Part shown: piece after piece, positions 1 through 64,000 of the stretch
How the letters are laid out: every line of letters starts with the position of its first letter
Numbering within the stretch: the first letter of the stretch is position 1
Assembly (NCBI GenBank): GCA_004431415.1
Contig: QPMI01000610.1
Coordinates: forward strand, 62,001-126,000
Length of the DNA: 64,000 bases
Direction: 5' to 3'
DNA from: Cyanophora paradoxa CCMP329
Lineage: Eukaryota > Plantae > Glaucophyta
The notes under the pieces: generated by a model
Told to the model about the DNA's origin: nothing
The model's input: the letters and a program-made list of their open reading frames with translations, nothing else
Database searches by the model: none
Made by a program: the position numbers and the translations under genes

Positions 1-1332
1 GTGCCGGCATGAGCATATGCGCAGTCATTATCAGCGAAAAGTTGTGAACAAATAAGGCGATGCACCCGATGAAGTACTTGGAGCGCGCCACTTCCTCGAG
101 GCACAGCCTTAGCACCTGCGGCCCGCACCGGTACGCCCGTCGCATGCGCATGCGCAGTCAGACTCGCCGCCCCCCGCGCCGGGCACAAACATGCACGAGC
201 TAAGGCAACTACAGTACGTCTACAGCTGCATGAACGTGTATATATATATATATGTGCACGCGCCTCGCCGCTCTCTGCCGACTCCCGTGTAATGCCCCAT
301 CTGCCGCATCGCGCGCTAGAATTAATTGACTGGCCCTAGGCCCGGCCACGCGCACAAGCGAAGTCGACTCGTGCGCGAGAAACGTATACGTACCGCAGAT
401 CTGCACATATATATCATGATCAGATATCGATATCGATGCATGTACGTATACAGCCTAGGTCTCTAAGTTTCTAGGTTTCTAAGTACGTATATATATAATA
501 TCGATATCGATTCGAAGTTAGCATCCCCGCCCGCGGCCCTCCGGTCCGCGGCCCGGCCCGTCGGCGCATATGCATATATATGCATGCGCACCGACGGGAA
601 CGAAGAAGAGACCACGGACGTCCATGGCGCGCCGCAGCCGCGGCACGGCGGATTCGAAGATCGCCCGCCGCTCCTCCTCCATGTCCTGCGCATGTGCATT
701 TGCGCACACGTGTGCACGATGCGGGATCGGCCGCGGCCGGATATCGATCGATATACATATATCCCGCGGCACGTGCACCCGCGGCCGGCCGCGGCCCCGG
801 ATCGAGCTCGCGATCGAGAGTCATGCATATGCATATGAGTTCATAACCTCGCGTATAGCGTACGTACACTAGTGGCCATGGCTATGAGTGCATGCGCAGC
901 TGCAGGCCTAGGCCTAGGCCTAGCTATATAGGCCTATAGCGGCCGGGGGTGGCGATATATACCGCGCCGGCCGCGCCGCGGGTATACGTAGAGCGCGCGC
1001 CCGGCCCGCGGCCGCGGCCGGGGGTAGCGATAGCTATAGCGCATATGCTTGAGCTTAAGATCTAGATCTAGATCTCTGAGTCTAGAGACGCGAACCCGGA
1101 AAGTCGACGAGAGGAAGACGCGAACGATGCGATCGATCGGACGCGATCGCGCTACGAGAGACGTTGCATGCACTGCTGGAGTTGAGATGCAATTGCCGCG
1201 GCCGTCAACGTCGGTCAGATGCAGGCCGAGGGCGGGGGCCGCGGGGATTTCGATGGGAGAGGTAGCTTCGAGCTCATGTACTCTCTCTACGGCTTCGGTG
1301 CATTCATGATCCCGCTTACGCTTTCCGCTCAT
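1..1332 (-). CDS. DUF4062-domain protein (TEP1/NWD1/NPHP3-like N-terminus), 5' part; continues beyond the window start
   Basis: Spliced exons 1332-1096, 685-592, 400-394, 300-264 and 115-66 read ...IVRVFLSSTFR|DMEEERRAIFESAVPRLRRAMDVRGLFFVPV|DLR|WGITRESAESGE|VLRLCLEEVARSKYFIG. This matches the DUF4062 motif RVFxSSTFxDMxxER...VDLRWG...CLxEV. All junctions are GT/GC-AG and in phase. Confidence 0.85.
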
Positions 1333-1416
1333 GATCATTGCATGCGCAAAGCCCCGATGAAATGTGTGAGGCTAGCTAAAGATTGTACCCCGGGGCGCCC
1401 AGACTCGCTTCTACCG

Positions 1417-3631
1417 ATGAAGCGCGGAGCAGGCAGGGCACGTTGGGCACATCAGTAGATCCCGCTACCGAGCCGGCATCGCGCGCTGGGGCGCAGCGGG
1501 ACGTGAGCTCGGGTCGACGAGCTCGCGCGGGCCTGGCCGGAGATCGCACGCCAGCTGCGGCGGAAGATCGAGACACCCGAAGAGCTCGAGGTGCGAGAGC
1601 GCTGCACCTGCGCGGTCCGGTTCTGCGCAGATGGGCGGCCGCATAGGATGTCGTCAAGAGCATCGTGGCGGCGCGCGAGAACGTCGGGAAGGACGCCGTC
1701 GACGCGTCCGGCTTGCGCAGGCGCGTACGCGGCCGCGCCGCGCCGGCAGCCCGAGCCGGCGCCGGGGCCGTCAGCCGGCGGGCTCTGACCACTCGGGTCG
1801 CGCAGCTTCGTGGAGGAGCACCTGACGGCGCAGGAGCGGGCGTCGTTCTTCGGGGACGTGCTCCCCGCGATCCAGCGCGCCGCGCACGAGCTCCCCTCCC
1901 TCCCCCGCTTCCGCGTCCTCGAGGTCCGCCCGCAGCGCCCCGCCCCGCAGCGCCCCGCCACGCAACGCCCGGGGCGCCCGCTCTGGCTTCCTGACGCCGG
2001 GCCGCGGCGGCGCGCGCGCGGCGCAGGCCGACGGGCAGGTCTTCTTCTCGAACCGGGAGTGCGCGGGGCTGGTGGCGGGGCCTTCCTCTGCGCGGCGCCG
2101 GCCCCGCGCCGCGCCGACGCGCCCCGCTTCAACGACTTCGCCTTCGCCGCGCTCCACGGCGCCACGGGCTTCGAGGCCGGCGCCCCGCGCTGCGCCCCAC
2201 AGGCCGCCGCCAAGCTCCGCTGCTTCGCCAACTACCTCCGCCGGGCGCTGCTCGGCCCGCCCACCGCCCCGCGCCACGTCGTCGTGCAGCGGCGGCGGCT
2301 GGCGAGGGAGCCGCGGTGGGACCTGAGCGCGACGCCGCTGGCGGGCGTGCGGCCGGCCTTCCGCCTGCGGGGCGCCATCGAGGAGGCCGCCCCCGGGGTG
2401 CTCCAGGTCGACTTCGCCAACATGTACCCCCGCCCCGCCCCGCCCCGCCCGCCTCCAGCCTCGCCTCGAGCTCGAGGCCCCTGCTGAGGCCGCCGCGCGC
2501 GCAGGTACATCGGCGGCGGAGTCCTCTCAACAGTTCGACTACCCCCCCCCCACCCCCCTCGTTTCTCCGCACTCGCGTAACCGGTACCCCCCCCTCCGGC
2601 AGGGCTGCGTGCAGGAGGAGATCCGCTTCGCCCTCAGCCCCGAGTGCCTCGTCTCCATGCTCGTCTGCCCCGTCATGCAGGCGCCCGCCCCGTACCCCCC
2701 CGGGTTTCGTTTACCCCCCTCTGACCCGCTCCCGCGCCCCAGGACGACGAGGCGATCCTCATCTCGGGCACGGAGCGCTACAGCGATTATAAGGGGTACG
2801 CGTTCAACCTCGAGTTCGCGGGCAACCACGTGGACCCCACCCCGATGTGCGTGCTGGGCGACCCGTACCCCCCTCCTCGAAAGCTGTGCCCCTGACCCCT
2901 CCCTCCCCAGGGACGAGCGCGGGAATCTCCGTAGTTACATCGTCGCCATCGACGCGATGGACTGGCGGTGCGCGTACCCCCCCCCCTTCGCCCCATCTTG
3001 TACCCCGGGGACGCGGCGCGCAGGCGTGGGGGCGCGTGGAGGCAGTACCGGCCGGAGTGCATGCGGCGGGAGCTGCGGAAGGCCCTCGCCGGGTTCCTCC
3101 CCTGGCCCGACGTGCCGCCCCTCGACGCCGCCGCCCCCATCGCCACCGGCGCGCCCTCCCCCTCGATCCGCCCTGCGCGCTCGGGGCTCAGGCGCGGGGC
3201 GGGGCGGGGCAGGGCACTGGGGCTGCGGCGCCTTCCTGGGCGACCGCGAACTCAAGTTCCTCCTCCAGGCCATGGCCGCCGCCGAGGCGCGCCCCGCCCC
3301 CCCCCGCTCCCCTCCTACCCCCCGAGATTCGAGGCGGGGCGGGGGCGGGGCGCAGGCGGGGCGGGAGCTGCACTACTACGCCTTCGGGGAGACGGCGTTC
3401 GTGGCGGGGGCGGAGCTCGTCTGGGGCCTCGCCTGCGCGCGCCTGCGGACCGTGGGCGCCCTCTGGCGCGCCCTCCTCTCCTACAGCGAGCTCCGCGACG
3501 GCGCCTTCCGCGCGGCCGCGGGGGCCCGGGGCGGGGGCGGGGGCGGGGCCGGGGGCGGGGGCGGGGGGCGCGGGGAGCCCCCGGGGCTCTTCGCGTACCT
3601 CTCCGAGACCCTCGGCGAGCCGGCGCCGTAG
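1417..3631 (+). CDS. PARG: Poly(ADP-ribose) glycohydrolase (about 10 introns; start uncertain)
   Basis: Spliced motifs KLRCFANYL, LQVDFANM|YIGGGVLST|GCVQEEIRF (catalytic GGG-X6-QEE), GTERYSDYKGY, IVAIDA, RELRKALAGF, IATG|HWGCGAFLGD. TAG stop at 3629-3631. Confidence 0.93.
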
Positions 3632-4308
3632 GCGGGTCGGAGGCTCGTTCGAATTCCGAGGCTGCAGCGTAGACTCTGAGAACTCGAGAGTGAGTTCATT
3701 TCTGCAAAAGTGGGCGCGGCGTCTCCGAGTCTCGACGTGCCCTTGCGAGCCGGGCAACGGCGCCGCCCGGCCGGCATGCGCAGCGCACGTAAGAATGGAG
3801 GTCCCTATGATATGGCATGGCCTGTAGACGGGCGCCCCACTTTCCGAAGTTTCCGCGATCGATCTCAGATCATCGGATCTAGACCCCGAGGCTCTCTGAT
3901 ATCGATCATGATGTGATCGTTCAAAGTATCTTTACACCCAAATCTAGCACAAGTGAATCCAAACTCTGACAATAAGCTATATAGCTAGCTAAAATTGCTC
4001 ATGCTCAAATTTCGACCTCAGCCCCACCGCGGGGTGGGGCAGGGGCCTGATTTCGGAATCGATCGAATTGAAAGCAAGGCGTAAATTTAAGAGCAAAGAA
4101 GCTGCAGCAGCAAGGCTGCAAGCTACAGCGCTACCTGATGGCAATCGCTGCCAATACATTTGCAAGGCGCACGCATCGATATCGTAAGGCTAATTTTGAG
4201 AAGACGCAAAACATACAGATCATGCACGGCCCGCTCAGGGGCCATGGCCACATCTACATAATGTAATTAATTTTTTAAAGAAGAGCGGCGCCGCGCAGGC
4301 GGAGCCGC

Positions 4309-7300
4309 CTAGGACCCGGGGGGCATGGTGGCGGCGAAGCCGAGGGGGCTCAGGCTGCGCGCGTGCGGGCCGTTGGCGTGGTGGTAGAGGCTGTGCTGCT
4401 GCTGCTGCTTGTGGGTGAGCTTGGCGCGGTAGGGCGAGGCGGGCCCCGTGGGGTTGTAGCGCTGCGGCGAGGGCGACGAGTGGATGCCGAAGGCGGCGCC
4501 CATCGGCGGCTGCGAGAAGCGGCTCGGGTGCATGGCGATGGGCCCGCCGATGACGGGCGGGCCGAGCACGGAGGCGGCCTTGCGCTGGTCCAGCGCCATG
4601 CGCTCCGCCACCAGCTGGTCGATCCGGTCCTGGAGCATGGCGGCAACGGACTTGGCGTGCATCAGCTCCGCGTTCATCCGCTGGTCCTCCTCCTGCCCGG
4701 CCCCCGCCCCCGCCGCCTCGTGCAGGTTCCCCACCGTCTTCGCCCGCCGCGCCGCCGGCCCCGCCACCGGCGCGAGCTGCGCGGGGGCCGAGGGCGGCGG
4801 CTGCGGGAGGGCGTGCGTGCCGGCGGGCATCCCGTTCTCCGTGGTGCGCGGCGGCGGCCCGTGGCCGTGCTTCTCGTGCACGGGCGCCAGCGGGCCGCCC
4901 CCGATGCCCCGCATCACCTCCAGCGCCACCCTGCCGGCCCCCGAGCCGTCCGTCGGCGGGCGCCCCCGGAGGCGCGCGGGGCGGGGCGGGGGCTGCGCAC
5001 GCGTTGGCCTTCTCGGCGCTGGCGATGGCCGCCTGAGCCCGCTCCCGCTCCCGCGCGATGTCCTCCCTGCCGAGCCGCGCGGCGTCGGTCGGGGGAGGGG
5101 GCCGGAGACTAGTACTCGGGGATGCGCGGGGGCGGGGCCCGGGGCGCACGCGTGCTTGCGGGAGAGCTGCTCCCAGAGCTCGCGCTTCATCTCGTCGAGG
5201 AGGGCGGCCTGCGAGCCCTTCGCCTCGCGCAGCGCCGCCGTGTGCGCCGCCTTGACCTCGTTCAGCGCCGCCTGCTGCGCCGCCCGCGACTGCGCCAGGT
5301 CGTGCGTCACCCGCCGCGACTCGCTCGCCAGCGCCTGCGCGTGCTGCAGCTTGAGCTGCCCCCCGCCCCGCGCGTCAGGCGAAGAAAAGAAGACGGGGCG
5401 GGGACCGGACGCGGCGCACGTTGGTCATGGCGTCGTTGTGGGCGGCGGCGAGGGCCTCCATCTCTGCGGCGTGCGCGACGCGCGTCGCCGCGAGCTCGTC
5501 GCTCAGCCGCGCCGCCTCTGCCTGCGACGCCGCTAGCTGCTGCTTCAGGCTCACCACCAGCTCCCGCAGCGCTGCGCGCGGGAGAGCGGGAGAGTCAGGC
5601 CGCGCTCGCAGCGGGGCGGTGCGAGGGAGGGCCGGGGCGCGCCAGTCGCATCGGCGGTGCTCGCCGCGCCGCCGCCGCCGGCGCCGATCGCCTGCTCGAG
5701 CGCAGCGGTGCGCGCGGCGGCCGACTCGCGCAGCGCCACCGCGTGCGAGGCCCGCAGCTGCCGCAGGCGCCGTCAGCGGCACGTGGCGCGGGGCGGCGGG
5801 GCGGCGCGAGAGGTAGCGCAGCGCACCCCGTCGAGCTCGGCGGCGTGCTGCGCGCGGATCTGCTGCACGGTCGCCGCGTGCCGCGCCTCGGCCGCCTCGA
5901 CGGCGCTCGCCTGCGCGGCGCGGGCGGCGGCCGCCTCGTCCTGCGCCTGGCGCGCCTCGGCGAGGGCGGCGGCGAGCTGCTCCCGGAGGCTCGCGAGCTC
6001 CGCCCGGAGCGCCGCGTCGTCGGCCGCGCCGCCGGCGGTGGCGGCGACGACCGACGAGCTGCGCGTGCGCCGCGGCGAGGTCCGCGATGCCAGCGCCGCC
6101 GCCAGCTCCGTCTGCGTCGCCTGCAGCTGCGCCCGCAGCGCTGCGCCGCCCTCGATCAGAGCGGGCGGCCGGCGGCGGGCGAGGCGCGCGGCGCGGGGCG
6201 CACTCTCGACTTCGGTCGGCTCGGGCCCACGTGCGGACGGCGCCGAGGCTGCCGCCGGCGCTCCCAAACCCGCAGCGGGTGCCAGGAGGGCCGTTGCGGC
6301 GGGAGCGGCCGCCGGCACCGGCGCCGGAGCGGGCAGGGCAGCTGGCGCCGATTCCGCGGCGTCGCAAACGGTGTAGTGCCGGCTGACGAAATCGCTTTGG
6401 ATCCACAGCAGCTTCGTAAACGCCCGCACCAGCTTGTCCTTCCTCGCCTGGTCTACAGGAAGACACTGGAAGGTCGCGATGAGGGCGTCGTTGACGTAGC
6501 CGAAGAGCGCGTTCATGTGGACGAGGTCGATCTCCAGGCTCTTGTTGCCCTGCGCGGCGCGGTGAGGCCGCGGGTCTCTCGCGGGGCGACGCGGCTCCAC
6601 GTACATCCTTCTTCGTGTGGATCCGACCGACGTAGTCCACGTATTCCACGAGAGCGGCGTCGTACTCGGCAGTGACGAGCTTGACCAGGTACTTGGTCAG
6701 CTTCTCCTTGCTGCGCGGAATGTGAACACCCGGAACGCCTTGGTGGAGGCTACAGATCATCTCACCGGAACTTGATGACCTCGTGCGATACACCGAGACC
6801 CGATTCGCTTTGCGGAAGCGAGCCCGAGAAACCCTCTTGCTGAGGCATGAAGTATCTCTGCGAAAGGTTTCAGTATCCCTCGCGGAAGCACCACGAAGCA
6901 CGAGAAAGACTGGCCTTGGTTACGTCGAACGAGAAGAGTTTCGCATACACAGCATCCACGAGCGTCGGTACCAGCGGGCCGAGCACGGGTGCGATTCCCT
7001 TGATGGTCGCAATGTCGTCCGCGCTGAAGCCCATGAACCGCGCCAGGTACCCGAACCGGTACGCCGAGCTCGTGTGGACTTTCTTCATGTCGATGACCTC
7101 CACGCCCGCCTCTGCCGGGCCCGACGCCGCCGCAGCCGGCATCGGCGTCGTGATCGGTGCCTCGCCCGTGTCCACCGAGTCGCAGTTCGTGTAGTGCCGG
7201 CTCGTGAAGTCGCTCTGCACCCAGAGCAGCTTCGTGAACGCCCGCACCAGCTTGTCCTTCGTCGCCTGGTCGACGCCCCCCGACAGGCCCTGGAAGGTCG

Positions 7301-10300
7301 CGATGAGGGCGTCGTTGACGTAGCCAAAGAGCGCGTTCATGTGGACGAGGTCGATCTCCAGGTTCTTGTTCCCCTGCGACGCGTCAGCGCACGCGGCTCC
7401 CGCCGTCCCCCGCCGGGCCGCACCTCCTTCCGAGTGTGGAGCTTGCCCACCCGGTCCACGTACTCGACGAGCGACCCGTCGTACTCGGATGTCACCAGCT
7501 TCACCAGGTACTTCGCGAGCTTCTCCTTGCTGCAAACACCGTCAGCGCGGTGGCGGGCGTCCCGCGACGCGGATCCCGCTCACCGGAACTTGATGATGGC
7601 GTGCGACGTCGTCAGCGCCCCTTCGGTCCCGGGCAGCTCGCCGGTGTACCCGTCCTGCTGCGGCAGGAAGTACCGCTGCACAGCCCCCGTCAGCCGCGCC
7701 GCGCCGCGCCGCGCCGGGCGGGGCGGGGGCGGCGCGGCTCGCCTTGGTCACGTCGAACGAGAAGAGCTTCGCGTAGACCGCGTCGACGAGGCCCGGCACC
7801 AGCGGGCCCAGCACGGGCGCCGAGCCCTTGATCGCCGCGATGTCCCCGGCACCGAACTGAGCGGCCGTCAGGCACGGCTCAAGCCGTTTCTCCGACGTTC
7901 GGCCCACTCACCTCCATGAACTTGCCCAGGTACCCGAAGCGGTATGCCGCGTTCGTGTGCACGAGCTGCGGCGCGGCCGATCAGATCGGGCGACGGTTGG
8001 CGCATCGAGGGAACGGCCGAACCTTCATGTCGATCTTCTCGATGCCCGGCTCGGCGGGAGCGGCCGCCGGCGCTGGCGCGGGCAGGGCGGCAGGCGCCGA
8101 TTCCGCCGCGTCGCAGACGGTGTAGTGCCGGCTCGTGAAGTCGCTCTGAATCCACAGCAGCTTTGTGAACGCACGGATGAGCTTGTCCTTGCTCGCTTGG
8201 TCCACGTTCGTCAGGCCCTGGAAGGTCGCGATGAGGGCGTCGTTGACGTAGCCGAAGAGCGCGTTCATGTGGACGAGGTCGACCTCCAGGTCCTTGTTGC
8301 CCTGCGGCACCGCGCGTCGGATGCCATGCCGCGCAAGCCCGGGGCAACAGCGCGGGCGCGCGCACCGCCTTCTTGGTGTGGACCTTGCCGACGAAGTCGA
8401 CGTACTCGACGAGCGACCCGTCGTACTCGGATGTCACCAGCTTCACAAGGTACTTCGCGAGCTTCTCCTTGCTGCGAACACCGTCAGCGCGGCGACGGGC
8501 GTGGCGCGACGCGGATCCCGCTCACCGGAACTTGATGACCTCGTGCGTCAACGTGAAGCTCGCCTCGCTCTGCGGCAGTGAGCCCGAGTAGCCCTCCTGC
8601 TGCGGCATGAAGTATCTCTGCGATCGATGTCAATGCCAGCGCCATGGAACCCACGACACACGGTGGGAAATGCTGGCCTTGGTCACGTCGAACGCGAACA
8701 GCTTTGCATACACCGCGTCCACCAGCGTCGGCACCAACGGCCCCAGAACCGGAGCAGATGCCTTTATCACCGCAATGTCGTCCGCGCTCATCTGCTCTTG
8801 CCGTAAACACAACTGCGGGAAAAGAATGCGCGAGGCGACACGGACCCCCATGAACCGCGCCAGGTACCCGAACCGGTACGCCGAGCTCGTGTGGACTTTC
8901 TTCATGTCGATGACCTCCACGCCCGCCTCTGCCGGGCCCGACGCCGCCGCAGCCGGCATCGGCGTCGTGATCGGTGCCTCGCCCGTGTCCACCGAGTCGC
9001 AGTTCGTGTAGTGCCGGCTCGTGAAGTCGCTCTGCACCCAGAGCAGCTTCGTGAACGCCCGCACCAGCTTGTCCTTCGTCGCCTGGTCGACGCCCCCCGA
9101 CAGGCCCTGGAAGGTCGCGATGAGGCGTCGTTCACGTAGCCAAAGAGCGCGTTCATGTGGACGAGGTCGATCTCCAGGTTCTTGTTCCCCTGCGACGCGT
9201 CAGCGCACGCGGCTCCCGCCGTCCCCGCCGGGCCGCACCTCCTTCCGAGTGTGGAGCTTGCCCACCCGGTCCACGTACTCGACGAGCGACCCGTCGTACT
9301 CGGATGTCACCAGCTTCACCAGGTACTTCGCGAGCTTCTCCTTGCTGCAAACACCGTCAGCGCGGTGGCGGGCGTCCCGCGACGCGGATCCCGCTCACCG
9401 GAACTTGATGATGGCGTGCGACGTCGTCAGCGCCCCTTCGGTCCCGGGCAGCTCGCCGGTGTACCCGTCCTGCTGCGGCAGGAAGTACCGCTGCACAGCC
9501 CCCGTCAGCCGCGCCGCGCCGCGCCGCGCCGGGCGGGGCGGGGGCGGCGCGGCTCGCCTTGGTCACGTCGAACGAGAAGAGCTTCGCGTAGACCGCGTCG
9601 ACGAGGCCCGGCACCAGCGGGCCCAGCACGGGCGCCGAGCCCTTGATCGCCGCGATGTCCCCGGCACCGAACTGACTCAGTGAGCGGCCGTCAGGCACGG
9701 CTCAAGCCGTTTCTCCGACGTTCGGCCCACTCACCTCCATGAACTTGCCCAGGTACCCGAAGCGGTATGCCGCGTTCGTGTGCACGAGCTGCGGCGCGGC
9801 CGATCAGATCGGGCGACGGTTGGCGCATCGAGGGAACGGCCGAACCTTCATGTCGATCTTCTCGATGCCCGGCTCGGCGGGAGCGGCCGCCGGCGCTGGC
9901 GCGGGCAGGGCGGCAGGCGCCGATTCCGCCGTGTCGCAGACGGTGTAGTGCCGGCTCGTGAAGTCGCTCTGAATCCACAGCAGCTTTGTGAACGCACGGA
10001 TGAGCTTGTCCTTGCTCGCTTGGTCCACGTTCGTCAGGCCCTGGAAGGTCGCGATGAGGGCGTCGTTGACGTAGCCGAAGAGCGCGTTCATGTGGACGAG
10101 GTCGACCTCCAGGTCCTTGTTGCCCTGCGGCACCGCGCGTCGGATGCCATGCCGCGCAAGCCCGGGGCAACAGCGCAGGCGCGCGCACCGCCTTCTTGGT
10201 GTGGACCTTGCCGACGAAGTCGACGTACTCGACGAGCGACCCGTCGTACTCGGATGTCACCAGCTTCACAAGGTACTTCGCGAGCTTCTCCTTGCTGCGA

Positions 10301-13300
10301 ACACCGTCAGCGCGGCGACGGGCGTGGCGCGACGCGGATCCCGCTCACCGGAACTTGATGACCTCGTGCGTCAACGTGAAGCTCGCCTCGCTCTGCGGCA
10401 GTGAGCCCGAGTAGCCCTCCTGCTGCGGCATGAAGTATCTCTGCGATCGATGTCAATGCCGGCGCCATGGAACCCACGACACACGGTGGGAAATGCTGGC
10501 CTTGGTCACGTCGAACGCGAACAGCTTTGCATACACCGCGTCCACCAGCGTCGGCACCAACGGCCCCAGAACCGGAGCAGATGCCTTAATCACCGCAATG
10601 TCGTCCGCGCTCATCTGCTCTTGCCGTAAACACAACTGCGGGAAAAGAATGCGCGAGGCGACACGGACCCCCATGAACCGCGCCAGGTACCCGAACCGGT
10701 ACGCCGAGCTCGTGTGGACTTTCTTCATGTCGATGACCTCCACGCCCGCCTCTGCCGGGCCCGACGCCGCCGCAGCCGGCATCGGCGTCGTGATCGGTGC
10801 CTCGCCCGTGTCCACCGAGTCGCAGTTCGTGTAGTGCCGGCTCGTGAAGTCGCTCTGCACCCAGAGCAGCTTCGTGAACGCCCGCACCAGCTTGTCCTTC
10901 GTCGCCTGGTCGACGACCCCCGACAGGCCCTGGAACGTCGCGATGAGGGCGTCGTTGACGTAGCCAAAGAGCGCGTTCATGTGGACGAGGTCGATCTCCA
11001 GGTTCTTGTTCCCCTGCGACGCGTCAGCGCACGCGGCTCCCGCCGTCCCCCGCCGGGCCGCACCTCCTTCCGAGTGTGGAGCTTGCCCACCCGGTCCACG
11101 TACTCGACGAGCGACCCGTCGTACTCGGATGTCACCAGCTTCACCAGGTACTTCGCGAGCTTCTCCTTGCTGCAAACACCGTCAGCGCGGTGGCGGGCGT
11201 CCCGCGACGCGGATCCCGCTCACCGGAACTTGATGATGGCGTGCGACGTCGTCAGCGCCCCTTCGGTCCCGGGCAGCTCGCCGGTGTACCCGTCCTGCTG
11301 CGGCAGGAAGTACCGCTGCACAGCCCCCGTCAGCCACGCTGCGCCGCGCCGCGCCGCGCCGGGCGGGGTGGGGGCGGCGCGGCTCGCCTTGGTCACGTCG
11401 AACGAGAAGAGCTTCGCGTAGACCGCGTCGACGAGGCCCGGCACCAGCGGGCCCAGCACGGGCGCCGAGCCCTTGATCGCCGCGATGTCCCCGGCACCGA
11501 ACTGAGCGGCCGTCAGGCACGGCTCAAGCCGTTTCTACGGCTCAAGCCGTTTCTCCGACGTTCGGCCCACTCACCTCCATGAACTTGCCCAGGTACCCGA
11601 AGCGGTATGCCGCGTTCGTGTGCACGAGCTGCGGCGCGGCCGATCAGATCGGGCGACGGTCGACGCATCGAGGGAACGGCCGAACCTTCATGTCGATCTT
11701 CTCGATGCCCGGCTCGGCGGGAGCGGCCGCCGGCGCTGGCGCGGGCAGGGCGGCAGGCGCCGATTCCGCCGCGTCGCAGACGGTGTAGTGCCGGCTCGTG
11801 AAGTCGCTCTGAATCCACAGCAGCTTTGTGAACGCACGGATGAGCTTGTCCTTGCTCGCTTGGTCCACGTTCGTCAGGCCCTGGAAGGTCGCGATGAGGG
11901 CGTCGTTGACGTAGCCGAAGAGCGCGTTCATGTGGACGAGGTCGACCTCCAGGTCCTTGTTGCCCTGCGGCACCGCGCGTCGGATGCCATGCCGCGCAAG
12001 CCCGGGGCAACAGCGCGGGCGCGCGCACCGCCTTCTTGGTGTGGACCTTGCCGACGAAGTCGACGTACTCGACGAGCGACCCGTCGTACTCGGATGTCAC
12101 CAGCTTCACAAGGTACTTCGCGAGCTTCTCCTTGCTGCGAACACCGTCAGCGCGGCGACGGGCGTGGCGCGACGCGGATCCCGCTCACCGGAACTTGATG
12201 ACCTCGTGCGTCAACGTGAAGCTCGCCTCGCTCTGCGGCAGCGAGCCCGAGTAGCCCTCCTGCTGCGGCATGAAGTATCTCTGCGATCGATGTCAATGCC
12301 GGCGCCATGGAACCCACGACACACGGTGGGAAATGCTGGCCTTGGTCACGTCGAACGCGAACAGCTTTGCATACACCGCGTCCACCAGCGTCGGCACCAA
12401 CGGCCCCAGAACCGGAGCAGATGCCTTTATCACCGCAATGTCGTCCGCGCTCATCTGCTCTTGCCGTAAACACAACTGCGGGAAAAGAATGCGCGAGGCG
12501 ACACGGACCCCCATGAACCGCGCCAGGTACCCGAACCGGTACGCCGAGCTCGTGTGGACTTTCTTCATGTCGATGACCTCCACGCCCGCCTCTGCCGGGC
12601 CCGACGCCGCCGCAGCCGGCATCGGCGTCGTGATCGGTGCCTCGCCCGTGTCCACCGAGTCGCAGTTCGTGTAGTGCCGGCTCGTGAAGTCGCTCTGCAC
12701 CCAGAGCAGCTTCGTGAACGCCCGCACCAGCTTGTCCTTCGTCGCCTGGTCGACGCCCCCCGACAGGCCCTGGAACGTCGCGATGAGGGCGTCGTTGACG
12801 TAGCCAAAGAGCGCGTTCATGTGGACGAGGTCGATCTCCAGGTTCTTGTTCCCCTGCGACGCGTCAGCACGCGGCTCCCGCCGTCCCCCGCCGGGCCGCA
12901 CCTCCTTCCGAGTGTGGAGCTTGCCCACCCGGTCCACGTACTCGACGAGCGACCCGTCGTACTCGGATGTCACCAGCTTCACCAGGTACTTCGCGAGCTT
13001 CTCCTTGCTGCAAACACCGTCAGCGCGGTGGCGGGCGTCCCGCGACGCGGATCCCGCTCACCGGAACTTGATGATGGCGTGCGACGTCGTCAGCGCCCCT
13101 TCGGTCCCGGGCAGCTCGCCGGTGTACCCGTCCTGCTGCGGCAGGAAGTACCGCTGCACAGCCCCCGTCAGCCACGCTGCGCCGCGCCGCGCCGCGCCGG
13201 GCGGGGTGGGGGCGGCGCGGCTCGCCTTGGTCACGTCGAACGAGAAGAGCTTCGCGTAGACCGCGTCGACGAGGCCCGGCACCAGCGGGCCCAGCACGGG

Positions 13301-14948
13301 CGCCGAGCCCTTGATCGCCGCGATGTCCCCGGCACCGAACTGAGCGGCCGTCAGGCACGGCTCAAGCCGTTTCTACGGCTCAAGCCGTTTCTCCGACGTT
13401 CGGCCCACTCACCTCCATGAACTTGCCCAGGTACCCGAAGCGGTATGCCGCGTTCGTGTGCACGAGCTGCGGCGCGGCCGATCAGATCGGGCGACGGTCG
13501 ACGCATAGAGGGAAACGCTGAACCTTCATGTCGATCTTCTCGATGCCCGGCTCGGCGGGAGCGGCCGGAGCTAGCACGGGCGCAGAAGCCGTCGCCGGAG
13601 CCAAGGCAATGCCGGGCGCCAGGGCTAGGGCGGATGCTGATGACGACGAGGCGAGCAGCGGCGCCGCGGGCGCGGGCGGTGGGGAGGCGAGGTTGAGGGC
13701 CGGTGCCGCAGCAGGCGTTGAGGGCGCCGCCATCGGCGACCCCGCCGACTGCGGGCTCCCCACGCCGGCGGCGCTATCGACGCGCCTCTTTTCCTTCGAG
13801 ATGGGGCGCGCGGCCACGAACGGCGGCGGCGGCTCCTCCCCGACGCTCTCCAGCTGCGCGGGGGCTTAGCTGTGGCCTCCGGTCCCAACCGGGCCCACGG
13901 GCGCCCGCACGCACCCACTTGTCCGCCTCCGCCAGCTCCGCCGGCGTGCTGCGGTCCGCGTCGATGTCGCGCTCCACGCGCGCGCTCAGCTTCGCCACCC
14001 GCGCCGCGATCGCCGCCTTGGCCTCCGCCGTCTGCGAGCCGGCGCCTTAGGCGGCACTCCGGGGCCGGCGGGGCGGGGCGGGGGCGGCGGGACGGGGGCG
14101 GCGGGGCGGACCTGCGCGGCGGGCTTGGCGGCGTACTCGGCGATCTTGGCGAGGCGGGCGTCGATGGCGGCGTCGCGGGCCTGCTTCCGGGCGATGCGGT
14201 CGCTGCCCTCGAGGACGCTGGCGAGGAGCCACTCGAGCCCGGCGCTCATCGAGCCGTTCCACTTGGTCTGGTCCGCCAGGCCGCACGCCTCGACGATGCG
14301 CACGACGGCGCCGGCGCCGGCCGCGAGCGCCTCGACCTCGGAGAGGGGCACGCAGCCGTCCAGGTCGCGCTTGGTCGCGAGCACCAGCATCGGCTTGCCC
14401 TTGAAGCGCGGGTTCGCGCCGACGCTCGCCATGACCGCCCGCGCCGCCTCCACCGACTCCTTCTTCGACGTGTCCACCGCCAGGATGCTCGCGTGCGACT
14501 TCACGAGGATCCCCAGCAGCTTCGGCGACTCGCTGTACGGCCCCCGCGCGTCGATCTTGAACTGCGCCCCGCGCGTGAGCCAGCCGCCCCCCGGGCGCCG
14601 CCGGCCGGCCCCGCGGGTCGGGCCCACCTTCAGGTACATGCCCGAGGACGCGAGCTTGGAGAGCCGGTCATTCTCTGCGGCGGATCGAGCGGCATGAGCG
14701 GCGGCCGGCGCGCGCGGACGCGGCGCCGCGGCGCTGATGGCGGGGCGCGGGTCCTCACCCTTGACAAGCTCCCTGCGGGTCACGGCGCTCCATCAGAGGC
14801 GGTCGGTGGGCAGGAGCGCAACCAACAGAGCTAACCCGAACTTGCGGAGCAGGCTGCGAACTCCGAAGCCCTTGTGAGAGGCAACGAAGATTTCGACCAG
14901 CTTGTTAGCTGTCGGCGGCACGTCGGCCGCCTTCTCCTTCTTGCTCAT
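4309..14948 (-). CDS. Arl13/Arf-like degenerate GTPase domain + 8 tandem protoglobin (sensor-type globin) domains + C-terminal coiled coil
   Basis: ATG at 14948: MSKKEK...EIFVASHKGFGVRSLLRKF...KIDARG...FKGKPMLVLATKRD...VEAC...GLEWLL. Then eight copies of YRFGYLxxFMxFxxxDIAxIK...VDAVYAKLF...YF...VGxxHT...HMNALFGY...AFTKLLWxQSD...RHY between about 13470 and 6375. Ala/Glu/Arg/Gln-rich coiled coil to a TAG at 4309. One apparent 1-nt frameshift at about 9124. Confidence 0.85.
7032..13565. repeat. Tandem array of an about 1.82-1.84 kb two-globin unit (about 3.6 copies, near-identical including introns)
   Basis: The anchor ccatgaaccgcgccaggtacccg recurs at about 7032, 8849, 10671 and 12511. Homologous ORFs start at 7916, 9739 and 11579. 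Confidence 0.95.
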
Positions 14949-15362
14949 GCTGCGAAGAGTCAGCGGTAGCGGTGTACGCTCGCCTCTGCAGGAGCCTCTC
15001 CGCCAGGACGATGATAAATGGGGATCACCTTTAGCTAGGAAGTGCGCCAGGCGGATCCAACGACGCAGTAGCGTCCGATACTATCTGCAGGCAGCCGCGC
15101 GCCTGGCCTTGCGGCTTTCGACGGGTCGCCCACAAGACTTCGCAAGCTGTAGAGGAAGCAACGTGCTGGTGCTCGATAAGCACAGGTATAGGTGCGCTTT
15201 ACTTGATGGAGCGCGGAAGAGCCATAAGGAAGCCGCTGCGGCTGTCTTCTCCGATCCTCGACTCTTTTAGCTTAGGACGCCTGAGGGTACTTGGTATTGA
15301 GACTTTAGGCTGTACCCCATCGAACCCCCTTCGTTCGCAGCTTCGGGGCCCGGGTCGCCGCC

Positions 15363-18300
15363 ATGTCGGCCTGGGACCTTTTCTTAGCCTGCAAAGGTCC
15401 GCGTCGTCTTCCCGAGAGCCCGCACCGCGCCTCTCTGATGGGTCGCCCTTCCGCACCGATGCTCGCAGACGGGTGCGCGCGCCGAGCGCCGAGCTTTTGG
15501 ACCTCTCCTTGGCCTCTACTAGTTCTCGCCTGGCTCGGCCCTCGGCCCCGCTGGCCGGCTGCTCGTCGCGCATATGCATGCGCCCTTTTGATTTGGTCGC
15601 GGCGCAGGGACGTGGCGGGCGTAGAGAAGTACCTCACTATGGGCATAAACGTGAACGTCGCTGACTGGGTGCGTGCTTGCCAGGAACGCCGCGTCGCATA
15701 GCTAAAATTCGAGGCCGGGCGCCGCGCCGGCGCCCGGCGCGTACGTACACATATATACGCCGGCGGCCGCGGCGCCGGCCGGCGCCGCCGGCCTGCAGCT
15801 GAACCTCCCGCGCGCGCCACACTCTGTTATTTGACACCTTGGGGCCCGCAGGACGAGCGGCGGGTCATCCACATGGCCGCCAACTACGTGCGCACGCAGC
15901 GCTCGGCCTCGGGCGCCCCCCGCGCGCGGCGGCAGCGCCCCTCTTATGCCTCAGCGCCTCTCTTAAGCTTCGGCGCTTCGCCGCAGGGCCACGAGGAGAT
16001 GCTGCGCATGCTGCTGGCGCGGGGTGCGGCCGGGGCCCCTCCTCCACTATAGCTAGGTACCCGGTCTGCGCGCACGGGAGCGCTCAGGGGGCGCCGCGCG
16101 CGTGCAGGGGCCGACAAGAACATCGCCGACAAGTGGGGAATCACCCCGCTCCACGTGCGCCCCGCCTGCTCTGCAGCAGACCTTCGATCCCGCCCCGCCC
16201 GCGCCGCCCCTCACGGCGCCGCAGGAGGCGTGCATGAACGACCACGCGGACATCGCGCTGGTCCTCATCGAGGCCGGGGCCGACCTCGGCGCCAAGAACA
16301 ACGAGAAGAAGGCGCGCGCGCGCGCGCCCCCTCCCCTCCGCTCCGCCGGCCCCGCGCCGGCCCTCACGCGTACGGGACGCGGGGCGCAGACGCCGATGGA
16401 GCTGGCGTCGCCGGCGCTGCGGCGGGAGCTCATCGAGCGCTCCCTGCGGCACGTCTCCTGGGAGCTCGTACGCCCCGCCCGCCCGCCCCATCCCCAACGG
16501 CGCCGGCGACCGCGCCCCCGCTGACGCGCCGGCGCGGCGGGCGCGCGCAGTTCCACGCGGCGAAGAACGGGAACCTGGAGACGGTGCGGCACCTCGTCGA
16601 GTCCGGCCGCGTCGACATCAACGTCCAGGTCCCTCCATTCGATGCCCCTCGGGATTCCGGCGGAGCACACGGCAGCTCGAGGCGCGGGGCTGACGGGGCG
16701 CGGGGGCGGGCGGGGCGGGGGCCAGGACTGGGACGCGCGGGCGCCGATCCACCTGGCGGCGGAGTACGGGCACGCCGAGATGCTCGACTGGATGCTCGCC
16801 AACGGCGGCGACAAGAACATCCAGGCCCCCGCCCCGCCCCGCCCCGCCCCGCCCCGCCCCGGGGCTTCCGTAGCTGAGGGCGTGTCGCGAGCAGGACCGG
16901 TGGGGGGTGACGCCGAGCCACGAGGCGGCGAAGCACGAGCACTTCGAGATCGCCGTCTCCCTCCTGCGCGCCCCGCCCGCCTCCCGCCCTCCTGCCGGCG
17001 CCCGGCGTTGACGCGTGAGGGCGCAGGGAGGCGGGGGCGGACATGAACGTGGTGGACGAGGCGGGGCGGCGGGCGCTGGAGCTCGCGAGCCCCGAGCTCC
17101 GCCGCCTGCTCGACGAGAAGCTCGACCTCTGGAACTCCGCCATGCGCGGCGACCTCGGCCCGCCCCGCCCCGCCCCGCCCCCACGCCCGGCCCGGCCTCC
17201 GCGCAGCGCCCTGAGGCGGCGGGCAGAGACGGTGCGGAACATCCTGGCGGGGAACGCGATCGGCGTCCACTCGGTCGACGCCGACGGCTCCACCGCCCTC
17301 TTCTCCGTCCGGCCCCCCACCCCCCGCCCGCCCCGCCCCCTCCCTCTTCCGCGCGCGACGCGTACGGCCCCGGCAGGCCTGCGCGGGGGGCCACATGCAC
17401 GTCCTCAAGTACCTCCTCATCATGGGCGCCGACCGCAACCACCAGAACAAGCGGTCCGCCTCCGCCCGCCCCCCGCCCCCCGCCGCCCGCCGCCCCCCGC
17501 GCGCCCTCTGACCGCGAGCCCGCGCCTCGCTGGGGCCCGGCGGGCAGGGGCGAGACGCCGCTCATGTACGCCCTCGTCCACAAGCGCGACACCGTCACCC
17601 GCGTGCGCCCCCTCCGCCTCCCCCCCCCCCCCCCCCCCCCCCCCGCCCCCTTCTTCCAAGCCCGAGACTACCCCCACCCCCTCACCCCCCCTCTCCCCCC
17701 CCCCCTCCGTCTCCCCTTCCACCCCCCAAATCTCCTCCTTAAGAACTCTCGGGCTGACCCGCCTCGTCCGCCAGTACCTGGTGGACAACGGGGCGGCGCT
17801 GGCGCTCAAGACGACCCGCGGCCACACCGCACTCTACTTCGGCGCGCACGGGGCCCTGGCCCTAGGCCTAGCCCTGGGCCTTCAGCCCCGGCCCCGCCCT
17901 CGTCTCACCGGCCCGCTCCGCCCCGCAGCGCTCAAGTCGCGGCGGCGGCGCATGGTCCGCCTCCTCATCCAGAAGGTGGCGATGGCCGGGCCCCGCTCCG
18001 CCCCGCCCGGCGCCCTCGGCCGAGCTCGAGGCGGGGGCAGGGGGCGGCCTTCTCGTTCGGGGAGCCGTACTGGTCCCTCGTCAAGGACGCCGTGAAGCGC
18101 TCCGAGGCCGAGTTCTTCGCCTGTCCGCCCCCGCCCCCGTCCGAGCCCCCACCCAGCGGTCTCCCGGCGCTGAGCGGGGCGGGCGGGGGGGCAGGCCTGG
18201 AGGAGAACGGGATCGGGCTGACGGCGGAGGTGCTGGTGGAGGTCATGCTCGCCGCCGGGCGCTACGGCTCCGAGCCCGTCCTCTCCATGTGCCTCAAGAA

Positions 18301-21300
18301 GCGCGCGCTGCCTTCCGCCCGCCCTCGAATTCCTCTTCCTCTTTGTCCGAGCCGCCGTGCCGCAGGGGGGCGAGCGTGAACGCGGCCGGCTCCGGCGGCC
18401 GCCGCCTCATCCACCAGCTCGCCCAGCACGTGCGCCGGCCCCGCCGCCCCCGCCGCCCTCCGCTCGGCGCGGGCGGATGCGGCCGCCGGGCGCGCGCGCG
18501 CAGGGCCACTTCCGCCTCATGAAGGTCCTCCTCCGCGACTACCGGTGAGCCCCGCCTGCAGCCCTCCGCGCCGTCGCGCCCGGCGAGCGACGCGCGCCCG
18601 GCCCGGCTTGGGGCGCGCGAAGGCCGGAGGTGAACGCGCGGGACGCCGACAACGCGACGCCCCTCCTCCTCGCCGCCCGCGTGCGCGCCCCGCACCGCCC
18701 CCCCCGCCGCTCCGTGCCGCCCGCGCCTGCCGATGAGGCCCCGGGCGGCAGGGCTCCCACGTCAACACGTCGTACCTGCTCCTCAAGGCCCGCCCCCCTC
18801 CCCCCGCCCCCCCGCCCTCGCCTCGCGAAGCGGGCGGGGCGGCCGCGGGGCAGGCGGGGGCGACGGGGCGGTTCGAGGCGCCGCAGTTCACGAAGCTCCT
18901 CTCGGACGCCGTCCAGCAGAATCACCTCGTGCGCCCCGCCGCCCCGCCCCGCCCCGCCTCTCCGGCGCGGGAAGGCGGGATCGAGCTCGGGCTGGCAGCT
19001 GTGCGCGTGCGCGCTGGTGGAGCGCGGGGTGGCGATGTCGCCCGACGTCCTCGACATCGCCGAACGCCACGTCCGCGAGAAGGGCCTCCCCGTCCGCACC
19101 CCCCCCCTCCCGCCTTCGGTGCCGCTCGCTCGCCTCGCTGAGGGGCCGGGCAGGCGGAGGGGGAGGGGGAGGAGGGGGAGGCGCGCGCCGTGCTGCAGTT
19201 CTACGCGTCGGTGCTCTGGCACGCCGCCCTCGAGGGCCGCTCCGGCTGCCTCCGCATCCTCGCCGCCAACGCGCGCCCCGCCCCCGGCCCCCGCCCCGCC
19301 CCGCCCTGCCGCCCGCCCCCTCCTAAGACTCTGCAGGGCGTGGACGTGAACTTCCGGTCCCCCGTCTCCGCTGGCGTCGGCCTCGGCACCGGCAACACGC
19401 CGGTCCGCGCGCGCCCCCTAACCGCTAAAGGAAGCCGGGGTGAGCTCGAGCGGGCCTGAGGCGGGGCGGGGGCAGCTGATGATCGCGGCGGCGCGGGGCC
19501 ACGCGGAGATCGTGGAGGCGCTGCTGGCCGCCCCCGCGCTGCACGCCGTCAACCTCCCCAACGACGCCGGCAACACCGCCGTCCGCCCCGCCCCCTCGCG
19601 CCCCATGCCCCCCGCCCTTGACGGGGCGGGGCCGGCAGCTGAAGCTGGCGTGCGAGGGGGGCCACACGCGCGTGGCGGCTCTCCTGCTCGAGCGCGCCGG
19701 CGCCGCCGTCGACGCCCGCGACTCCCAGGGGTGCCCCCTGCCCCGCCCCGCCCCTCCGCCACCCCGGGCGCACCTCGCCTCACGGAGCGCGCGTGGCAGG
19801 CGGACGGCGCTGGGGGCGGCGGTGGCGCGGGCGCACCTCGACCTCGTCCGCCTCCTCGTCGCCCGCGTGCGCCCCTGCGAGGCCCCCGCGCAGCGTACAG
19901 CGCAGCTCGGCCGGAGGCGCCTCACGGGCGGCGGGCGGGGCGGGCAGGGGCGAACCCGCTGGCGCGGGACGAGCGGGGCGGACCCCCTACGAGGCCGCGC
20001 TCGTCTTCCACGCCGCCCAGCGCCTCCGCGGCGGCCCCGTCGCCTCCTCCGCCGGGCCCGCCGGGCCGCCCGGCGCCGGGGAGGACGAGCGGGAGCGGGA
20101 GGGGCACGGCGCCGGCGCGCTGCCGCCGCAGCTCGAGGCGGCGGGGGCGCGCCCCGACGCCAAGCTCTTCGTCGACGTGCGCCCCGGCCGCGAAACCTCA
20201 GATTCAGACGAGAAATGAATGCCGCGCGCTTTTATCTCTCCTGCGCCTCACTCGGGGCTTCGCTCTGCCGGCAGGCGCTGGTGGGGACGGAGGCCGTCGC
20301 CCTCGTCCGCCGCAAGTACGCCGTCCGCCAAGGTCCGCCCCGCCCCGCGGCCGGCCCGTGACACGAGACGCGACACGGGGCGGGCCTCCTGAGCGCTCCG
20401 GTCCCCGCGTGATTGCGATAACATCGAACGAGAAGATAGGTTGCACTCGAAATAGAACACACGACGCGGCCTCTAGCTCGCTCGAGATCTCCTGCCCCGG
20501 TCCCGGTCCTGATCGCCCCCCGGGGGGCGGCGGGCAGTGTGGCGGGAGTCGCTGGTGTACGCGGCGACGGTGCTCCTCCTCACAGTCCTCGCCTTCCACG
20601 CCTACGGCGGCTCCCACAACCGCGCCCAGGTCCCGATCCCCTCCCCCCTCCGCTCTGTGAGGGGTTCGCTTCCTCTTGCTCACTCCTGGGGGCAGCAATA
20701 CGAGGTGGGGTGGGGCCTGCGGCGGGGCGTCGTGGAGACGGGGGTGGAGGGGGGCGGGCGCGTGCGCCCCCTCCCCGAGACCCTCCTGCGTCCGGCACTG
20801 GACGACGGGCCCTTCGCCCCGCGCCGCTCCTTCTCCGCCTTCTGGCGCCACCTCTCCGGCAGGCGTGCCCCCCCCCGCCCGCCCGCGCACCTCGGCCCCT
20901 CGGGATGGACGATGGAGGACCGGGCGCGCAGCCTGGTGCCGTCGCTGGTGGCGGGGGACGGGCGGGAGGGCCTGCTGGTGGGCGGCTACCTGCTCTCGGG
21001 GCGCGACCTCCTCCTCGGTCCCCTCCGCATACGCCAGGTGCCGGGCCACCGCCAGCCGCCCCGCCCCGCCGCCCCGCCGCAGTCCACTAGACGGGGGGGG
21101 GGGGGGGGGGGGGGGGGGGGGTCGCTTTCTAGAGGGGCCGCGCGCTGAGGGGGCCGGGGCAGGTGCGGTCTCGGGGGGACGCGTGCGCGGTGCCGGCCGG
21201 CTTCGAGGCGGCCGTCCCCCGCTGCTTCGCCGCCGACCCCGCCGCCGAGGAGACCCGCCCCTTCGCCGCCCCCGCCGGCAACTTCTCCTCCCGTGCCCGC

Positions 21301-24300
21301 CCCGCCCCGCCCCCGCCGCTCTCCCCCCTCGCGTTCCAGAGCTGAGGTGGGGCGGGGCCAGCGGCGGCGGCGGGGGCCTTTGAGTGGCGCAGCGCGCGCG
21401 CCCTCTCCTCCAGCGACCTCAGGCGCGGCCCGGGCCCCGCTCCCCCCGGCCCGCCCCACCCCGCTCCGGCCCCTCTCAGCTCCCTGCAGCGGGGTGGCGG
21501 GCACCTACTCGGGGGGCGGCTACGCGATCGACATCAGCCCCTTGGACTGGCCGGCCGGCCGGCGCGCGCCCCCCGGGAGCCGCCCGTCCGTCTTCGCCCC
21601 GCGCTGACGGGCGGGGCGGGGCGGGGCAGGGGGGCGCTGGAGGAGATGCAGGCGCGGCGCTGGATCGACGCCGCCACCCGCGCCCTCCTCCTCCAGGCCC
21701 GCCCCCGCGCCCCTCGAGATCACGGCTCGAGCCCGGCCTCTGATCACGGGCGCCGCGCTCCCCCCCGGCCGGCAGTTCAACGCGCTGAACCCGAGCGAGG
21801 GCGTCGCCGCCGCCGTCCACGTCCTGTGCGCCCCCCGCCCGCCCCTTCCTCCGCCTCTTCGGTCTGACGCGGCCGCATGCGCATCCTCTCTTCTCTTTCT
21901 CTCGTTTCCGGCTGGCAGCTACGAGTTCCCCCCCTCGGGCGGCATCGTGCCCCAGTACTTCGTCGCCGTCGGCCGCCTTCCCCGCTTCGTCCACAACTCG
22001 GTACGCGTACCCCTCCCCTCCCCTTCCACCGCACCCCTCATCTTCTCCCCCTGCAGGCCGCTGGCATCGCCGTCCTCCTCCTCGAGATCGCCGTGGTCCG
22101 TACCCCTCCTCCCAACCCTCCCAACCCCCTAACCCTCCCCCGCCCCCCCAGGTGGGGCTGCACGGGTACTACATCGTGGCGGAGGCGCGGGCGGTGGTGC
22201 GGCACGGGCGGGGGCACCTCCTCTCCGCCGGATTCCTCTACAACGCCGCCCTCTACTCGGTGAGACGCGGGCCGGGGCGCCGAGTTGCAGCCGGGCCTTG
22301 GGCGCGAGCTCGAGGGCCCGCGGAAGGCCCCGCGCGCCTGCGTGTCGAGCCCCGCGTGCCGGGGTCACCTCCCTAACAGAGCGATCGGCAGCTCTTCGTC
22401 GCGATGGTGAGCCTCCGCCTCGACGCCGCCGCCTCCCTCGCCGCCGCCCCCGCCCCCACCGCCCCGGGCCCGTGCGCCCCGCCCCGCGCCCCGCCCTCGC
22501 CGGCCGCGCTCAAGCGAGCGGGGCGGGCGCTCGGCGGCAGATACGTGGACCTGCTGTCGCCGCTGGGGCGGCAGCAGTCGGCGCGCGAGCTCCTCGGCGT
22601 CGTCCTCATCCTCTCCTGGTCCGCCCTCCGATCCCATCCGAGCGCCGGGCGTCCTCTGGATCGCACGTCCTGGCCTGGCGTGGCCTTGTCTGACGCGGGG
22701 GCGCGGGGGCGCAGGATGCGGGTGCTGAAGATCATGCGCATCCTCCCCGTCTCGGGCCCCATCCTCCAGTCCGTCTTCAACGCGCGCCCCCGCCCCCCGC
22801 CCCCCGCCCGGGCTCCCCGCCCCCGCCCCCGCCCCCGCGCAGGCGGCTGAGCGTGCGGCAGACGTTCGTGAACCCGTCGGTGCTGACGATCCTGCTGCTC
22901 TTCGCGCTCGTGCTGGGGGCCTTCTCCCTCGGCCTCCACGTCGTCCTCCACGACTCCCACGCCGAGTGCCCCCCGCCCCCGCCCCCTCGCCCCTCTCGCG
23001 CCCGCTGACCCCGCGTGCCACCGCAGCTACCGCTCCTTCGGGACGGCCCTCTCCCGCGCATTCACCGTCACCTTCGGCGACGGTACCCCCCCCCCCCCCC
23101 CCCCCCCCGCCCCCTTCGCCCTGCCCTGCCCCTCTCCGCTGCTTCTTCTGCTTGACTCCGCCCGGCCGCAGTGGGCGGGGGGCAGAGGGAGGTCTCCCCG
23201 TACCCCATCGGTGCCCCCCTCCCCACCCGGCTCCGCTGCAGCCGGCGCCCCTGATCGGGAGCGCGGCCGCTGCAGCGGCGGCGCTGTACGCGGCGTTCCT
23301 GCTCGCGATGTGCTTCCTCGTCGTCAACCTCTTCATCTCCGTCTTCATGCGCGCCCCCGCGCCCCCCTCGGATCGCGCCGGCCGCCCTCGAGCTCACGGT
23401 CCCGGCCCGCCCGCGCGCAGCGAGGAGTACCGCGCGGCGCGCGAGTCGCAGCAGGTGCGGCGGAGCCCGCGCCCCGCGCGCGCCTCCTGTTTGGCATCGA
23501 GCAGAGCGCGCCTGCAGGCGCGCTACAACGACCACATCACGGCCCTCATGGAGGTGCCCCGCCCACCCGCCCATGGCCGCCCATCTTTGCGCGAGGACCG
23601 AGCGGGGCGGGGCGGGGCGGGGCGGCAGGGCGAGCCGGCGATCGAGGAGGCGGCCCGCCGCGAGGCCGCCTTCCAGCGCCTCGTCGAGGCCCGGTACCCC
23701 CTCCCTTCCCCCCCCCCCCCCCCCCCCCCCCATCACCATCTCCTCCGACATGGTCGCTTCGGCCGCAGGTACGCGGCGCACGTGCAGAAGCAGGCCTCGA
23801 TCCGGGCCGGAACGGTGCGGGCGGGGCGGGGCGGACGGGGCGGGCCGCGCCCCGGGCCCCGCTGAGCAGCGCGGGCGCTCCGCTTCAGACGTTCCGGGGT
23901 CGAAGACGGCGCGGCGGGCGAACGCCCTCGCCGCCCGCGCCGCCGCCGGGGCGACACGGGCCCCGAGCCGCCCTCCAGCGGCCGCGACTCGTGCGCGGCC
24001 CGGGGCTGAGGGCTGGAGGGCTGGCGGGCTGGCGGGCTGAGGCGGGGCGCGCCAGGACGGGCCCCGTGGTGGTGGCGACGCGGCACGGGCCGCTGGAGAT
24101 CCCGCGCCTCCCCGTCCACCTCATCCCCGCCCGCCTCGCCCAGCTCGCCGCCCAGCCCCGCGACGTCAGCTTTGAAACTCGCGGCTTCCCCCCGTCCCGC
24201 CCCTGACCCCCGCACAGGCGCAGGTCCCCCTGACGCCGCCGGCGGCGCACGGGCGGGCGGGGCCGCGGGGCGGGGCCGGGGAGAGGGGCCCCGCCGGCCC

Positions 24301-26063
24301 CTCGCTGCACGGCCCGCCCGACGCCGGCGCCTCCCGCCACGGCCGCTCCAAAGTCGCCGTCGTGCGGCCCCGCCCGCCCCGCCCGGCCCCGCCAGCCCCG
24401 GCCCGGTCCGAGCGGGGCCGGGGCGGGCCGGGGCGGCAGGTGCTGCTGGACGGGCTGGCGCGGGCCGCGCGGCGGGGCCCCCTCGGGCGCGCCCTCGCCC
24501 GCGCCGCCGCCGCGCTGCTCGCGCCGCTGCGGCGGGGCGGGGCGGGCGGGCGGGGGCGTACGCGCCGGCGGGGGACGGGAGCGTGCACCCCCTCAACGGG
24601 AGCACCATCCTTCTCTCTGCCCACTCCGACGACCGGTGCCGCGCCCGCCCCGCCCCCGCCCCGGCCCCCACCCCGTCGGGATCGACCGAATTCGGGATCG
24701 ACGGAACGCCGCCAGGTCGAGCTCGCCGACGCCGACGCTGCGGGAGCGGACGCGGCGGGCCGGCGGGCCGGCGTGGCGGGCGCCCTGCGGCGGCTCCTCG
24801 GCCTGCCGCGGCGGCGGGGCGAGGGGGCGGACGGGAGCACCTCCTCCGACCGCACGGACCCCGATGGGAGCGTCCGGCACGGCGCCCGCTCCCCGGTCCC
24901 CGCCCCTTCGAGCCCCCTCCCCCTTCTCCTCGGCTGACGCGCGTGCGCCGCAGCTGATGGCGCGGCTGCGGCTGCCTGCGGGGGCAGACTCGCCGCCGCG
25001 GGCGGGGCGGGGGCGCGGGGACGGCAGCGGGCGGGGCGCCGGCGCCCTCGCGCTCGCCCGCGCCGGCTCCGGGCGGCGCCCTACGAGCCCGGGGCCCTCG
25101 CCCTCGCCGGCCCCGCGGGGCCTCCGGATCCGTCGCCGGGTCCGTGGCCGGCACGCCCCGCGGGGAGGCGGCGGGGCGGGGGCGGCGGGGCGGCGGGCGA
25201 GGCGGCGTTCGCGCCGGAGGCGCCCGACGCGCTCTTCTTCCGCGAGGGCGGGCCCGCCTGGTCCTGTGCGCCCCCGGCCCCGGCCCCGCCCGCCCCCGCA
25301 TCCCCGCCCGAGACCGACCCCCGCGGCGCCCGCCCCTCGCCCCTCAGACCTGCAGCGGGCGCGGCTGGTGAAGCCGGGGGCGCTGCCCCCCGGGGAGGAC
25401 GGCGGCAGCAGCGGGCACGGCGGGGCGGCGCGGGGGGCCGGGGGGGCGGAGGGGGAGGAGGGGTACGGGGCGGAGGGCGGCCTGCGGGACCCCGCCTCCG
25501 AGGCCCACCGGCAGCGCCTCCAGGCCCGCCCGCCCGCCAGCCAGCCAGCCAGCCGGCCACATTCGCTGAGGCGGCGTGGGGCAGGCGCTGGAGCGGGAGC
25601 TGGTGGCGGTGAAGATGGCCCTCGAGAAGGGCCTCCTCACCCAGAGCGAGCAGGCCCGCCCCCGCCCCCGCCCCCGCCCCGCCCCCGCCCGGCCCGGCGC
25701 GCGGCGGCTGAGGGCGGCTGGGACGCACGTGCAGGTGCAGAAGATGCGGCGGAACCTCGAGGCCCTCACCTTCCTCTCCGAGGACTCCCGTGCGCCCCGC
25801 CCCGCCCCGCCCGGGGCGCGCCTTGAGCGGGGCGGGGCGGGGCGGGCAGTGCTGAACGCGGAGGACCGCCTCGGGGCGATGACCGCTGTCCGCACCCGCG
25901 AGGTCCGCCAAAGCCGGCCCCCGCGGCCGGGCTGCGCCCTCGAGCTCTGAGAGGGCGGGGCCGGCGACAGCTCTCGCGGCTGCAGACGGCGCTCGGGGAC
26001 GTCTCCGCGAGCGTCGCCCGCCGCACCCGCGTCGCCGCCGCCGCCGCCAAGAAGGCCGCGTAG
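15363..26063 (+). CDS. Ankyrin-repeat (about 15-20 repeats) polycystin-2/TRPP-like cation channel
   Basis: Ankyrin repeats span 15363-20050 (LFLACKDGD, GITPLHEAC, APIHLAAEYGH, GETPLMYA, GNTPLMIAAARGH). An in-phase intron at 20333-20537 joins them to RQVWRESLVY...LLLGPLRIRQ|VR..C...C...GVAGTYSGGGY...RRWIDAATRA...YEFPPSGGIVP, then the pore YRSFGTAL...TFGD and S6 FLVVNLFISVFM..EY, all PKD2-like. Low-complexity/coiled tail to a TAG at 26063. Confidence 0.8.
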
Positions 26064-27173
26064 CGCTGGCAGGCTGCAGCCGCGTGCGCAAGCGATCGAT
26101 ATCACGCTCGCGACTTCATTCGCGATCGATTAGGGAAAGACACTAGTACTGGTCATGCGATCATGACTCAGTGAGACACGATGAACTAAGCTGATGAGCC
26201 CAGGCCTAGGTACCGGTGCGCTGCTGGCAGGCTGTGCACGTGCACGTGGCAGGCGTTCTCGTCGGCAGCGTCGCGGAACGCGAGCGGGGCCTGCGCACGC
26301 GCCGCGTCCGTCATGATCAGAAGCGTTGCGGACGGGGGCCGGGGGCTGCAGCTGGGGCCTCGCCTCGGAAAAGCAGGGCCGGGGGGCCCGGGGTGAGGGG
26401 GAGGGGGGCGCCGGCGGGCAGGGCGCGCGAGCTCGAGAGGGCGCAGCACCTTGGCCTCTTCGAATTCTGTCAAGATATCGATGGCCTTGAAGCGGAATTC
26501 GAAGTTGCAATTGCCCATAAATCGGCTGCGGGGGCCGCCGGGCCGGGGGGTCGGCTGCGGGGGCCGGGGGGTCGGCTGCGGGGGCCGGGTCACCCGGGTG
26601 GCCGGCCCGCGGCGGAATATCGATATCGATTCGAATTCGAATTCGAAATCGAAAAAATTCGGAGCGCACCGCGGCCGGGTACCGGGCTACTACCGGCCAG
26701 CCGTTTTTTTGGTTTCGAATTCGGAGCTCACCAGACTTTTTCCACGGGTCGGGGTACATGCAGGTTGCAGGGGCAGCCCGACGAGTCGACGTCAACGGGC
26801 GCCGCGGTACGCGCGTATATACGCGTGAGCGGCGTGACCCGCTGCGGACTGCAGCCTATGGCTAGGCCTGCAGGTCAGCTGTGCATGCGCGTAGGTTGCA
26901 GCCTACTTGCAGGCAACGTTAACTTAAGCTTGCAGCTGCAGCTGAGGCTGCTGCAGCTGAGCCTTGAGCTAATCACAAGCCTGAGCCTCGGCCCTCGGAG
27001 CGACGTCGACAAGAATGTATTTTGCAGGGCTGCGCACCAGCCCGTTTGGAAAGCGCGTTCGCAGTAACATAGGAGCGGAAGATACTGCAGCTGGCAGTGA
27101 CCCACCGACTCCACCATTGGCACGGCACCTTGGTCGCGAGATCATCGAATATAGCAAGCCACTCGAACCACCC

Positions 27174-29558
27174 ATGGCCACTGCGTCTGTGAAGACTATT
27201 CCCCCTCCAAAAGGATGGGTCTCTATGCCGCAAGGCACGCCCCTGCAAGTTCGTATTACTTACGGCGATTCGGTGCGCTGTTGGTGCAGGAAACGCATCT
27301 TAGAGCTCACTTTGAATTCAGAATGGAACTCGCTAACTTGTACGTATACCTGCGCATGCGCAGAGGTCTGCGAGCGTCGACATGTATACGTTATAGTACT
27401 CGTGCTTCGATATATATAAGTTGAGGCACCCCGACCCTTGCGCAGCTTTTTCACGCAGAAGTCGCTTCCTTTTCCCGTCTACTGCCCAGCGGGGACAAGG
27501 TGCGCGTGCTCGCTGTACGTATACATGTGCAGCTGGTTGCAATTGCTAACGATTAGACGGCGCGGCTGCGAGACAGATGGCTCGCCCAGATAACCGGCAC
27601 CTCGCCATGGCCAGGCCCAGACGATGAGCCTGCCGACAAGATACACTGTTGCGGATCGGCAGACGTTACAGGCAAGCCGCGGGGGACCCACGGGATCATC
27701 CCACCTGTAGTTGTCAAAGGTGTCCCGAATCCGCAGGTGCGGCATGCGCACTGCGGCAGCTGCAGCCTAGGCCTGATCATGAAGCTCCCGGCCGGGCGCC
27801 AACCGCAATTGTACTGCACTAACTTGCACTTGTATTCTGCGGCAGGACGCCCAGGAGGTCGAGCTGGCTTTCAACGAGTCTTGCCAAGAACGTGAGTCGA
27901 CGTCGACGTCGCTGCTAAATATTCCCCCCTGCAGCTGCATGTCATTCATGGCATCTGCGCAGCGCGCCTCGTCAATACGCTGTTCAAAGATCGTTCGGAT
28001 CGGCCGAGCCGTGCGTTCCTCGGCAGGGCGAAGCTCACCGTCTCTCCCGAAGACCACCGGATGCTCGTGCGGATGGCCGAAGAGTGCGCGTCGGCGCCAC
28101 GCGCTCGACTCGCGATTGCAAAATATTCGCGATCGCGAGTTTTGCAAAAACAAACTGATGCCCGAATTTCGCGCAGGCACCAGGAAGAAGTGGAAGAGTA
28201 AGTGATGCGAATTCAGTTGCAATTTCAGATGTCCGTGTAGATCTTGGCATGCGCAATCGTGGGCCGACGCCCGGGCACGCATGCACAGGCGTGCCGAGTA
28301 TGCTTCGATTTCTCAGCGTCAGTTGAACAAAATCAAGGCAATGTATCCATCGCGATTTCTGGTCACCGAGCGGAGCATTGCTACGCCTGCAGCCCCGACG
28401 TCGACGATCGCGGCACCAGCGACGGTCGCAACGGAGGCGCCGGCACCGGCGCTCGCGCCGGCACTCGCGGCCGGTGCAGCGTACGCGTCGGCCATGACTG
28501 CGACTCCAGGTCCAGGCGAGGTGCGCTTATATTTAATTATGCAGAGATAGGTTTTGAATTTCGCCTCATCGATATCAATATTAAAACTGTTTGCTAAACT
28601 CCCGCACTGCTCTCCCAGTCGCGGACTTTTTCTGGGGGATTGGACGACGCCAAACAGGAGGTTCTTACATACATCCGAGCGAACTTCGAGGTGCGCATGC
28701 ATCGATATCGATGTCTGGCCATTGGGATCTATCACGAGACTAACGGAAACTCCAATTGCAATCAGTCGTGGGAAAACCCCAACCGTGGAGGAGCTCTTTC
28801 GTTCGGGCTGTCGCGTATACCGGTTGAAGGTCGGATTCAGCAAGTGTACAGAAGCGATCTATGGCGTGATTTGACCCCTGAACACAAGTCGGCACTGGAG
28901 CCGCTTCTGGAACAGATGGTCATGGAGCCGCCGCCGGCTGCACCCACACCGAAGCTTAAGCCTGCAGCCCCGACGGCGCCGGCCGCGGCAGCAGCGACGG
29001 TCGAAAAGGAGGCTGTGCTCGTGAAACCGACGGTCTCTTTAGGGCGCAATCTACACTTCAAGGAGAACGTGCAGCCTGCCCCGTATGTACCCCTTTTGCC
29101 GACGGGTCGTGCGTGCCTTGGATATCGATGCTGATCATCATCCTGGGCGCAGACCGCCGACTCTCGAGCACTACTTCCTGGACAGGGTGCCCACGGACTC
29201 GTCGGAGTTCGGCGACGGACTTCGAACCGGCCGCATCTTCACGGTCGACGTCCTGGACGCGGGCACGAACCTCGTCGACTCCGACGTCGGCGGCTACGTC
29301 GCCTACTCGAGCGGCGGCGCCGACTGCGGCTTCCCCGCTGACGTCGACGACGACGACGCCTCCCCCGCCGCCGAGGCCCGCCCCGCCCCTCGCATCCGAG
29401 TGCCGCTCATCTAACGGGCGGCGGGCCGGGGACGACAGGGGGAGGAGGGGGTCCTGGGGGAGGCGCTGGGGGCGGAGGGCGAGGGCGAGGGCGCCGCCTT
29501 AAGCTTCGAATTCTCGGACCCGGCGGCCCTCGCCGACCGCCACGCACCGCTCCTCTAG
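27174..29558 (+). CDS. Hypothetical multi-exon protein (lower GC, possibly degenerate)
   Basis: Exon-like blocks flanked by GT/AG and branch motifs, e.g. MATASVKTIPPPKGW..., LHVIHGICAARLVNTLFK..., VYRSDLWRDLTPEHKSALEPLL..., PTLEHYFLDRVP.... No recognisable domain, and the exon phases are not fully resolved. Confidence 0.35.
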
Positions 29559-30462
29559 ATTTCGATCTGGACCCTTTCGACCTTGAAAAGTCATGTTCAT
29601 GATTGGCTATAGGGCCCCGCCGTACGCGTCGGACTAGTATTGGTGTTGAATCATTGAATTTCACGATCAGTCTGGTTTTAGATGTTGACTCTAGAAGCAT
29701 ATCTCTGGCCCAGTGGATCTAGATATGTGACAGTGAGGGAACTCAGGGAAGGTCGCGGGCCCTGAGGAGATCTAGACGCCGTGACGTCGATCGCGACAGC
29801 CTCACATGCGCATGCATATGATCATGATCATGATGCCTGCGCGGCACCGCATGCGCAGCCATTGCAATTGAATCATGGCATTGGCTGTTCGATGGACTTC
29901 GGGAGCTCGAGTGCAACATGCATGCGCAGTGCTAGAAGAATTTCAAACGTGAACCGTGAACCCAAATTGTTTGCAAAAATCGATTGCGATTTGAATTCAT
30001 CGGATCTCAGGATAGTATCACTCAAAATTAGTACACTGAGTCACGCAACTAGTAGGCTACCGAAAGCTAACTAGAAATGATGAAAGCGAGCTGCCTGAAG
30101 CTAGCGTGGAAACGGCCTGTCATGATCACTGTGGACATCGATTGTAAAGCACACTCCGATCAAGAGGAGGCCTCATTAATGTTGTAAAACGGCCTGCCAG
30201 GCTGTCTGTCACTGAGAACATCGGTTGGAAAACACTGGCGATCAAGAGGAAACGAGAGGGTTCGCGCAGAAACGTCCTGGCGAAGGCACTGCGGCGCCAC
30301 GGGATGCACCTGGAAGCACAGGCGCGCGCAAGGCGCGGGGCTGGCCTGCCTCTCTCGCAAGGCGCGGGAAGCTTGACGTCTAGATCTAGATCTCTCTGTG
30401 CAGAAAATGGATACAGTTTTCAAAGAAGGGGGACACTGTGCAGGCTGCTGAGCGGTGGCTGG

Positions 30463-33400
30463 TCAGCGGGAGGAGCTGTAGATGGAGACGACGGAGTCGG
30501 TGGAGCCGGAGGCGAGGGTGAGGCGGTGCGGGTGGAAGGCGAGGGAGGAGACGGGCCCGATGCGCTGCCCGAGGAAGCCCTCGTGGAAGCGGATCATCGA
30601 GAGCGTCTCCCCCGCGAAGCTCATGATCTTGACGAACTGGTTCTGCGAGCCGCCCGCCAACATCGGCGCGTAGTCGTGCACCACGAAGGCCGTCATCGCC
30701 TTCTGGTGCAGCCGCATCGTCCGGTACGCCGCGCTGGCGCCGGCCCGCACGTCCCAGAACTTGACGTCGCCGGCCGCCGAGCCCGAGAGGACGGCGTGCT
30801 CCCCGCCCCGCTGGATGTGAACGCCCACGATCTTGCTCTCGCCGTGGTCCCGCAGCGCGCACCGCATCGCCAGGTGCGAGGGCACGCGCGCGTCGAAGAC
30901 GCGCAGCGAGCCGTCGCCACAGCCGGCGACGGTGACGCCGGGGGAGCCCGACTCGTCGTGCGCCATGGCCGTGACGGACGAGTCGGTGTGGACGGGGACC
31001 TCCGCCACGCACTGCTCCCGCTCCACGTCCCACACGCGCATCACCTCCGCGTCGCCCGCCGCAAGCATCAGCGCCTGCCCCGGCGGGAGGCGCCCCGTCA
31101 GAGGCGGGGGCGGGGCTGGGGCGGGGGCGGGGGCGGGAGCGGGGGCGGGGGCGGGGCGCACGTTGGCGGGCTGCCAGCAGAGGACGAGGCCGCCGACGCG
31201 GCGCGGGGCGGTGGGCGTGAGGGCCCGCCAGGCGGCGACGAGGCGCTCCTCCCCGGGGCGGGCGACCTTGCCCCAGACGCGGACCACGCCGTCGTCCGAG
31301 CCGGCGACGACCAGCGAGTGGTGGCAGTCGTTCACCAGCTGCAGCGCCGTGATCCGCGTGTGCGGCCCGTTCCCGTTGCTGCAAGCGCGCGCAGGGGCTC
31401 CAGTCAGACCGGGGCCCCCGGCAGGCAGGCGCGCCCTCCGAAAGCGGGGGAAGGGACCTGAACGAGTTGGCCTTGGCGCCCTCGTCGTAGTTCCAGACGG
31501 AGAGGCCCTCGGAGTCGTCGGCGACAACGAGGTAGGGGTCGTAGGGGTGGAAGAGCAGCTGGGTGGTCATCGAGGAGCCGTTGTCGAGCGTCGTCGTGTG
31601 CGAGTCGAGCTTGCGGCTGGTGGCCTCCTTGTGGGCGGCGTGGAACTGCGCCCGCAGCGCCTCGTTCCGCTTGTGCCGCCACCGCCGCTCCAGGTACCAC
31701 GGACTCGTCCCGTCCTCCTGCTCCTTCGGCTGCAGCAGCGGCCGGCCCCACCGCGCCGCGCTCCACTCGTACAGCGTGCTCTGCAGCGAGTCGGGGCCCG
31801 GCGCCGGGCCCGCCCCGCGGCCCACGTTGCTCGCCGCGCCGGCGCCGGCCGCCCCGCCGCGGCCCCGTTCGCGCCGGCGGCGGCCGGGTCCGCGGCGGCG
31901 CCCGAGGGCCCGGGGCGGGCCGGGGGCGCCGGAGGGCGGGCGGCGGCGGCGGCGTTCTGGGCGGCGACGGCGGCGAGGTTGGTGAGGGAGTTGTTGCGTG
32001 GCTGGCGGGAGATGCTCTGCATGTGCGGCGGCAGGCCCGGCGAGGGGCCGCCGAGGGAGCCCGAGCCCGGCGCGCCGTGGAAGTCGGCGGCCGAGGCGCT
32101 CTTCTTGATGGAGGTGGGGAAGGGGCGGCGCGGGGAGAGGCCGTTGTTGGTGGGGGGCGGGACGGGGGGCGGGGCGCCGGCGGCGGCGGCGTGGAGGGGC
32201 CCGGTGAAGGAGGAGACCTTGGGGATGGTGTTGAGGGCGGAGAGGAAGCGGGGCACGAGGGGCGGCGCGCTCCCGTCCTGCCCGGCGGCGAGGAGGCGCC
32301 GCACGACGAGGCAAGCCGTCACCGCCACCTCCGGGAGGGGGTCCCGGCACGCCCCCACGATGCCCCGCCACAGCCCGTTGTACGTCTGCGCGTGCGCCTC
32401 CGCCGTCGAGGAGGCGCCGGCGGCCGAGGAGGAGGAGGAGGAGGCGGCGGCGGCGGAGGCGGAGGGGCGGCGGCCTGCGCGGCGGCGGCCTGGGCGGCGG
32501 CCTGGGCGGCCTGCGTGCGGGCCGAGGGACCGAAGGTGGGCGCGGGGCGCTGTTGGGCGTCGAGGGCTCCGACCCGTCACCGGCGGGGCCTTGGAGGGCG
32601 CCGGCAGGCGGATGGCGATCCCGCCGGGGCGCCGGCGAACCCGCCGTTGGCGTGCGGCCCCGCCGGCTCCGAGCGCGACAGCGCGCCCGCCGCGGAGGCC
32701 CCGGCGAGTCCGGCGGGCCCGCGAGGTCCGGGTTCGAGACGGAGGGCTTGACGGCCGGCACCGGCACCGGCGCAGGGGCCGCGGCGGCGGCGGCGTGGCC
32801 GGCGTGGCCCGACCCGTGCGGCTCGCCGGAGAAGGAGTAGGCGGCGGGGCGGGGCGGGGCGGCGGCGGCGCGGGCCTCCTCCTCGAGGGCGGCGGCGAGG
32901 GCGGTCGAGGCGAGGCGGAAGCGCTCGCGGTGGCACTGCGCCATCGCCGAGAGCGCCAGCAGCGCCTCGCGCCGCACCGACGCGCACCCGTCCTCCTTGA
33001 GCACCTCCGCGAGCGCCGCGCCGATGGAGAGCTCGGTGAGGAAGCGGCGCTCGTTGCCCTCGCCGCCGCCGAAGAGGCAGCCGCAGGCGAAGGCCGCCGC
33101 GGCGCGGACCTCGGGGACGGGGTCGGCGAGGAGGGCGAGGAGCTTCTCGGGGGCGGCGTCGCGGACGGCCGTCCACTTGGCCTCCTCGAAGCCCTGCCAC
33201 ATCTTCGCCATGCAGAGCGCCACCCAGCGCCGCAGCAGCGGGTCCGGGTCCGACGCCTGCGCCAGCAGCACCGGCAGCAGGTTGTTTGAGAGCAGCGACG
33301 ACTGGCCCGGCCTGCCCGCCCGCACGCACGAGGCCGTCAGCCAAGGCCAAGGCAAGCCAGGCAGAGCTCATGCGAGCCCCGGCGGGCCCGGGCGGGGCGA

Positions 33401-35610
33401 GGCGGGGCGGACCGGAAGTTGTTGGCGATGGCGGCCAGGACGAAGGCGGCCATGGCGCGCTTCTCGGCGGGGTAGCTCTGCTGCGCCAGGAACGAGACGA
33501 AGTAGAGGGGCCCGTTGTCCTTGAGCAGGTCGCACTGGCACGAGCGGTCCAGCGCCATGACCTTGGCCCAGATGAAGACCAGGATCTGCCGCAGCTCCGG
33601 CGCCGGGCTCTGCAGCAGCTTGAGCACGTACGGGAAGATCCCCACCGAGAGCGCCTGCGGGCGGGCGCGGTCAGCCTCGTCGACGGGGCGGGGCGGGGCG
33701 GGGCGGGGCGGGCGGGGGCGGACCAGGTCGACGGCCCAGGGCCCGACGTCGAGGAAGCGGCCGAGGAGGAGGAGGGCGCGGAGGCGGTGGACTTGGGAGA
33801 GGAGGACCTGGAGGACGATGGGGAGCTGCTCCGGCGGCCGCTTCTCCTCGCTCCCGAACTCCAGCCAGACCTCGAACGCCGTCAGCTGCTCCTCGAAGAA
33901 AGGGCTGTGCTGGTACTCCGCGTTGGGGTCGGCGAGGAGCTTGGGGAGCTGGGAGAGGCAGAGCTCGGCGGCGAGGTCCCAGGCCTGCCACATGGGGTGC
34001 TGGTGCGTGGGCGGCAGCTTCGGGCAGGTGACGGGGGTGCAGTTGAGGGAGCGGAGGACGCGCTCGGCGAGGAGGAAGTTGCGGAAGAGCGAGGCGACGA
34101 GGAGGTCCTGCCGGAAGAGCTTCTGGAAGGTGCCCCGCGGCAGCGCGTTCCACGCGATCGTGTCCGTGATCGCCGTGAAGATCCAGTTCAGCTCCCCCAG
34201 CGGCGTCTTCCGGTCGTTCAGCTTGCCCGGGATCTTGTCGATCGCCTCCAGCGTCATGCTCGAGAGCAGCGGCGACCGCAGGCAGTACCACCGCAGCGCG
34301 ATCTTGATCGGCGTCGTCAGGCAGACCTGCCGCCCGTTCCCCACCCCGCGTCGGAGCCTGCCCGGGGTGGCGCGGCCGGGCCGGCGGGCGGCGGACCGTG
34401 AAGATGTCTGCGGGGTACTCGGGGTTCATGGGGAGCAGCTCGTTGGCGCCGCACGCCGCCATGAGGATCGTGTCCCGCTGCGCCGCGCTCTGCTGCGGCG
34501 CCGCCGCCGGGTTCGTCGCCAGCAGCCGCTGCGCCGCCCTCAGCAACGGGAAAGGAAACAAGAAGGAGAGAAGAGGGGGCTGACCTTGATTTCCTTCTCG
34601 CGCTGCTCCTGGAAGACCTGGAAGGCGTTGACGATCATGCCGGCGGACGAGCAGTCGAAGACGTAGATCGACGGCGTCCCCATCCACGTCTGCAGGTCAT
34701 AGATCGAAAGAGGAATGTACTGCGTAAAGTTCTGCGGGCGGGAGAACAAGGTCAGGCGGGCGGCGCGAGGGCCGAGCGGCCCGGTCAGGCGGTCGTCCGG
34801 TCAGCGCACGTTGTTGAAGACCCAGATCTCGCCATGCGGAGTCGGCCGAGGAACGCCGTGCCCGTTGTAGTGAAAAAGGACACGCTCGTCCTTCGCGTTC
34901 CTCCTGAGCGAGACGCACAGCTTCTTGACCGCGTCCAGGGTCGGGTCAAGGCACTGCTTGTAGCGCGCCTGCGCGGATTCCGTTCCGTCAGCCCCCAAAT
35001 CTCATTCGAGCACCCTCGAAGCATACCCGAGGCTGCCAGCGCTCGTAGTGGGTTTGCAGCTGCTTGCCAATCGCCTCCAGCGCCTTTTGTGGGGGCTGCT
35101 GAGTAGGATCTGCGCGGCGCGCGTCATGACCGGTAAAGAGCGTGTACAATGTTCCCAGATACGCGAAGACAGAGACGCACCCATCCAGCATTCCAGGCGA
35201 GCGCACGGCGTCGTCTTTACGACATCAGGCGGATCTACTCCGATGTTCAGGCAAAGGACAAGCGCTACGCTAACAGTCTTCATCTGCGCGGGTAACCGAC
35301 GTAAACGTGAGACGGCGCGTCGCTCCCCGTGCCGCAGGCTCGGCCTCGCCAGTCGCGACCCTAGGATCGAGAACCCCAGGCGGCGCGGCGGACGCACCCG
35401 CTCTTTCATCCGCCAGTCGAGCACGCATGGATCTTCGCCGAACATGAGCGAAGTGCCCCCGATCTCGTGCCGCTCCTCGTTGAAGAAGAGGCGTTCGGGC
35501 TCTTCGTCACCAGGGATCTCCACGGGGTAGGGAAGGAGCTCAAACGACTGCATAGGCACGTTTCCGAACTCATCTTCGCCCCCCTGCTGCCGCTCCTCTC
35601 CTTCTTCCAT
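30463..35610 (-). CDS. RAPTOR: Regulatory-associated protein of TOR (Raptor/KOG1)
   Basis: DWRMKER|[104 protein letters not shown] repeats, and a C-terminal WD40 ending [16 protein letters not shown]. Apparent indels in the GC-rich linker at about 31.9-32.7 kb. Confidence 0.97.
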
Positions 35611-35962
35611 GCCGGCGGAGACAGCACAGCGCGCCGCGAGGTCGCGCGAATCACTCGGGGCTGCACGCTGACTGCAAAGCTCTTCGGCAAGACGCGCCGG
35701 AGCGCCCGCAGCAATGCCTGCAGCCGCGCTGACCCCGTGAGATGACCGAACCAGCCCTCCGTGACAATCGTCTGTGTGTACCCCTTTGGTGTACCTCTAA
35801 ATTGCCCGAAGCGCACATGCAGCATCAGAACTTCTCTCCTCAGGCACGAGACAGTGGTTGATCCGTGAAGCCGCTGGAGGCCCGCCCCTCGACGGGCAGC
35901 GCGGCCATGCGTGCCGCTAGAGCAGGGGCCTCTTCAGGCTGGCGACGCAGCTAGACTTGGCG

Positions 35963-37823
35963 ATGGTAAGTGGGCCAACGGCGCGAGCCTGGCTCGCCAG
36001 CTGGCTCGCGCTGGTCTGCCTGGCGCTCGCGCTCCCAGCGCGTGCAGGTCAGTCACGGCGGCGGCGCTGTCGTGTGCGGTCTGAACTCCTCGCAGACTTC
36101 TCCTATCCAAGCTTTCCGGCGTCGCTGCCGGCGGACCTGTCGCTCGCCGGCAGCTCCAGCTTCATCTCCTGCTCGGGGCTCTGCGCCTCATGCCCGGAGC
36201 CGACGCCGCCGCCGGCAGAGCTCTACGAGCACTACATGCCCGCCCTTCCTGCGCCCGGCTCGCGCCTCCCGACGCCCCGCGCAGGACGCAGTACACGAAC
36301 TTCACGACCGTGTACGAGCAGGACCCGGCCGCCCTCCTCGCTGGCCAGATCGTGCGCTGTCCCGCTGATCTCTTGGCGCCCATCCGCCCGCACCAAACCC
36401 TCCCCCGCGGCCCGCAGGAGCCCTGCCAACGGCAGGTGGCGCTGACGCCCCCCGCGCCGAACCGCGCCGGCGCCGTGTGGCACCGCGTCCCCCAGAGCGT
36501 CGCCCGCGGCTTCGAGACAACGTTCACGTCCGCCCCGCCCCCGCCCCCGCCCCCGCCCCCGCCTGCCCCCGCGCCGCCGCCGACCCCGCCGCGCAGCTTC
36601 CGCCTCATGTACCCCTCCCGCGTCTGCACGACGCAGAACCGCATTGAGTCGGCGCGCCACTCGCCGCGTATCCCTCCCCATTCACGCCCCTGACGCCCCC
36701 CGCAGCGCACGCTGGACGCTGAGGAGGATCCGGTACCCCCGCCCCTGCCCCCTTAGAGGGCCCTCTCCCTCTGATCCTGCGGTACCCCGCCTAGAACGTG
36801 GACGGCTTCACGGCGCCGGTGGAGACGATATACCTCCGCACCTGGTCCGACTGCGACGTCTCGGGTACCCCCCGCACCTTCCCTCACCGTACCCCGGCCC
36901 CGCCCCGCCGCCCCTTACGCCGGGCTGCAGGGGCGGGCGGCTTTGCCTTCGTGCTCCAGAACGCGCCGGAGGGCTCCGCGGCGGTCGGGGACGCCGGCCT
37001 CGGGCTGGGGTGCGCTGGCCGCCCGCGCACCGGCGGGGAGCGGGGCTGACGTGTACCCCCACCAGGTACGGCGCGGTGCGGGAGAGCGCGGCGATCGAGT
37101 TCGACACGCACCACGACGCGAGCTGCGGGGACCCCCCCGAGGCCCACGTCTCCGTCCAGGCGCGAGCGCACCCCTCCCCGGCTCCCCCTCCCCCTCACGG
37201 CCGGCCAGGCGCGCGGGGCGGGGAAGGCCAACTCGCCCGAGCACCGCTTCCGCCTCGCGTGGGCCGGCGAGGCGACCACTTTCATGCTGTACCCCCCGCG
37301 CTCCTGAGCCCTGACCCCCCCCCGGCCCCCGGCAGTCCACGGGCCGCTTCCTGAACCTGACGGACGGGCGGGAGCACAACGTGACGCTGCGCTACACCCC
37401 CTCCCCGTGCGCCCTCGAGCGGCCCGAGGCCCCCGCCGGCCACCCACCCTCGCCCTCTCCCGCAGCCTCGGGGACCTGGCTGCGCGCCACCTGGACGCCT
37501 CGCCCCACCTCCTCCGCCACCTCCTCAAGGGCCCAGTCGGCACCCTCGAGGTCCGGCGCCCGTACCCCCGCCGCGCCCCGCCCTTCTTGTACCCCCGCTC
37601 ACCGCTCACCGCTCGCGCCCCCCAGCTCTTCGTGGACAACGCGCGCGGGGTGAACAACACGGCGCTGGCGGCGCCGGGCCCGGTGCTGCGGCTGCCCTTC
37701 AGCCTGGAGGCGGCGCTGCGGACGGCCCCGGGCGGCCTCGCCTACGTCGGCTTCACGGCGGCCACGGGCGCCCGCTGGCAGCGCCACGCCATCACCTCCT
37801 GGTCCTTCGTCTCCTTCCCCTAG
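35963..37823 (+). CDS. Secreted L-type (legume/ConA-like) lectin domain protein
   Basis: N-terminal hydrophobic signal (WLASWLALVCLALALPARA). Lectin motifs VALTP...AGAVW...GFETTFT|F, GGFAFVLQN, AIEFDT, HVSV, AYVGFTAATG...HAITSWSF. Confidence 0.85.
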
Positions 37824-37963
37824 GCCTCGCCGGCGGGAAGCAGCTCCCGCGGCCGCGGACTGACGCGCGTTACTGGTTTTGTACATGTACATGAAAGACA
37901 GAGCAGGCAGAAAGACCCGCAGGAAACAGGGCCGAGCTGCACGCTGCCGCTCCGGGCCCGAGT

Positions 37964-39659
37964 CTACTTCTTCTGCGGGCGCTTGGCGCGAACCATTGCC
38001 CGGCCCTTCTCCGCATCCCCTGCGAGGGCGTCGGCGGTCGGACGGGAGGCGATGTGGGGACGGAGAACGCACGCGGCGGGGCGCCCAAGCTGAAGCGGCC
38101 CGCCCCTTCGCCGATGGCGGCGGGGGCGGCGGGCGGGCGGTCGGGCCCCGGGTCGCTGGAGCGCGGAGAGCCGGCAGGGGCGGCGGCTCCGGAACTGGAG
38201 GGGCCGGCGCCAGCGTCGCCCGGGGGCGCAAGCAGACGCAGCCCAGCGGGGGGGACGAAGGGGGAGTCGAAGAGGGAGCTGCTGGGGGGTACAGGCGCAG
38301 CGGGCTCGGGGGCCGCCCGTACAGCCGACTCGGGAGCTGCCGATGCAGCGGGCTCCGGGGCTAGAGGTGCAGCCGGCTCGGGGGCTACCGGCGCAGCCGG
38401 CTCGGGAGCTACCGGCGCAGCCGGCTCGGAGGCTGCGGCGGCGCTCGAGCTGCTCATTGCGCATGCAGCTGCCCGGCTCGCAGCCGATCCGCTCGCAGCC
38501 GACCCGCTCCCAGCCGCGCCGCTCGCAGCCACTCCGCTCTGCGCCTCCATTTCTGAGCGCTTCTGTCCTCGCTCGGGGCTCTGGATGCGCAGCTGCGTCT
38601 TAGGGTGAGACAATGTCGTATGAGACGCCATATTCAAAAGAGCGTACAGCGGCGACTGGACCCTCCAGGCGCGCGGGGTCGCCCTGCGTGAAGCGTGAGC
38701 TCCAAATGTACACTTCTCCGGGGCGCAGGGGCGCGTGCCCTGCCCGACAGCTCGGCCCGCAGCGAAGCGATCTCCGCCTCGTATTTCTTGCGTTGCTCCT
38801 CCAGCTGGAGCCCGGAACTGACGCGCATCGAAGCGACTTCTGCACGCGCGCCCGCCAGCTCGGCCCGCAGCGAAGAAATGTCCGCCTCGTATTTCTTGCG
38901 TTGCTCCTCCAGCTGCCGCTTGGAGCTGTCGCTCACTGCAATGTACGCCACCAAGTAGTTTTCTGCGAAAGTAAAGGCAACGCGTGTATGAGCCAGCTTG
39001 GTTTAAACATGCGTGTGGACGGCTCTCAGGGTGCGCACCGTTCTCACGCTTCAGCTTGGCTGCAAGATCGCGGAGGCAGTCCCCTGGGAAGAGAGTAAGG
39101 GGGGCCGCATCGTGTCCTGTCCTGGCGGCATCATTGTGGGACAGCGCGCACGAAGGTGGGCAGGGAGGTCAAGGGTAGTGACCCGCGCCTCGCAGCCGAG
39201 CCCCGCGTTCTCGCAGGGCCGCCGCACCCGCGGACACGCCGCCTCGTGCTCCTGGCTCCGATTGTGAGCGGCGCAGCGCGCGCTCGGGCGCGAGGGCTCG
39301 GACCCCAAGCTCCTCGGTTAGCACCAGGACCTCGCAGCCGGAGCACCGCGACCGCCCCACCGTGCAGGCGCTCTTGTGGCCTGAGAGGGAGCCCAACTCG
39401 CCCGTCCACGTACACCCACGCGGCTGCATTTCACAGCTGCGCAGGCTTAGAGGAGAACGAGGTCGATGAAGAGCACGCAGGAACGCACTGCACGCGGAGC
39501 GCGTTGATGCGGCGCGCCATGTAAGCCGCGGAGCTCCATCGGCTGCGGTCGAGCGCCTCCCGGTCGAGCGGACAGGAGACTCGACGCCCCTGCGAGTTCG
39601 CGAGGACCTCCGAACAGCTCCTGCATAGAGCATGCTCGTTCGAGCAGCGAATGCTGATC
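37964..39659 (-). CDS. Partial RING + TRAF/SINA-type zinc fingers + coiled coil + Pro/Ala-rich tail (5' end not found; possibly truncated)
   Basis: CSNEHALCRSC...CPLDR, RRINALRVQC, GCTWTGELGSLSGHKSAC, HEAACPRVRRPCENAGLGC...HLRARC, and a duplicated QLEEQRKKYEAxIxSLRAEL. Confidence 0.6.
38290..38430. repeat. 24-bp coding minisatellite (EPAAPVAP, about 6 copies on the - strand)
   Basis: Repeated ccggcgcagccggctcggg(g/a)gcta units. Confidence 0.8.
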
Positions 39660-39801
39660 TGGACGCAAGCCCGCTCCCGGCCCGCTCCCGGGCCGAAGTC
39701 TCGGAGCGCAGTATCCCTTGCGTTGGTGAAATTACGAGAAAGGTGCTTGCTACCTGCGCCCGCTGGGACCGCATGGGGCGAGGGAGGGATTTCGGGAGGG
39801 G

Positions 39802-41282
39802 TCAGGAGGCGGCGATGGCTGCCTGCGCGGAGGTCTGCGCGGCCGCCGACGTGGCCGACGTCACGCTCGAAGTCTGCGGGCGAGAGCGGGAGCGGCGTGA
39901 GCGCGGGAGGGAGGGGTGCAGGGGCGAAGAGGCCGGGGACGGGGCGCGCCGGGGAGAGCATGGAGGCCGGGGTGATCTCGCGGCCGGCGAGGAGGCGCGG
40001 CATCGTCTCCAGGTGCTTCGCCAGCATCGCCTGCAGGTCCGGCCACACTGCTACGCGTCAGGACCTCCGCGGGGCGCAGCGGGGTGAAGGGGGCCGGGGG
40101 CTACCGAGCTCGGCGAAGGGGGCGCCGGAGAGGAAGATCTCGCGGAGGAAGGAGGTCATGGCGGCGCACAGGAGGCCGCGCTCGAGGGCCGGGAGCCCGT
40201 CGAAGGCCGTCAGGTCCAGCTTGAACGGGTTCTCCGGCGCCGGGATCGTGTTCGACGAGACCAGCTCCGCCACGATGTCCCACACCTTGATGTCTGCCGC
40301 CCCCGCTCAGCGCCCCGCCAGCGCCGCAGCCCTCCGGGGTTCTAGCGCATGCGGGCGGGAGGCGCGGGCGGGGGGCGGCGGGGTGGGCGGCAGGGGCGGG
40401 CGTGGGGTTGGTGGGCGGCGTGGATGGGCGCGGGGCGAGTGGCGAAGGACGAGGGGCGATTAGCGGCCAGCAGCTGGCGAGGGGCGAGGGGCGGTGGAGG
40501 TGGGAGACGGGGGGCGGACGGGGGCCAGCGGGGCAGGAGGCGCGGGCGGGGGCGCGGGGCGCACTGTTGTTCCTCCACTGCTCGGTGGTCTGCAGCTTGA
40601 GGGGCAGGTCCTTGTCCGCCGGCCCCCGCGAGCTCCGCAGCCGCGAGTGGTTCGACCGCAGCTGCCCCGCGCCCCGCGCCGCGTCGGCCGGCAGCCGGCG
40701 CCGCGCGGCACGCCCGATGCACGCACCCACACGTAGGGGCACTTGTACCGCGCGTAGCCGCCGATCAAGAACACTGTCTCGTCCGACGGTGCGGCCTGAG
40801 CGGGCGCGGGCCGAGCTCAGGGTGGGCGGCGCGGGACGGGGCGGCAGGCGCACGTCTGCCGCCTCCCGCTCGCTAGGGCTGGCCGGCGGGAGCCCGTCGT
40901 CCAGCGAGTGGAAGTATGTGGCGCGGCTCCTGCGCTTCCATCAGCGCGAGGCAGGTGCGGGTTCCGGGCGGGTTCTGGAGCACGGCGATGGCTTCGAAGG
41001 CGAGAAAGGAGCGTCGGAGCGCTCGGCCTTGTTTGTTACTGTGACCAGGAGCTCCTCGCGGCCGCGCAAGTACAGCGAGAAGTACTTGAAGCCCTGCGAG
41101 GAAAGGCACATCGGACGCGGCAAATGGCACGGCTGGCGGTCGGCAATGGGACAGAGGCGGCCCCGCGGACCTTGAGGCACCCGAATCGCAGCGAGTCCTT
41201 GCAGAACTGGTCCTGCCGAGCAGAAAACGCGTCAACGAGTCTGGCTGACAGCGCAGAAGCCGACGAGGGACCCACGGACCAT
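39802..41282 (-). CDS. Conserved-looking hypothetical protein
   Basis: M|DQFCKDSLRFGCLK|GFKYFSLYLRGREELLV...VFLIGGYARYKCPYVW|LRSNH...DLPLKLQTT...VWDIVAELV...PENPFKLD. Clean GT/GC-AG junctions and a TGA at about 39802. Family not named with certainty. Confidence 0.7.
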
Positions 41283-41427
41283 TTTCTGCGTGCGAGGTCT
41301 GGGTACAGAACTCGCCGCAAGAGCACAGTACCCAAGACCTTTTTTTCAGTCAAAAGAAAGCAGCACGCCGGGCGCCTAGCTCATCGTTTGGTAGTGCAAA
41401 GTTGTGTACAGGAAGTGATTTTGCGCC

Positions 41428-44400
41428 ATGGCGGCACCCGCGCCGCCCGGCGGCACTGGCGGCGGCACCAAGCGATTCGTAGGTGCGCAGAGCATGAGCC
41501 CGACCACGTGTGACGTTGTCCGGGCTGAGCTGGGACACATGCGAGCTTTAGCTAATCCGGGACGAGCTTGCGATGTTGCCCCTGGGGCCCTGCTAGAATC
41601 GGCGACCGTAGCAAGGCCGATGCGCATCATGTATCAGCCGATGCTGCCTAGTCGCAACCCCTCCAGCTCCCTCCTTAGCGCCGCGCACACTCACGCCCCC
41701 GCGCTGCCGCAGACATCTTCGTTGCTTCCAACAGCGGCGCCGGCGTGCGCTCGTTGCTGCGGAGGTTCGGCGAGCTCGTCAAAGGTCGGCACCTCGCTCA
41801 GGCATCCAAGGCGTGCACCTGACCTCGCCCCAGGAAATGAGCGCCTCATGCGGCTGGCTTCAGACGGCCTGAACCTCAAAGTGCGCGCCGCCTCGGGCAG
41901 CCCGCGCCGCCCGCCGCTGACGCCGCGCCGCCGCGGCGCGTGCAGTTCAAGATCGACACGCGGGGCCCCTACGCGGACACGCCGGCGTTCCGGGCGCTCC
42001 TGGTGAAGGCCCAAGCGTGCATTCTGGTCGCGGACACGTCGCAGGAGGGCGCGGTTGCTGCGGCGAAGGCGGCGCTGGGCGCGGTCGGGGGCAACGGGCG
42101 CTTCAAGGGGAAGCCGATGCTGATCATGGCGAACAAGCGGGACGTGGACGGCTGCCTCCCGCTGGCGGACCTGGAGGCGGCGGCGGGGGCGCAGGGCGTG
42201 CTGGCGAGCACGAAGCTGGTCGAGGCGTGCGGGGCGCCCGGCGAGGCCAAGTTCAACGCGGCGATGAGCGCCGGGCTGGAGTGGCTCCTCGCCAGCGTCA
42301 TCGACGGGGCCGAGCGCCTCGCCCGGAAGCAGGCCCGCGACGCCGCCATCGACGCCCGCCTGGCCAAGCTCGCGGGGCTCGAGGGCAAGCCGCCGCCGCC
42401 GGCGGTCCCGGGGGCCGGCGTGGGCGCCCCCTCGGACCCGGGGAAGGCGGCCGAGGAGCACCGGGCGGCGATCGCGGCGCGGGTGGCGAAGCTGAGCGCG
42501 CGCGTGGAGCGCGACATCGACGCGGACCGCAGCACGCCCTCGGAGCTCGCCGCCGTGGACAAGTGGGTGCGCGCGCCTCTCCGCGGCGCCCCGGGCGGGG
42601 CGGGAGGCCGTGGCTGAGCCCCCCGCAGCTGGAGAGCCTCGGGGAGGAGCCGCCGCCGCCCTTCCTCCCCAGCCCCTCCCCCTCGCGCGCCGGCCTGGCG
42701 ACGGCGCCGGCGGCCTCGCTGGGGGGCCCCTGGAGACGAAGCCCGGGTCGGCGGGGGGCGCCGCGGGCCCGCTGGGGCGCTCGGCCTCGGTCAAGCGGCG
42801 CAGCGAGTCGCCGGCGCAGCAGCCCGGCGTCGAGCGCATCGACATGAAGGTCCGCCCCGGGCCCGCGCCGCGCCGCCCCGCCGCCCCGCCCCCCGCCCTC
42901 CCGCCCGGCTCAGCTCGTCATGATTCGTCACGGCTCAGCTCGTTCACACGGACCCAACGTACCGATTCGGGTACCTCTCCAAGTTCATGGGGGTACGCTT
43001 CGCCTGCTTGCTTCGGCGGGGCGGCGCGGCGCGTCCTGAGGGGCGCGGCGCGCGTGCAGTTCATGCCCGAGGACGTGGCGACAATCAAGGGCTCGGCGCC
43101 CGTGCTGGGCCCGCTGGTGCCGGGCCTCGTCGACGCGGTCTACGCGAAGCTCTTCTCGTTCCACGTGACCAAGGCGAGCCGCGCCGCCCCCGCCCCGCCC
43201 CGCACGGCGCGGCGCGGCGCGGCGCGGCTGACGGGGGCTGCGCAGCGGTACTTCATGCCGCAGCAGGACGGGTACACCGGCGAGCTGCCCGGGAGCGAAG
43301 GGGCGCTGACGACGTCGCACGCCATCATCAAGTTCCGGTGAGCGGGATCCGCGTCGCGACACGCCCGTCGCCGCGCTGACGGAGTTCGCAGCAAGGAGAA
43401 GCTCGCGAAGTACCTGGTGAAGCTGGTGACATCCGAGTACGACGGGTCGCTCGTCGAGTACGTCGACTTCGTCGGCAAGGTCCACACCAAGAAGGCGGTG
43501 CGGCCCGGCGGGGGACGGCGGGAGCCGCGTGCGCTGACGCGTCGCAGGGGAACAAGAGCCTGGAGATCGACCTCGTCCACATGAACGCGCTCTTTGGCTA
43601 CGTCAACGACGCCCTCATCGCGACCTTCCAGGGCCTGTCGGGGGGTGTCGACCAGGCGACGAAGGACAAGCTGGTGCGGGCGTTCACGAAGCTGCTCTGG
43701 GTGCAGAGCGACTTCACGAGCCGGCACTACACGAACTGCGACTCGGTGGACACGGGCGGCCTGTCGGAGCCACCGCCGGCCCCGCTGCCGTCGACCTCGA
43801 AGGCGGCCTCCGTGCCAGAGATCGGCGTCGAGATGATCGACATGAGGCAAGTGCACACAAACGCGGCGTACCGCTTCGGGTACCTCTCCAAGTTCATGGT
43901 GGTGCGTTCTGCTCTTGGAAGAGGCGGCTCGTGCATTGGGGGGGGCTAAGCTGATCGTCCCTTTAACTCGGTCTCGCAGTTTGGGCCGGAGGACGTGGCG
44001 GCGATCAAGGGCTCGGCGCCCGTGCTGGGCCCGCTGGTGCCGGGCCTCGTCGACGCGGTCTACGCGAAGCTCTTCTCGTTCGACGTGACCAAGGCGAGCC
44101 GCGCCGCCCCCACCCCGCCCGGCGCGGCGCGGCGCGGCGCAGCGTGGCTGACGGGGGCTGCGCAGCGGTACTTCATGCCGCAGCAGGACGGGTACACCGG
44201 CTCGCTGCCGCAGAACGAAGCGAAGTTCACAGTTTCCCACGAGGTCATCAAGTTCCGGTGAGCGGGATCCGCGTCGCGACACGCCCGTCGCCGCGCTGAC
44301 GGTGTTCGCAGCAAGGAGAAGCTCGCGAAGTACCTGGTGAAGCTGGTGACATCCGAGTACGACGGGTCGCTCGTCGAGTACGTCGACTTCGTCGGCAAGG

Positions 44401-47400
44401 TCCACACCAAGAAGGCGGTGCGCGCTGCTGCCCCGGGCTTGCGCGGCATGGCATCCGACGCGCGGTGCCGCAGGGCAACAAGGACCTGGAGGTCGACCTC
44501 GTCCACATGAACGCGCTCTTCGGCTACGTGAACGACGCCCTCATCGCGACCTTCCAGGGCCTGACGAACGTGGACCAAGCGAGCAAGGACAAGCTCATCC
44601 GTGCGTTCACAAAGCTGCTGTGGATTCAGAGCGACTTCACGAGCCGGCACTACACCGTCTGCGACGCGGCGGAATCGGCGCCTGCCGCCCTGCCCGCGCC
44701 GGCGCCGACGGCCGCTCCCGCCGAGCCGGGCATCGAGAAGATCGACATGAAGGTTCGGCCGTTCCCTCGATGCGCGACCGTCGCCCGGTCTGATCGGCCG
44801 CGCCGCAGCTCGTGCACACGAACGCGGGATACCGCTTCGGGTACCTGGGCAAGTTCATGGAGGTGAGTGGGCTGAACGTCGGGGAAACGGCTTGAACCGT
44901 GCCTGACGGCCGCCCAGTTCGGTGCCGGGGACATCGCGGCGATCAAGGGCTCGGCGCCCGTGCTGGGCCCGCTGGTGCCGGGCCTCGTCGACGCGGTCTA
45001 CGCGAAGCTCTTCTCGTTCGACGTGACCAAGGCGAGCCGCGCCGCCCCCGCCCCGCCCGGCGCGGCGCGGCGCGGCGCGGCTGACGGGGGCTGCGCAGCG
45101 GTACTTCATGCCGCAGCAGGACGGGTACACCGGCGAGCTGCCCGGGAGCGAAGGGGCGCTGACGACGTCGCACGCCATCATCAAGTTCCGGTGAGCGGGA
45201 TCCGCGTCGCGGCACGCCCGTCGCCGCGCTGACGGAGTTCGCAGCAAGGAGAAGCTCGCGAAGTACCTGGTGAAGCTGGTGACATCCGAGTACGACGGGT
45301 CGCTCGTCGAGTACGTCGACTTCGTCGGCAAGGTCCACACCAAGAAGGCGGTGCGGCCCGGCGGGGGACGGCGGGAGCCGCGTGCGCTGACGCGTCGCAG
45401 GGGAACAAGAGCCTGGAGATCGACCTCGTGCACATGAACGCGCTCTTTGGCTACGTCAACGACGCCCTCATCGCGACCTTCCAGGGCCTGTCGGGGGGCG
45501 TCGACCAGGCGACGAAGGACAAGCTGGTGCGGGCGTTCACGAAGCTGCTCTGGGTGCAGAGCGACTTCACGAGCCGGCACTACACGAACTGCGACTCGGT
45601 GGACACGGGCGAGGCACCGATCACGACGCCGATGCCGGCAGCGGCGGCGTCGGGCCCCGCCGAGGCGGGCGTGGAGGTCATCGACATGAAGAATGTCCAC
45701 ACGAGCTCGGCGTACCGGTTCGGGTACCTGGCGCGGTTCATGGGCTTCAGCGCGGACGACATTGCGACCGTGAAGGGAATCGCACCCGTGCTCGGCCCGC
45801 TGGTACCGACGCTCGTGGATGCTGTGTATGCGAAACTCTTCTCGTTCGACGTAACCAAGGCCAGTCTTTCTCGTGCTTCGTTTTGCTTCCGTGATGGATT
45901 CTGAAACCTTTCGCAGAAATACTTCATGCCTCAGCAAGAGGGTTACTCGGGCTCGCTTCCGCAAAGCGAATCGGGTCTCAGTGTATCGCACGAGATTATT
46001 CAGTACCGGTGAGATGATCTGTATCCCCCAACAAGGCGTTTCCCGGGTGTTCACATTCCGCGCAGCAAGGAGAAGCTCACCAAGTACCTGGTCAAGCTCG
46101 TCACTGCCGAGTACGACGCCGCTCTCGTGGAATACGTGGACTACGTCGGTCGGATCCACACGAAGAAGGATGTTCGTGAAGCCGCGTCGCCCTGTGAGAG
46201 CCCTGCGACCTCACCGCGTCGCGCAGGGGAACAAGAACCTGGAGATCGACCTCGTGCACATGAACGCGCTCTTCGGCTACGTCAACGACGCCCTCATCGC
46301 GACCTTCCAGTGTCTTCCTGTAGACCAGGCGAGGAAGGACAAGCTGGTGCGGGCGTTCACGAAGCTGCTGTGGATCCAAAGCGATTTCGTCAGCCGCCAC
46401 TACACTGTCTGCGACGCCGCGGAGTCGGTGCCGGCCGCCGCGTCCTCAGCCGCACCCTCCATGCCGAACCTGGGCGCCGGGCTCGAGGTGGCGCGCCTCA
46501 AGGAGCAGCTCGCGGCCGCGCAGGCCGAGGCGAAGCGGGCGCAGGAGGTGCGCGGGGGCCCGACCGCCCAGTCCGCCCCGCCCCGTCTCGGGCCCCTCAC
46601 CGCCCGTGGGCCGCGCAGGAGACGGCCTCGCTGCGTGCGGAGCTGGCGCGGGCCAAGGCCCCCGCGAGCCCCAAGGCGGGGGGCCCGGGCCTGGCGGAGG
46701 ACATCCAGGCGCGGATGTCGGCGCGGCGGCGGAGCTCCGTGGGCGGCCTCGGCGGGGAGGACGTCGCGCGCCTCGCCGACGAGGTCGCGCAGGCCAAGTC
46801 CCTCGCCGCAGCCACGCAGGCCCGCCTCGACGAGATGGTCGCCGCGCGCGTCGAGCTCGAGCGCCAGGCGCAGCAGCGCGAGGCCGCGGCGCGCGCCGAG
46901 CACGCGCGCGAGCTCGAGGAGCTGCGGCGGCGGCACGCGCGCGAGCTCGACGACGAGCGGCTGCGCTTCGCGGAGGAGCGGCGGCGCTGGGAGGGCCAGG
47001 GCGCCGACGAGGCGGCCGCCCTGCGGGGGAGCTCGAGGAGGCCCGCGCGCGGGCGGCGGCCGCCGCCGTCGAGACGGCCGACGCCCGCGCCGAGGCGGTC
47101 AGCTGCGCACGCCTCGCCGACTCCGAGGCGGCGCGGGCCAAGGAGGCCGAGGCGCGCGCCGCGGCCGCCGCGGAGGAGGCGGCGCAGGCGCGGGAGCGGG
47201 CGGCGGCGGAGCTGGCGGCGGCCCGCGAGGCCTCGGCGGCCGAGCTCTCGGCGGCGCGGCAGGAGGCGGCCAAGTCGGTGCGCGCGGGGCGGGGCGGGGC
47301 GGGGCGGGGCGGGGCGGGTCGGGGCGGTGGGAGGCGGCGTTGTTTTGACGCTGCGCGCCAGGCGTCGCTTGCCGAGGCGGCAGAGGCTAAGGCCTCGCGG

Positions 47401-50400
47401 GCGGCCGCTGATGCCGACGCGGCGCGCGCGGAGGCGGCCGCGGCGCGCAGCGAGGCCGCGGCGGCGCGGGCCGACGCGGCCGAGGCGCGGGAGGCCGCGG
47501 CGGCGGGCAGCGCGGTGAGCGCACCCCGGCGCCGGCTTCATCGCCGTCCTCCAGAATTCTGCTCCTCACCGGGAGCCGCAGAGCGCGGAGCAGGCGGCGG
47601 CGGCCGAGGCGGCGGCGGCGGCGCGGGCGGCGGCGGCGAAGGAGGTGGAAGCCGCGCGGGCGGCGGCCGAGGAGCGCGCGGAGCGGGCGCGGGCGGATAG
47701 CGAGGCGGCGCGCGCCGAGGCGAATGCCGCCCGGGCCGAGGCGGCCGCCGCGAAGGAGGCCGCTCGTCTGGTGCGGGGGCGCGCCGCGCGACGCCGGCCC
47801 CTTCTGACGCCGACGGGTCGGGCAGGCCGAGGAGGCGCGGCTGCGGCTCGAGGCGGAGCTGAAGGAGGCGCGCCAGGCCAGCGGCGGCGGCGGCGGGGGC
47901 GAGTCCTCCGACGCGAAGCAGGCGGTGCGCGCGGGCGCTGCCGGTGCACAAGCAGGCGCCCCGTCTGACCCGGCTCCGCAGGCGGAGGCGCTGCGGGTGG
48001 CGCTGCAGGAAGCGAGCGAGGCGCGGGCGGCCGTCGAGCAGGAGCTGCGGGCCGCGCAGGCCGTCGCCGCGCAGGCCGGCGCCGCCCTCGCGGTGCGTTT
48101 GCGCGGGAGGGCCGGCGGGCGGCGCGCGCCGGAGCGCCTCACCGGCGGGCGCCGCAGGGCGAGGCGGCGACGGCGCGGGCGCGGCTCGAGGCGGAGCTCG
48201 CGGCGGCGCGGGAGGAGGCGGAGGCGGAGCGCGAGCGGGCGGCGGCGGCGCTGGCGGCGGCGGAGGCGGAGGCGCGTGAGGCGCGGGCGGCGGGCGAGCG
48301 GGAGGCGGCCGGCCTGCGGGCGGCGCTGGCGGCGGCGCAGCGGGAGGCGGCGGCGGCGCGTGAGGAGGCGGCGCGCGATGTGCAGCGCGCCACCGCCGCC
48401 AGCGGCAGCACCGCGGTGCCCGGCGCCGCCTCCGCCACCCGCGCCGCCTCCGCGCGCTCTGACGCCGGTCGCGCTGCCCGCCCTCGCGCAGGCGGCCGTG
48501 GCGGAGCTGACGGGGGCGCTGGGGAAGGCGCGGGAGGAGGCGGCGCGGGCCGGAGTGCGGGCGGCGGCGGCGGAGGCGCAGGCGGAGGCGGCGAAGAAGG
48601 AGCTCGCCGAGTCGCAGGCGCGGTCGCGCGAGACCGTCGAGCGCCTGGAGCGGGAGCTGGCGGCCGCGCGCGCGGCGCGGGCCTCGGCCGCCGCCGCCGA
48701 CGCCGCCGCCCTCGAGTCGCGCCTCGCCGCCGAGCGCGAGCGCGAGCGGGCCGCCTCCGCCGCGCAGATCGCCGTCCTCGAGTCCCGGGTTCGAGCCCCC
48801 GCCGCCCCCTTCCCTCTCCCTCGCTGGGTAGGCGAGCGGGGCGGGGGCAGAGGCGGGAGCTGGAGGACCGCCTCAAGATCGTCTCCGCCCGCCCCTCGGA
48901 CGCCTCGGTGCGCTCAGCGCGGCCCGAGGGGTGCAGCCCTTTTTTCTGACGGGGCCGCCCGGGCAGACGCCGGCGGCGGCGCGGGGCCTCGAGGAGCGGC
49001 TGCAGGCGCGGGAGCGCGAGCACGCCGCCGTCGTGGCCGCCCTCCAGGCCCGCCCCGCGCCCCGCGGCGCCCTCCCCCTGTCTGACGCGCGGGCGCGCAG
49101 GAGGCGGTGGTGCGGGCGGTGGACGAGGGGGGCGGGCGGCGGTGGCGGAGCGGGAGGCGGAGCTCGGGGCGTGGCTCGAGGGCCTCGCCGCCGACGCCCG
49201 CGAGCGCCGCCTCGCCGTCCTGCGGGCCCTCGACGAGGGCGCGCCCGGCCGCCCCCGCGCCGAGGCCGAGCTGCGCGCCCTGCTCGAGGCCCTGGAGGCC
49301 GGCGTGGCGCCCCGCACGAAGGCGGCCGACGAGAAGCGGGCGACGATGCGGCGGCAGCTCGCCGAGGCGGAGCGGCAGCTCGCCGAGGAGCGCGAGGCGC
49401 GGCGGCGGGAGCGCGCGCACGCCGAGGAGCACGCGCGGCGCGTCGAGGAGAAGTGGCTCGCCCGGCTGCGCGCCGCCGACGAGGCGGTCTCGCGCGCCCG
49501 CGCCGAGGCGGAGGCGGCGGTCGCGGCCGGCGCCGGCGCGCAGGAGCGCATGCGGGAGGCCGTGACGGCGGCCGAGCGGGCGGCGGCGGGGCGGCGGGGC
49601 GCCGAGGAGGCGCACCTCTCCCTGCTCCTCGGCGTCCTCGAGGGCCGCCCGGAGGCCGGGGCCGAGCCGGGGCCGCTGCGGCCGCCCTCGTCGGGCCCGA
49701 CGCGCCGGTGGCGGTGGCGGAGGTGGCGGCGGAGGAGGCGGAGGCGCTCGAGCTCCAGCGGGCGGCGGCGGCGGCGGCGCGGCAGCTGCGCGCCGACCTG
49801 CGCGGCTGGGCGCGGGCGTACGCCGAGGCGGCGCGGGCGGGCGGGGCGGGCCCCGACCACAACGTGATCGCGGCGCACGCGTCGGCGCGGCTCGTGCGCC
49901 TGCGCGAGGCCGAGGCCCGCGAGGCCGGCTACGCCGCCCGCGTCCGCGCCCTCCGCGACCGCCTCGCCGCCTCCGCCGCCGCCGCCGCCGCCGCCCTCGT
50001 CCGCAGCGGCCTGCTCGGCGGGCCCGGCCCGGCGGCGGCGGCGGCGGCAGTGCCGCCCCGGCCACGGCGGACGGGGACCCGCAGCGGCTGCGGGCGGCGG
50101 CGGACGCGGAGGCGGCGCGGTTGGAGGGGTACCGCGTGGAGCGGGCGCGCCTCGAGGCGGACGTGCAGCGGCTGCGGCACGCGGCGATGGCCGCCGCGAG
50201 CGAGTGGCGCGCCGCCGGCTTCGGCGGCGGGGGCAAGAAGCGCGGGCACTACCGTCCGGCGGCCGCCGCCCCCGAGCCCCTGCTCGCCACCGCCCCCTCC
50301 TCCCTCTACGCCTCCGCCTCCGCGCCCCTCCTCGCCCCCGCCCCGGCCCCCGCCCCGGGCCTCGGCTCCTCCCCCTCTGCCCCGGCCCTGCCGCACCTCC

Positions 50401-50648
50401 CCGCGCGGGCCCTGCCCCCCATCATCGGGTCCCCGCACTCGCCGGAGCCGGACGCGGCCGCCGGGGCGGGGGCGTGGGCCGTCCACACCAAGGGCGGGGC
50501 GGGCCCGCACGCCCTCGGGCACGCGCACGCCCTCCCCCCGCGGGCCCTCGCCGCGGGGACGGTCTCGCCCCTCCGCGGGGGCAAGTCCCGCAGCCCCTCC
50601 CCGCCCCCGCTGGCCGCCGCCCCCGCCGGCCACGTCGCTGCGCGGTGA
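41428..50648 (+). CDS. Arl13/Arf-like degenerate GTPase domain + 4 tandem protoglobin domains + long coiled coil (paralog of 4309-14948)
   Basis: MAAPAPPGGTGGGTKRFV|DIFVASNSGAGVRSLLRRF...KIDTRG...FKGKPMLIMANKRD...VEAC...GLEWLL. Globin domains at about 42940-43735, 43850-44655, 44810-45590 and 45690-46405. Ala/Glu/Arg coiled coil from 46480 to 50200, with apparent 1-nt indels near 47030, 49670 and 50050. TGA at 50648. Confidence 0.85.
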
Positions 50649-51252
50649 GGGCGCCGCCTTTCTCTTTCTCGGAGCTCCTTGACGATCTTCTCTTGTAGTT
50701 AGTTATAGCCGTCTTTATTGATGCTGCAGACTACAGCCTAGCTATAGAAATATAGTCAGGCCAGGACTCGCTCCTTTACATGTGTCCCGCCGCGCCCAGT
50801 ACTATTCAAGAGGGCTCGGCGCATTCAGATGTGCATACCGTATTATTGAAATTACAAAGCTACGAACACTTATCGGCGACGAGCTTGCTCGCACGGTTCA
50901 TCCGTGCCACCCCTCCGCCACATTGGGACGAGCCGGGGATGTACATGTTGCCTAGACGGTTGGGGATTTGAGTCGGTGAAGCGCGTGCGCGACTCGCAGC
51001 CTAGCCTGCGGGATCGATCCCGCTGGCGCTTACTGAGGTACGGGCCCCGGGGGATGCCCCGACGCAAGTGAGCTGGGACTTCACGACCGTCGGACTGGCC
51101 TCCGTGCCAGGCTCCGTCGGCTCACCGCGCTGCCTGCAGTGCGGCGCGCCGAGGGCGCCGCGTTGCGTGTAGTTGTCACGACCTTTCTGCGTGCATGGCG
51201 GCGTCAGGTTGATCCCCTCGGCGGACGCGCGGCGCCAGCGCCGACCTGCAGT

Positions 51253-51655
51253 CTACTTCGCCCGCTCGTCGAAAGGGGCGACTTCAGGCAGACGCAGCCC
51301 GACGAGCGCGGCTGAGCGCTCGATGCGCTTCTTCTCCCGCGTCTCCGAGTCGAGGCCGATGCCCATATCGAGGAGCAGATCCTGCGCGGCCCCGCTCAGT
51401 TGCGCGCCGAAGCGTTTCCCACGGTGCGGCGCAGACCAGGTGGCTTTTAACGCTCGTTACCAGGAGCGTGTAGTCGGCTGCGACTTTGCGCAGGTCGGCG
51501 ACGCGCTCCGGCTGCGTTTCCTTCGCGGCAGCCTTGAACTCGGCGCGGAGGAACTCGCGAAACATAGGGTTGGTCTTCCGCGGCCCCAAAGACCTGTCTA
51601 CCGCTCGGAGGAGCGATCGGTAGATCGCCCTGCCCTCGCTCGCGCCGGCGCTCAT
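51253..51655 (-). CDS. LYR-motif mitochondrial protein, FMC1-like (2 exons)
   Basis: MSAGASEGRAIYRSLLRAV...FLRAEF...AADYTLLVTSVKSHL|DLLLDMGIG...IERSAARVGLRLP, which has the LYR motif and an FMC1-type ARVGLxLP ending. Confidence 0.75.
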
Positions 51656-52055
51656 CTTTGTTGGGGTGGGGAGCAGACGGGTCCCGGGTACGGTAGTTCG
51701 GACGCGCTTCTTCAGCTGCCGCGTTCGCTCGCTCGTTTGGTTCGCCGAAGATGTCGTCCCTGGGGTCTGGCCCCTCCGATTCGAAGCTAGGGACAAGCCC
51801 ACGCATCAAGGATGGTGCTCGATCGCGTCGCGCGCCCCACGTGCGCCGATCGGTAGCGTGATCATTCCCTGCTGCGCAGTCATCAGCCCGATGCACCGCG
51901 GCGAGCACGGCTCTGGCCGCGGGTGCGCTGAGCCCCAGCTTTCGAACCGTCCATGCGATCCCCGCACATGCGGGCGTGCCGCGTGCACCTAGATGCTCTA
52001 ATTCTTGCATACGTACGCTTCTAATGCGTTTCCGCACCCTCCCGCGCGCAGAAAC

Positions 52056-54794
<2,739 letters not shown>

Positions 54795-54820
54795 GGCCCC
54801 CGATCGACCCCGCGCCCCCA

Positions 54821-54972
54821 GCTAGCCCCGCAGCGTAGGACCTCCTTGGCCCTTCTGTATCCCTCCCCACCCCGCACGCACCAACCCCGCCTGCCCCCCT
54901 CGCTTCCCATCCTCGGGAGCGCGGAGCAGAATTTTTGTTTCAACAAGGATACCAATTTCAAATCGCGCCATC
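54821..54972 (+). repeat. IMPDH 3' flank, copy A of a diverged direct repeat
   Basis: gctagcc..cgcagcgtaggacc...ccttggcccttctg...cgcaccaaccccgcctg...ggagcaga.tttttgttt... also occurs at 58529-58740. Confidence 0.85.
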
Positions 54973-55306
54973 CGCGCCGCCGGGCCGGGCCGGGCCGGGG
55001 GCTCGAACGATGATTAACCGGACCGGGCCGGGGCCCGGGGGGCTCGGCACGATCCGTCGGTACCCCTTGATCTCGGTACCCCCTTTGACTGTTATCTCTG
55101 TACCCCGGCACACGAGCTGCAGCTGGCTACTAGCTGCGGATGCAGCACACTGTCTTCGCGCGTCAGGCGGCGCGTCAGGCACTTGGAAGTGATCTGGAGG
55201 ATGCTATGATGCCTGCTAGCTGTTCGGTGATCACTTCTCCGTAGCCCGCCGTCCTCCAGCTGCGCGAGCCGCGCACCTCCGCGCGAAGTGAGCGTCGACG
55301 CGGAAC

Positions 55307-58300
55307 ATGGCGTCCGCGGAGAGTCGAGGTACCACGTTTGACGAGAATGGTCGCCCGGCCGCGGAGTGCCCCGTCTGCTTTCGCCGCTTGCAGGAGCCGG
55401 TGCGCGCGCTCTACCCACGGACTAGGCCGCATAGACGTCCAGCTGACTGCTCCGGATCCTGCGCAGGCGGTCGTGATCTGCTCGAGCGGGCACGCTGTCT
55501 GCCGAAGATGCTCGGATGCTTTGACATACGCGGCGACGCTCAAGTGCCCGGTCGCGGGATGCGGAGAGAAGTGCGTGCGATCAATTACAAGATCTGCGCG
55601 CGGTCGTCATGGCTAGCTGGAGCGCCTGACCGAACGCGTCTCATCGCAGGTTACGAAGCTTGGCAGCTGCAGCTGACACGCATGACCAGCTGCAGGCCAG
55701 TTCCCTATCCCTCGAGCTCGCCTCCCAAGCCCCACCTGTGCAACATACCGCGAGTGCCTCGAGCTCCTCCGCCGCTCTGGTTCGGATATCGATATCGTTC
55801 CTTTTCCGCTGGTCTGCGCTCTACATCCTGATCGACCGCTCACAGAATAACGACCAGCTCTGTGCTCTAGGAGACCCACGGCTCTGGACGGAGGACGACG
55901 TCGCAACGTGGATTCGTCAGCTGGGAAAAGTGTCCAAGTGCGCTCTTTCGAGCTTCTAGAATATCGAGCTCTCCGTTCGCGCCCAGGCCACGGGATCTGG
56001 GCGAACGAACAAACATATGCTTATAATTAGTCACTCGGCAGGTTTGTGGACCATTTCGAATTCACGAACGGCCGCGCGCTGCTGGAACTCAGCGAAGCCG
56101 ACCTGAAGGAGATGGGCATCGAGCCCCACGGCGCGCGCCAGCGACTCATGGTCGACATCAACAGCCTGAAAAGAGCTCACGCCTCCGATCATTTCCGAGC
56201 TCACAGCGACAGCGCTAGCCCTGCGCATCCTCGAGTGACCCCGGGCCCACTTCTATTTGGGGATCTGGCCTCGAGCTCGAGCTCGGCCGCGGATGGCAAG
56301 CGCTGGGATGCTTTTGTTAGGTAACTCACCAAGTTTTAAGACATCTCTTAAACTCTTGAACTCATAAACATCCCGTACGCGTGTCAGTTATGCGCACAAG
56401 GACCAAGACAAAGTTCTTCGATATGTCACCCTGATGGAGCATGCAGGGATTTCGGTTTGGTGTGCTGTCTTTTGCGCCCGATCGGCTTTTTTTCCGCGCG
56501 CATCATGAAAGTGACCTATAGCTATCTGCCTTATTTCGCAGGATCGACCGGGAGCTTAGAGCTGGGAGGCCGTGGATGCCGGTAAGCTTCGAACTTCTGT
56601 TCCCCTATCATGACCATGAGATTATAATTACTTGCGTTGACTTTGCTAACGATCATGATTCTGATCAGGAAATCGCTCAAGCAATGGTGAACAGCTGGGC
56701 CTTCGTCGTGTTTCTTTCTCCGGCCTACTTCGATTCTCGGAACTGCGACGACGAGTTCCAGGTGCCTGCTTCGAGCTCGAGCCCGCGACCGCAGCCGTCC
56801 TGAGCTAAGAACGCTGCCGTCCTGCTCTTGCGGTCGCTTACAGTCGCTCCCGATCGAACTCGCAGTACGCGCACCACGTGCTGCGGATGCCGAAGTACCC
56901 CGTGTGGCTCAAGCCCCCGGCCTCGTGCACAAAATACCAGCAGCTACGCGACTACCAGTGCGCGCGTCTCTTTTGAAATCATAGCCAGGCGATCGCGATC
57001 ACTTAACATGTAGACTGACTCGGCTTGGTCTTTGGTTTGCAGCATGATGCTCACGAAGGAGGGCTGGACCGTCCAGAAGGATGATCGCGATGCCTCCGTG
57101 GAGGAAGCGGCCGCGTTTCTAATACGCGGACTTGTCGAGAACCTGCGCCTGAGCCAAGCAGCTGCAGCGTCAAGCCAGGCACAGATGCATGGTGCCTTCG
57201 TGTTGACGTGCTCTTTGAACCGCGGCTGCTTCGTTTTGATCTTGAACAGACTCAAGCGCTAGCGCTAGCGCCGCGACAGTGGCACAAGAACTGCTGGTGA
57301 AGTCGACACATGCACAGGGCCCAGTTGCAAGCTCCGAAGTAGCGACACAGGCGCCGGCAGTAGGAGGATCCGGACTGACACAAGCGCCGGCGGTAGGATC
57401 ACCAACACAGGCGCCGGCGCCACATGCATGTGGCAGTGACGGTGGAGACTCGGCAAGCGCTGCAGACGTCGATATCGTGCAGCTCGTTTTCCGAGCACAG
57501 GCGGCCCGTGCCACCTTGGACTGCCGAAGCGACGAGAAGATGCTCGAGGTCCTGTCTCGAGCGAAGGAAGCGCTGGGTTGCGCCGTCTTGACGCCGGTAT
57601 GCGCTGTTAACTTGGAGATGTGGACCCTTGGTCTATTGGAAATTGATTTCTCTTTTCCGTTGCAGCAAAACATCCGTCTAGTGAGGCGTGGCGAAAGGAG
57701 CTATCCCCACATTTGCTACGAAATAGTCAGACATCAAGCAAGCCAAACGGTCGCTCAAGCCGGGCTTCAGACTGGCTGCGAGATTTTCGTGTCGGTTCAA
57801 ATTGAATCAAAGGATCAACCATCGCAAAGTTCGACTCTTCCTCATCATACTCTCTCACACAGCTTCCCTCATTTTAACGGCGCCGCGTCCAGGCGCGGAA
57901 CCCGAACCTGCCTCCATCCCCGCATCAGCTCCAACCTTGCAGTCGGAAACTCTAGAGTGCTCGAGCAGCTTGGCAGTGGTTCGACTGGAACCTGTCGAGG
58001 AGTTTGTGCCTGTCGACGGCGAAGACCCGGATGTCGCGTTGTCTCGGCTCGCCAAGGCGCGAAGGTGGCAGCGGTGCCCCCAGTGCAGGATGTACATCAT
58101 CAACGATGGCGGCTGCAACCACATGCGCTGCACCGTGCGTGTTGTCACTGCAATCGCGACAGCCATCTGGATCTGACGTGCCCCATCCGATTCTGTAGTG
58201 CGGAACGGAGTTCTGTTACACGTGCGGGGTTCGTGTCCTCGTTTGTCTCCGGGCTTGCACCCTCCGGATCCCCGCAGCTGCCGCGTGGTCTCTGATCGCC

Positions 58301-58458
58301 CTCTCGCCGTTGGCCGTGTGCAGGAGGGTTTCTCATCAAGCCACGACGGCTGCTGGGAAGGGAACACGGCTCAATGCCGGCATTGGAGCCATCACTTCTC
58401 TGCAGCGCACCCGTTGTTCACAGAGGCCGTTTTAATGCGCATGCAGGACCTCGCTTAA
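55307..58458 (+). CDS. RING - SAM - TIR - ubiquitin-like - RING2 (RBR Rcat) multidomain protein
   Basis: RING CPVC...CSSGHAVCRRC...CPVAGC. SAM WTEDDVATWIRQLG...NGRALLELSEADLKEMGI..HGARQRL. TIR DAFV|SYAHKD...GISVW|ID.ELRAG..W..|EIAQAM...FVVFLSPAYFDSRNCDDEF. Ubl-like ...QNIRLV...TVAQAGLQTGCEIFV. Rcat WQRCPQC...DGGCNHMRCT|CGTEFCYTCG. TAA at 58458. Confidence 0.85.
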
Positions 58459-58528
58459 GATTCGAGGTCTTCGAGCGAGCTCGAGATTACGCTATTCTGA
58501 GCTGAGCTATTCTACATATGCATAGCTA

Positions 58529-58740
58529 GCTAGCCTCGCAGCGTAGGACCAGCCTACCTCCTTGGTCCTTCTGCTTCCCTCCACCGTGGCACACGTGCAC
58601 CCCTTATATTACGCACCAACCCCCGCCTGGCCCGTGGCCTCCTAGGGCCTCGCTTCTCCATGCCTCGGAAGCGAGGAGCAGAGTTTTTGTTTTAAAATGT
58701 ACAAGAATATCAATTTCGAAATTCATTTCGCGCACCATCC
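58529..58740 (+). repeat. Copy B of the IMPDH 3'-flank direct repeat, expanded by short palindromic insertions
   Basis: Collinear with 54821-54972 but about 60 nt longer. Confidence 0.85.
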
Positions 58741-58888
58741 TCCGGGCTGGGCGGGGGGAAACTCGAGGATAAAAAAGTTGGGGCGCGGAGCACGAAGCCC
58801 TACCCTAGAATTCAATATAAATAACAATCACGCAAGAGTGGCACAAAGCGAAGCAGAGGGGAGGGGGGGCGCGGGGGCGGGGCCGGCC

Positions 58889-61800
58889 TCAGTAGAAGTC
58901 GCACTCGAAGAAGAACTTGGCGGCGACGCGCGGGCTCAGGTGCAGCGCCTCCAGCAGCGCCACGTGCGCTGGCCCCGCCCCTCAGCGCCCGCCGGGGCGG
59001 GGCGGGGCGGGGCTGGCGGGGCGGGGCGGGGGCGGACCGTGCGGGGAGAGGTTCCCCCCGAGGAGGTCGAGCTCCTCGAGCGCCGGCGACTCCGCCACGC
59101 CCTGCGCCCCGCCTCAGCCCCGCGGCGGGCGGCCCGGGCGGGCGGGGCGGGCCTTGGCGAGGGCGCGGCCCTCGTCGTCGCGGAGCTGGGCGCCGCGGAG
59201 GCGGAGGGAGCGGAGGGAGCGGGAGCGCGCGAGGGCGCCCGCCAGCTCCCGCGCCCCTGCGCCGACACCACCCGCGCGTCCAGCGCCAGCTCCTGCAGCG
59301 CCGCCGCCTCCCCCGCCGCCCCGCCACCGCCGCGAACACTGCCCCCGCCCCCCGCTCGACCCGCCCCGCGCCCGGCGAGGGGCGGGCGGGGCGCACGGGC
59401 GGGGCGGGGTTGCCCTCGAGGTTGAGGTGCGTGAGGGTCGCGTTCCGCCGCAGCGCCGCCGCCGCCACGCCGGCCACTGCGCGCGGGGCGTCGGTGCAGG
59501 GCGCGGGGGCGGGGCGGGGGCGGGGCGGGCCGTCGTCGGTGAGGCCGTTGGAGGCGAGGTCGAGCTTCCGCAGGCCGCCGTTCTGCCCCAGCGCCTCCAG
59601 AAGCGCCCCGCACCCTGCCCCCGTCAGCCGCGCCGGGCGGGGCGGGGCGGCCGGGGCGGGCGCCTGGGGCCCGAGGCCGCAGTCGGCGAGGAGCAGCTCC
59701 TGCAGGCTCCGGTTCCGCGCCAGGAACGCCCCGAACGCCGGCTCCGGCGGCGCCCCTGCCCCCGCCTCAGCGGCGCGGGCGCGGGCGCGGGGCGGCGGGG
59801 CGGGGCGGGGCGGGCCGGAGCGGTCGGGCCCGAGGCTGTTCTTGGAGAGGCGGAGGGTGCGCAGGGCGGTGTTCTGCTGGAGTGCCTGGGCGAGGCCGGC
59901 GGCGCCGCGGGCGGAGATGCCGGAGTTGACGAGGGAGAGGCACGTGAGGGCGCGGTTCCCCGCCAGGTGCTCCCCCCCGGCGCCTCCACTGCCGCCCCGC
60001 TCGCCCCGCGCCGCGCGGGCCGGGGCGGGGCGGGGCGGCGGGCACCGTTCTGGCCGTCGAGCTCGAGGGTCTGGAGGGCGGCGTTGGAGCGGAGGGCGCG
60101 CAGGAGGGCCTGGCACCCCGCCGACTCCACCCTGCGCCCCCTCAGCCGCTGGCGGCGGGCGGAGGGGCGGGGCGGCGCGCTTGACGCGGTCGATGGACTT
60201 GGAGAGGGCGAGGCGGCGGAGGCTCCGGTTCTGCTCGAGGGCGCGCGCCAGGGCCGCCGCCCCCCGGTCCCCCACCCGGTTCTCCGACAGGTCCAGCACC
60301 TGCGCCCCGCTCGCCGCGCGCGGGGCGCGGGCGGGGCGGGGCGGGGCGGGGCGGGGGGCGGGCCTCGAGGACGGCGTTCTGCTCGAGGGCCTGGGCGACC
60401 CACTGGACGCCGTCGTCGTTGAACTTGTTGCCGCAGAGCACGAGCTCCCGCAGGCTCCCGTGCGACGCCAGCGGGCCCGCCAGCCGCCGCAGCCCTGCGC
60501 AGGCCGCTCGATCCGCCGCGTGGACTTGGCCGGGGCGGGCGGGGGGGCGGGGACCGTCGTTGGTGAGGAAGGTGCTCTCGAGGGAGAGGACGGCGAGCGT
60601 GCGCGAGTTCGCCAGCACGTCCGCCACCTCCTGCAGGCCTGCCCGCCCGCGCCGCGGCGCCCCGTAAGCGAGAGGAGCCGGCGCCGGAGCGGCGGTGGGC
60701 GGCGGGCCCCGCGCACCCTCGTCGTAGAGCTCGTTGTTGGCGAGGTCGAGGCGGGTGAGGGTGCGGTGGGCGCGCAGCCCGCCGCAGAGCCCCTGCCCCG
60801 CCCCTCAGAGGGAAGAAAGAGAGCGGGGCGGGGGGGGGGGGGGGGGGGGGAGGGGGGGGGGGGGGGCGGGCCTGGATGCCGGAGAGGTCGTAGACGGCGA
60901 ACTCGTCGTCCTCGTCGTCCGTCGCCTCCCCGCTGCGCCCCGCCGGCTCAGCGCCGAGGGCTGAGCTGGGCAGGGCCGGGGAGGGCCGCCACGCGCCTGG
61001 TGTCGTCGTGCGGCTCCTCCCCGTACTCGGGAGCCGCCGCCATCACCTTCATCGCCGTGTTGTGCCTTCCCCCACACCCGAGTCGGCGGCGGGTGCGGGC
61101 GGGGGGCGGGGCGGGGGCGGGGCGGGGGCGGGTGCGGCGCACAGGTTGGGCTGCGACATGCGGCGGAGGGTCTGGCGGACGGAGAGCTCCGAGACGGACG
61201 TGATCGTCGAGAGCGTCGCCACGAAGTCTGAGGGGGGGAGATGAGGAAGCTGAGCGCGAGAGGGGAAGGGGCGGGGGCGGGGGCGGGGGCGGGCCCTTCA
61301 TGTTCTGGAGGCGCTTGAGGACGGCGCGGGTGTCGGTGCGGGCGCGGAGCTCGCGGATGTGCTTCGAGATGCACTCCGCCAGGATCCGGTCGAAGTCGTC
61401 GTCCAGGCCCCGGTCCACCTGGGGCAGACGATCAGAGGGACGATCGGGTGAAGGAGAGGGAAGGGAGGACCATGGCGGCCCAGTCGATGGCGTTCATCTC
61501 GTCGCGCACGCGCTCCGCCACGGCGTCCGCGTCGGCGCCCTCGTGCCGCCCCCCCGCCTTCTGGCCCGCCCCCAGCGACCCCGCCTCCCGGTGGCCCGAC
61601 GGGCCGGTCCCCGGCAGCGCGGGGGCCCCCTTCCGCGACTTGGCTGCGGGGGCGAGGGAGGAAGCTCAGGGGAGCCGCCGAGCGCGGGGGAGGCGGGGCG
61701 GGGCGGGCCGATGTGGTTGTTGCGGAGGAGGAGCGTCTGGAGGCCGCTGTTGGAGCGCAGCGCCTCCCCCAGCGCCTCCGCCCCTGCGCGGCAGCAGGGC

Positions 61801-64000
61801 TGAGCGAGGGCGGGGCCGGGCGGGGCGGGACGGGCGGGCGGGCCCTCGGCGCCGATCTTGCAGGAGGCGAGGTTCAGCGTCGCGAGCGTCCGCTGCGAGC
61901 GCAGCACGCCGGCAATCGCCTGGAAGCCTGCGCCGCCCCTCAGAGGCCGGGAGGAGGCGCCGGGGCGGAGGGGGGGCGGGCGGGCCGAAGACGGTGGTGG
62001 TGCAGGAGGCCATGACGAGCTCGGTGAGGGAGCCGTTGCGGGCGAGCATGCCGGCGAGGGCCTGCGCGCCGCTGTCCAGCAGGTGGTTCCGCCCCATCGT
62101 CAGCTTCTTCACCCCCCGGCTCTCCTTCAGCGCGTCGCAGATCGCGAAGATGCCTGCGCGCCGCCGCGTCGGAAATCGACCCGGCCGCGCTGGAGGCGCT
62201 CCGGGGCGCACCGCCCTCGCCGAGGTGGCAGTAGTCGAGGTCGAGGGCCGTCAGCTGCGCCCCGTCAGGGCGGGAGGGGCAGAGGGCGCGGGGGAGAGGG
62301 CGGGGCGGGGCGCCTGGCGGGAGGAGCGGACGCCCTCGGAGACGCCGTGCGCGTCGGCTGGGGAGCAGCCGAGGCCGGCGAGCGGGAGGGAGCCGGCGCG
62401 GTCCATCAGGAGCGCCCACGCCGGCGCCAGGCTCATGTGCTCGACCGCCCGCGCCATGTCCCGGCTCTTGCGGTCGAACCAGCGCCCCGCCTCGCCGCCC
62501 CGCGCCGCCGCGTGCGCCTTCTCGACGAAGACCGCCGCGAGCCGCCGGTGCCACGCCCCGTCCCGCTCCGCCCACCCGGGCACCTGCTTCTCCTGCGCCG
62601 CCGCCCGCCCGCCCGCCCGGCTCGGCTCGGGGCGCGGACGCGAGCGAAGAGCTCCAAAAGCGCACGGGGCGGAGGTGCTCGCAGTGGGCGGCCACGGCGA
62701 AGTCGGGGCAGGCGGCCGGGCACTGGCAGAGGTACCGCCCCCGCACCGCCTGCCACGCGAGTGGGCGAGTGGGGCGGGGCGGGGCGGGCGGAAGGGGCGC
62801 ACGCGGGCGACGGCGGCGTGGCGGAGGGCGTAGTAGTCGCCGTCGGGCCCCGGGGCGCGGCGGTGGCAGAGGGCGGCGACGCCGGCGTGCCAGGCGGTCG
62901 CCCACGCGGCGGCGGCCTGGGGCCCCGCGGCGGCGGCGGCGTCGCGCTCGGCGATGCCGGCGCGAGAGAGGGCGAGGACGGAGAGGATGGCGGCGGCGGC
63001 CTCGCGCCCGACGGCCGCCTCGACGCGCTCGAGCAGCGCCTGCACGGCCGCCTGCACCGTCCCGGGGCAGCGCCCGGCGTCCCCGCCCGAGAAGCGCACG
63101 AGGGCCTGGGCGAGGGCGAGGAAGAGCGGGAGGCCGCCGTCGGGGCGCCGGGCGAGCCCCGCGGCGTCCCCGGCCCACGGGTCGGCGCGGCGGGGGCCCC
63201 AGGGCAGGCCCGAGGCGGCGGCGGCGGCGAGAAGCGCCCCCGCCTCGCCCTCGGCGCGGCGCTCGAGCTGGACGAGGGCGGCGCGCTTGGCCTGCGCGGC
63301 GCGGAGCAGCGCCCCGCGGGAGGCGTCGACGGCGACGAGGAAGTGGACGTGGCTCGGGGCCCCCTCGATGGGGAGCCAGTCGAGGGAGTCGCCGGCGCCG
63401 AGCTCATCGGCGCCGTCCACGACGACGAGCACGGGCGCCCCGTGCGGGAGCTCCTGGCAGAGCCGCGCCGCCGCCTCCGCCAGCTCCTCCGCCTCGTTCG
63501 CCGGCGGCACGTCCGTCTCCGGCAGGCCCAGAATCGCCGCCAGCTGCAGGCAGACCCGCCTGCGCCGGCGCAGGTCAGCGCGAGAGGGCGCGGGGGGTGC
63601 GCGGCGGGGCGCACCGGAGGGCGTGGGGGACGGAGGGCGCGCGCGCGCAGGCCTCGGGGAAGTAGGCCGCCACCGCGCCCCAGCCCGAGCTACGGGGGGT
63701 ACCAGCGTCAGGGGATGAGGTGGGGGTGAGGACCACGGGTACGCGTACCCGGGCTGCCAGGCGTCGACGCAGAGGCGAGCGAGGAGGGAGGTCTTGCCGG
63801 CGCCGGCCTCGCCGGCCAGCAGGGTGCAGCGCGCCTGCGCCGCCCGCTGCCAGACCGACTGGACCGTCGCCGCGCCGCCGGAGGGGACGTAGTGGCGCGC
63901 GGCGGCGGCCGCCCAGCGCCGCATTTCCCGCTCGTCCCGCACCACGTCGTCGTCCGGGTCCTGCGCCCCGCGGCCGCTCAGCTGGGCGCCGGGCGGGCGG
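58889..64000 (-). CDS. NACHT/STAND P-loop NTPase + RNI-like leucine-rich repeats (NLR-like); 5' end outside the window
   Basis: Walker A LLAGEAGAGKTSLLARL, Walker B VLVVVDGADEL, LDWLP, GLPLFL. Many 28-aa LRR exons follow (LTALDLDYCHLGEG, LATLNLASCKIGAEG, LRELVLCGNKFNDDG, LDLSENRVGDRG, LRKLDLASNGLTDD). Ends KFFFECDFY*. Confidence 0.85.

What the first reader, a model, noticed from the sequence alone, without database searches (positions are those of the whole stretch)
400..1095. Introns packed with nested short palindromes
The long introns of the DUF4062 gene are almost wall-to-wall overlapping 4-12 bp palindromes (gatatcgatatcgat, gcatatgcatatatatgcatgc, cggccgcggccg, aggcctaggcctaggcct, tctagatctagatc). 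They are several-fold longer than the typical 60-80 nt introns in the window. The same texture recurs at about 3850-4000, 26090-27000, 29500-30130, 50730-50760 and 58470-58540. It is not a single satellite unit, which suggests a general mutational process acting on unconstrained DNA.
Basis: seen in the sequence. Interest (0 to 1): 0.75.

Follow-up and report, generated by a model that had tools for sequence, protein, structure and literature searches.

The report
Six-base mirror-copy scars riddle algal DNA
The long introns and spacer DNA of the alga Cyanophora are crowded with nine-base words built from any triplet, its mirror copy and the triplet again, likely left by a recurring six-base insertion and likely the repair scar of a cut-and-paste transposon, which would make it a major, apparently undescribed source of mutation in this genome.

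Summary
In 400-1095, palindromes of 6 bp or more number 108 against 29 in shuffles. RNA-type contigs support the introns, and DNA contigs match 1-1543 exactly. The organism is Cyanophora paradoxa.

The texture follows one rule: triplet u, its reverse complement u', then u again. Such 9-mers number 164 against 2.6 expected in 9.7 kb of hand-picked low-GC, mostly noncoding DNA and use 28 of 30 triplet classes.

A simulated u to u-u'-u insertion (+6 bp) at about 0.15 times the substitution rate reproduces the 9-nt length peak; two rival simulations do not. Undoing one word restores an older interrupted word at 5 of 169 sites, against about 1 expected. No microhomology is seen at the turns. ORF-free DNA from other eukaryotes shows 1.4-fold excess against 24-fold here.

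Best mechanism (inferred, about 0.5): excision scars of a transposon with a 3-bp target duplication and hairpinned flanks. No such element was found in the window, and plain duplications are not in excess. Ten paper searches and five look-ups of this scan's notes found no description of the pattern.

The parts
686..1095 (-). Intron 1 (GT-AG, 410 nt) of a DUF4062-family gene; 15 runs of u-u'-u type; 20 exact events can be undone (120 nt, 29% of its length)
401..591 (-). Intron 2 (GT-AG, 191 nt); 6 runs; 7 exact events can be undone (42 nt)
1096..1372 (-). First transcribed exon of the DUF4062-family gene, as far as RNA-type contigs reach
592..685 (-).
394..400 (-). 7-nt microexon
   Evidence: letters between the joint 301-592
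804..818 (.). Nested event: undoing the 9-mer at 808 restores an older out-of-phase 9-mer
904..921 (.). Six-unit run (18 nt) of alternating triplet and reverse complement
1058..1075 (.). Six-unit run (18 nt)
3640..4235 (.). Transcribed region between two convergent genes; 4 runs (6.7 per kb); nested event at 3898
14900..15860 (.). Lower-GC stretch between divergent genes (gene layout read by eye); 7 runs; nested event at 15771
26070..30420 (.). Lower-GC block (spacers and an unannotated gene); 25, 26 and 14 runs in 26070-27020, 27020-29150 and 29490-30420; nested events at 27516 and 29788
55000..58800 (.). RING-SAM-TIR-IBR gene region and spacer; 30 runs (7.9 per kb)
58695..58703 (+). One-mismatch u-u'-u word at a clean 6-nt gap relative to the paralogous spacer, which has a single u at 54943-54945
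9669..9686 (-). 8-bp inverted-triplication insertion (5-bp unit, 1-nt loops) in one globin repeat unit, absent from 4 sister units

Best explanation
The palindromes are alternating runs of a triplet and its reverse complement, likely piled up by a recurring +6-bp insertion (u to u-u'-u) that is likely the repair scar left when a cut-and-paste transposon with a 3-bp target duplication excises. Shown: the motif, its 9-nt length peak, its independence of triplet identity, and its uneven distribution. Strongly inferred (about 0.9): the event is a net insertion, still ongoing or recent, at roughly a tenth to a fifth of the substitution rate where it is tolerated. Inferred (about 0.5): insertion duplicates u; excision seals each flank into a hairpin exactly at the junction; a host nuclease opens both hairpins a few bases off the tip; the two overhangs then share part or all of u' and join there. 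This gives u-u'-u whenever the two opened arms sum to 3 nt or more. The staggered cut would fix the 3-bp spacing and the covalent hairpin would explain the zero loop. Repeat hits give 5-unit runs, hits on chance hexamer palindromes give 4-unit runs, and nested hits give the overlapping texture and lengthen the introns.
For: u-u'-u 9-mers: 164 vs 2.6 (order-1 Markov) in 9,747 nt; 4-bp units 0 vs 0.1; 5-bp units 2 vs 0.1. Runs: 273 of 2 units, 105 of 3, 12 of 4, 11 of 5 and 3 of 6, of 404 (order-4 Markov: 283, 11.4, 0.7). Segment length peaks at 9 nt (45 at 8 nt, 70 at 9, 29 at 10); the u to u-u'-u simulation gives 49, 78, 36, while 3-nt fold-back and hexamer duplication give no 9-nt peak. One-mismatch words number 268 vs 102, with mismatches over all 9 positions. 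Nested words appear at 5 of 169 sites; local control 0.8-1.0; 5 or more in 105 of 200 insertion simulations and 1 of 200 overwrite simulations. A 6-nt gap between two paralogous spacers holds a one-mismatch u-u'-u. There is no microhomology at the turns: 54 of 210 flanks extend in phase vs 55.0 expected. Hairpins on flanking DNA are described for MULE, hAT, Transib and RAG (PMC5499845, passages). Ac/Ds scars carry P-nucleotides and microhomology (PMC5873905, passages).
Against: No element with CACTA, CACTG, CACAG or CACGG termini and a 3-bp duplication was found in the window, no transposase turned up among the ORFs scanned, and the genome could not be searched. Plain u-u duplications are not in excess (157 vs 169) and one form dominates, whereas known scars are mixed: 28 footprint types for Ds in Candida (PMC5873905) and 3-5 bp for the En/Spm-like Tpn12 (10.64898/2026.08.24.746626, passages). 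Ac/Ds palindromes centre on a 1-nt loop, not on loop 0. No target-site preference survives correction for 10 positions (lowest p 0.012). About one intact run per 28-30 bp in these introns demands heavy, long-lasting activity, while PMC6704402 reports little or no expansion of repeats. The single well-polarised event (+8, 5-bp unit) is not of the main class and lies in a repeat copy that also has two 1-nt deletions, so it may be an assembly error.
Confidence: 0.5

Rival explanations
1. The same +6 event is made by the host without a transposon: a polymerase copies three bases, turns onto the opposite strand for three bases and returns (a 'point 4 before point 1' template switch), or a host nuclease makes a 3-nt staggered break whose filled ends are sealed into hairpins and rejoined.
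For: It explains the single precise product and the lack of plain duplications, the weak site preference and the high rate without repeat expansion. Such there-and-back switches are reported in apes (PMC7954356, section 8 part 2 read). The +8 event has the same logic with other switch points.
Against: Ape events vary in length, median 12 nt (PMC7954356, passage), whereas here the length is fixed at 3. There is no microhomology or flanking inverted repeat to guide a switch (54 of 210 vs 55; flanks complementary 28 of 105 vs 28.9). I know no host enzyme with a 3-nt stagger (recalled knowledge, not tested).
Confidence: 0.33
2. Slippage or fold-back growth of chance palindromic hexamers: microsatellite-like expansion, or single 3-nt mirror additions repeated at one spot.
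For: Runs of 5-6 units are somewhat more common than in the uniform-rate simulation (15-20 nt: 13 observed vs about 3 at rate 0.15), so slippage may extend existing runs. A weak period-4 class exists (90 vs 64.5, sd 7.6).
Against: Hexamer duplication predicts a 12-nt peak and fold-back predicts a large 6-nt excess; neither is seen. Self-complementary period-6 repeats are 65 vs 2.8, other period-6 repeats only 53 vs 30.
Confidence: 0.06
3. The words are kept by selection, as protein-binding or methylation sites or for DNA or RNA structure near promoters.
For: Density is highest near a divergent promoter and between genes. Intron 1 folds more stably than shuffles (z -4.07, 0 of 100). Three triplet classes are 1.7-2.9-fold favoured.
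Against: 28 of 30 triplet classes occur, all four central dinucleotides are enriched alike, decayed copies are about as numerous in excess as perfect ones, and older words are interrupted by newer ones. Stable folding follows from the motif itself.
Confidence: 0.06
4. Assembly or library artefact (fold-back chimeras).
For: The window shows a few probable small assembly errors elsewhere (an extra G at 2076 in all four runs).
Against: Contigs of two DNA-type runs match 1-1543 with 0 differences, and an RNA-type contig matches 3578-4929 with 0 differences.
Confidence: 0.01

Closest known systems
Excision footprints of hairpin-forming DDE transposases (hAT Ac/Ds, MULE Muta1, Transib) and RAG P-nucleotides (PMC5873905 and PMC5499845, passages read)
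   Same: Short palindromic insertion at the joint, flanked by copies of the target, joined through microhomology.
   Different: Here one fixed product (3-bp unit, loop 0, +6 bp) dominates and reaches 30-37 per kb. Known footprints are mixed, Ac/Ds ones centre on a 1-nt loop, and Muta1 mostly excises precisely. No element was found in this window.
En/Spm (CACTA) elements with a 3-bp target duplication (10.1101/342816 and 10.64898/2026.08.24.746626, passages read; footprint figures not visible)
   Same: The 3-bp duplication length matches the unit.
   Different: Reported Tpn12 footprints are 3-5 bp, not 6; I saw no text giving u-u'-u as their product; no CACTA-type ends were found here.
Short-range template switching in apes and humans (PMC7954356 passages and section 8 part 2; PMC3638132 passages)
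   Same: Insertions templated from the opposite strand nearby, including events that return before the leaving point.
   Different: Those events vary in length (median 12 nt) and are rare; in PMC3638132 non-repetitive, non-slippage insertions are about 2.5% of indels. Here the length is fixed and the rate is inferred at about 0.15 of substitutions.
DNA transposon excision as a mutagen near grass genes (PMC5023962, passages read)
   Same: Excision scars concentrated near genes and promoters.
   Different: There the scars are deletions, fillers and nearby substitutions, not one palindromic word.
Short palindromic repeats of green-algal organelle genomes (PMC2670323, PMC7043297; search listing only) and cyanobacterial HIP1 (recalled)
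   Same: Noncoding DNA rich in short palindromes.
   Different: Those are one or a few repeated sequences; here nearly every triplet is used and the DNA is nuclear.

Membership tests
Hairpin-type transposon excision footprint | Palindromic (P-like) bases between two copies of a target triplet | tested here: met
   164 vs 2.6
Hairpin-type transposon excision footprint | Net insertion relative to the empty site | tested here: met
   Nested words 5 of 169 vs about 1; overwrite simulation 1 of 200; 6-nt paralog gap
Hairpin-type transposon excision footprint | A mixture of footprint forms, including plain duplications and trimmed forms | tested here: not met
   u-u 157 vs 169; other forms within about 3.5 sd of the single-rule simulation except very small counts
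Hairpin-type transposon excision footprint | A TIR element with a matching 3-bp target duplication in the genome | tested here: inconclusive
   None in this 64-kb window for the termini tried; no genome held
Hairpin-type transposon excision footprint | Occupied and excised alleles seen at one site | not testable with these tools
   The two DNA-type runs laid showed no difference in 1-1543
hAT (Ac/Ds)-type footprint | Palindrome centred on the complement of the flanking base (1-nt loop) | tested here: not met
   Main class is loop 0; 3-bp loop-1 form 69 vs 51, sd 7; met only by the single +8 event
Short-range template switch (four-point model) | Reverse-strand templated insert with return before the leaving point | tested here: met
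   u-u'-u can be written that way; inference from the pattern
Short-range template switch (four-point model) | Variable insert length, often with pre-existing hairpin potential or microhomology | tested here: not met
   Fixed at 3; no microhomology or flank complementarity
Microsatellite or satellite | One or few units expanded by direct duplication | tested here: not met
   28 of 30 classes; no Tandem Repeats Finder row in 400-1095; simulation mismatch
HIP1-like iterated palindrome (definition recalled) | One over-represented word | tested here: not met
   63 of 64 hexamer palindromes above expectation
DUF4062 (host gene) | Pfam PF13271 domain | tested here: met
   Met through close paralogs: P0121 and P0122 pass the cut-off and are 92% and 82% identical to the spliced model. 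Single exons alone gave no hit

The most novel reading that the evidence does not exclude
Cyanophora has a dedicated mutator, either a long-lived transposon family or a domesticated hairpin-forming nuclease with a 3-bp stagger, that stamps a fixed +6-bp inverted triplication at almost any triplet, at a tenth or more of the substitution rate. It would have built a large part of the long introns and spacers, would keep reading frames intact when it hits exons, and would give a datable, nested record of past DNA breaks across a eukaryotic genome.
Probability: 0.45. Interest if true: 0.85.

Novelty: new variant of a known kind. Interest (0 to 1): 0.72.

Why it matters
If it holds genome-wide, one exact mutation type would be a leading force on noncoding DNA in a key lineage of the plant supergroup. 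It explains at least 120 of 410 bases of one intron, so it offers a countable mechanism for intron growth. The scars are easy to recognise and nest inside each other, so they would map where and how often DNA was cut over evolutionary time, even after the cutting element is gone. Being +6, they would add two codons without a frameshift. The signature is a one-line k-mer test that can be run on any genome.

Tried and rejected
No whole genome is held, so all counts come from one window; the main set of 9-10 regions was hand-picked for low GC, and one search is the blind check. No RNA holder is on record; the runs used are RNA by the tool's guess. Looking for a diverged strain: X19 matched without listed differences, X23 gave only spurious pieces and X24 gave short diverged coding pieces, so no noncoding indel could be polarised. 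Globin repeat units gave no +6 u-u'-u event among the indels of six pairwise alignments, only the +8 event. The exact 9-mer at 58592 lies in a part missing from the paralog and cannot be polarised (rank 22 of 187). The first nested count (8) included three trivial cases and its control was flawed; the strict count is 5. No TIR element among the 25 longest of 2422 inverted pairs or by termini scan. One search used a wrong frame and one search found nothing; neither is evidence. Mirror repeats show little or no excess. A recalled lead on 9-bp scars in Chlamydomonas was not borne out by a term search of PMC8383909. PMC6850418 (passages) showed Harbinger-type footprints without this form. The one supplement held for PMC12344493 had none of five terms. 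PMC6704402 has 0 hits for 'palindrom' in its main text; its supplements and those of bioRxiv papers were not seen and may list transposon families. Paper searches listed no paper describing this pattern; most subscription papers are outside the library. Earlier-finding look-ups returned nothing; 19 and 49 returned notes on other elements.

Full report
Setting. The window is from the glaucophyte Cyanophora paradoxa. A RAPTOR exon is 100% identical to a EukProt protein whose accession names that species. No whole genome is held. The published assembly paper gives a mean intron length of 86 bp and does not use the word palindrome in its main text (PMC6704402; passages and section 3.1 read).

The observation. 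In 400-1095 there are 108 palindromes of 6 bp or more against 29.1 in 500 dinucleotide shuffles, and 19 of 12 bp or more against 0.9; no shuffle reached these values. Four of the five other sites named also hold; 50730-50760 does not. The interval holds intron 1 (410 nt), a 94-nt exon and intron 2 (191 nt) of a minus-strand gene. An RNA-type contig joins across introns 2-4 and shows a 7-nt microexon. Intron 1 rests on a contig break at 1095 and on exon lengths that sum exactly to the contig lengths in two runs. Two DNA-type runs match 1-1543 without a difference. The gene model is 92% identical over 75 aa to a protein with Pfam DUF4062.

The rule behind the texture. In the two introns the excess is at loop 0 (41 vs 7.3 for arms of 4 or more; other loop sizes 3-8 vs 3-5), at arm 3 and arm 6, with centres 3 bp apart (37 vs 1.3) and direct periodicity at lag 6 (44 vs 1.5). 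So a triplet alternates with its reverse complement. In 9,747 nt of hand-picked low-GC, mostly noncoding DNA there are 404 such runs: 273 of two units, 105 of three, 12 of four, 11 of five and 3 of six. An order-4 Markov model gives 283, 11.4 and 0.7 for two, three and four units. Excluding dinucleotide repeats, u-u'-u 9-mers number 164 against 2.6; the same form with 4-bp units is absent and with 5-bp units occurs twice. A weaker 2-bp class may exist (90 vs 64.5, sd 7.6). In a slightly larger set of 10,708 nt, 28 of 30 triplet classes occur among 132 runs, and 63 of 64 hexamer palindromes exceed their order-2 expectation.

Blind check. Masking every six-frame ORF of 120 codons or more leaves 3,636 nt of the window with 41 runs against 1.7 expected. 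The same rule on 80 RAPTOR loci from metagenomes left 500 nt or more in 50 of 80; these hold 55 runs against 39.9 in 161,413 nt. The best 696-nt stretch in any of the 80 holds 4 runs, against 21 here. Those loci are unidentified eukaryotes with intron-poor RAPTOR genes or transcripts, so they are not a survey of eukaryotes.

It is an insertion. The length of segments that follow the alternating rule peaks at 9 nt (101, 74, 45, 70, 29, 10, 8 for 6-12 nt). A forward simulation with u to u-u'-u at 0.15 times the substitution rate gives 95, 70, 49, 78, 36, 15, 6. Single 3-nt fold-backs and duplication of hexamer palindromes give no 9-nt peak. Observed runs of 15-20 nt (13) exceed that simulation (about 3), which points to hot spots or some slippage. 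One-mismatch words are in excess by about as much as perfect ones (268 vs 102), with mismatches at all nine positions, as steady decay predicts. Removing six bases from a word restores an older out-of-phase word at 5 of 169 sites, one of them at 808 in intron 1. Local controls give 0.8-1.0; five or more occurred in 105 of 200 insertion simulations and 1 of 200 overwrite simulations. My first count of 8 included three trivial cases. Two paralogous spacers differ by a clean 6-nt gap that reads as a one-mismatch u-u'-u at 58695-58703; without an outgroup the direction is inferred. One globin repeat unit carries a related +8 event absent from four sister units, but that copy may hold assembly errors. 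Undoing exact words shortens intron 1 from 410 to 290 nt and intron 2 from 191 to 149 nt. The rate of 0.15 is crude: it assumes neutral decay and is an average over uneven regions.

Where it occurs. Runs per kb: 36.6 and 31.4 in introns 1 and 2, 26.3 at 26070-27020, 8-15 in other low-GC blocks, 2-3 in the short introns of RAPTOR, PARG and IMPDH (IMPDH introns placed by eye), 1.4 in RAPTOR coding sequence and 0.3 in the globin array. Targeting of open chromatin, selection on intron length and faster erasure in GC-rich introns were not separated.

Mechanism. Two features need explaining: a turn with no loop, and two turns always 3 bp apart. The turns show no microhomology (54 of 210 vs 55.0) and the flanks are not complementary (28 of 105 vs 28.9), which fits a guided polymerase switch poorly. 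A covalently sealed hairpin reads through with no loop, and a staggered cut fixes the spacing. MULE, hAT, Transib and RAG make hairpins on flanking DNA that host enzymes are thought to open (PMC5499845, passages), and Ac/Ds scars show P-nucleotides and microhomology (PMC5873905, passages). By my own reasoning, with a 3-bp duplication and hairpins formed exactly at the junction, any pair of openings that sum to 3 nt or more can join in u' and give u-u'-u. I put this at 0.5. Against it: no element or transposase was found in the window; plain duplications are not in excess (157 vs 169); En/Spm-like footprints in morning glory are 3-5 bp; Ac/Ds palindromes have a 1-nt loop; and the density is very high for a genome with little repeat expansion. 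A host process with the same geometry gets 0.33. Such there-and-back switches are known in apes, but with variable length, median 12 nt (PMC7954356). Slippage and selection get 0.06 each; intron 1 folds more stably than shuffles, which follows from the motif.

Membership and novelty. It works like a hairpin-type excision footprint, but I do not file it as one: the mixed-footprint feature was tested and not met, and no element was found. Ten full-text searches listed no paper on this pattern, in a library that lacks most subscription papers; HIP1 is recalled and the organelle-repeat papers were seen as listings only. This scan's notes on the same genome concern viruses and mobile elements, and three further look-ups were empty. 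Verdict: real, a new variant of a known kind, interest 0.72.

Noticed in passing
window 6300-13580 (-) and 42900-46440 (+): Two arrays of protoglobin-like units (8 and 4 units of about 900 bp; Pfam Protoglobin E about 1e-5), apparently long multi-globin genes; one unit in each array lacks the first intron, and units look homogenised by gene conversion.
   Followed up: partly
window 394-400 (-): 7-nt microexon inside the DUF4062 domain, supported by an RNA-type contig; a paralog contig shows an 8-letter spacer at the same joint.
   Followed up: yes
window 116-263 (-): GC-AG intron supported by a contig joint; several other introns in the window also appear to start with GC (by eye).
   Followed up: partly
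window 53976-54462: 193-bp unit repeated 2.5 times at 99% identity inside an IMPDH intron; origin unknown.
   Followed up: no
window 54820-55006 and 58528-58766: Paralogous spacer element, about 67% identical, after two different genes; the second copy is about 50 nt longer, and some of its extra pieces are inverted copies of nearby sequence.
   Followed up: partly
window 55245-58455 (+): Gene with RING, SAM, TIR and IBR matches, an immune-signalling-like layout (several matches below the Pfam cut-off).
   Followed up: no
window 1-1372 (-): A close paralog (P0122) is DUF4062-NACHT-TPR (NPHP3-like), so this gene likely belongs to an expanded STAND-type family.
   Followed up: partly
window 2076: All four runs show an extra G here, so the PARG gene in this assembly likely has a false frameshift.
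   Followed up: partly
window 27020-29400: Unannotated low-GC region, probably a gene, with an internal 57-bp repeat and no Pfam match at the cut-off.
   Followed up: no

Follow-up and report, generated by a model that had tools for sequence, protein, structure and literature searches.

The window, a 64,000-nucleotide stretch of the Cyanophora paradoxa genome, contains a gene whose translation would join an Arf-family domain to a row of globins, which raises the question of whether this is a single gene and what such a protein might do. The gene corresponds to tig00021348_g20525 (public model tig00021348_g20525.t1, 2594 aa), which runs on the minus strand from an ATG at 14948 to a stop at 4309-4311 and encodes an Arf-family head, followed by eight globins and then by a helical tail rich in Ala (Table 1). 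Where checked, its introns are 48-83 nt long with GT-AG and GC-AG ends, and all domain junctions are exonic. Because the globin-globin junctions lie within exons and contain no stops, a reading as separate genes was rejected. In RNA contigs, exons 1-6 are joined to globin 1 by splicing, the introns between 11963 and 14835 are confirmed, and in two RNA data sets exon 1 to globin 2 forms a single spliced path. Transcription and splicing are shown for at least the part from the head to globin 2, which is what these short-read contigs cover; they cannot trace a single transcript across eight repeats.

Table 1. Positions in the window of the parts of tig00021348_g20525 and of its paralog
Feature	Position	Strand	Remarks
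Whole gene tig00021348_g20525	4309..14948	-	~49 exons, public model
Exons 1-4	14113..14948	-	Arl13L2-like pseudo-GTPase, residues about 17-205, and ARL13-type helix past the G domain
Exon 1	14948-14836	-	
Exon 2	14772-14759	-	
Exon 3	14674-14628	-	
Exon 4	14561-14113	-	
Exon 5	13916..14031	-	Second charged helix, strongly conserved with paralog
Pro/Ala/Ser linker	13536..13853	-	Its exon continues into the start of globin 1
Globin 1	12671..13535	-	Type A
Globin 2	11785..12574	-	Type B
Globin 3	10831..11697	-	Type A
Globin 4	9945..10734	-	Type B
Globin 5	9008..9857	-	Type A; three indels, the frameshifting one probably an assembly error
Globin 6	8122..8911	-	Type B
Globin 7	7191..8034	-	Type A
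Globin 8	6373..7094	-	Terminal type
Pro/Ala linker, Ala/Glu/Arg-rich helical tail, Pro/His-rich end	4309..6372	-	
Inverted paralog tig00021348_g20532	41428..50648	+	2207 aa model, four globins, longer helical tail

The Pfam profile PF11563 recognised eight stretches of the protein (901 bits against a cut-off of 25; E 5.7e-275). As the preliminary description had claimed, B10 Tyr, CD1 Phe and the proximal F8 His are present in 8/8 units, where they align with the same positions of Methanosarcina protoglobin, and across 71 relatives conservation at these haem positions is 90% or more. The distal His is missing, E7 aligning to Arg. A phmmer search of the PDB with one globin gave no match, and a profile search did. 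The AF2 model of a globin (pLDDT 95) has a 3/3 fold with a pre-A (Z) helix, its leading Foldseek matches are protoglobin, AfGcHK and HemAT, and it reaches a TM of 0.73 against protoglobin and 0.95 against a planctomycete sensor globin cluster. The globins show the 3/3 fold of the S family together with the proximal His and B10 Tyr, and both fold and residues give good support to their predicted binding of haem.

The domains had been described as protoglobins, and the eightfold PF11563 match agrees with this, but an archaeal-type identity does not hold: they are only 17% identical to MaPgb/ApPgb, they have B9 Val and E11 Leu and not Trp/Phe, and the Sgbs of eukaryotes and planctomycetes are nearest to them. 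Judged by sequence, they are eukaryotic sensor single-domain globins of the fungoglobin kind. Single-domain relatives occur widely among fungi and protists, which rules out that the globins are prokaryotic-type orphans, and the fused globins cluster with the stand-alone Cyanophora globin tig00000900_g5395 (support 99/98), so that a direct bacterial origin was set aside for a donor within the genome; a look-up of the contig of tig00000900_g5395 returned nothing, and no literature on Cyanophora globins was found. The SSDgb/Sgb proteins of fungi, protists and planctomycetes (PF11563) share 30-52% identity, the fold and the haem residues with the fused globins, but they have a single S globin and frequently a hydrophobic C-terminus (23/52 mid-length matches), whereas here eight or four stand in tandem. 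The eight globins comprise two near-identical types (A and B) and one variant, with repeat units that are 98-99% identical, introns included, and by sequence they are a recent (A-B)x4 expansion; globin 8 lacks the first B-type intron and is 95% identical to the last globin of the paralog. Between globin types dN/dS is 0.14-0.27, and the globins are under purifying selection. Pfam hits on the repeats to PX, DUF1186, SOUL and similar families had no passing stretch and were discarded as summed noise.

A PDB search with a profile of the head matched Arf/Arl structures only, with Chlamydomonas ARL13B and ARL3 at E 1e-5 to 5e-5 and ARL13B (4M9Q/5DI3) as first or second match, and the ESM Atlas neighbours of the head are ARL13, in agreement with the affinity to ARL13 proposed earlier. 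The Pfam Arf profile (PF00025) is less clear, since the paralog passes at E 3.4e-5 but this copy, at E 0.01, falls under the cut-off. Taken with the PDB profile and the ESM neighbours, the paralog match indicates homology to the ARF-family G domain. Homolog searches with the head found only the paralog above threshold, a blank that says little given their limitation by length and shared words, and a single-sequence AlphaFold model of the head reached a pLDDT of only 47. The P-loop reads S-H-K-G-F-G-V-R, and S-N-S-G-A-G-V-R in the paralog, so its Lys/Thr is lost in both, as is the switch I PTxGF; neither the GxxxxGK[ST] motif nor the switch I Thr of an active GTPase is present. The DxxG position holds DARG, against DTRG in the paralog, and the NKxD position TKRD, against NKRD. 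The sequence shows loss of the residues for the GTP cycle, which bears out the pseudo-GTPase state first suggested, and the head may still bind guanine.

In a motif comparison by eye with the sequences of Vargova 2021 (PMC8358228), the head best fits Arl13L2, an already named, glaucophyte-specific offshoot of ARL13. It shares derived motifs with CpxArl13L2a-c of C. paradoxa and GwiArl13L2 of Gloeochaete, namely a degenerate P-loop ending G-x-R-S-L/V-L in place of GKTT, the block G-[QKE]-L-[VI]-[KR]-E past helix 1, a KP...NKQD-like block, G-L-x-W-L, an R-D-A/K-A helix and long helical tails. That data set contains neither this gene nor its paralog and mentions no globin, and the head keeps a DxxG-like motif missing in the listed Arl13L. 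As in ARL13B (4M9Q/5DI3), the G domain is followed by an ARL13-type helical extension and then a Pro-rich region; unlike ARL13B, the head lacks the P-loop Lys/Thr, PTxGF, the N-terminal Cys and RVxP, and the protein has a globin insert. The region from P-loop to DxxG is ~5 residues shorter than in Cyanophora Arl13. Neither the N-terminal palmitoylated Cys nor the RVxP of canonical ARL13 was found (the N-terminal Cys is also missing from about half of Arl13), there is no Gly2, the first Cys is residue 128, and no convincing membrane helix was seen, so that the suggested membrane targeting is not supported. Nor was a coiled-coil tail confirmed: the tail is rich in Ala/Glu/Arg and has no proline, a crude test for heptads gave no significant result (p 0.05-0.4), and Pfam gave no match on it. 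No enzymatic output domain was detected by Pfam in the protein, which departs from globin-coupled sensors, with their single N-terminal globin and C-terminal output domain, in having eight internal globins and no output family in the tail.

The heads of the two paralogs are 62% identical, and the architecture is kept in both despite a head dS of 0.53; invariant blocks common to both heads cover the NKxD-like, G5 and helix-6 positions, and the two genes share converted globin DNA. No other multi-globin relative was found among 1.84 billion proteins. The combination of a GTPase head with eight globins was found in no other organism, being seen in one species only, and no described equivalent came up in the literature either, in agreement with the initial view that no such protein had been described. 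Multi-domain globins (multi-unit truncated forms and invertebrate haemoglobins) also consist of tandem units made by internal duplication, but they are T-family or animal globins and lack a GTPase-like head; in a 2020 review multi-unit forms appear under the T family alone, and fungal sensor globins are described as single-domain (PMC3287990). HemAT, DosC and AfGcHK likewise place an S-type globin in a chimeric protein, but have neither an Arf-type head nor repeats. Two features are undescribed: S-family globins arrayed in tandem, and the joining of an ARF-family domain to globins. The glaucophyte Arl13L, an unstudied group, gains a concrete cargo. Little is known of what sensor globins do in eukaryotes, and a case of risen copy number makes buffer versus sensor testable.

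These features would fit a history in which an Arl13L2 gene coding for a dead G domain and a helical tail, as in Gloeochaete, whose Arl13L have long C-terminal tails and no annotated globins (PMC8358228), acquired a globin within its low-complexity linker; duplication would have made this a pair, of which unequal crossing-over then produced further copies. Address and oligomerisation would be the roles of the dead head and the tail. The eight haems would act by dosage, binding O2 and/or NO to buffer or scavenge them locally when oxygen is low, and would not work as an on/off switch. The best reading, to which we give an even chance, is a tethered high-capacity haem array that serves as a localised O2/NO buffer. 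It is favoured by the fungal sensor-type globin (fungoglobin), which binds haem and O2 and aids growth under 0.5% O2 (PMC11034785), by the conserved fold and residues, by dN/dS, by the architecture common to both paralogs, by the spliced path through globin 2, by the grouping with the single Cyanophora globin and by the lack of an output domain; the weak constraint on the head (dN/dS about 0.55), the missing lipid anchor and RVxP, the unconfirmed coiled coil and a frameshift in globin 5 count against it. The flagellum or its base is a tentative guess for the site, whose only basis is descent from ARL13, which acts there. If the protein were flagellar, it would add an independent globin-cilia link beside androglobin and cytoglobin, the precedents for globins tied to cilia, of which androglobin lacks an Arf-type head and repeats. 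It is rather doubtful that glaucophytes have made dead ARL13 a reusable address module carrying differing cargo to the flagellum, where this protein would store or scavenge O2/NO with its many haems and be the first S-family globin found with several units.

The low constraint on the head could also point to a soluble multi-domain haemoglobin whose Arl13L part is a decaying leftover giving promoter and scaffold, as its higher dN/dS than that of the globins, its degenerate motifs and the want of any database relative above threshold besides the paralog would suggest. We consider this unlikely, since the head is in frame in both paralogs with the identity and invariant blocks given above, and high GC may compress dS and so inflate the ratio. 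It is improbable, too, that the protein is a gas sensor in which a haem ligand alters binding by the Arl13L head or tail (e.g. of ARL3 or IFT parts), reversing the order of bacterial globin-coupled sensors. Bacteria use S-family globins as sensor domains, AfGcHK, HemAT and DosC are among the closest solved folds, ARL13B is an effector-like GEF (PMC4868535), and the post-G-domain helices are strongly conserved between the paralogs; but ~100 residues of Pro/Ala linker between head and globin 1 are poor for allostery, eight near-identical copies fit capacity over switching, the GEF activity of ARL13B needs switch I/II (PMC4868535), of which switch I is missing here, and Cyanophora retains a normal Arl13.

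The eight intact domains claimed at first are unproven, because in this assembly globin 5 has lost one exonic base near 9126, which shifts its frame to a stop at 8902-8904; the same globin carries 8 extra bases at about 9676-9683 and lacks one intronic base. The public model bridges the exonic deletion with a 53-nt intron at the cost of 18 residues. Were the frameshift real, the strain would make no eight-globin form, only a protein of head and four whole globins with no tail or, as the bridged stretch has GT...AG ends and was used by the gene finder, one with a harmed globin 5. This is quite unlikely. The three private indels are confined to globin 5, two of them in homopolymer runs, as expected of RSII/Quiver consensus assembly in repeats beyond short-read correction (PMC6704402); the downstream globins show no sign of decay; and contigs of four RNA runs, for which other copy variants were listed, lack the matching deletion in globin 1, although this is weak evidence. 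The frameshift is probably an assembly error. The near identity of the units and their introns could also have led the assembly to overstate the array, the true globin number being smaller, which we hold to be very improbable: the units have distinct variants, one of them in all four RNA runs, and 15-kb inserts are able to span the 7-kb array. By a rough measure, contig depths in run X2 were near 3, 5 and 4 times that of unique sequence for parts present in 3, 5 and 4 copies in the assembly, and run X1 gave about one copy more.

The public Cyanophora paradoxa model of the main gene, tig00021348_g20525.t1 (2594 amino acids, EukProt, P0166), matched the window exon by exon from 14948 to 4312 on the reverse strand, and the introns checked (48-83 nt) had GT-AG or GC-AG ends. 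Contigs from four sequencing runs, two of DNA and two probably of RNA, were compared with window 11730-15100, a stretch that extends from the head through globin 2, and the predicted introns were skipped in the RNA contigs. One RNA contig led from exon 1 to exon 4 via exactly 60 letters, as expected for two small exons; a second, overlapping one joined exons 4, 5, and 6 as far as 13538, where the repeat starts, and within globins 1 and 2 further joints spanned the introns. Because exon 6 encodes the linker plus the first residues of globin 1, so that the RNA contigs splice the head to globin 1, and all later globin-globin junctions lie within exons, the head and the globins form one reading frame, as claimed in the preliminary description; the observed joints reach from the head into globins 1 and 2, short-read contigs being unable to phase the whole array. 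In the tail (about 5573-5641, reverse strand), the public model apparently reads through a small GC-AG intron and uses another instead; the alternative model would preserve an in-frame helical segment. The neighboring PARG and ankyrin-repeat genes are ordinary.

Pfam matched eight PF11563 stretches in the protein, as had been anticipated. The AlphaFold globin model (71 relatives in the alignment, pLDDT 95) resembled the PDB structures of protoglobin (TM 0.73), AfGcHK, and HemAT; with a planctomycete cluster, the TM reached 0.95. The proposed Tyr B10, Phe CD1, and proximal His (F8) did align with the same protoglobin positions; since E7 is Arg and E11 is Leu, the distal His is, as judged from the alignment, absent. 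The nearest sequences, which come from planctomycetes, Fabomonas, Physarum, Naegleria, and fungi, were single-domain sensor globins, a group already described (PMC3287990), so that the designation "protoglobin domains" holds for family and fold but not for closest relatives. In a midpoint-rooted tree of 69 rows, short matches omitted, the fused domains were sister to a stand-alone Cyanophora globin (tig00000900_g5395, P0002) with support of 99/98, and dN/dS between domain types was 0.14-0.27. Residues 1-65 of P0002 form a nearly acid-free Ser/Thr/Ala-rich leader beginning M-A-F, which we take to look like a plastid transit peptide. Three relatives with different partners, in which S globins are joined to a truncated globin (P0034, Basidiobolus), molybdopterin-synthesis domains (P0014, Entophlyctis), or a B56 fragment (P0074), may be mis-joined gene models.

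The array follows an (A-B)x4 plan; the repeating units span about 1.83 kb each and are 98-99% identical, introns included. At the protein level, A-types are 99.5-100% and B-types 100% identical, A and B share 80%, and globin 8 is a third variant. The description of eight intact globins stands as to number; globin 5, which has three private indels, lacks one base near 9126, and the resulting frameshift leads to a stop at 8902-8904 that the public model sidesteps by a 53-nt intron at the cost of 18 residues of helix G. Although the assembled sequence taken literally would truncate the protein in this domain, a real lesion is quite improbable and an assembly error likelier, because the assembly was built from RSII data that were corrected with short reads by majority rule (PMC6704402) and the deletion was found at the matching place in no contig of the four runs (window 11730-15100), itself weak evidence. 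That the array length is an artifact seems highly improbable: contig depths in run X2 agree with the assembled copy numbers, and those in run X1, about one copy higher, could stem from either an extra unit or an effect of GC content; depth, a rough guide not equal to copy number, gives only a hint here. In X2, one unbranched contig (13292-13567) mixes variants that the assembly assigns to different A units, which suggests that the array was homogenized differently in that sample.

The paralog, tig00021348_g20532.t1 (2207 amino acids, EukProt, P0001), maps to about 41.6-50.6 kb on the forward strand; its start is likely the ATG at 41428, followed by an intron to about 41714, rather than that of the public model, because the match to the N terminus of the main gene is thereby restored. 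The two heads are 62% identical (dS 0.53), and the longer tail is virtually without sequence match to that of the main gene. Between the last two globins of the paralog and globins 1/7 and 8 of the main gene, dS is just 0.05-0.06, which, with the 95.6% inverted tract, would most simply be read as gene conversion between the arrays after the genes split. The inverted repeats could also flip the intervening 35 kb. That both genes have kept the architecture despite their divergence speaks against chance read-through.

A two-sequence head profile matched Chlamydomonas ARL13B (E 1.3e-5) slightly ahead of ARL3 (4.4e-5) and otherwise only Arf/Arl proteins, and its ESM Atlas neighbors were ARL13A/B and an algal Arf-like cluster, in agreement with the proposed ARL13 resemblance. 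The pseudo-GTPase assignment was likewise borne out in both paralogs: Val-Arg replaces Lys-Thr in the P-loop and switch I is missing, with DxxG-like and NKxD-like motifs retained. A highly divergent, glaucophyte-specific Arl13 offshoot with several paralogs, Arl13L2, has been reported besides the canonical Arl13 still present in Cyanophora (Vargova et al. 2021, PMC8358228); by eye, the head shares with it a G-x-R-S-L-L loop, a G-x-L-V-K-E block, and an R-D-A-A helix. That set includes neither of our genes, and the paper makes no mention of globin. Since ARL13B activates ARL3 via switch I, together with switch II and helix 6 (PMC4868535), a normal GEF role for the head appears unlikely. The suggested membrane targeting found no counterpart in the protein sequence, where Gly2, an early Cys, and RVxP are all missing.

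In a search reaching this subfamily (245 matches), the paralog was the only multi-globin protein among 1.84 billion representatives, and no other tandem S-family globin or ARF-globin fusion turned up in the databases and literature covered, consistent with the claim that no equivalent has been described. Tandem globins are known from the T family and animal hemoglobins, and multidomain ARF proteins are also known (PMC8358228); both parts belong to named groups, and their combination was found in one species only.

Gloeochaete Arl13L proteins consist of a degenerate G domain and a long tail (PMC8358228), and in the simplest history a globin would have been inserted in the linker of an Arl13L-type gene and then duplicated internally. 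The eight predicted heme sites would serve capacity rather than switching, which fits better with their near identity, the long flexible linkers, and the lack of an output domain; on the same grounds a gas sensor is unlikely. We give about an even chance to a tethered O2/NO buffer or scavenger, and consider it rather unlikely that the head is just a passenger on a multi-globin protein. A characterized fungal globin of the sensor type binds heme and O2 and helps growth at very low oxygen (PMC11034785). Androglobin and cytoglobin provide a ciliary precedent for globins, and the sole ground for a putative ciliary location here is the ARL13 ancestry.

Features of the window, with strand and basis of assignment
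Feature	Position	Strand	Basis
Poly(ADP-ribose) glycohydrolase (PARG) gene, below main gene	about 1800-3631	+	Pfam
Starts of the eight globin units	13535, 12574, 11697, 10734, 9857, 8911, 8034, 7094	-	window sequence
Long ankyrin-repeat gene, above main gene	about 15600-20400	+	Pfam
RAPTOR-like gene	about 30400-35600	-	by eye
Four-globin paralog, inverted relative to main gene	41428-50648	+	sequence and public model
Inverted near-identity (2.3 kb, 95.6%)	6337-8622 vs 44161-46439	opposite	sequence comparison
Small LYR-motif-like gene	51284-51802	-	by eye
IMP dehydrogenase-like gene	about 52000-54800	+	by eye
193-bp tandem repeat within IMP dehydrogenase-like gene	53976-54462		by eye
LRR/NTPase-like gene	about 58800-64000	-	by eye

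Follow-up and report, generated by a model that had tools for sequence, protein, structure and literature searches.

The locus holds two genes, here called A and B, which lie head to head with 26.5 kb between their 5' ends in the window, that is, the whole 64,000-nucleotide stretch of Cyanophora paradoxa DNA that was analysed. Gene B occupies 41428–50648 on the forward strand, where a public BRAKER model exists (tig00021348_g20532; protein P0001, 2207 aa), and gene A, the public model tig00021348_g20525 (P0151, 2594 aa), occupies 14948–4312 on the reverse strand. Gene B encodes a protein that opens with a degenerate Arf/Arl-like head, continues with four protoglobin domains and closes with a helical tail of roughly 1,050 aa. 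A motif scan, Pfam and the public models agree on the same succession of Arl-like head, globins and helical tail in both genes, with four Protoglobin (PF11563) domains in gene B (modules B1–B4, 42939–46406, forward strand), eight in gene A (13466–6370, reverse strand) and a weak Arf-family domain at the start of each. This bears out an earlier sequence-only reading of the locus, in which gene B was described as a second paralog of the same layout, with four globins, on the opposite strand about 26 kb away. The 27 kb that separate the two are filled with unique genes, including polycystin-like and Raptor genes. A self-comparison, which that reading had called for, was done as a self-BLAST of the window and returned an inverted repeat in which 6337–9791 matches 46439–42936 at 90.2% identity over 3.5 kb. 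The features discussed below are the following.

41428–41482, forward strand: likely to be the genuine first coding exon of gene B; GT donor at 41483, acceptor ahead of 41713
41713–42566, forward strand: head of gene B, Arf/Arl-like, its P-loop degenerate; exons 41713–41786, 41836–41880 and 41946–42566
42464–42538, forward strand: run of 75 nt identical to gene A 14017–13943, found by an exact-match scan within the diverged head
42567–42938, forward strand: Pro/Ala-rich linker from the head to the first globin of gene B, where the gene model is uncertain
42939–43847, forward strand: module B1, alpha type, and its linker; 88.6–88.9% identity to the gene A alpha modules
43848–44808, forward strand: module B2, an alpha/beta chimera, and its linker intron (44753–44808)
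44236–45235, forward strand: most recently shared tract, with 22 differing positions per 1,000 nt against gene A 8547–7539 and four introns spanned
44809–45691, forward strand: module B3, alpha type; 96.5–96.8% identity to A1, A3, A5 and A7, introns included
45692–46439, forward strand: module B4, gamma type, terminal and without intron 1; 94.7% identity to A8
46440–50648, forward strand: Ala/Glu/Arg-rich helical tail of gene B in about 14 exons, with the stop codon at 50646–50648; length in aa from the public model
13915–14948, reverse strand: Arl-like head of gene A, placed by model mapping
6297–13581, reverse strand: globin array of gene A, modules A1–A8, in the order alpha-beta, alpha-beta, alpha-beta, alpha-gamma

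Among the 5.8 billion proteins searched, the only other one with the architecture of gene B was the product of gene A, and within the searches run the combination of an Arl-like head, several protoglobins and a coiled coil was found in Cyanophora only. The architecture is a small family in two forms, with four or eight haem domains and different tails, and not a one-off fusion; that such a family is maintained in two forms argues for function. A word search with the exon at 45401–45859 returned bacterial-type protoglobins only, with identities of 67% or less, and a look-up of contigs encoding the exact P0001 protein returned none. We found no account of gene B in the literature on Cyanophora or glaucophyte globins or on multi-domain globins, and the Cyanophora genome paper makes no mention of globins. 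Two Trinity transcripts with open frames of 370 and 423 aa have been assigned to g20532 (Price et al. 2019, PMC6704402, supplementary file 5), although their origin from gene B as opposed to gene A is not certain. The full-length proteins used were the public models P0001 and P0151; otherwise, single exons were taken for searches and folds.

The globin modules are of three types, alpha, beta and gamma, which are common to both genes and occur in the same order. Against the PF11563 cut-off of 25 bits, P0001 scores 453 bits in four stretches, the best of which covers model positions 2–153 of 158, and single exons match as well. All 12 modules carry the proximal (F8) His in a V-G-K/R-V/L/I-H-T motif, which a 16-sequence profile places against the proximal His region of a Geobacter globin-coupled-sensor domain (2W31) and a Methanosarcina protoglobin (2VEB), and all 12 carry the B10 Tyr (A-V-Y-A-K) and a second intron of the GC-AG class. 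The gamma modules have no intron 1 in either gene, and a linker intron is found only at the beta-to-alpha junctions, again in both. As both ligand residues are kept throughout, the proteins probably present four or eight haem sites on a helical scaffold, joined to a GTPase-like head in which GTP cycling has probably been lost.

At the 5' end of gene B, the public model starts at 41620–41650, and the ATG at 41428 that had been proposed from the sequence is probably the better start: when the exon 41428–41482 is spliced to 41713–41786, the reading frame is kept and the translation follows the N-terminus of gene A (K-x-V-D/E-IFVAS...) colinearly across the first strand and the P-loop region. The head that follows is a borderline match to PF00025 (Arf), with 23.9 bits for the large exon alone and 19.7 bits for the whole public model against a curated cut-off of 22.3 bits; its best sequence matches in the PDB are Arl3 (E = 7e-5) and Arl13B (E = 9e-3). 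At the position of the G1 P-loop, GxxxxGK[S/T], the sequence is S-N-S-G-A-G-V-R-S in gene B and S-H-K-G-F-G-V-R-S in gene A, so that both are without the Lys and the Ser/Thr. G3 is D-T-R-G-P, in which the Asp and Gly are kept and the switch-II Gln of DxxGQ is replaced by Pro; for G4 (NKxD), gene B has N-K-R-D and gene A has T-K-R-D. The Arl exon had no relatives in a word search of proteins 114–362 aa long, and the membership of the head in a particular Arl subfamily is therefore not established.

The two heads, which had been described as clearly diverged, indeed share only 74.6% of their nucleotides and 59% of their residues (dS 0.45), with introns at the level of shuffled sequence. The head of gene A also has two introns beyond those of gene B: one splits ...FG|ELVK..., and the other interrupts what gene B has as a single large exon. 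The 75-nt identical run stands out in this diverged setting; the exon piece that holds it has a dS of 0.158 versus 0.42 in the head core, and a second identical run, of 43 nt, was found at 42319–42361 by the same scan against gene A. The longer run is either a micro-conversion tract or a case of constraint at the nucleotide level. Between head and globins, the linker of gene B does not align with that of gene A (z = 1.8). Here, the gene-A-type acceptor at 42629 gives a conserved exon opening followed by a stop, and the public model uses an acceptor at 42673 and another frame, with a frame clash at 42629–42672.

The tails are 1053 aa long in gene B and 552 aa in gene A. That of gene B is rich in A (36%), E (13%) and R (12.5%) and matches no Pfam family, and an AF2 model of one 160-aa tail exon (49157–49636) predicts almost pure helix (residues 2–26, 29–124 and 128–159; pLDDT 85). 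No BLASTP match was obtained between the two tails (E > 0.8), and the tblastx and blastn matches were compositional and non-colinear only. The description of the gene B coiled coil as much longer than that of gene A, and apparently unrelated to it, thus holds.

It is against these diverged flanks that the globin arrays must be viewed. Compared module for module between the genes, they are 87–97% identical, and their introns are 85–100% identical, several of them at 98–100%. The comparison of dS between the Arl part and the globin part, suggested by the earlier reading, gave 0.45 for the head versus 0.039 for B3-A7, 0.070 for B4-A8 and 0.096 for B1-A7, with the chimeric B2 at 0.30; the synonymous-site difference between head and globins is about ten-fold (Fisher p = 1.7e-14, Arl head versus B3 and B4 together). 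In this calculation, dS was summed exon by exon, and the pairs A8-A6, A7-A8 and B3-B4 were left out because their exons are mispaired, the gamma type having four exons and the other types five. The introns tell the same story, since those of the globins align at z = 9–11 and those of the Arl region at z of 1.2 or less against shuffled sequence, with one at 3.6, and the linker, the upstream region and the tail are likewise at the shuffled level. At its 3' edge (46436–46439), the homogenised region ends abruptly: at 46436, about 5 differences per 100 nt give way to 47. The segment 45570–46430, singled out at the start as near-identical to the reverse complement of 6360–7220, introns included, is highly similar to it throughout, with perfect sub-tracts of 100–209 nt, but at 95.3% identity (38 mismatches and one gap) the term was an overstatement.

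Within the array of gene B, similarity to gene A is far from even. Divergence is 0–2% per 100 nt at 44236–45235, 5–10% in the gamma module and at random level in intron 1 of B1 and the B1–B2 linker. In B1, the linker as well as the first exon and intron have escaped conversion and are old (identities of 80% and at random level), and together with intron 1 of B2 they form diverged old segments inside the array. The same B1 is approximately 100% identical to B3 over around 500 nt (alignment columns 300–840), and both carry a beta-type patch, which in B3 spans the end of intron 3 and exon 4. B2 changes type along its length, being alpha in columns 150–345 and beta in columns 600–860: its exon 2 and intron 2 group with the alpha modules (support 99/99), and from intron 4 on it is 95–100% identical to the beta modules of gene A (support 97/95). 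The AU test rejects a beta placement for the former part (p = 0.003), and of two AU tests one was borderline (p = 0.07); for both tests, the module groups were chosen once the mosaic was already known. A Sawyer-type permutation of site order was significant in 8 of 21 module pairs (p ≤ 6e-4), where runs of concordant sites can be due in part to uneven constraint. In the tree, the modules do not cluster by gene, and such clustering was the outcome that had been named as contradicting exchange; since clustering by module type is expected under plain orthology too, the argument for conversion is carried by the divergence contrast and not by the shape of the tree. Taken from one haploid assembly, these data support an exchange that appears confined largely to the globin arrays and made up of several short conversion tracts, both within and between genes.

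A simpler history would be one large and fairly recent event, in which a whole array was copied over that of the other gene by a 3.5-kb conversion or a double crossover, followed by ordinary divergence. The coincidence of the high-identity region with the array, its sharp end at 46439 and the colinearity of the module order with A5–A8 at 90.2% identity all fit such an event, which would however leave uniform divergence behind it, whereas the divergence observed runs from 0–2% per 100 nt to random level, B2 is a chimera of the alpha and beta types and B1 matches B3 within gene B. The old segments inside array B also speak against one wholesale recent replacement, and we regard this history as unlikely. 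The earlier proposal of recent gene conversion or module exchange is thus retained as far as exchange within the arrays is concerned, and disfavoured as a single module exchange.

Gene A adds a younger layer. Three 1.8-kb alpha-beta units in it are 99.4–99.9% identical, introns included; what sets them apart is some 12 single-base changes and five to six indels, which are shared among the units in a mosaic way, with private variants in each. This near-identity shows recent amplification, not present-day polymorphism, and it is as an evolutionary inference that the suggested accordion-like change in domain number is upheld; variation in copy number between strains or cells, as in the label copy-number-variable first given to the pair, and a flip of the 15–41 kb segment between the genes are plausible conjectures. 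One module, A5, has its frame broken by two single-base homopolymer deletions, one near 9125 and one in intron 4, around which the public model of gene A steps. These deletions and the frame clash at 42629–42672 raise the question of whether the similarity, or the counts of eight and four, might be produced by misassembled repeats or by short reads of one array correcting the other, the assembly having been made with Canu 1.0 from RSII reads, polished with Quiver and then corrected with Illumina reads at 95% identity, and repeated sequence such as the arrays being where PacBio RSII consensus and short-read correction are least reliable. We consider an artefact very improbable. The different heads, tails and linkers and the 27 kb of unique genes between them exclude a palindromic read artefact, both arrays (3.5 kb in B, 7.3 kb in A) are shorter than the 15-kb inserts, and each gene A unit has its private variants. 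As mis-mapping needs reads that are at least 95% alike, a dS of 0.04 next to one of 0.45 cannot be a product of polishing. That the globins only look young, being under far stronger purifying selection and codon bias than head and tail, would agree with their dN/dS of 0.2–0.6 and the retained haem-ligand residues, but it can be given hardly any credence, as module introns are as similar as exons (85–100%) with head introns at the shuffled level, and this contrast, with the ten-fold one at synonymous sites, means that selection on protein sequence cannot be the cause.

The explanation that we consider likely starts from an old inverted duplication, after which short gene conversions recurred within and between the arrays, and adds a recent amplification in gene A. 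The divergence contrast, the matching introns, the mosaic modules and the near-identical units of gene A are observed directly; that conversion and unequal exchange were the mechanism, in what order things happened and what the proteins do is what we infer. Genes A and B would have arisen by an old head-to-head duplication of an ancestor with an Arl-like head, a protoglobin string of at least alpha-beta-alpha-gamma and a helical tail, after which heads, tails, linkers and their introns would have been free to diverge. The several kb of repeated homology in each array would have sustained non-allelic gene conversion, in tracts of about 0.1–1 kb, within and between the genes, and the opposite orientation of the two arrays means that exchange from one to the other would take place in an inverted-repeat configuration. 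Very recently, unequal crossing-over in gene A would have amplified the 1.8-kb alpha-beta unit, taking the gene from about four domains to eight. It is a long shot that the inverted arrays also serve as a recombination switch, in which a crossover would flip the 27-kb segment with both Arl heads and thereby swap, in frame, each head onto the other array and tail, and a non-equivalent crossover would redistribute the 12 globins (e.g., from 8 + 4 to 6 + 6). Were this so, cultures or strains would be mixtures of head, globin-number and tail combinations.

Gene conversion itself is a well-known process, and it is the gene family that is very unusual. The pair combines 12 intron-bearing modules of three types with tracts that are clearly older or younger; it is a compact natural experiment in how domains are gained, lost and homogenised, and it provides two natural variants, with four and eight haem domains, for the comparison of haem binding and localisation. 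For annotation, the public models of gene A and gene B alike are likely to contain errors.

Set side by side, the two genes are alike in architecture, in the three module types and their order, in the GC-AG second intron and in the degenerate P-loop; they are unlike in having eight versus four globins, heads that are 59% identical and an unrelated tail that in gene A is of half the length, and in the two extra head introns and the one frame-broken module. The family of PF11563 is that of the single-domain protoglobins and sensor-type (S-family) globins, with 2W31 and 2VEB as solved examples, and each module of gene B matches the profile almost from end to end. Known members have one globin, alone or N-terminal to a transmitter domain, whereas genes A and B place eight or four between a GTPase-like head and a long helical tail. 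The nearest relatives are single-domain proteins of 190–270 aa from planctomycete-type MAGs and the single-domain C. paradoxa paralogue g5395, and in the 10 longer protoglobin relatives scanned neither an Arf domain nor a further protoglobin was present.

Several globin domains in one polypeptide, joined by short linkers and derived by tandem duplication of a domain with introns, are familiar from the nine-domain globin of Artemia and the four-domain globin of Branchipolynoe. These animal polymeric haemoglobins are myoglobin-like (M-family) oxygen carriers, mostly extracellular, with neither a GTPase head nor a coiled coil. Genes A and B have the several tandem-duplicated domains in common with the animal multi-domain (“polymeric”) haemoglobins (reviewed in PMC4503718), but are of the sensor/protoglobin lineage and come from a unicellular alga. 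With the ciliary Arl3 and Arl13B (PDB 5DE3 and 5DI3), the head of gene B shares the NKxD motif and the general order of the G-domain, and Arl13B is also without the catalytic Gln; unlike them, this head lacks the P-loop Lys and Ser/Thr, and it scores at the Pfam threshold or below it.

Concerted evolution is exemplified by the human alpha- and gamma-globin pairs and by arm-to-arm conversion in the palindromes of the Y chromosome, where the copies are inverted. Genes A and B resemble these cases in their bounded similar tract that includes introns, their diverged flanks and their mosaic tracts, and they show what is looked for in gene conversion, namely a bounded tract (dS 0.04–0.10 versus 0.45; introns at 85–100% versus the shuffled level), mosaic tracts and incongruence. 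Unlike in those pairs and palindromes, the converting unit is a domain module that is repeated 12 times over two genes, so that conversion is both within and between genes, and it is coupled to a change in the number of domains.

The window consists of GC-rich DNA of eukaryotic character with short introns. When a single exon (45428-45880) was searched library-wide with HMMER, one very strong match was returned (P0001, E = 6e-281), which cluster look-up identified as EukProt EP00741 Cyanophora paradoxa tig00021348_g20532.t1, here gene B. A word search with P0001 through 5.8 billion proteins gave a single further protein of similar length, P0151, the product of gene A. Both have a weak N-terminal Arf match in Pfam, with four Protoglobin stretches in P0001 and eight in P0151. 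The genes are arranged head to head, 26.5 kb between their 5' ends, which confirms the sequence-only reading of an Arl head and four globins in gene B on the opposite strand about 26 kb away. Individual exons served as queries, and full-length work was done on the public models rather than on any spliced model joined by ourselves. Motif scanning of the six-frame translation revealed exactly 12 globin modules in the window, with no extra fragments. The features are as follows:

41620-50645, + strand: gene B, public model P0001, 2207 aa, exact mapping, about 31 exons
14948-4312, - strand: gene A, public model P0151 (g20525.t1), 2594 aa, model mapping
42939-46406, + strand: modules B1-B4, the gene B globin array
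43174-43245, 44094-44165, 45032-45098 and 45860-45916, + strand: GC-donor second introns of gene B, with eight equivalents in gene A

Between the two genes lies a Raptor-like gene (30386-35610, - strand) with HEAT repeats and the Raptor N-terminal caspase-like domain, and any inversion between the arrays would take it along. Self-BLAST also detected a direct repeat at 53935-54462, with a unit of roughly 200 bp and 95% identity (53935-54269 versus 54138-54462).

Alignment of all 12 modules resolved three types, arranged as alpha-beta three times and then alpha-gamma in gene A, and as alpha-beta-alpha-gamma in gene B.

Globin module types and nucleotide identities
Alpha: A1, A3, A5 and A7, 99.5-99.9% mutual identity; B3 versus them 96.5-96.8%, B1 88.6-88.9%
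Beta: A2, A4 and A6, 99.4-99.6% mutual identity; B2 versus them about 87%
Gamma: A8 versus B4, 94.7% identity

In both genes, intron 1 is absent from gamma and the linker intron is confined to beta-to-alpha junctions. All 12 modules keep the B10 Tyr and a His whose position in the alignment corresponds to the proximal His of 2W31 and 2VEB. In each module, intron 2 starts with a GC rather than a GT donor (AAG|GCGAGC, GCCAGC or GCCAGT), a reading supported by its retention of the Thr before helix C that is invariant in 16 relatives, and this GC-AG intron appears to be real and to have been copied together with the module.

The exon-column and the intron-column trees both grouped the modules by type across the two genes, and clustering strictly by gene, the outcome that would have spoken against exchange, was looked for and not seen. 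Grouping by type is also expected from orthology alone, and the decisive evidence is age. Synonymous divergence, counted per exon and then summed, gave a dS of 0.45 for the Arl heads of A and B, compared to 0.039 for B3 versus A7, 0.070 for B4 versus A8 and 0.096 for B1 versus A7, with the chimeric B2 at 0.30 versus A6; the difference between the head and B3 plus B4 had a Fisher p of 1.7e-14. This comparison of Arl and globin dS had been proposed as a check, and its outcome favors the exchange. The heads, described earlier as clearly diverged, are indeed so, matching at merely 74.6% over 768 nt by self-BLAST, which detected one inverted repeat, 6337-9791 versus 46439-42936, at 90.2% over 3.5 kb. 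The modules had also been called near-identical together with their introns. From the third intron of B2 onward the introns of A5-A8 and B1-B4 do share 85.5-100% identity (z = 9-11 versus shuffles), but the stretch named for this claim (45570-46430) and the reverse complement of 6360-7220 agree at 95.3%, in an 847-nt alignment that contains 38 mismatches and one gap.

Shuffled-level alignment (z of -0.5 to 1.8) was found for the head introns, with the exception of one at z = 3.6, and likewise for the Pro/Ala linker, the intron preceding the first module, B1 intron 1, the tail over its first 300 nt and the 5' flank. Differences per 100 nt number 0-4 at 44236-45235, climb to 2-10 in gamma and then rise abruptly to 47 at 46436, which coincides exactly with the end of the last globin. 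The old level of divergence persists within array B, in B1 exon 1 and intron 1, the B1-B2 linker and B2 intron 1, and the array was therefore not replaced wholesale.

Mosaic structure was scored at every column that separates the alpha from the beta modules of gene A. B2 is of alpha type from exon 2 through intron 2 into the first part of exon 3, and its portion from intron 4 onward is of beta type, with 95-100% identity to A6. In segment trees the first part grouped with alpha (99/99; beta placement rejected by AU, p = 0.003) and the second with beta (97/95; AU p = 0.07 for the alpha placement). B3 and A7 differ at 21 polymorphic ungapped sites, and 10 of these lie in a beta-type patch that B1 and B3 carry at the end of intron 3 and in exon 4. 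B1 and B3 are about 100% identical over alignment columns 300-840. A Sawyer-type test, with the order of 267 polymorphic sites shuffled, gave p <= 6e-4 in 8 of 21 pairs, among them the between-gene pairs A7-B2, A6-B2, A6-B1 and A6-B3. Recent exchange between the inverted arrays, as the sequence-only reading had proposed, is well supported at the sequence level by the dS and intron contrast, the mosaics and the permutation test.

A recent change in domain number, previously described as accordion-like, is also well supported: over 1.84 kb, only about 12 single-base changes and 5-6 indels distinguish the three alpha-beta units of gene A plus A7. Present-day variation in copy number, named in the sequence-only reading, and inversion of the segment between the genes are plausible. 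Two alpha intron indels are common to units 1 and 2, with the alternative state common to units 3 and 4. In beta, however, unit 2 groups with unit 3. This makes the gene A units mosaics in their own right, a pattern that repeated unequal exchange would be expected to leave. A5 alone has single-base homopolymer deletions at about 9125 (exon 5, breaking the frame) and about 9214 (intron 4), and the g20525 model bypasses the break through an invented 53-nt intron (9135-9083), with the loss of part of the globin. The break may reflect a really crippled domain or a PacBio consensus error, the latter in view of an assembly from RSII reads that was polished with Quiver and then corrected with short reads at 95% identity.

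The large head exon of gene B (41946-42566) lies marginally above the Pfam Arf cut-off and aligns with Chlamydomonas Arl3 (E = 7e-5) and Arl13B (E = 9e-3); no relatives turned up in a word search restricted to proteins of 114-362 aa. NKRD is intact, but the P-loop has neither its Lys nor its Ser/Thr and the switch-II Gln is Pro, so that the head would be Arf-like in fold, probably without GTP cycling. Two runs that match gene A perfectly (75 nt, 42464-42538; 43 nt, 42319-42361) against the background dS of 0.45 may be conversion micro-tracts or may reflect RNA- or DNA-level constraint in the helix following the G domain. The ATG at 41428, where gene B had been taken to begin, is probably its true start and the public first exon (41620-41650), which has no counterpart in gene A, probably wrong, since exon 41428-41482, with its GT donor, joins in phase to 41713 and is colinear with the gene A N-terminus through the first strand. 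At 42567-42849 the frames clash: the gene-A-equivalent acceptor at 42629 opens a conserved exon start (97% identity to gene A across 32 nt) and then a stop, while the public model's acceptor lies 44 nt further downstream and sets a different frame. The clash stems either from a single-base indel in the assembly or from a genuine shift of the acceptor.

The gene B tail, about 1,050 aa (A 36%, E 13%, R 12.5%), matched no Pfam family, and one 160-aa tail exon has a predicted fold of three long helices (pLDDT 85). For g20532, two assigned Trinity transcripts are listed with uninterrupted frames of 370 and 423 aa and best hits to Planctomyces and Gemmata (PMC6704402, supplementary file 5). Since no genomic frame within the array exceeds 158 aa, the transcripts must have been spliced, and they come from either gene B or gene A.

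In a tree of 150 protoglobins, built from a quick search and giving placement as a lead only, all Cyanophora modules formed one clade (support 96), with the single-domain C. paradoxa protoglobin tig00000900_g5395 as sister (support 99). Together they fall within proteins of 190-200 aa that include planctomycete MAG sequences, apart from the Physarum/Naegleria/chytrid group. The closest relatives of the modules are g5395 and protoglobins of 190-205 aa from planctomycete-type metagenome bins (P0002, P0003, P0167-P0231), the planctomycete-type ones reaching 67% identity across half a module; neither an Arf domain nor a second protoglobin was present in any of the 10 longer relatives scanned. The globin family may thus be of bacterial origin, with later internal amplification. 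A search of the available literature found no description of this gene family, and it is the family that is unusual, whereas the process is textbook concerted evolution.

Follow-up and report, generated by a model that had tools for sequence, protein, structure and literature searches.

A putative RING-SAM-TIR-Rcat ubiquitin ligase encoded by a single expressed gene in the glaucophyte Cyanophora paradoxa

TIR domains and RBR-type ubiquitin ligases both hold central positions in the innate immunity of animals, plants, and bacteria, but they normally occur in separate proteins linked by adaptors. In animals, the RING protein TRAF6 works downstream of TIR receptors. Canonical RINGs discharge E2 directly. 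SARM1, an NAD+ hydrolase with an ARM-SAM-SAM-TIR arrangement, carries a SAM domain immediately before a TIR domain with a glutamate and has no ligase parts. Parkin and HOIL-1 are RBRs with an N-terminal ubiquitin-like domain, which in parkin regulates the ligase. The defining feature of RBRs as a class is a contiguous RING-IBR-RING supradomain (PMC2904391).

Here, we have analyzed a gene in a 64,000-nucleotide stretch of the Cyanophora paradoxa CCMP329 genome (contig QPMI01000610.1, positions 62,001 to 126,000; hereafter the window), whose predicted product combines parts of these systems. Like SARM1, it has a SAM domain followed by a TIR domain, but it has a single SAM and no ARM domain and, unlike SARM1, it also carries a RING and an RBR-type RING2 (Rcat). 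This combination of RING, SAM, TIR, and Rcat was found in no other protein in database searches, and literature searches returned nothing relevant on TIR fused to IBR, RBR, or SAM, or on TIR in glaucophytes.

Gene structure and expression

To obtain the splice joints, RNA contigs from four runs, each belonging to a different study, were aligned to positions 55100-58700 of the window. All 14 introns are of the GT..AG type and 58-104 nt long, and the joined exons form an open frame of 2061 nt that encodes 686 aa (Table 1). The start codon is the first in-frame ATG downstream of an in-frame stop, and this ATG and the stop codon agree exactly with the coordinates proposed in the initial annotation of the sequence. 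One contig of approximately 2.48 kb spans nearly the whole transcribed region in each of X2 (55106-58683), X6 (55111-58625), and X9 (55114-58688), which come from three studies. The cDNA confirmation that had been called for is provided by these contigs, which place the RING, the SAM-TIR part, and the Rcat on a single spliced transcript and contradict both a distribution of the domains over separate transcripts and a lack of expression. In addition, about half of the sampled words of the gene, the proportion expected for its spliced form, are present in each of at least 14 runs, which belong to 8 studies. The gene is, therefore, a single expressed, spliced, and intact gene.

The database gene model (P0001) is 62 aa shorter than the 686-aa form, the difference being a low-complexity piece of exon 11, whereas the RNA contigs run uninterrupted across this exon (57249-57595). 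Whole-protein searches reported below used P0001, which had been retrieved with a query reading through exons 11 and 12, and the exons were also searched one by one. No inverted repeats were detected in 58400-58900 (seed 9, length 14).

Table 1. Features of the Cyanophora paradoxa gene, in positions of the window
Feature	Position	Strand	Details	Basis
Transcribed span	55106-58688	+	5' UTR from ~55106, 3' UTR to ~58688	spliced contigs
Coding span, 15 exons	55307-58458	+	ATG to last base of stop codon	RNA contig joints
Exons 1-5	55307-55399, 55467-55570, 55650-55779, 55846-55937, 56042-56320	+		
Exons 6-10	56388-56459, 56542-56581, 56669-56761, 56866-56957, 57043-57191	+		
Exons 11-15	57250-57596, 57666-57828, 57893-58134, 58199-58228, 58324-58458	+		
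C3HC4 RING finger	55367-55562	+	exons 1-2, aa 21-63	Sina_RING, zf-RING_UBOX
Single SAM domain	55873-56180	+	exons 4-5, aa 119-186	SAM_1
TIR domain	56298-57151	+	exons 5-10, aa 226-368	TIR_2
Glu299 codon	56753-56755	+	motif SRNCDDEF	alignment to NADase TIRs
Low-complexity piece	57297-57482	+	exon 11, in frame, 186 nt	in RNA contigs, cut from P0001
Orphan middle domain, possibly ubiquitin-like	57465-57806	+	exons 11-12	feature search lead only
RBR-type RING2/Rcat finger	58066-58353	+	exons 13-15	IBR, IBR_1 profiles
Presumed catalytic Cys codon	58114-58116	+	GGCNHMRC; Cys626 in 686-aa form, Cys564 in P0001	

The gene had been described as lower in GC than its surroundings, and at 58.1%, versus 71.3% for the whole window, the GC content of its span is indeed among the bottom 2% of stretches of equal size. 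GC3 is 0.67, whereas the final exon of the upstream neighbor, a housekeeping gene, reaches 0.89; so low a value would suit a gene that is young or only weakly expressed.

Ligase fingers and the region between them

The N-terminal RING anticipated from the sequence is present. All eight ligands of the C3HC4 pattern were detected (C21, C24, C36, H40, C43, C46, C58, and C63), and both Sina_RING (32.2 bits versus a cut-off of 29.3, with the N-terminus scanned alone) and zf-RING_UBOX (25.5 bits versus 25.2) scored above their cut-offs. In the PDB search, the closest match was SIAH1 (E = 2.8e-5), followed by TRAF6 (3.9e-4), with TRIM also near, whereas RING1 of HOIL-1 reached an E-value of 0.14 only. 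By sequence comparison, this RING is closer to those of SIAH and TRAF6 than to the RING1 of RBRs, although its last ligand pair lies in a CPVAGC ending that we regard as reminiscent of RING1. Although the RINGs of SIAH1 and TRAF6 are its best matches, the protein has neither the zinc fingers of SIAH/TRAF nor a substrate-binding or TRAF-C domain after its RING.

The C-terminal finger has a complete Cys/His pattern that fits RING2 spacing, and its assignment as an RBR RING2 with a GGCNHMRC cysteine is borne out by the IBR profile (31.7 bits on P0001 and 33.9 bits in a further scan; cut-off 24.3), by the IBR_1 profile (33.1 bits, above cut-off), and by alignment with RING2 of ARIH1. The latter is the top PDB match (E = 4.8e-6) and scores higher than the IBR of ARIH1 (approximately 23 versus 15 bits), and the signature also aligns with RING2 of parkin, RNF216, HOIL-1, and HOIP. 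Cys626 is aligned with the GGCNHM cysteine of the Ariadne-1/ARIH1 RING2, which is the catalytic Cys357 of ARIH1.

The protein thus resembles Ariadne-type RBRs (ARIH1/HHARI) in its RING2/Rcat spacing and GGCNHM cysteine, but it differs from them in that it lacks an IBR, its two fingers are approximately 540 residues apart, and its RING is nearer to SIAH1/TRAF6. The lack of an IBR, noted from the beginning, holds under closer inspection: the sole IBR-type match in P0001 is the Rcat itself, and just scattered single cysteines occur between aa 63 and 551 of P0001. A hidden IBR was considered and rejected: paired cysteines are missing from the region between RING and Rcat, and with no intron longer than 104 nt, there is no room for a hidden IBR exon. 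An IBR-less arrangement with approximately 540 residues between RING and Rcat is not known to support a RING-to-Rcat relay.

The proposal that a ubiquitin-like domain precedes the Rcat fared less well. The middle domain had no match in either Pfam or PDB at E-values up to 10, and a search among 1.84 billion representatives found only the domain itself. The one lead is a weak language-model signal: in the atlas feature search, the sole named clusters were ubiquitin/Rad60-SLD at 0.87-0.88, under the 0.9 level. AlphaFold without an alignment gave unusable models for both the middle domain (all-helical, pLDDT 53.5) and the whole protein (pLDDT 36.8). If the domain is ubiquitin-like, the protein would resemble parkin and HOIL-1 in having a Ubl and an Rcat in one chain, but with the Ubl just before the Rcat rather than at the N-terminus.

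The SAM-TIR cassette and its relatives

A complete TIR domain directly after a SAM domain, as originally reported, was recovered with profiles above the Pfam curated cut-offs. On P0001, SAM_1 scored 39.9 bits (5.7e-10; cut-off 23) and SAM_2 31.9 bits (cut-off 20.5), and the nearest SAM domains in PDB were those of DGK-delta, SARM1 (its SAM1), polyhomeotic, ANKS6, and BICC1. TIR_2 scored 69.5 bits (4.6e-19; cut-off 28), and the PADLOC SAVED_TIR model matched over its full length (aa 229-370). PDB matches of the TIR included TLR15/2, TRR-2, Cat1, and RPV1/RUN1, and the TIR is closer in sequence to TLR, Cat1, and plant TIRs (1e-5) than to the SARM1 TIR chains, which were far behind (0.03-0.08). 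The conserved TIR glutamate is retained as Glu299, which in the alignment corresponds to the "DEL" glutamate of Cat1, RPV1, and TLR15/2, whereas the Glu-4 position, Trp in other TIRs (W638 in SARM1), is occupied by Asn295. SARM1 W638A is among the mutants whose kcat is reduced about 100- to 400-fold (PMC8266388).

The description of this module as SARM1-like is, therefore, correct for the order of SAM and TIR but not for the remaining features, namely the single SAM, the lack of an ARM match in the Pfam scan of P0001, the weak match to the SARM1 TIR, and the replacement of W638 by Asn. The TIR may also cleave NAD+, since Glu299 is intact; a weak or purely scaffolding TIR appears about as likely, considering the Trp-to-Asn change.

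The only relative found is P0002 (EukProt tig00000654_g2808.t1), another Cyanophora paradoxa protein, which contains LRR, SAM, and TIR domains (with LRR_4 and LRR_8 matches). Across 272 columns, the two cassettes are 40% identical (147 bits, E = 1e-43, 95% of the region covered). They are clearly homologous, and the Asn at the Glu-4 position as well as the C-terminal helices of the TIR are among their common features. In P0002, LRRs form the N-terminal part and the TIR is the last domain, whereas the putative ligase, in which the Pfam scan of P0001 found no LRR, has the RING in the place of the LRRs and the orphan domain and Rcat after the TIR. An LRR-SAM-TIR paralogue also carries this cassette, which makes the initially suggested role in immunity or cell death plausible.

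Word-index searches with P0001 (whole, residues 112-372, and residues 520-624) returned P0001, P0002, and one TIR-TRADD-N metagenome protein only; they cover proteins of 343-1092 aa with shared exact words, such that their blanks are weak evidence. No usable match came from an atlas search in which the whole protein was the query. No orthologue in other organisms was found in the word-index searches and the search of 1.84 billion representatives, and conservation, therefore, cannot vouch for the function of this putative ligase.

Possible function and its implications

Considering its domain content, we infer, with about as much confidence as doubt, that the gene encodes a Cyanophora-specific chimeric oligomerizing E3 ligase that would dock to or co-assemble with SAM-TIR receptors and that may, in addition, cleave NAD+. 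Such a protein would combine a SIAH/TRAF-like RING, the SAM-TIR cassette of the LRR-SAM-TIR family, an orphan and maybe ubiquitin-like domain, and an RBR-type Rcat. The closest matches of its SAM domain are SAMs that form polymers, and this domain would, together with the TIR, drive self-assembly or co-assembly with LRR-SAM-TIR receptors via like-with-like contacts. The RING would recruit a ubiquitin-loaded E2, ubiquitin would be passed to Cys626 as a thioester, either within one chain or between neighbors in the oligomer, and it would finally reach either the partners in the assembly or the targets of these partners. However, the RING and Rcat may not cooperate, because canonical RINGs, which discharge E2 directly, are the closest matches of this RING. 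A more specific version, which we consider quite unlikely, is an IBR-less split RBR-like ligase whose RING and Rcat would meet only upon SAM/TIR polymerization, so that ubiquitination would read out TIR assembly and might be coupled to NAD+ cleavage or to ubiquitination of the ADP-ribose product made by the TIR; if true, it would represent a direct one-chain link between TIR signaling and ubiquitination.

A different emphasis, possible but clearly short of probable, is that the protein acts mainly as an effector that cleaves NAD+ in the manner of SARM1 or plant TIRs, activated by SAM oligomerization, and that RING and Rcat would serve only for regulation, such as self-ubiquitination and turnover. 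The complete TIR with its full-length SAVED_TIR match, the alignment of Glu299 with the glutamates of Cat1 and RPV1, and the SARM1-like position of the SAM all point in this direction, whereas the loss of Trp at Glu-4, the weak match to the SARM1 TIR (E = 0.03), and the single SAM without an ARM sensor argue against it. It is unlikely that the gene is a young exon-shuffled chimera without selected function, kept intact by its youth as a by-product of an expanding SAM-TIR family. Such an origin would be consistent with the very large protein sets yielding one paralogous cassette and no orthologue, with the GC3 difference from the neighboring housekeeping gene, with the orphan middle domain, and with the retention of intron 1 in one low-depth contig. 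Nevertheless, all 15 exons are in frame, the eight RING ligands, the Rcat Cys/His pattern and cysteine, and the TIR Glu are intact, and the spliced form occurs in runs of eight studies; moreover, 40% identity to P0002 implies that the fusion is not very recent and that the frame has stayed open through this divergence. That a RING-SAM-TIR gene and a Ubl-Rcat gene were wrongly joined is highly improbable. The long low-complexity linker in exon 11, where P0001 differs by 62 aa, might suggest a boundary, but exon 11 itself connects both halves, and the two-gene reading is rejected by the single contigs of X2, X6, and X9, which connect all exons between 55106 and 58688 without an in-frame stop.

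The chain of RING, SAM-TIR, and Rcat would provide a compact test case for whether TIR/SAM oligomerization can switch on a thioester-forming ligase, and it raises the question of whether an Rcat works without an IBR. Glaucophytes, to which Cyanophora paradoxa belongs, lie near the base of the plant kingdom, and the oligomerizing ligase proposed here is likely a downstream or regulatory arm of the large LRR-SAM-TIR receptor family of this alga.

Transcript, gene model and composition

The coding pieces of the gene switch frames along the stretch in a six-frame reading, and about half of its sampled words were present in at least 14 runs from eight studies of the same organism, which is the expected yield of spliced RNA; three further runs containing 86-100% of the words are probably genomic. 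For splice mapping, contigs from four public runs (X1, X2, X6 and X9, each from a different study) were aligned on window 55100-58700. All 14 joints in the gene proved to be GT..AG, and a single contig of ~2.48 kb spans ~55106 to 58688 in each of X2, X6 and X9. Joined in this way, the gene comprises 15 coding exons separated by introns of 58-104 nt; the start ATG at 55307 follows an in-frame stop, and an open frame of 2061 nt, whose stop codon ends at 58458, encodes 686 aa. Based on these contig-derived joints, the ATG and the open frame, the initial annotation had the limits 55307-58458 exactly right and a single transcript carries every domain. Intron 1 (55400-55466, 67 nt, frame-breaking) is retained in one low-depth X1 contig and spliced in X2, X6 and X9.

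Exons were also searched individually, with the exon 11/12 region queried as a stop-free read-through including the in-frame intron 11. Among 1.84 billion representative proteins, this query had a single match, P0001, which is EukProt model tig00021348_g20536.t1; 'tig000...' names belong to the gene models published for Cyanophora paradoxa (10.1101/674762). P0001 and the exon translations agree everywhere but in exon 11, where the model takes out an in-frame GT..AG piece of 186 nt (57297-57482), a low-complexity segment with TQAPAVG-type repeats. Every aligned RNA contig keeps this piece; the shorter form in P0001 is an artefact of the model or, alternatively, a rare isoform.

The GC content of the window is 71% and that of the gene's flanks 80-86%, whereas the gene span falls within the lowest 2% of equal-sized windows and its GC3 is below that of the upstream gene, in agreement with the lower GC first noticed. 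This is consistent with a gene that is young, expressed at a low level or evolving fast, and does not point to a foreign origin, since the gene has 14 ordinary introns. A second low-GC stretch (27000-30000, 56-60% vs 71% for the window) has no long open reading frame. Upstream, a 193-bp unit (2.5 copies, 99% identity, 53976-54462) lies within the IMP-dehydrogenase-like gene (+), probably in an intron. Directly downstream and convergent is an RNI-type leucine-rich-repeat coding region (58812-60716, -; 80-85% GC). A palindrome-forming insertion had been proposed at 58529-58740, overlapping the 3' UTR; no inverted repeat was found in 58400-58900 (seed 9, length 14).

Composition and domains of the gene (residues refer to P0001)
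Feature	Location	Strand	Value
Coding sequence			GC 60%
Third codon positions			GC3 0.67
Introns			GC 54%
Last exon, upstream IMP-dehydrogenase-like gene			GC3 0.89
Sina_RING (N-terminus scanned alone)	residues 21-52		32.2 bits, Pfam curated cut-off 29.3
SAM_1	residues 122-183		39.9 bits, Pfam curated cut-off 23
TIR_2	residues 231-317		69.5 bits, Pfam curated cut-off 28
Orphan middle domain	~57465-57806	+	beta-grasp look by eye
IBR	residues 542-587		31.7 bits, Pfam curated cut-off 24.3

Domains of the encoded protein

The N-terminal RING is present, scoring above its cut-off and having eight ligands (C21, C24, C36, H40, C43, C46, C58 and C63). Its closest solved structures are SIAH1 (2.8e-5), then TRAF6 and TRIM fingers; RING1 of the RBR protein HOIL-1 reached an E of only 0.14. 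The C-terminal finger (C-x2-C-x9-C-x-H-x2-C-x-C-x4-C-x2-C) also exceeds its cut-off, under the IBR model. Its top PDB matches are RBR ligases throughout, with the displayed alignments landing on their RING2, and it scores ~23 bits to ARIH1 RING2 vs ~15 bits to ARIH1 IBR. GGCNHM is retained, with its cysteine at Cys564 in P0001 (Cys626 in the 686-aa form), as in the RBR RING2/Rcat that had been proposed. Between residues 63 and 551 of P0001 only scattered single Cys and no pairs occur, and since all introns are <=104 nt, they are too short for a hidden exon; the IBR is thus absent, as initially seen. The RBR family is defined by a contiguous RING-IBR-RING supradomain (PMC2904391), and this protein is not a member of the family so defined.

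The chain has one SAM, matching DGK-delta, polyhomeotic and SARM1 types. The TIR is complete (residues 229-370 covered by the PADLOC TIR-SAVED model) and retains the conserved Glu: Glu299 occupies the alignment column of the 'DEL' Glu in Cat1, RPV1 and TLR15/2. Four residues earlier it has Asn, whereas these proteins and SARM1 (W638) have Trp; P0002, a Cyanophora LRR-SAM-TIR paralogue, likewise has Asn. Because W638A is among the SARM1 mutants whose kcat falls ~100- to 400-fold (PMC8266388), NADase activity is possible and not safely predicted. The mosaic described in the initial annotation is confirmed, apart from its ubiquitin-like domain, and its interpretation is supported in part: 'SARM1-like' holds for the SAM-then-TIR order and not for TIR sequence, which is nearer to TLR, Hydra TRR-2, Cat1 and plant TIRs (E ~1e-5) than to SARM1 (E 0.03). 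The protein is not a SARM1 orthologue.

The middle domain had no match in Pfam or PDB, even at E 10, and no relatives among 1.84 billion representative proteins. AlphaFold without an alignment gave pLDDT values too poor for use (36.8 for the whole protein, 53.5 for this domain). In a language-model feature search, ubiquitin and Rad60-SLD were the only named families among 30 matches, in clusters scoring 0.87-0.88, a level that the tool counts as no more than a lead; the domain may be ubiquitin-like.

Relatives and possible function

Whole-protein and Rcat-part searches, covering proteins of 343-1092 aa that have exact words in common with the query, returned only the protein itself. The SAM-TIR part matches P0002 (EukProt tig00000654_g2808.t1; 147 bits, 40% identity, 95% of the region), in which an LRR precedes SAM and TIR and nothing follows the TIR, whereas here SAM-TIR is set within ligase parts. 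By this homology, the gene reuses the SAM-TIR cassette of the LRR-SAM-TIR family. A literature search found no TIR fused to IBR or Rcat parts, and the protein combines known modules in a new way, so far in one species only.

The gene encodes an intact, expressed chain in which a RING is followed by a single SAM, a complete TIR that retains the Glu, the orphan domain and an Rcat that retains the Cys. The bridging contigs contradict an artefact of two genes, which is extremely improbable. A young chimera without selected function, with which the low GC would be compatible, appears unlikely. Somewhat more probable, and still doubtful, is that the protein is primarily an NADase effector with the ligase parts as regulators; it has the conserved Glu, together with Asn at the SARM1 W638 position.

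RINGs bind ubiquitin-loaded E2, Rcat cysteines accept ubiquitin in a thioester bond, SAMs of the DGK-delta, polyhomeotic and SARM1 types assemble into polymers or rings, and TIRs act by self-association. Considering this family knowledge, there is an even chance that the protein is an oligomerising E3 ligase, in which ubiquitin would be relayed from RING to Rcat within one chain or between chains, and like-with-like SAM and TIR contacts would allow it to dock to, or co-assemble with, LRR-SAM-TIR receptors.
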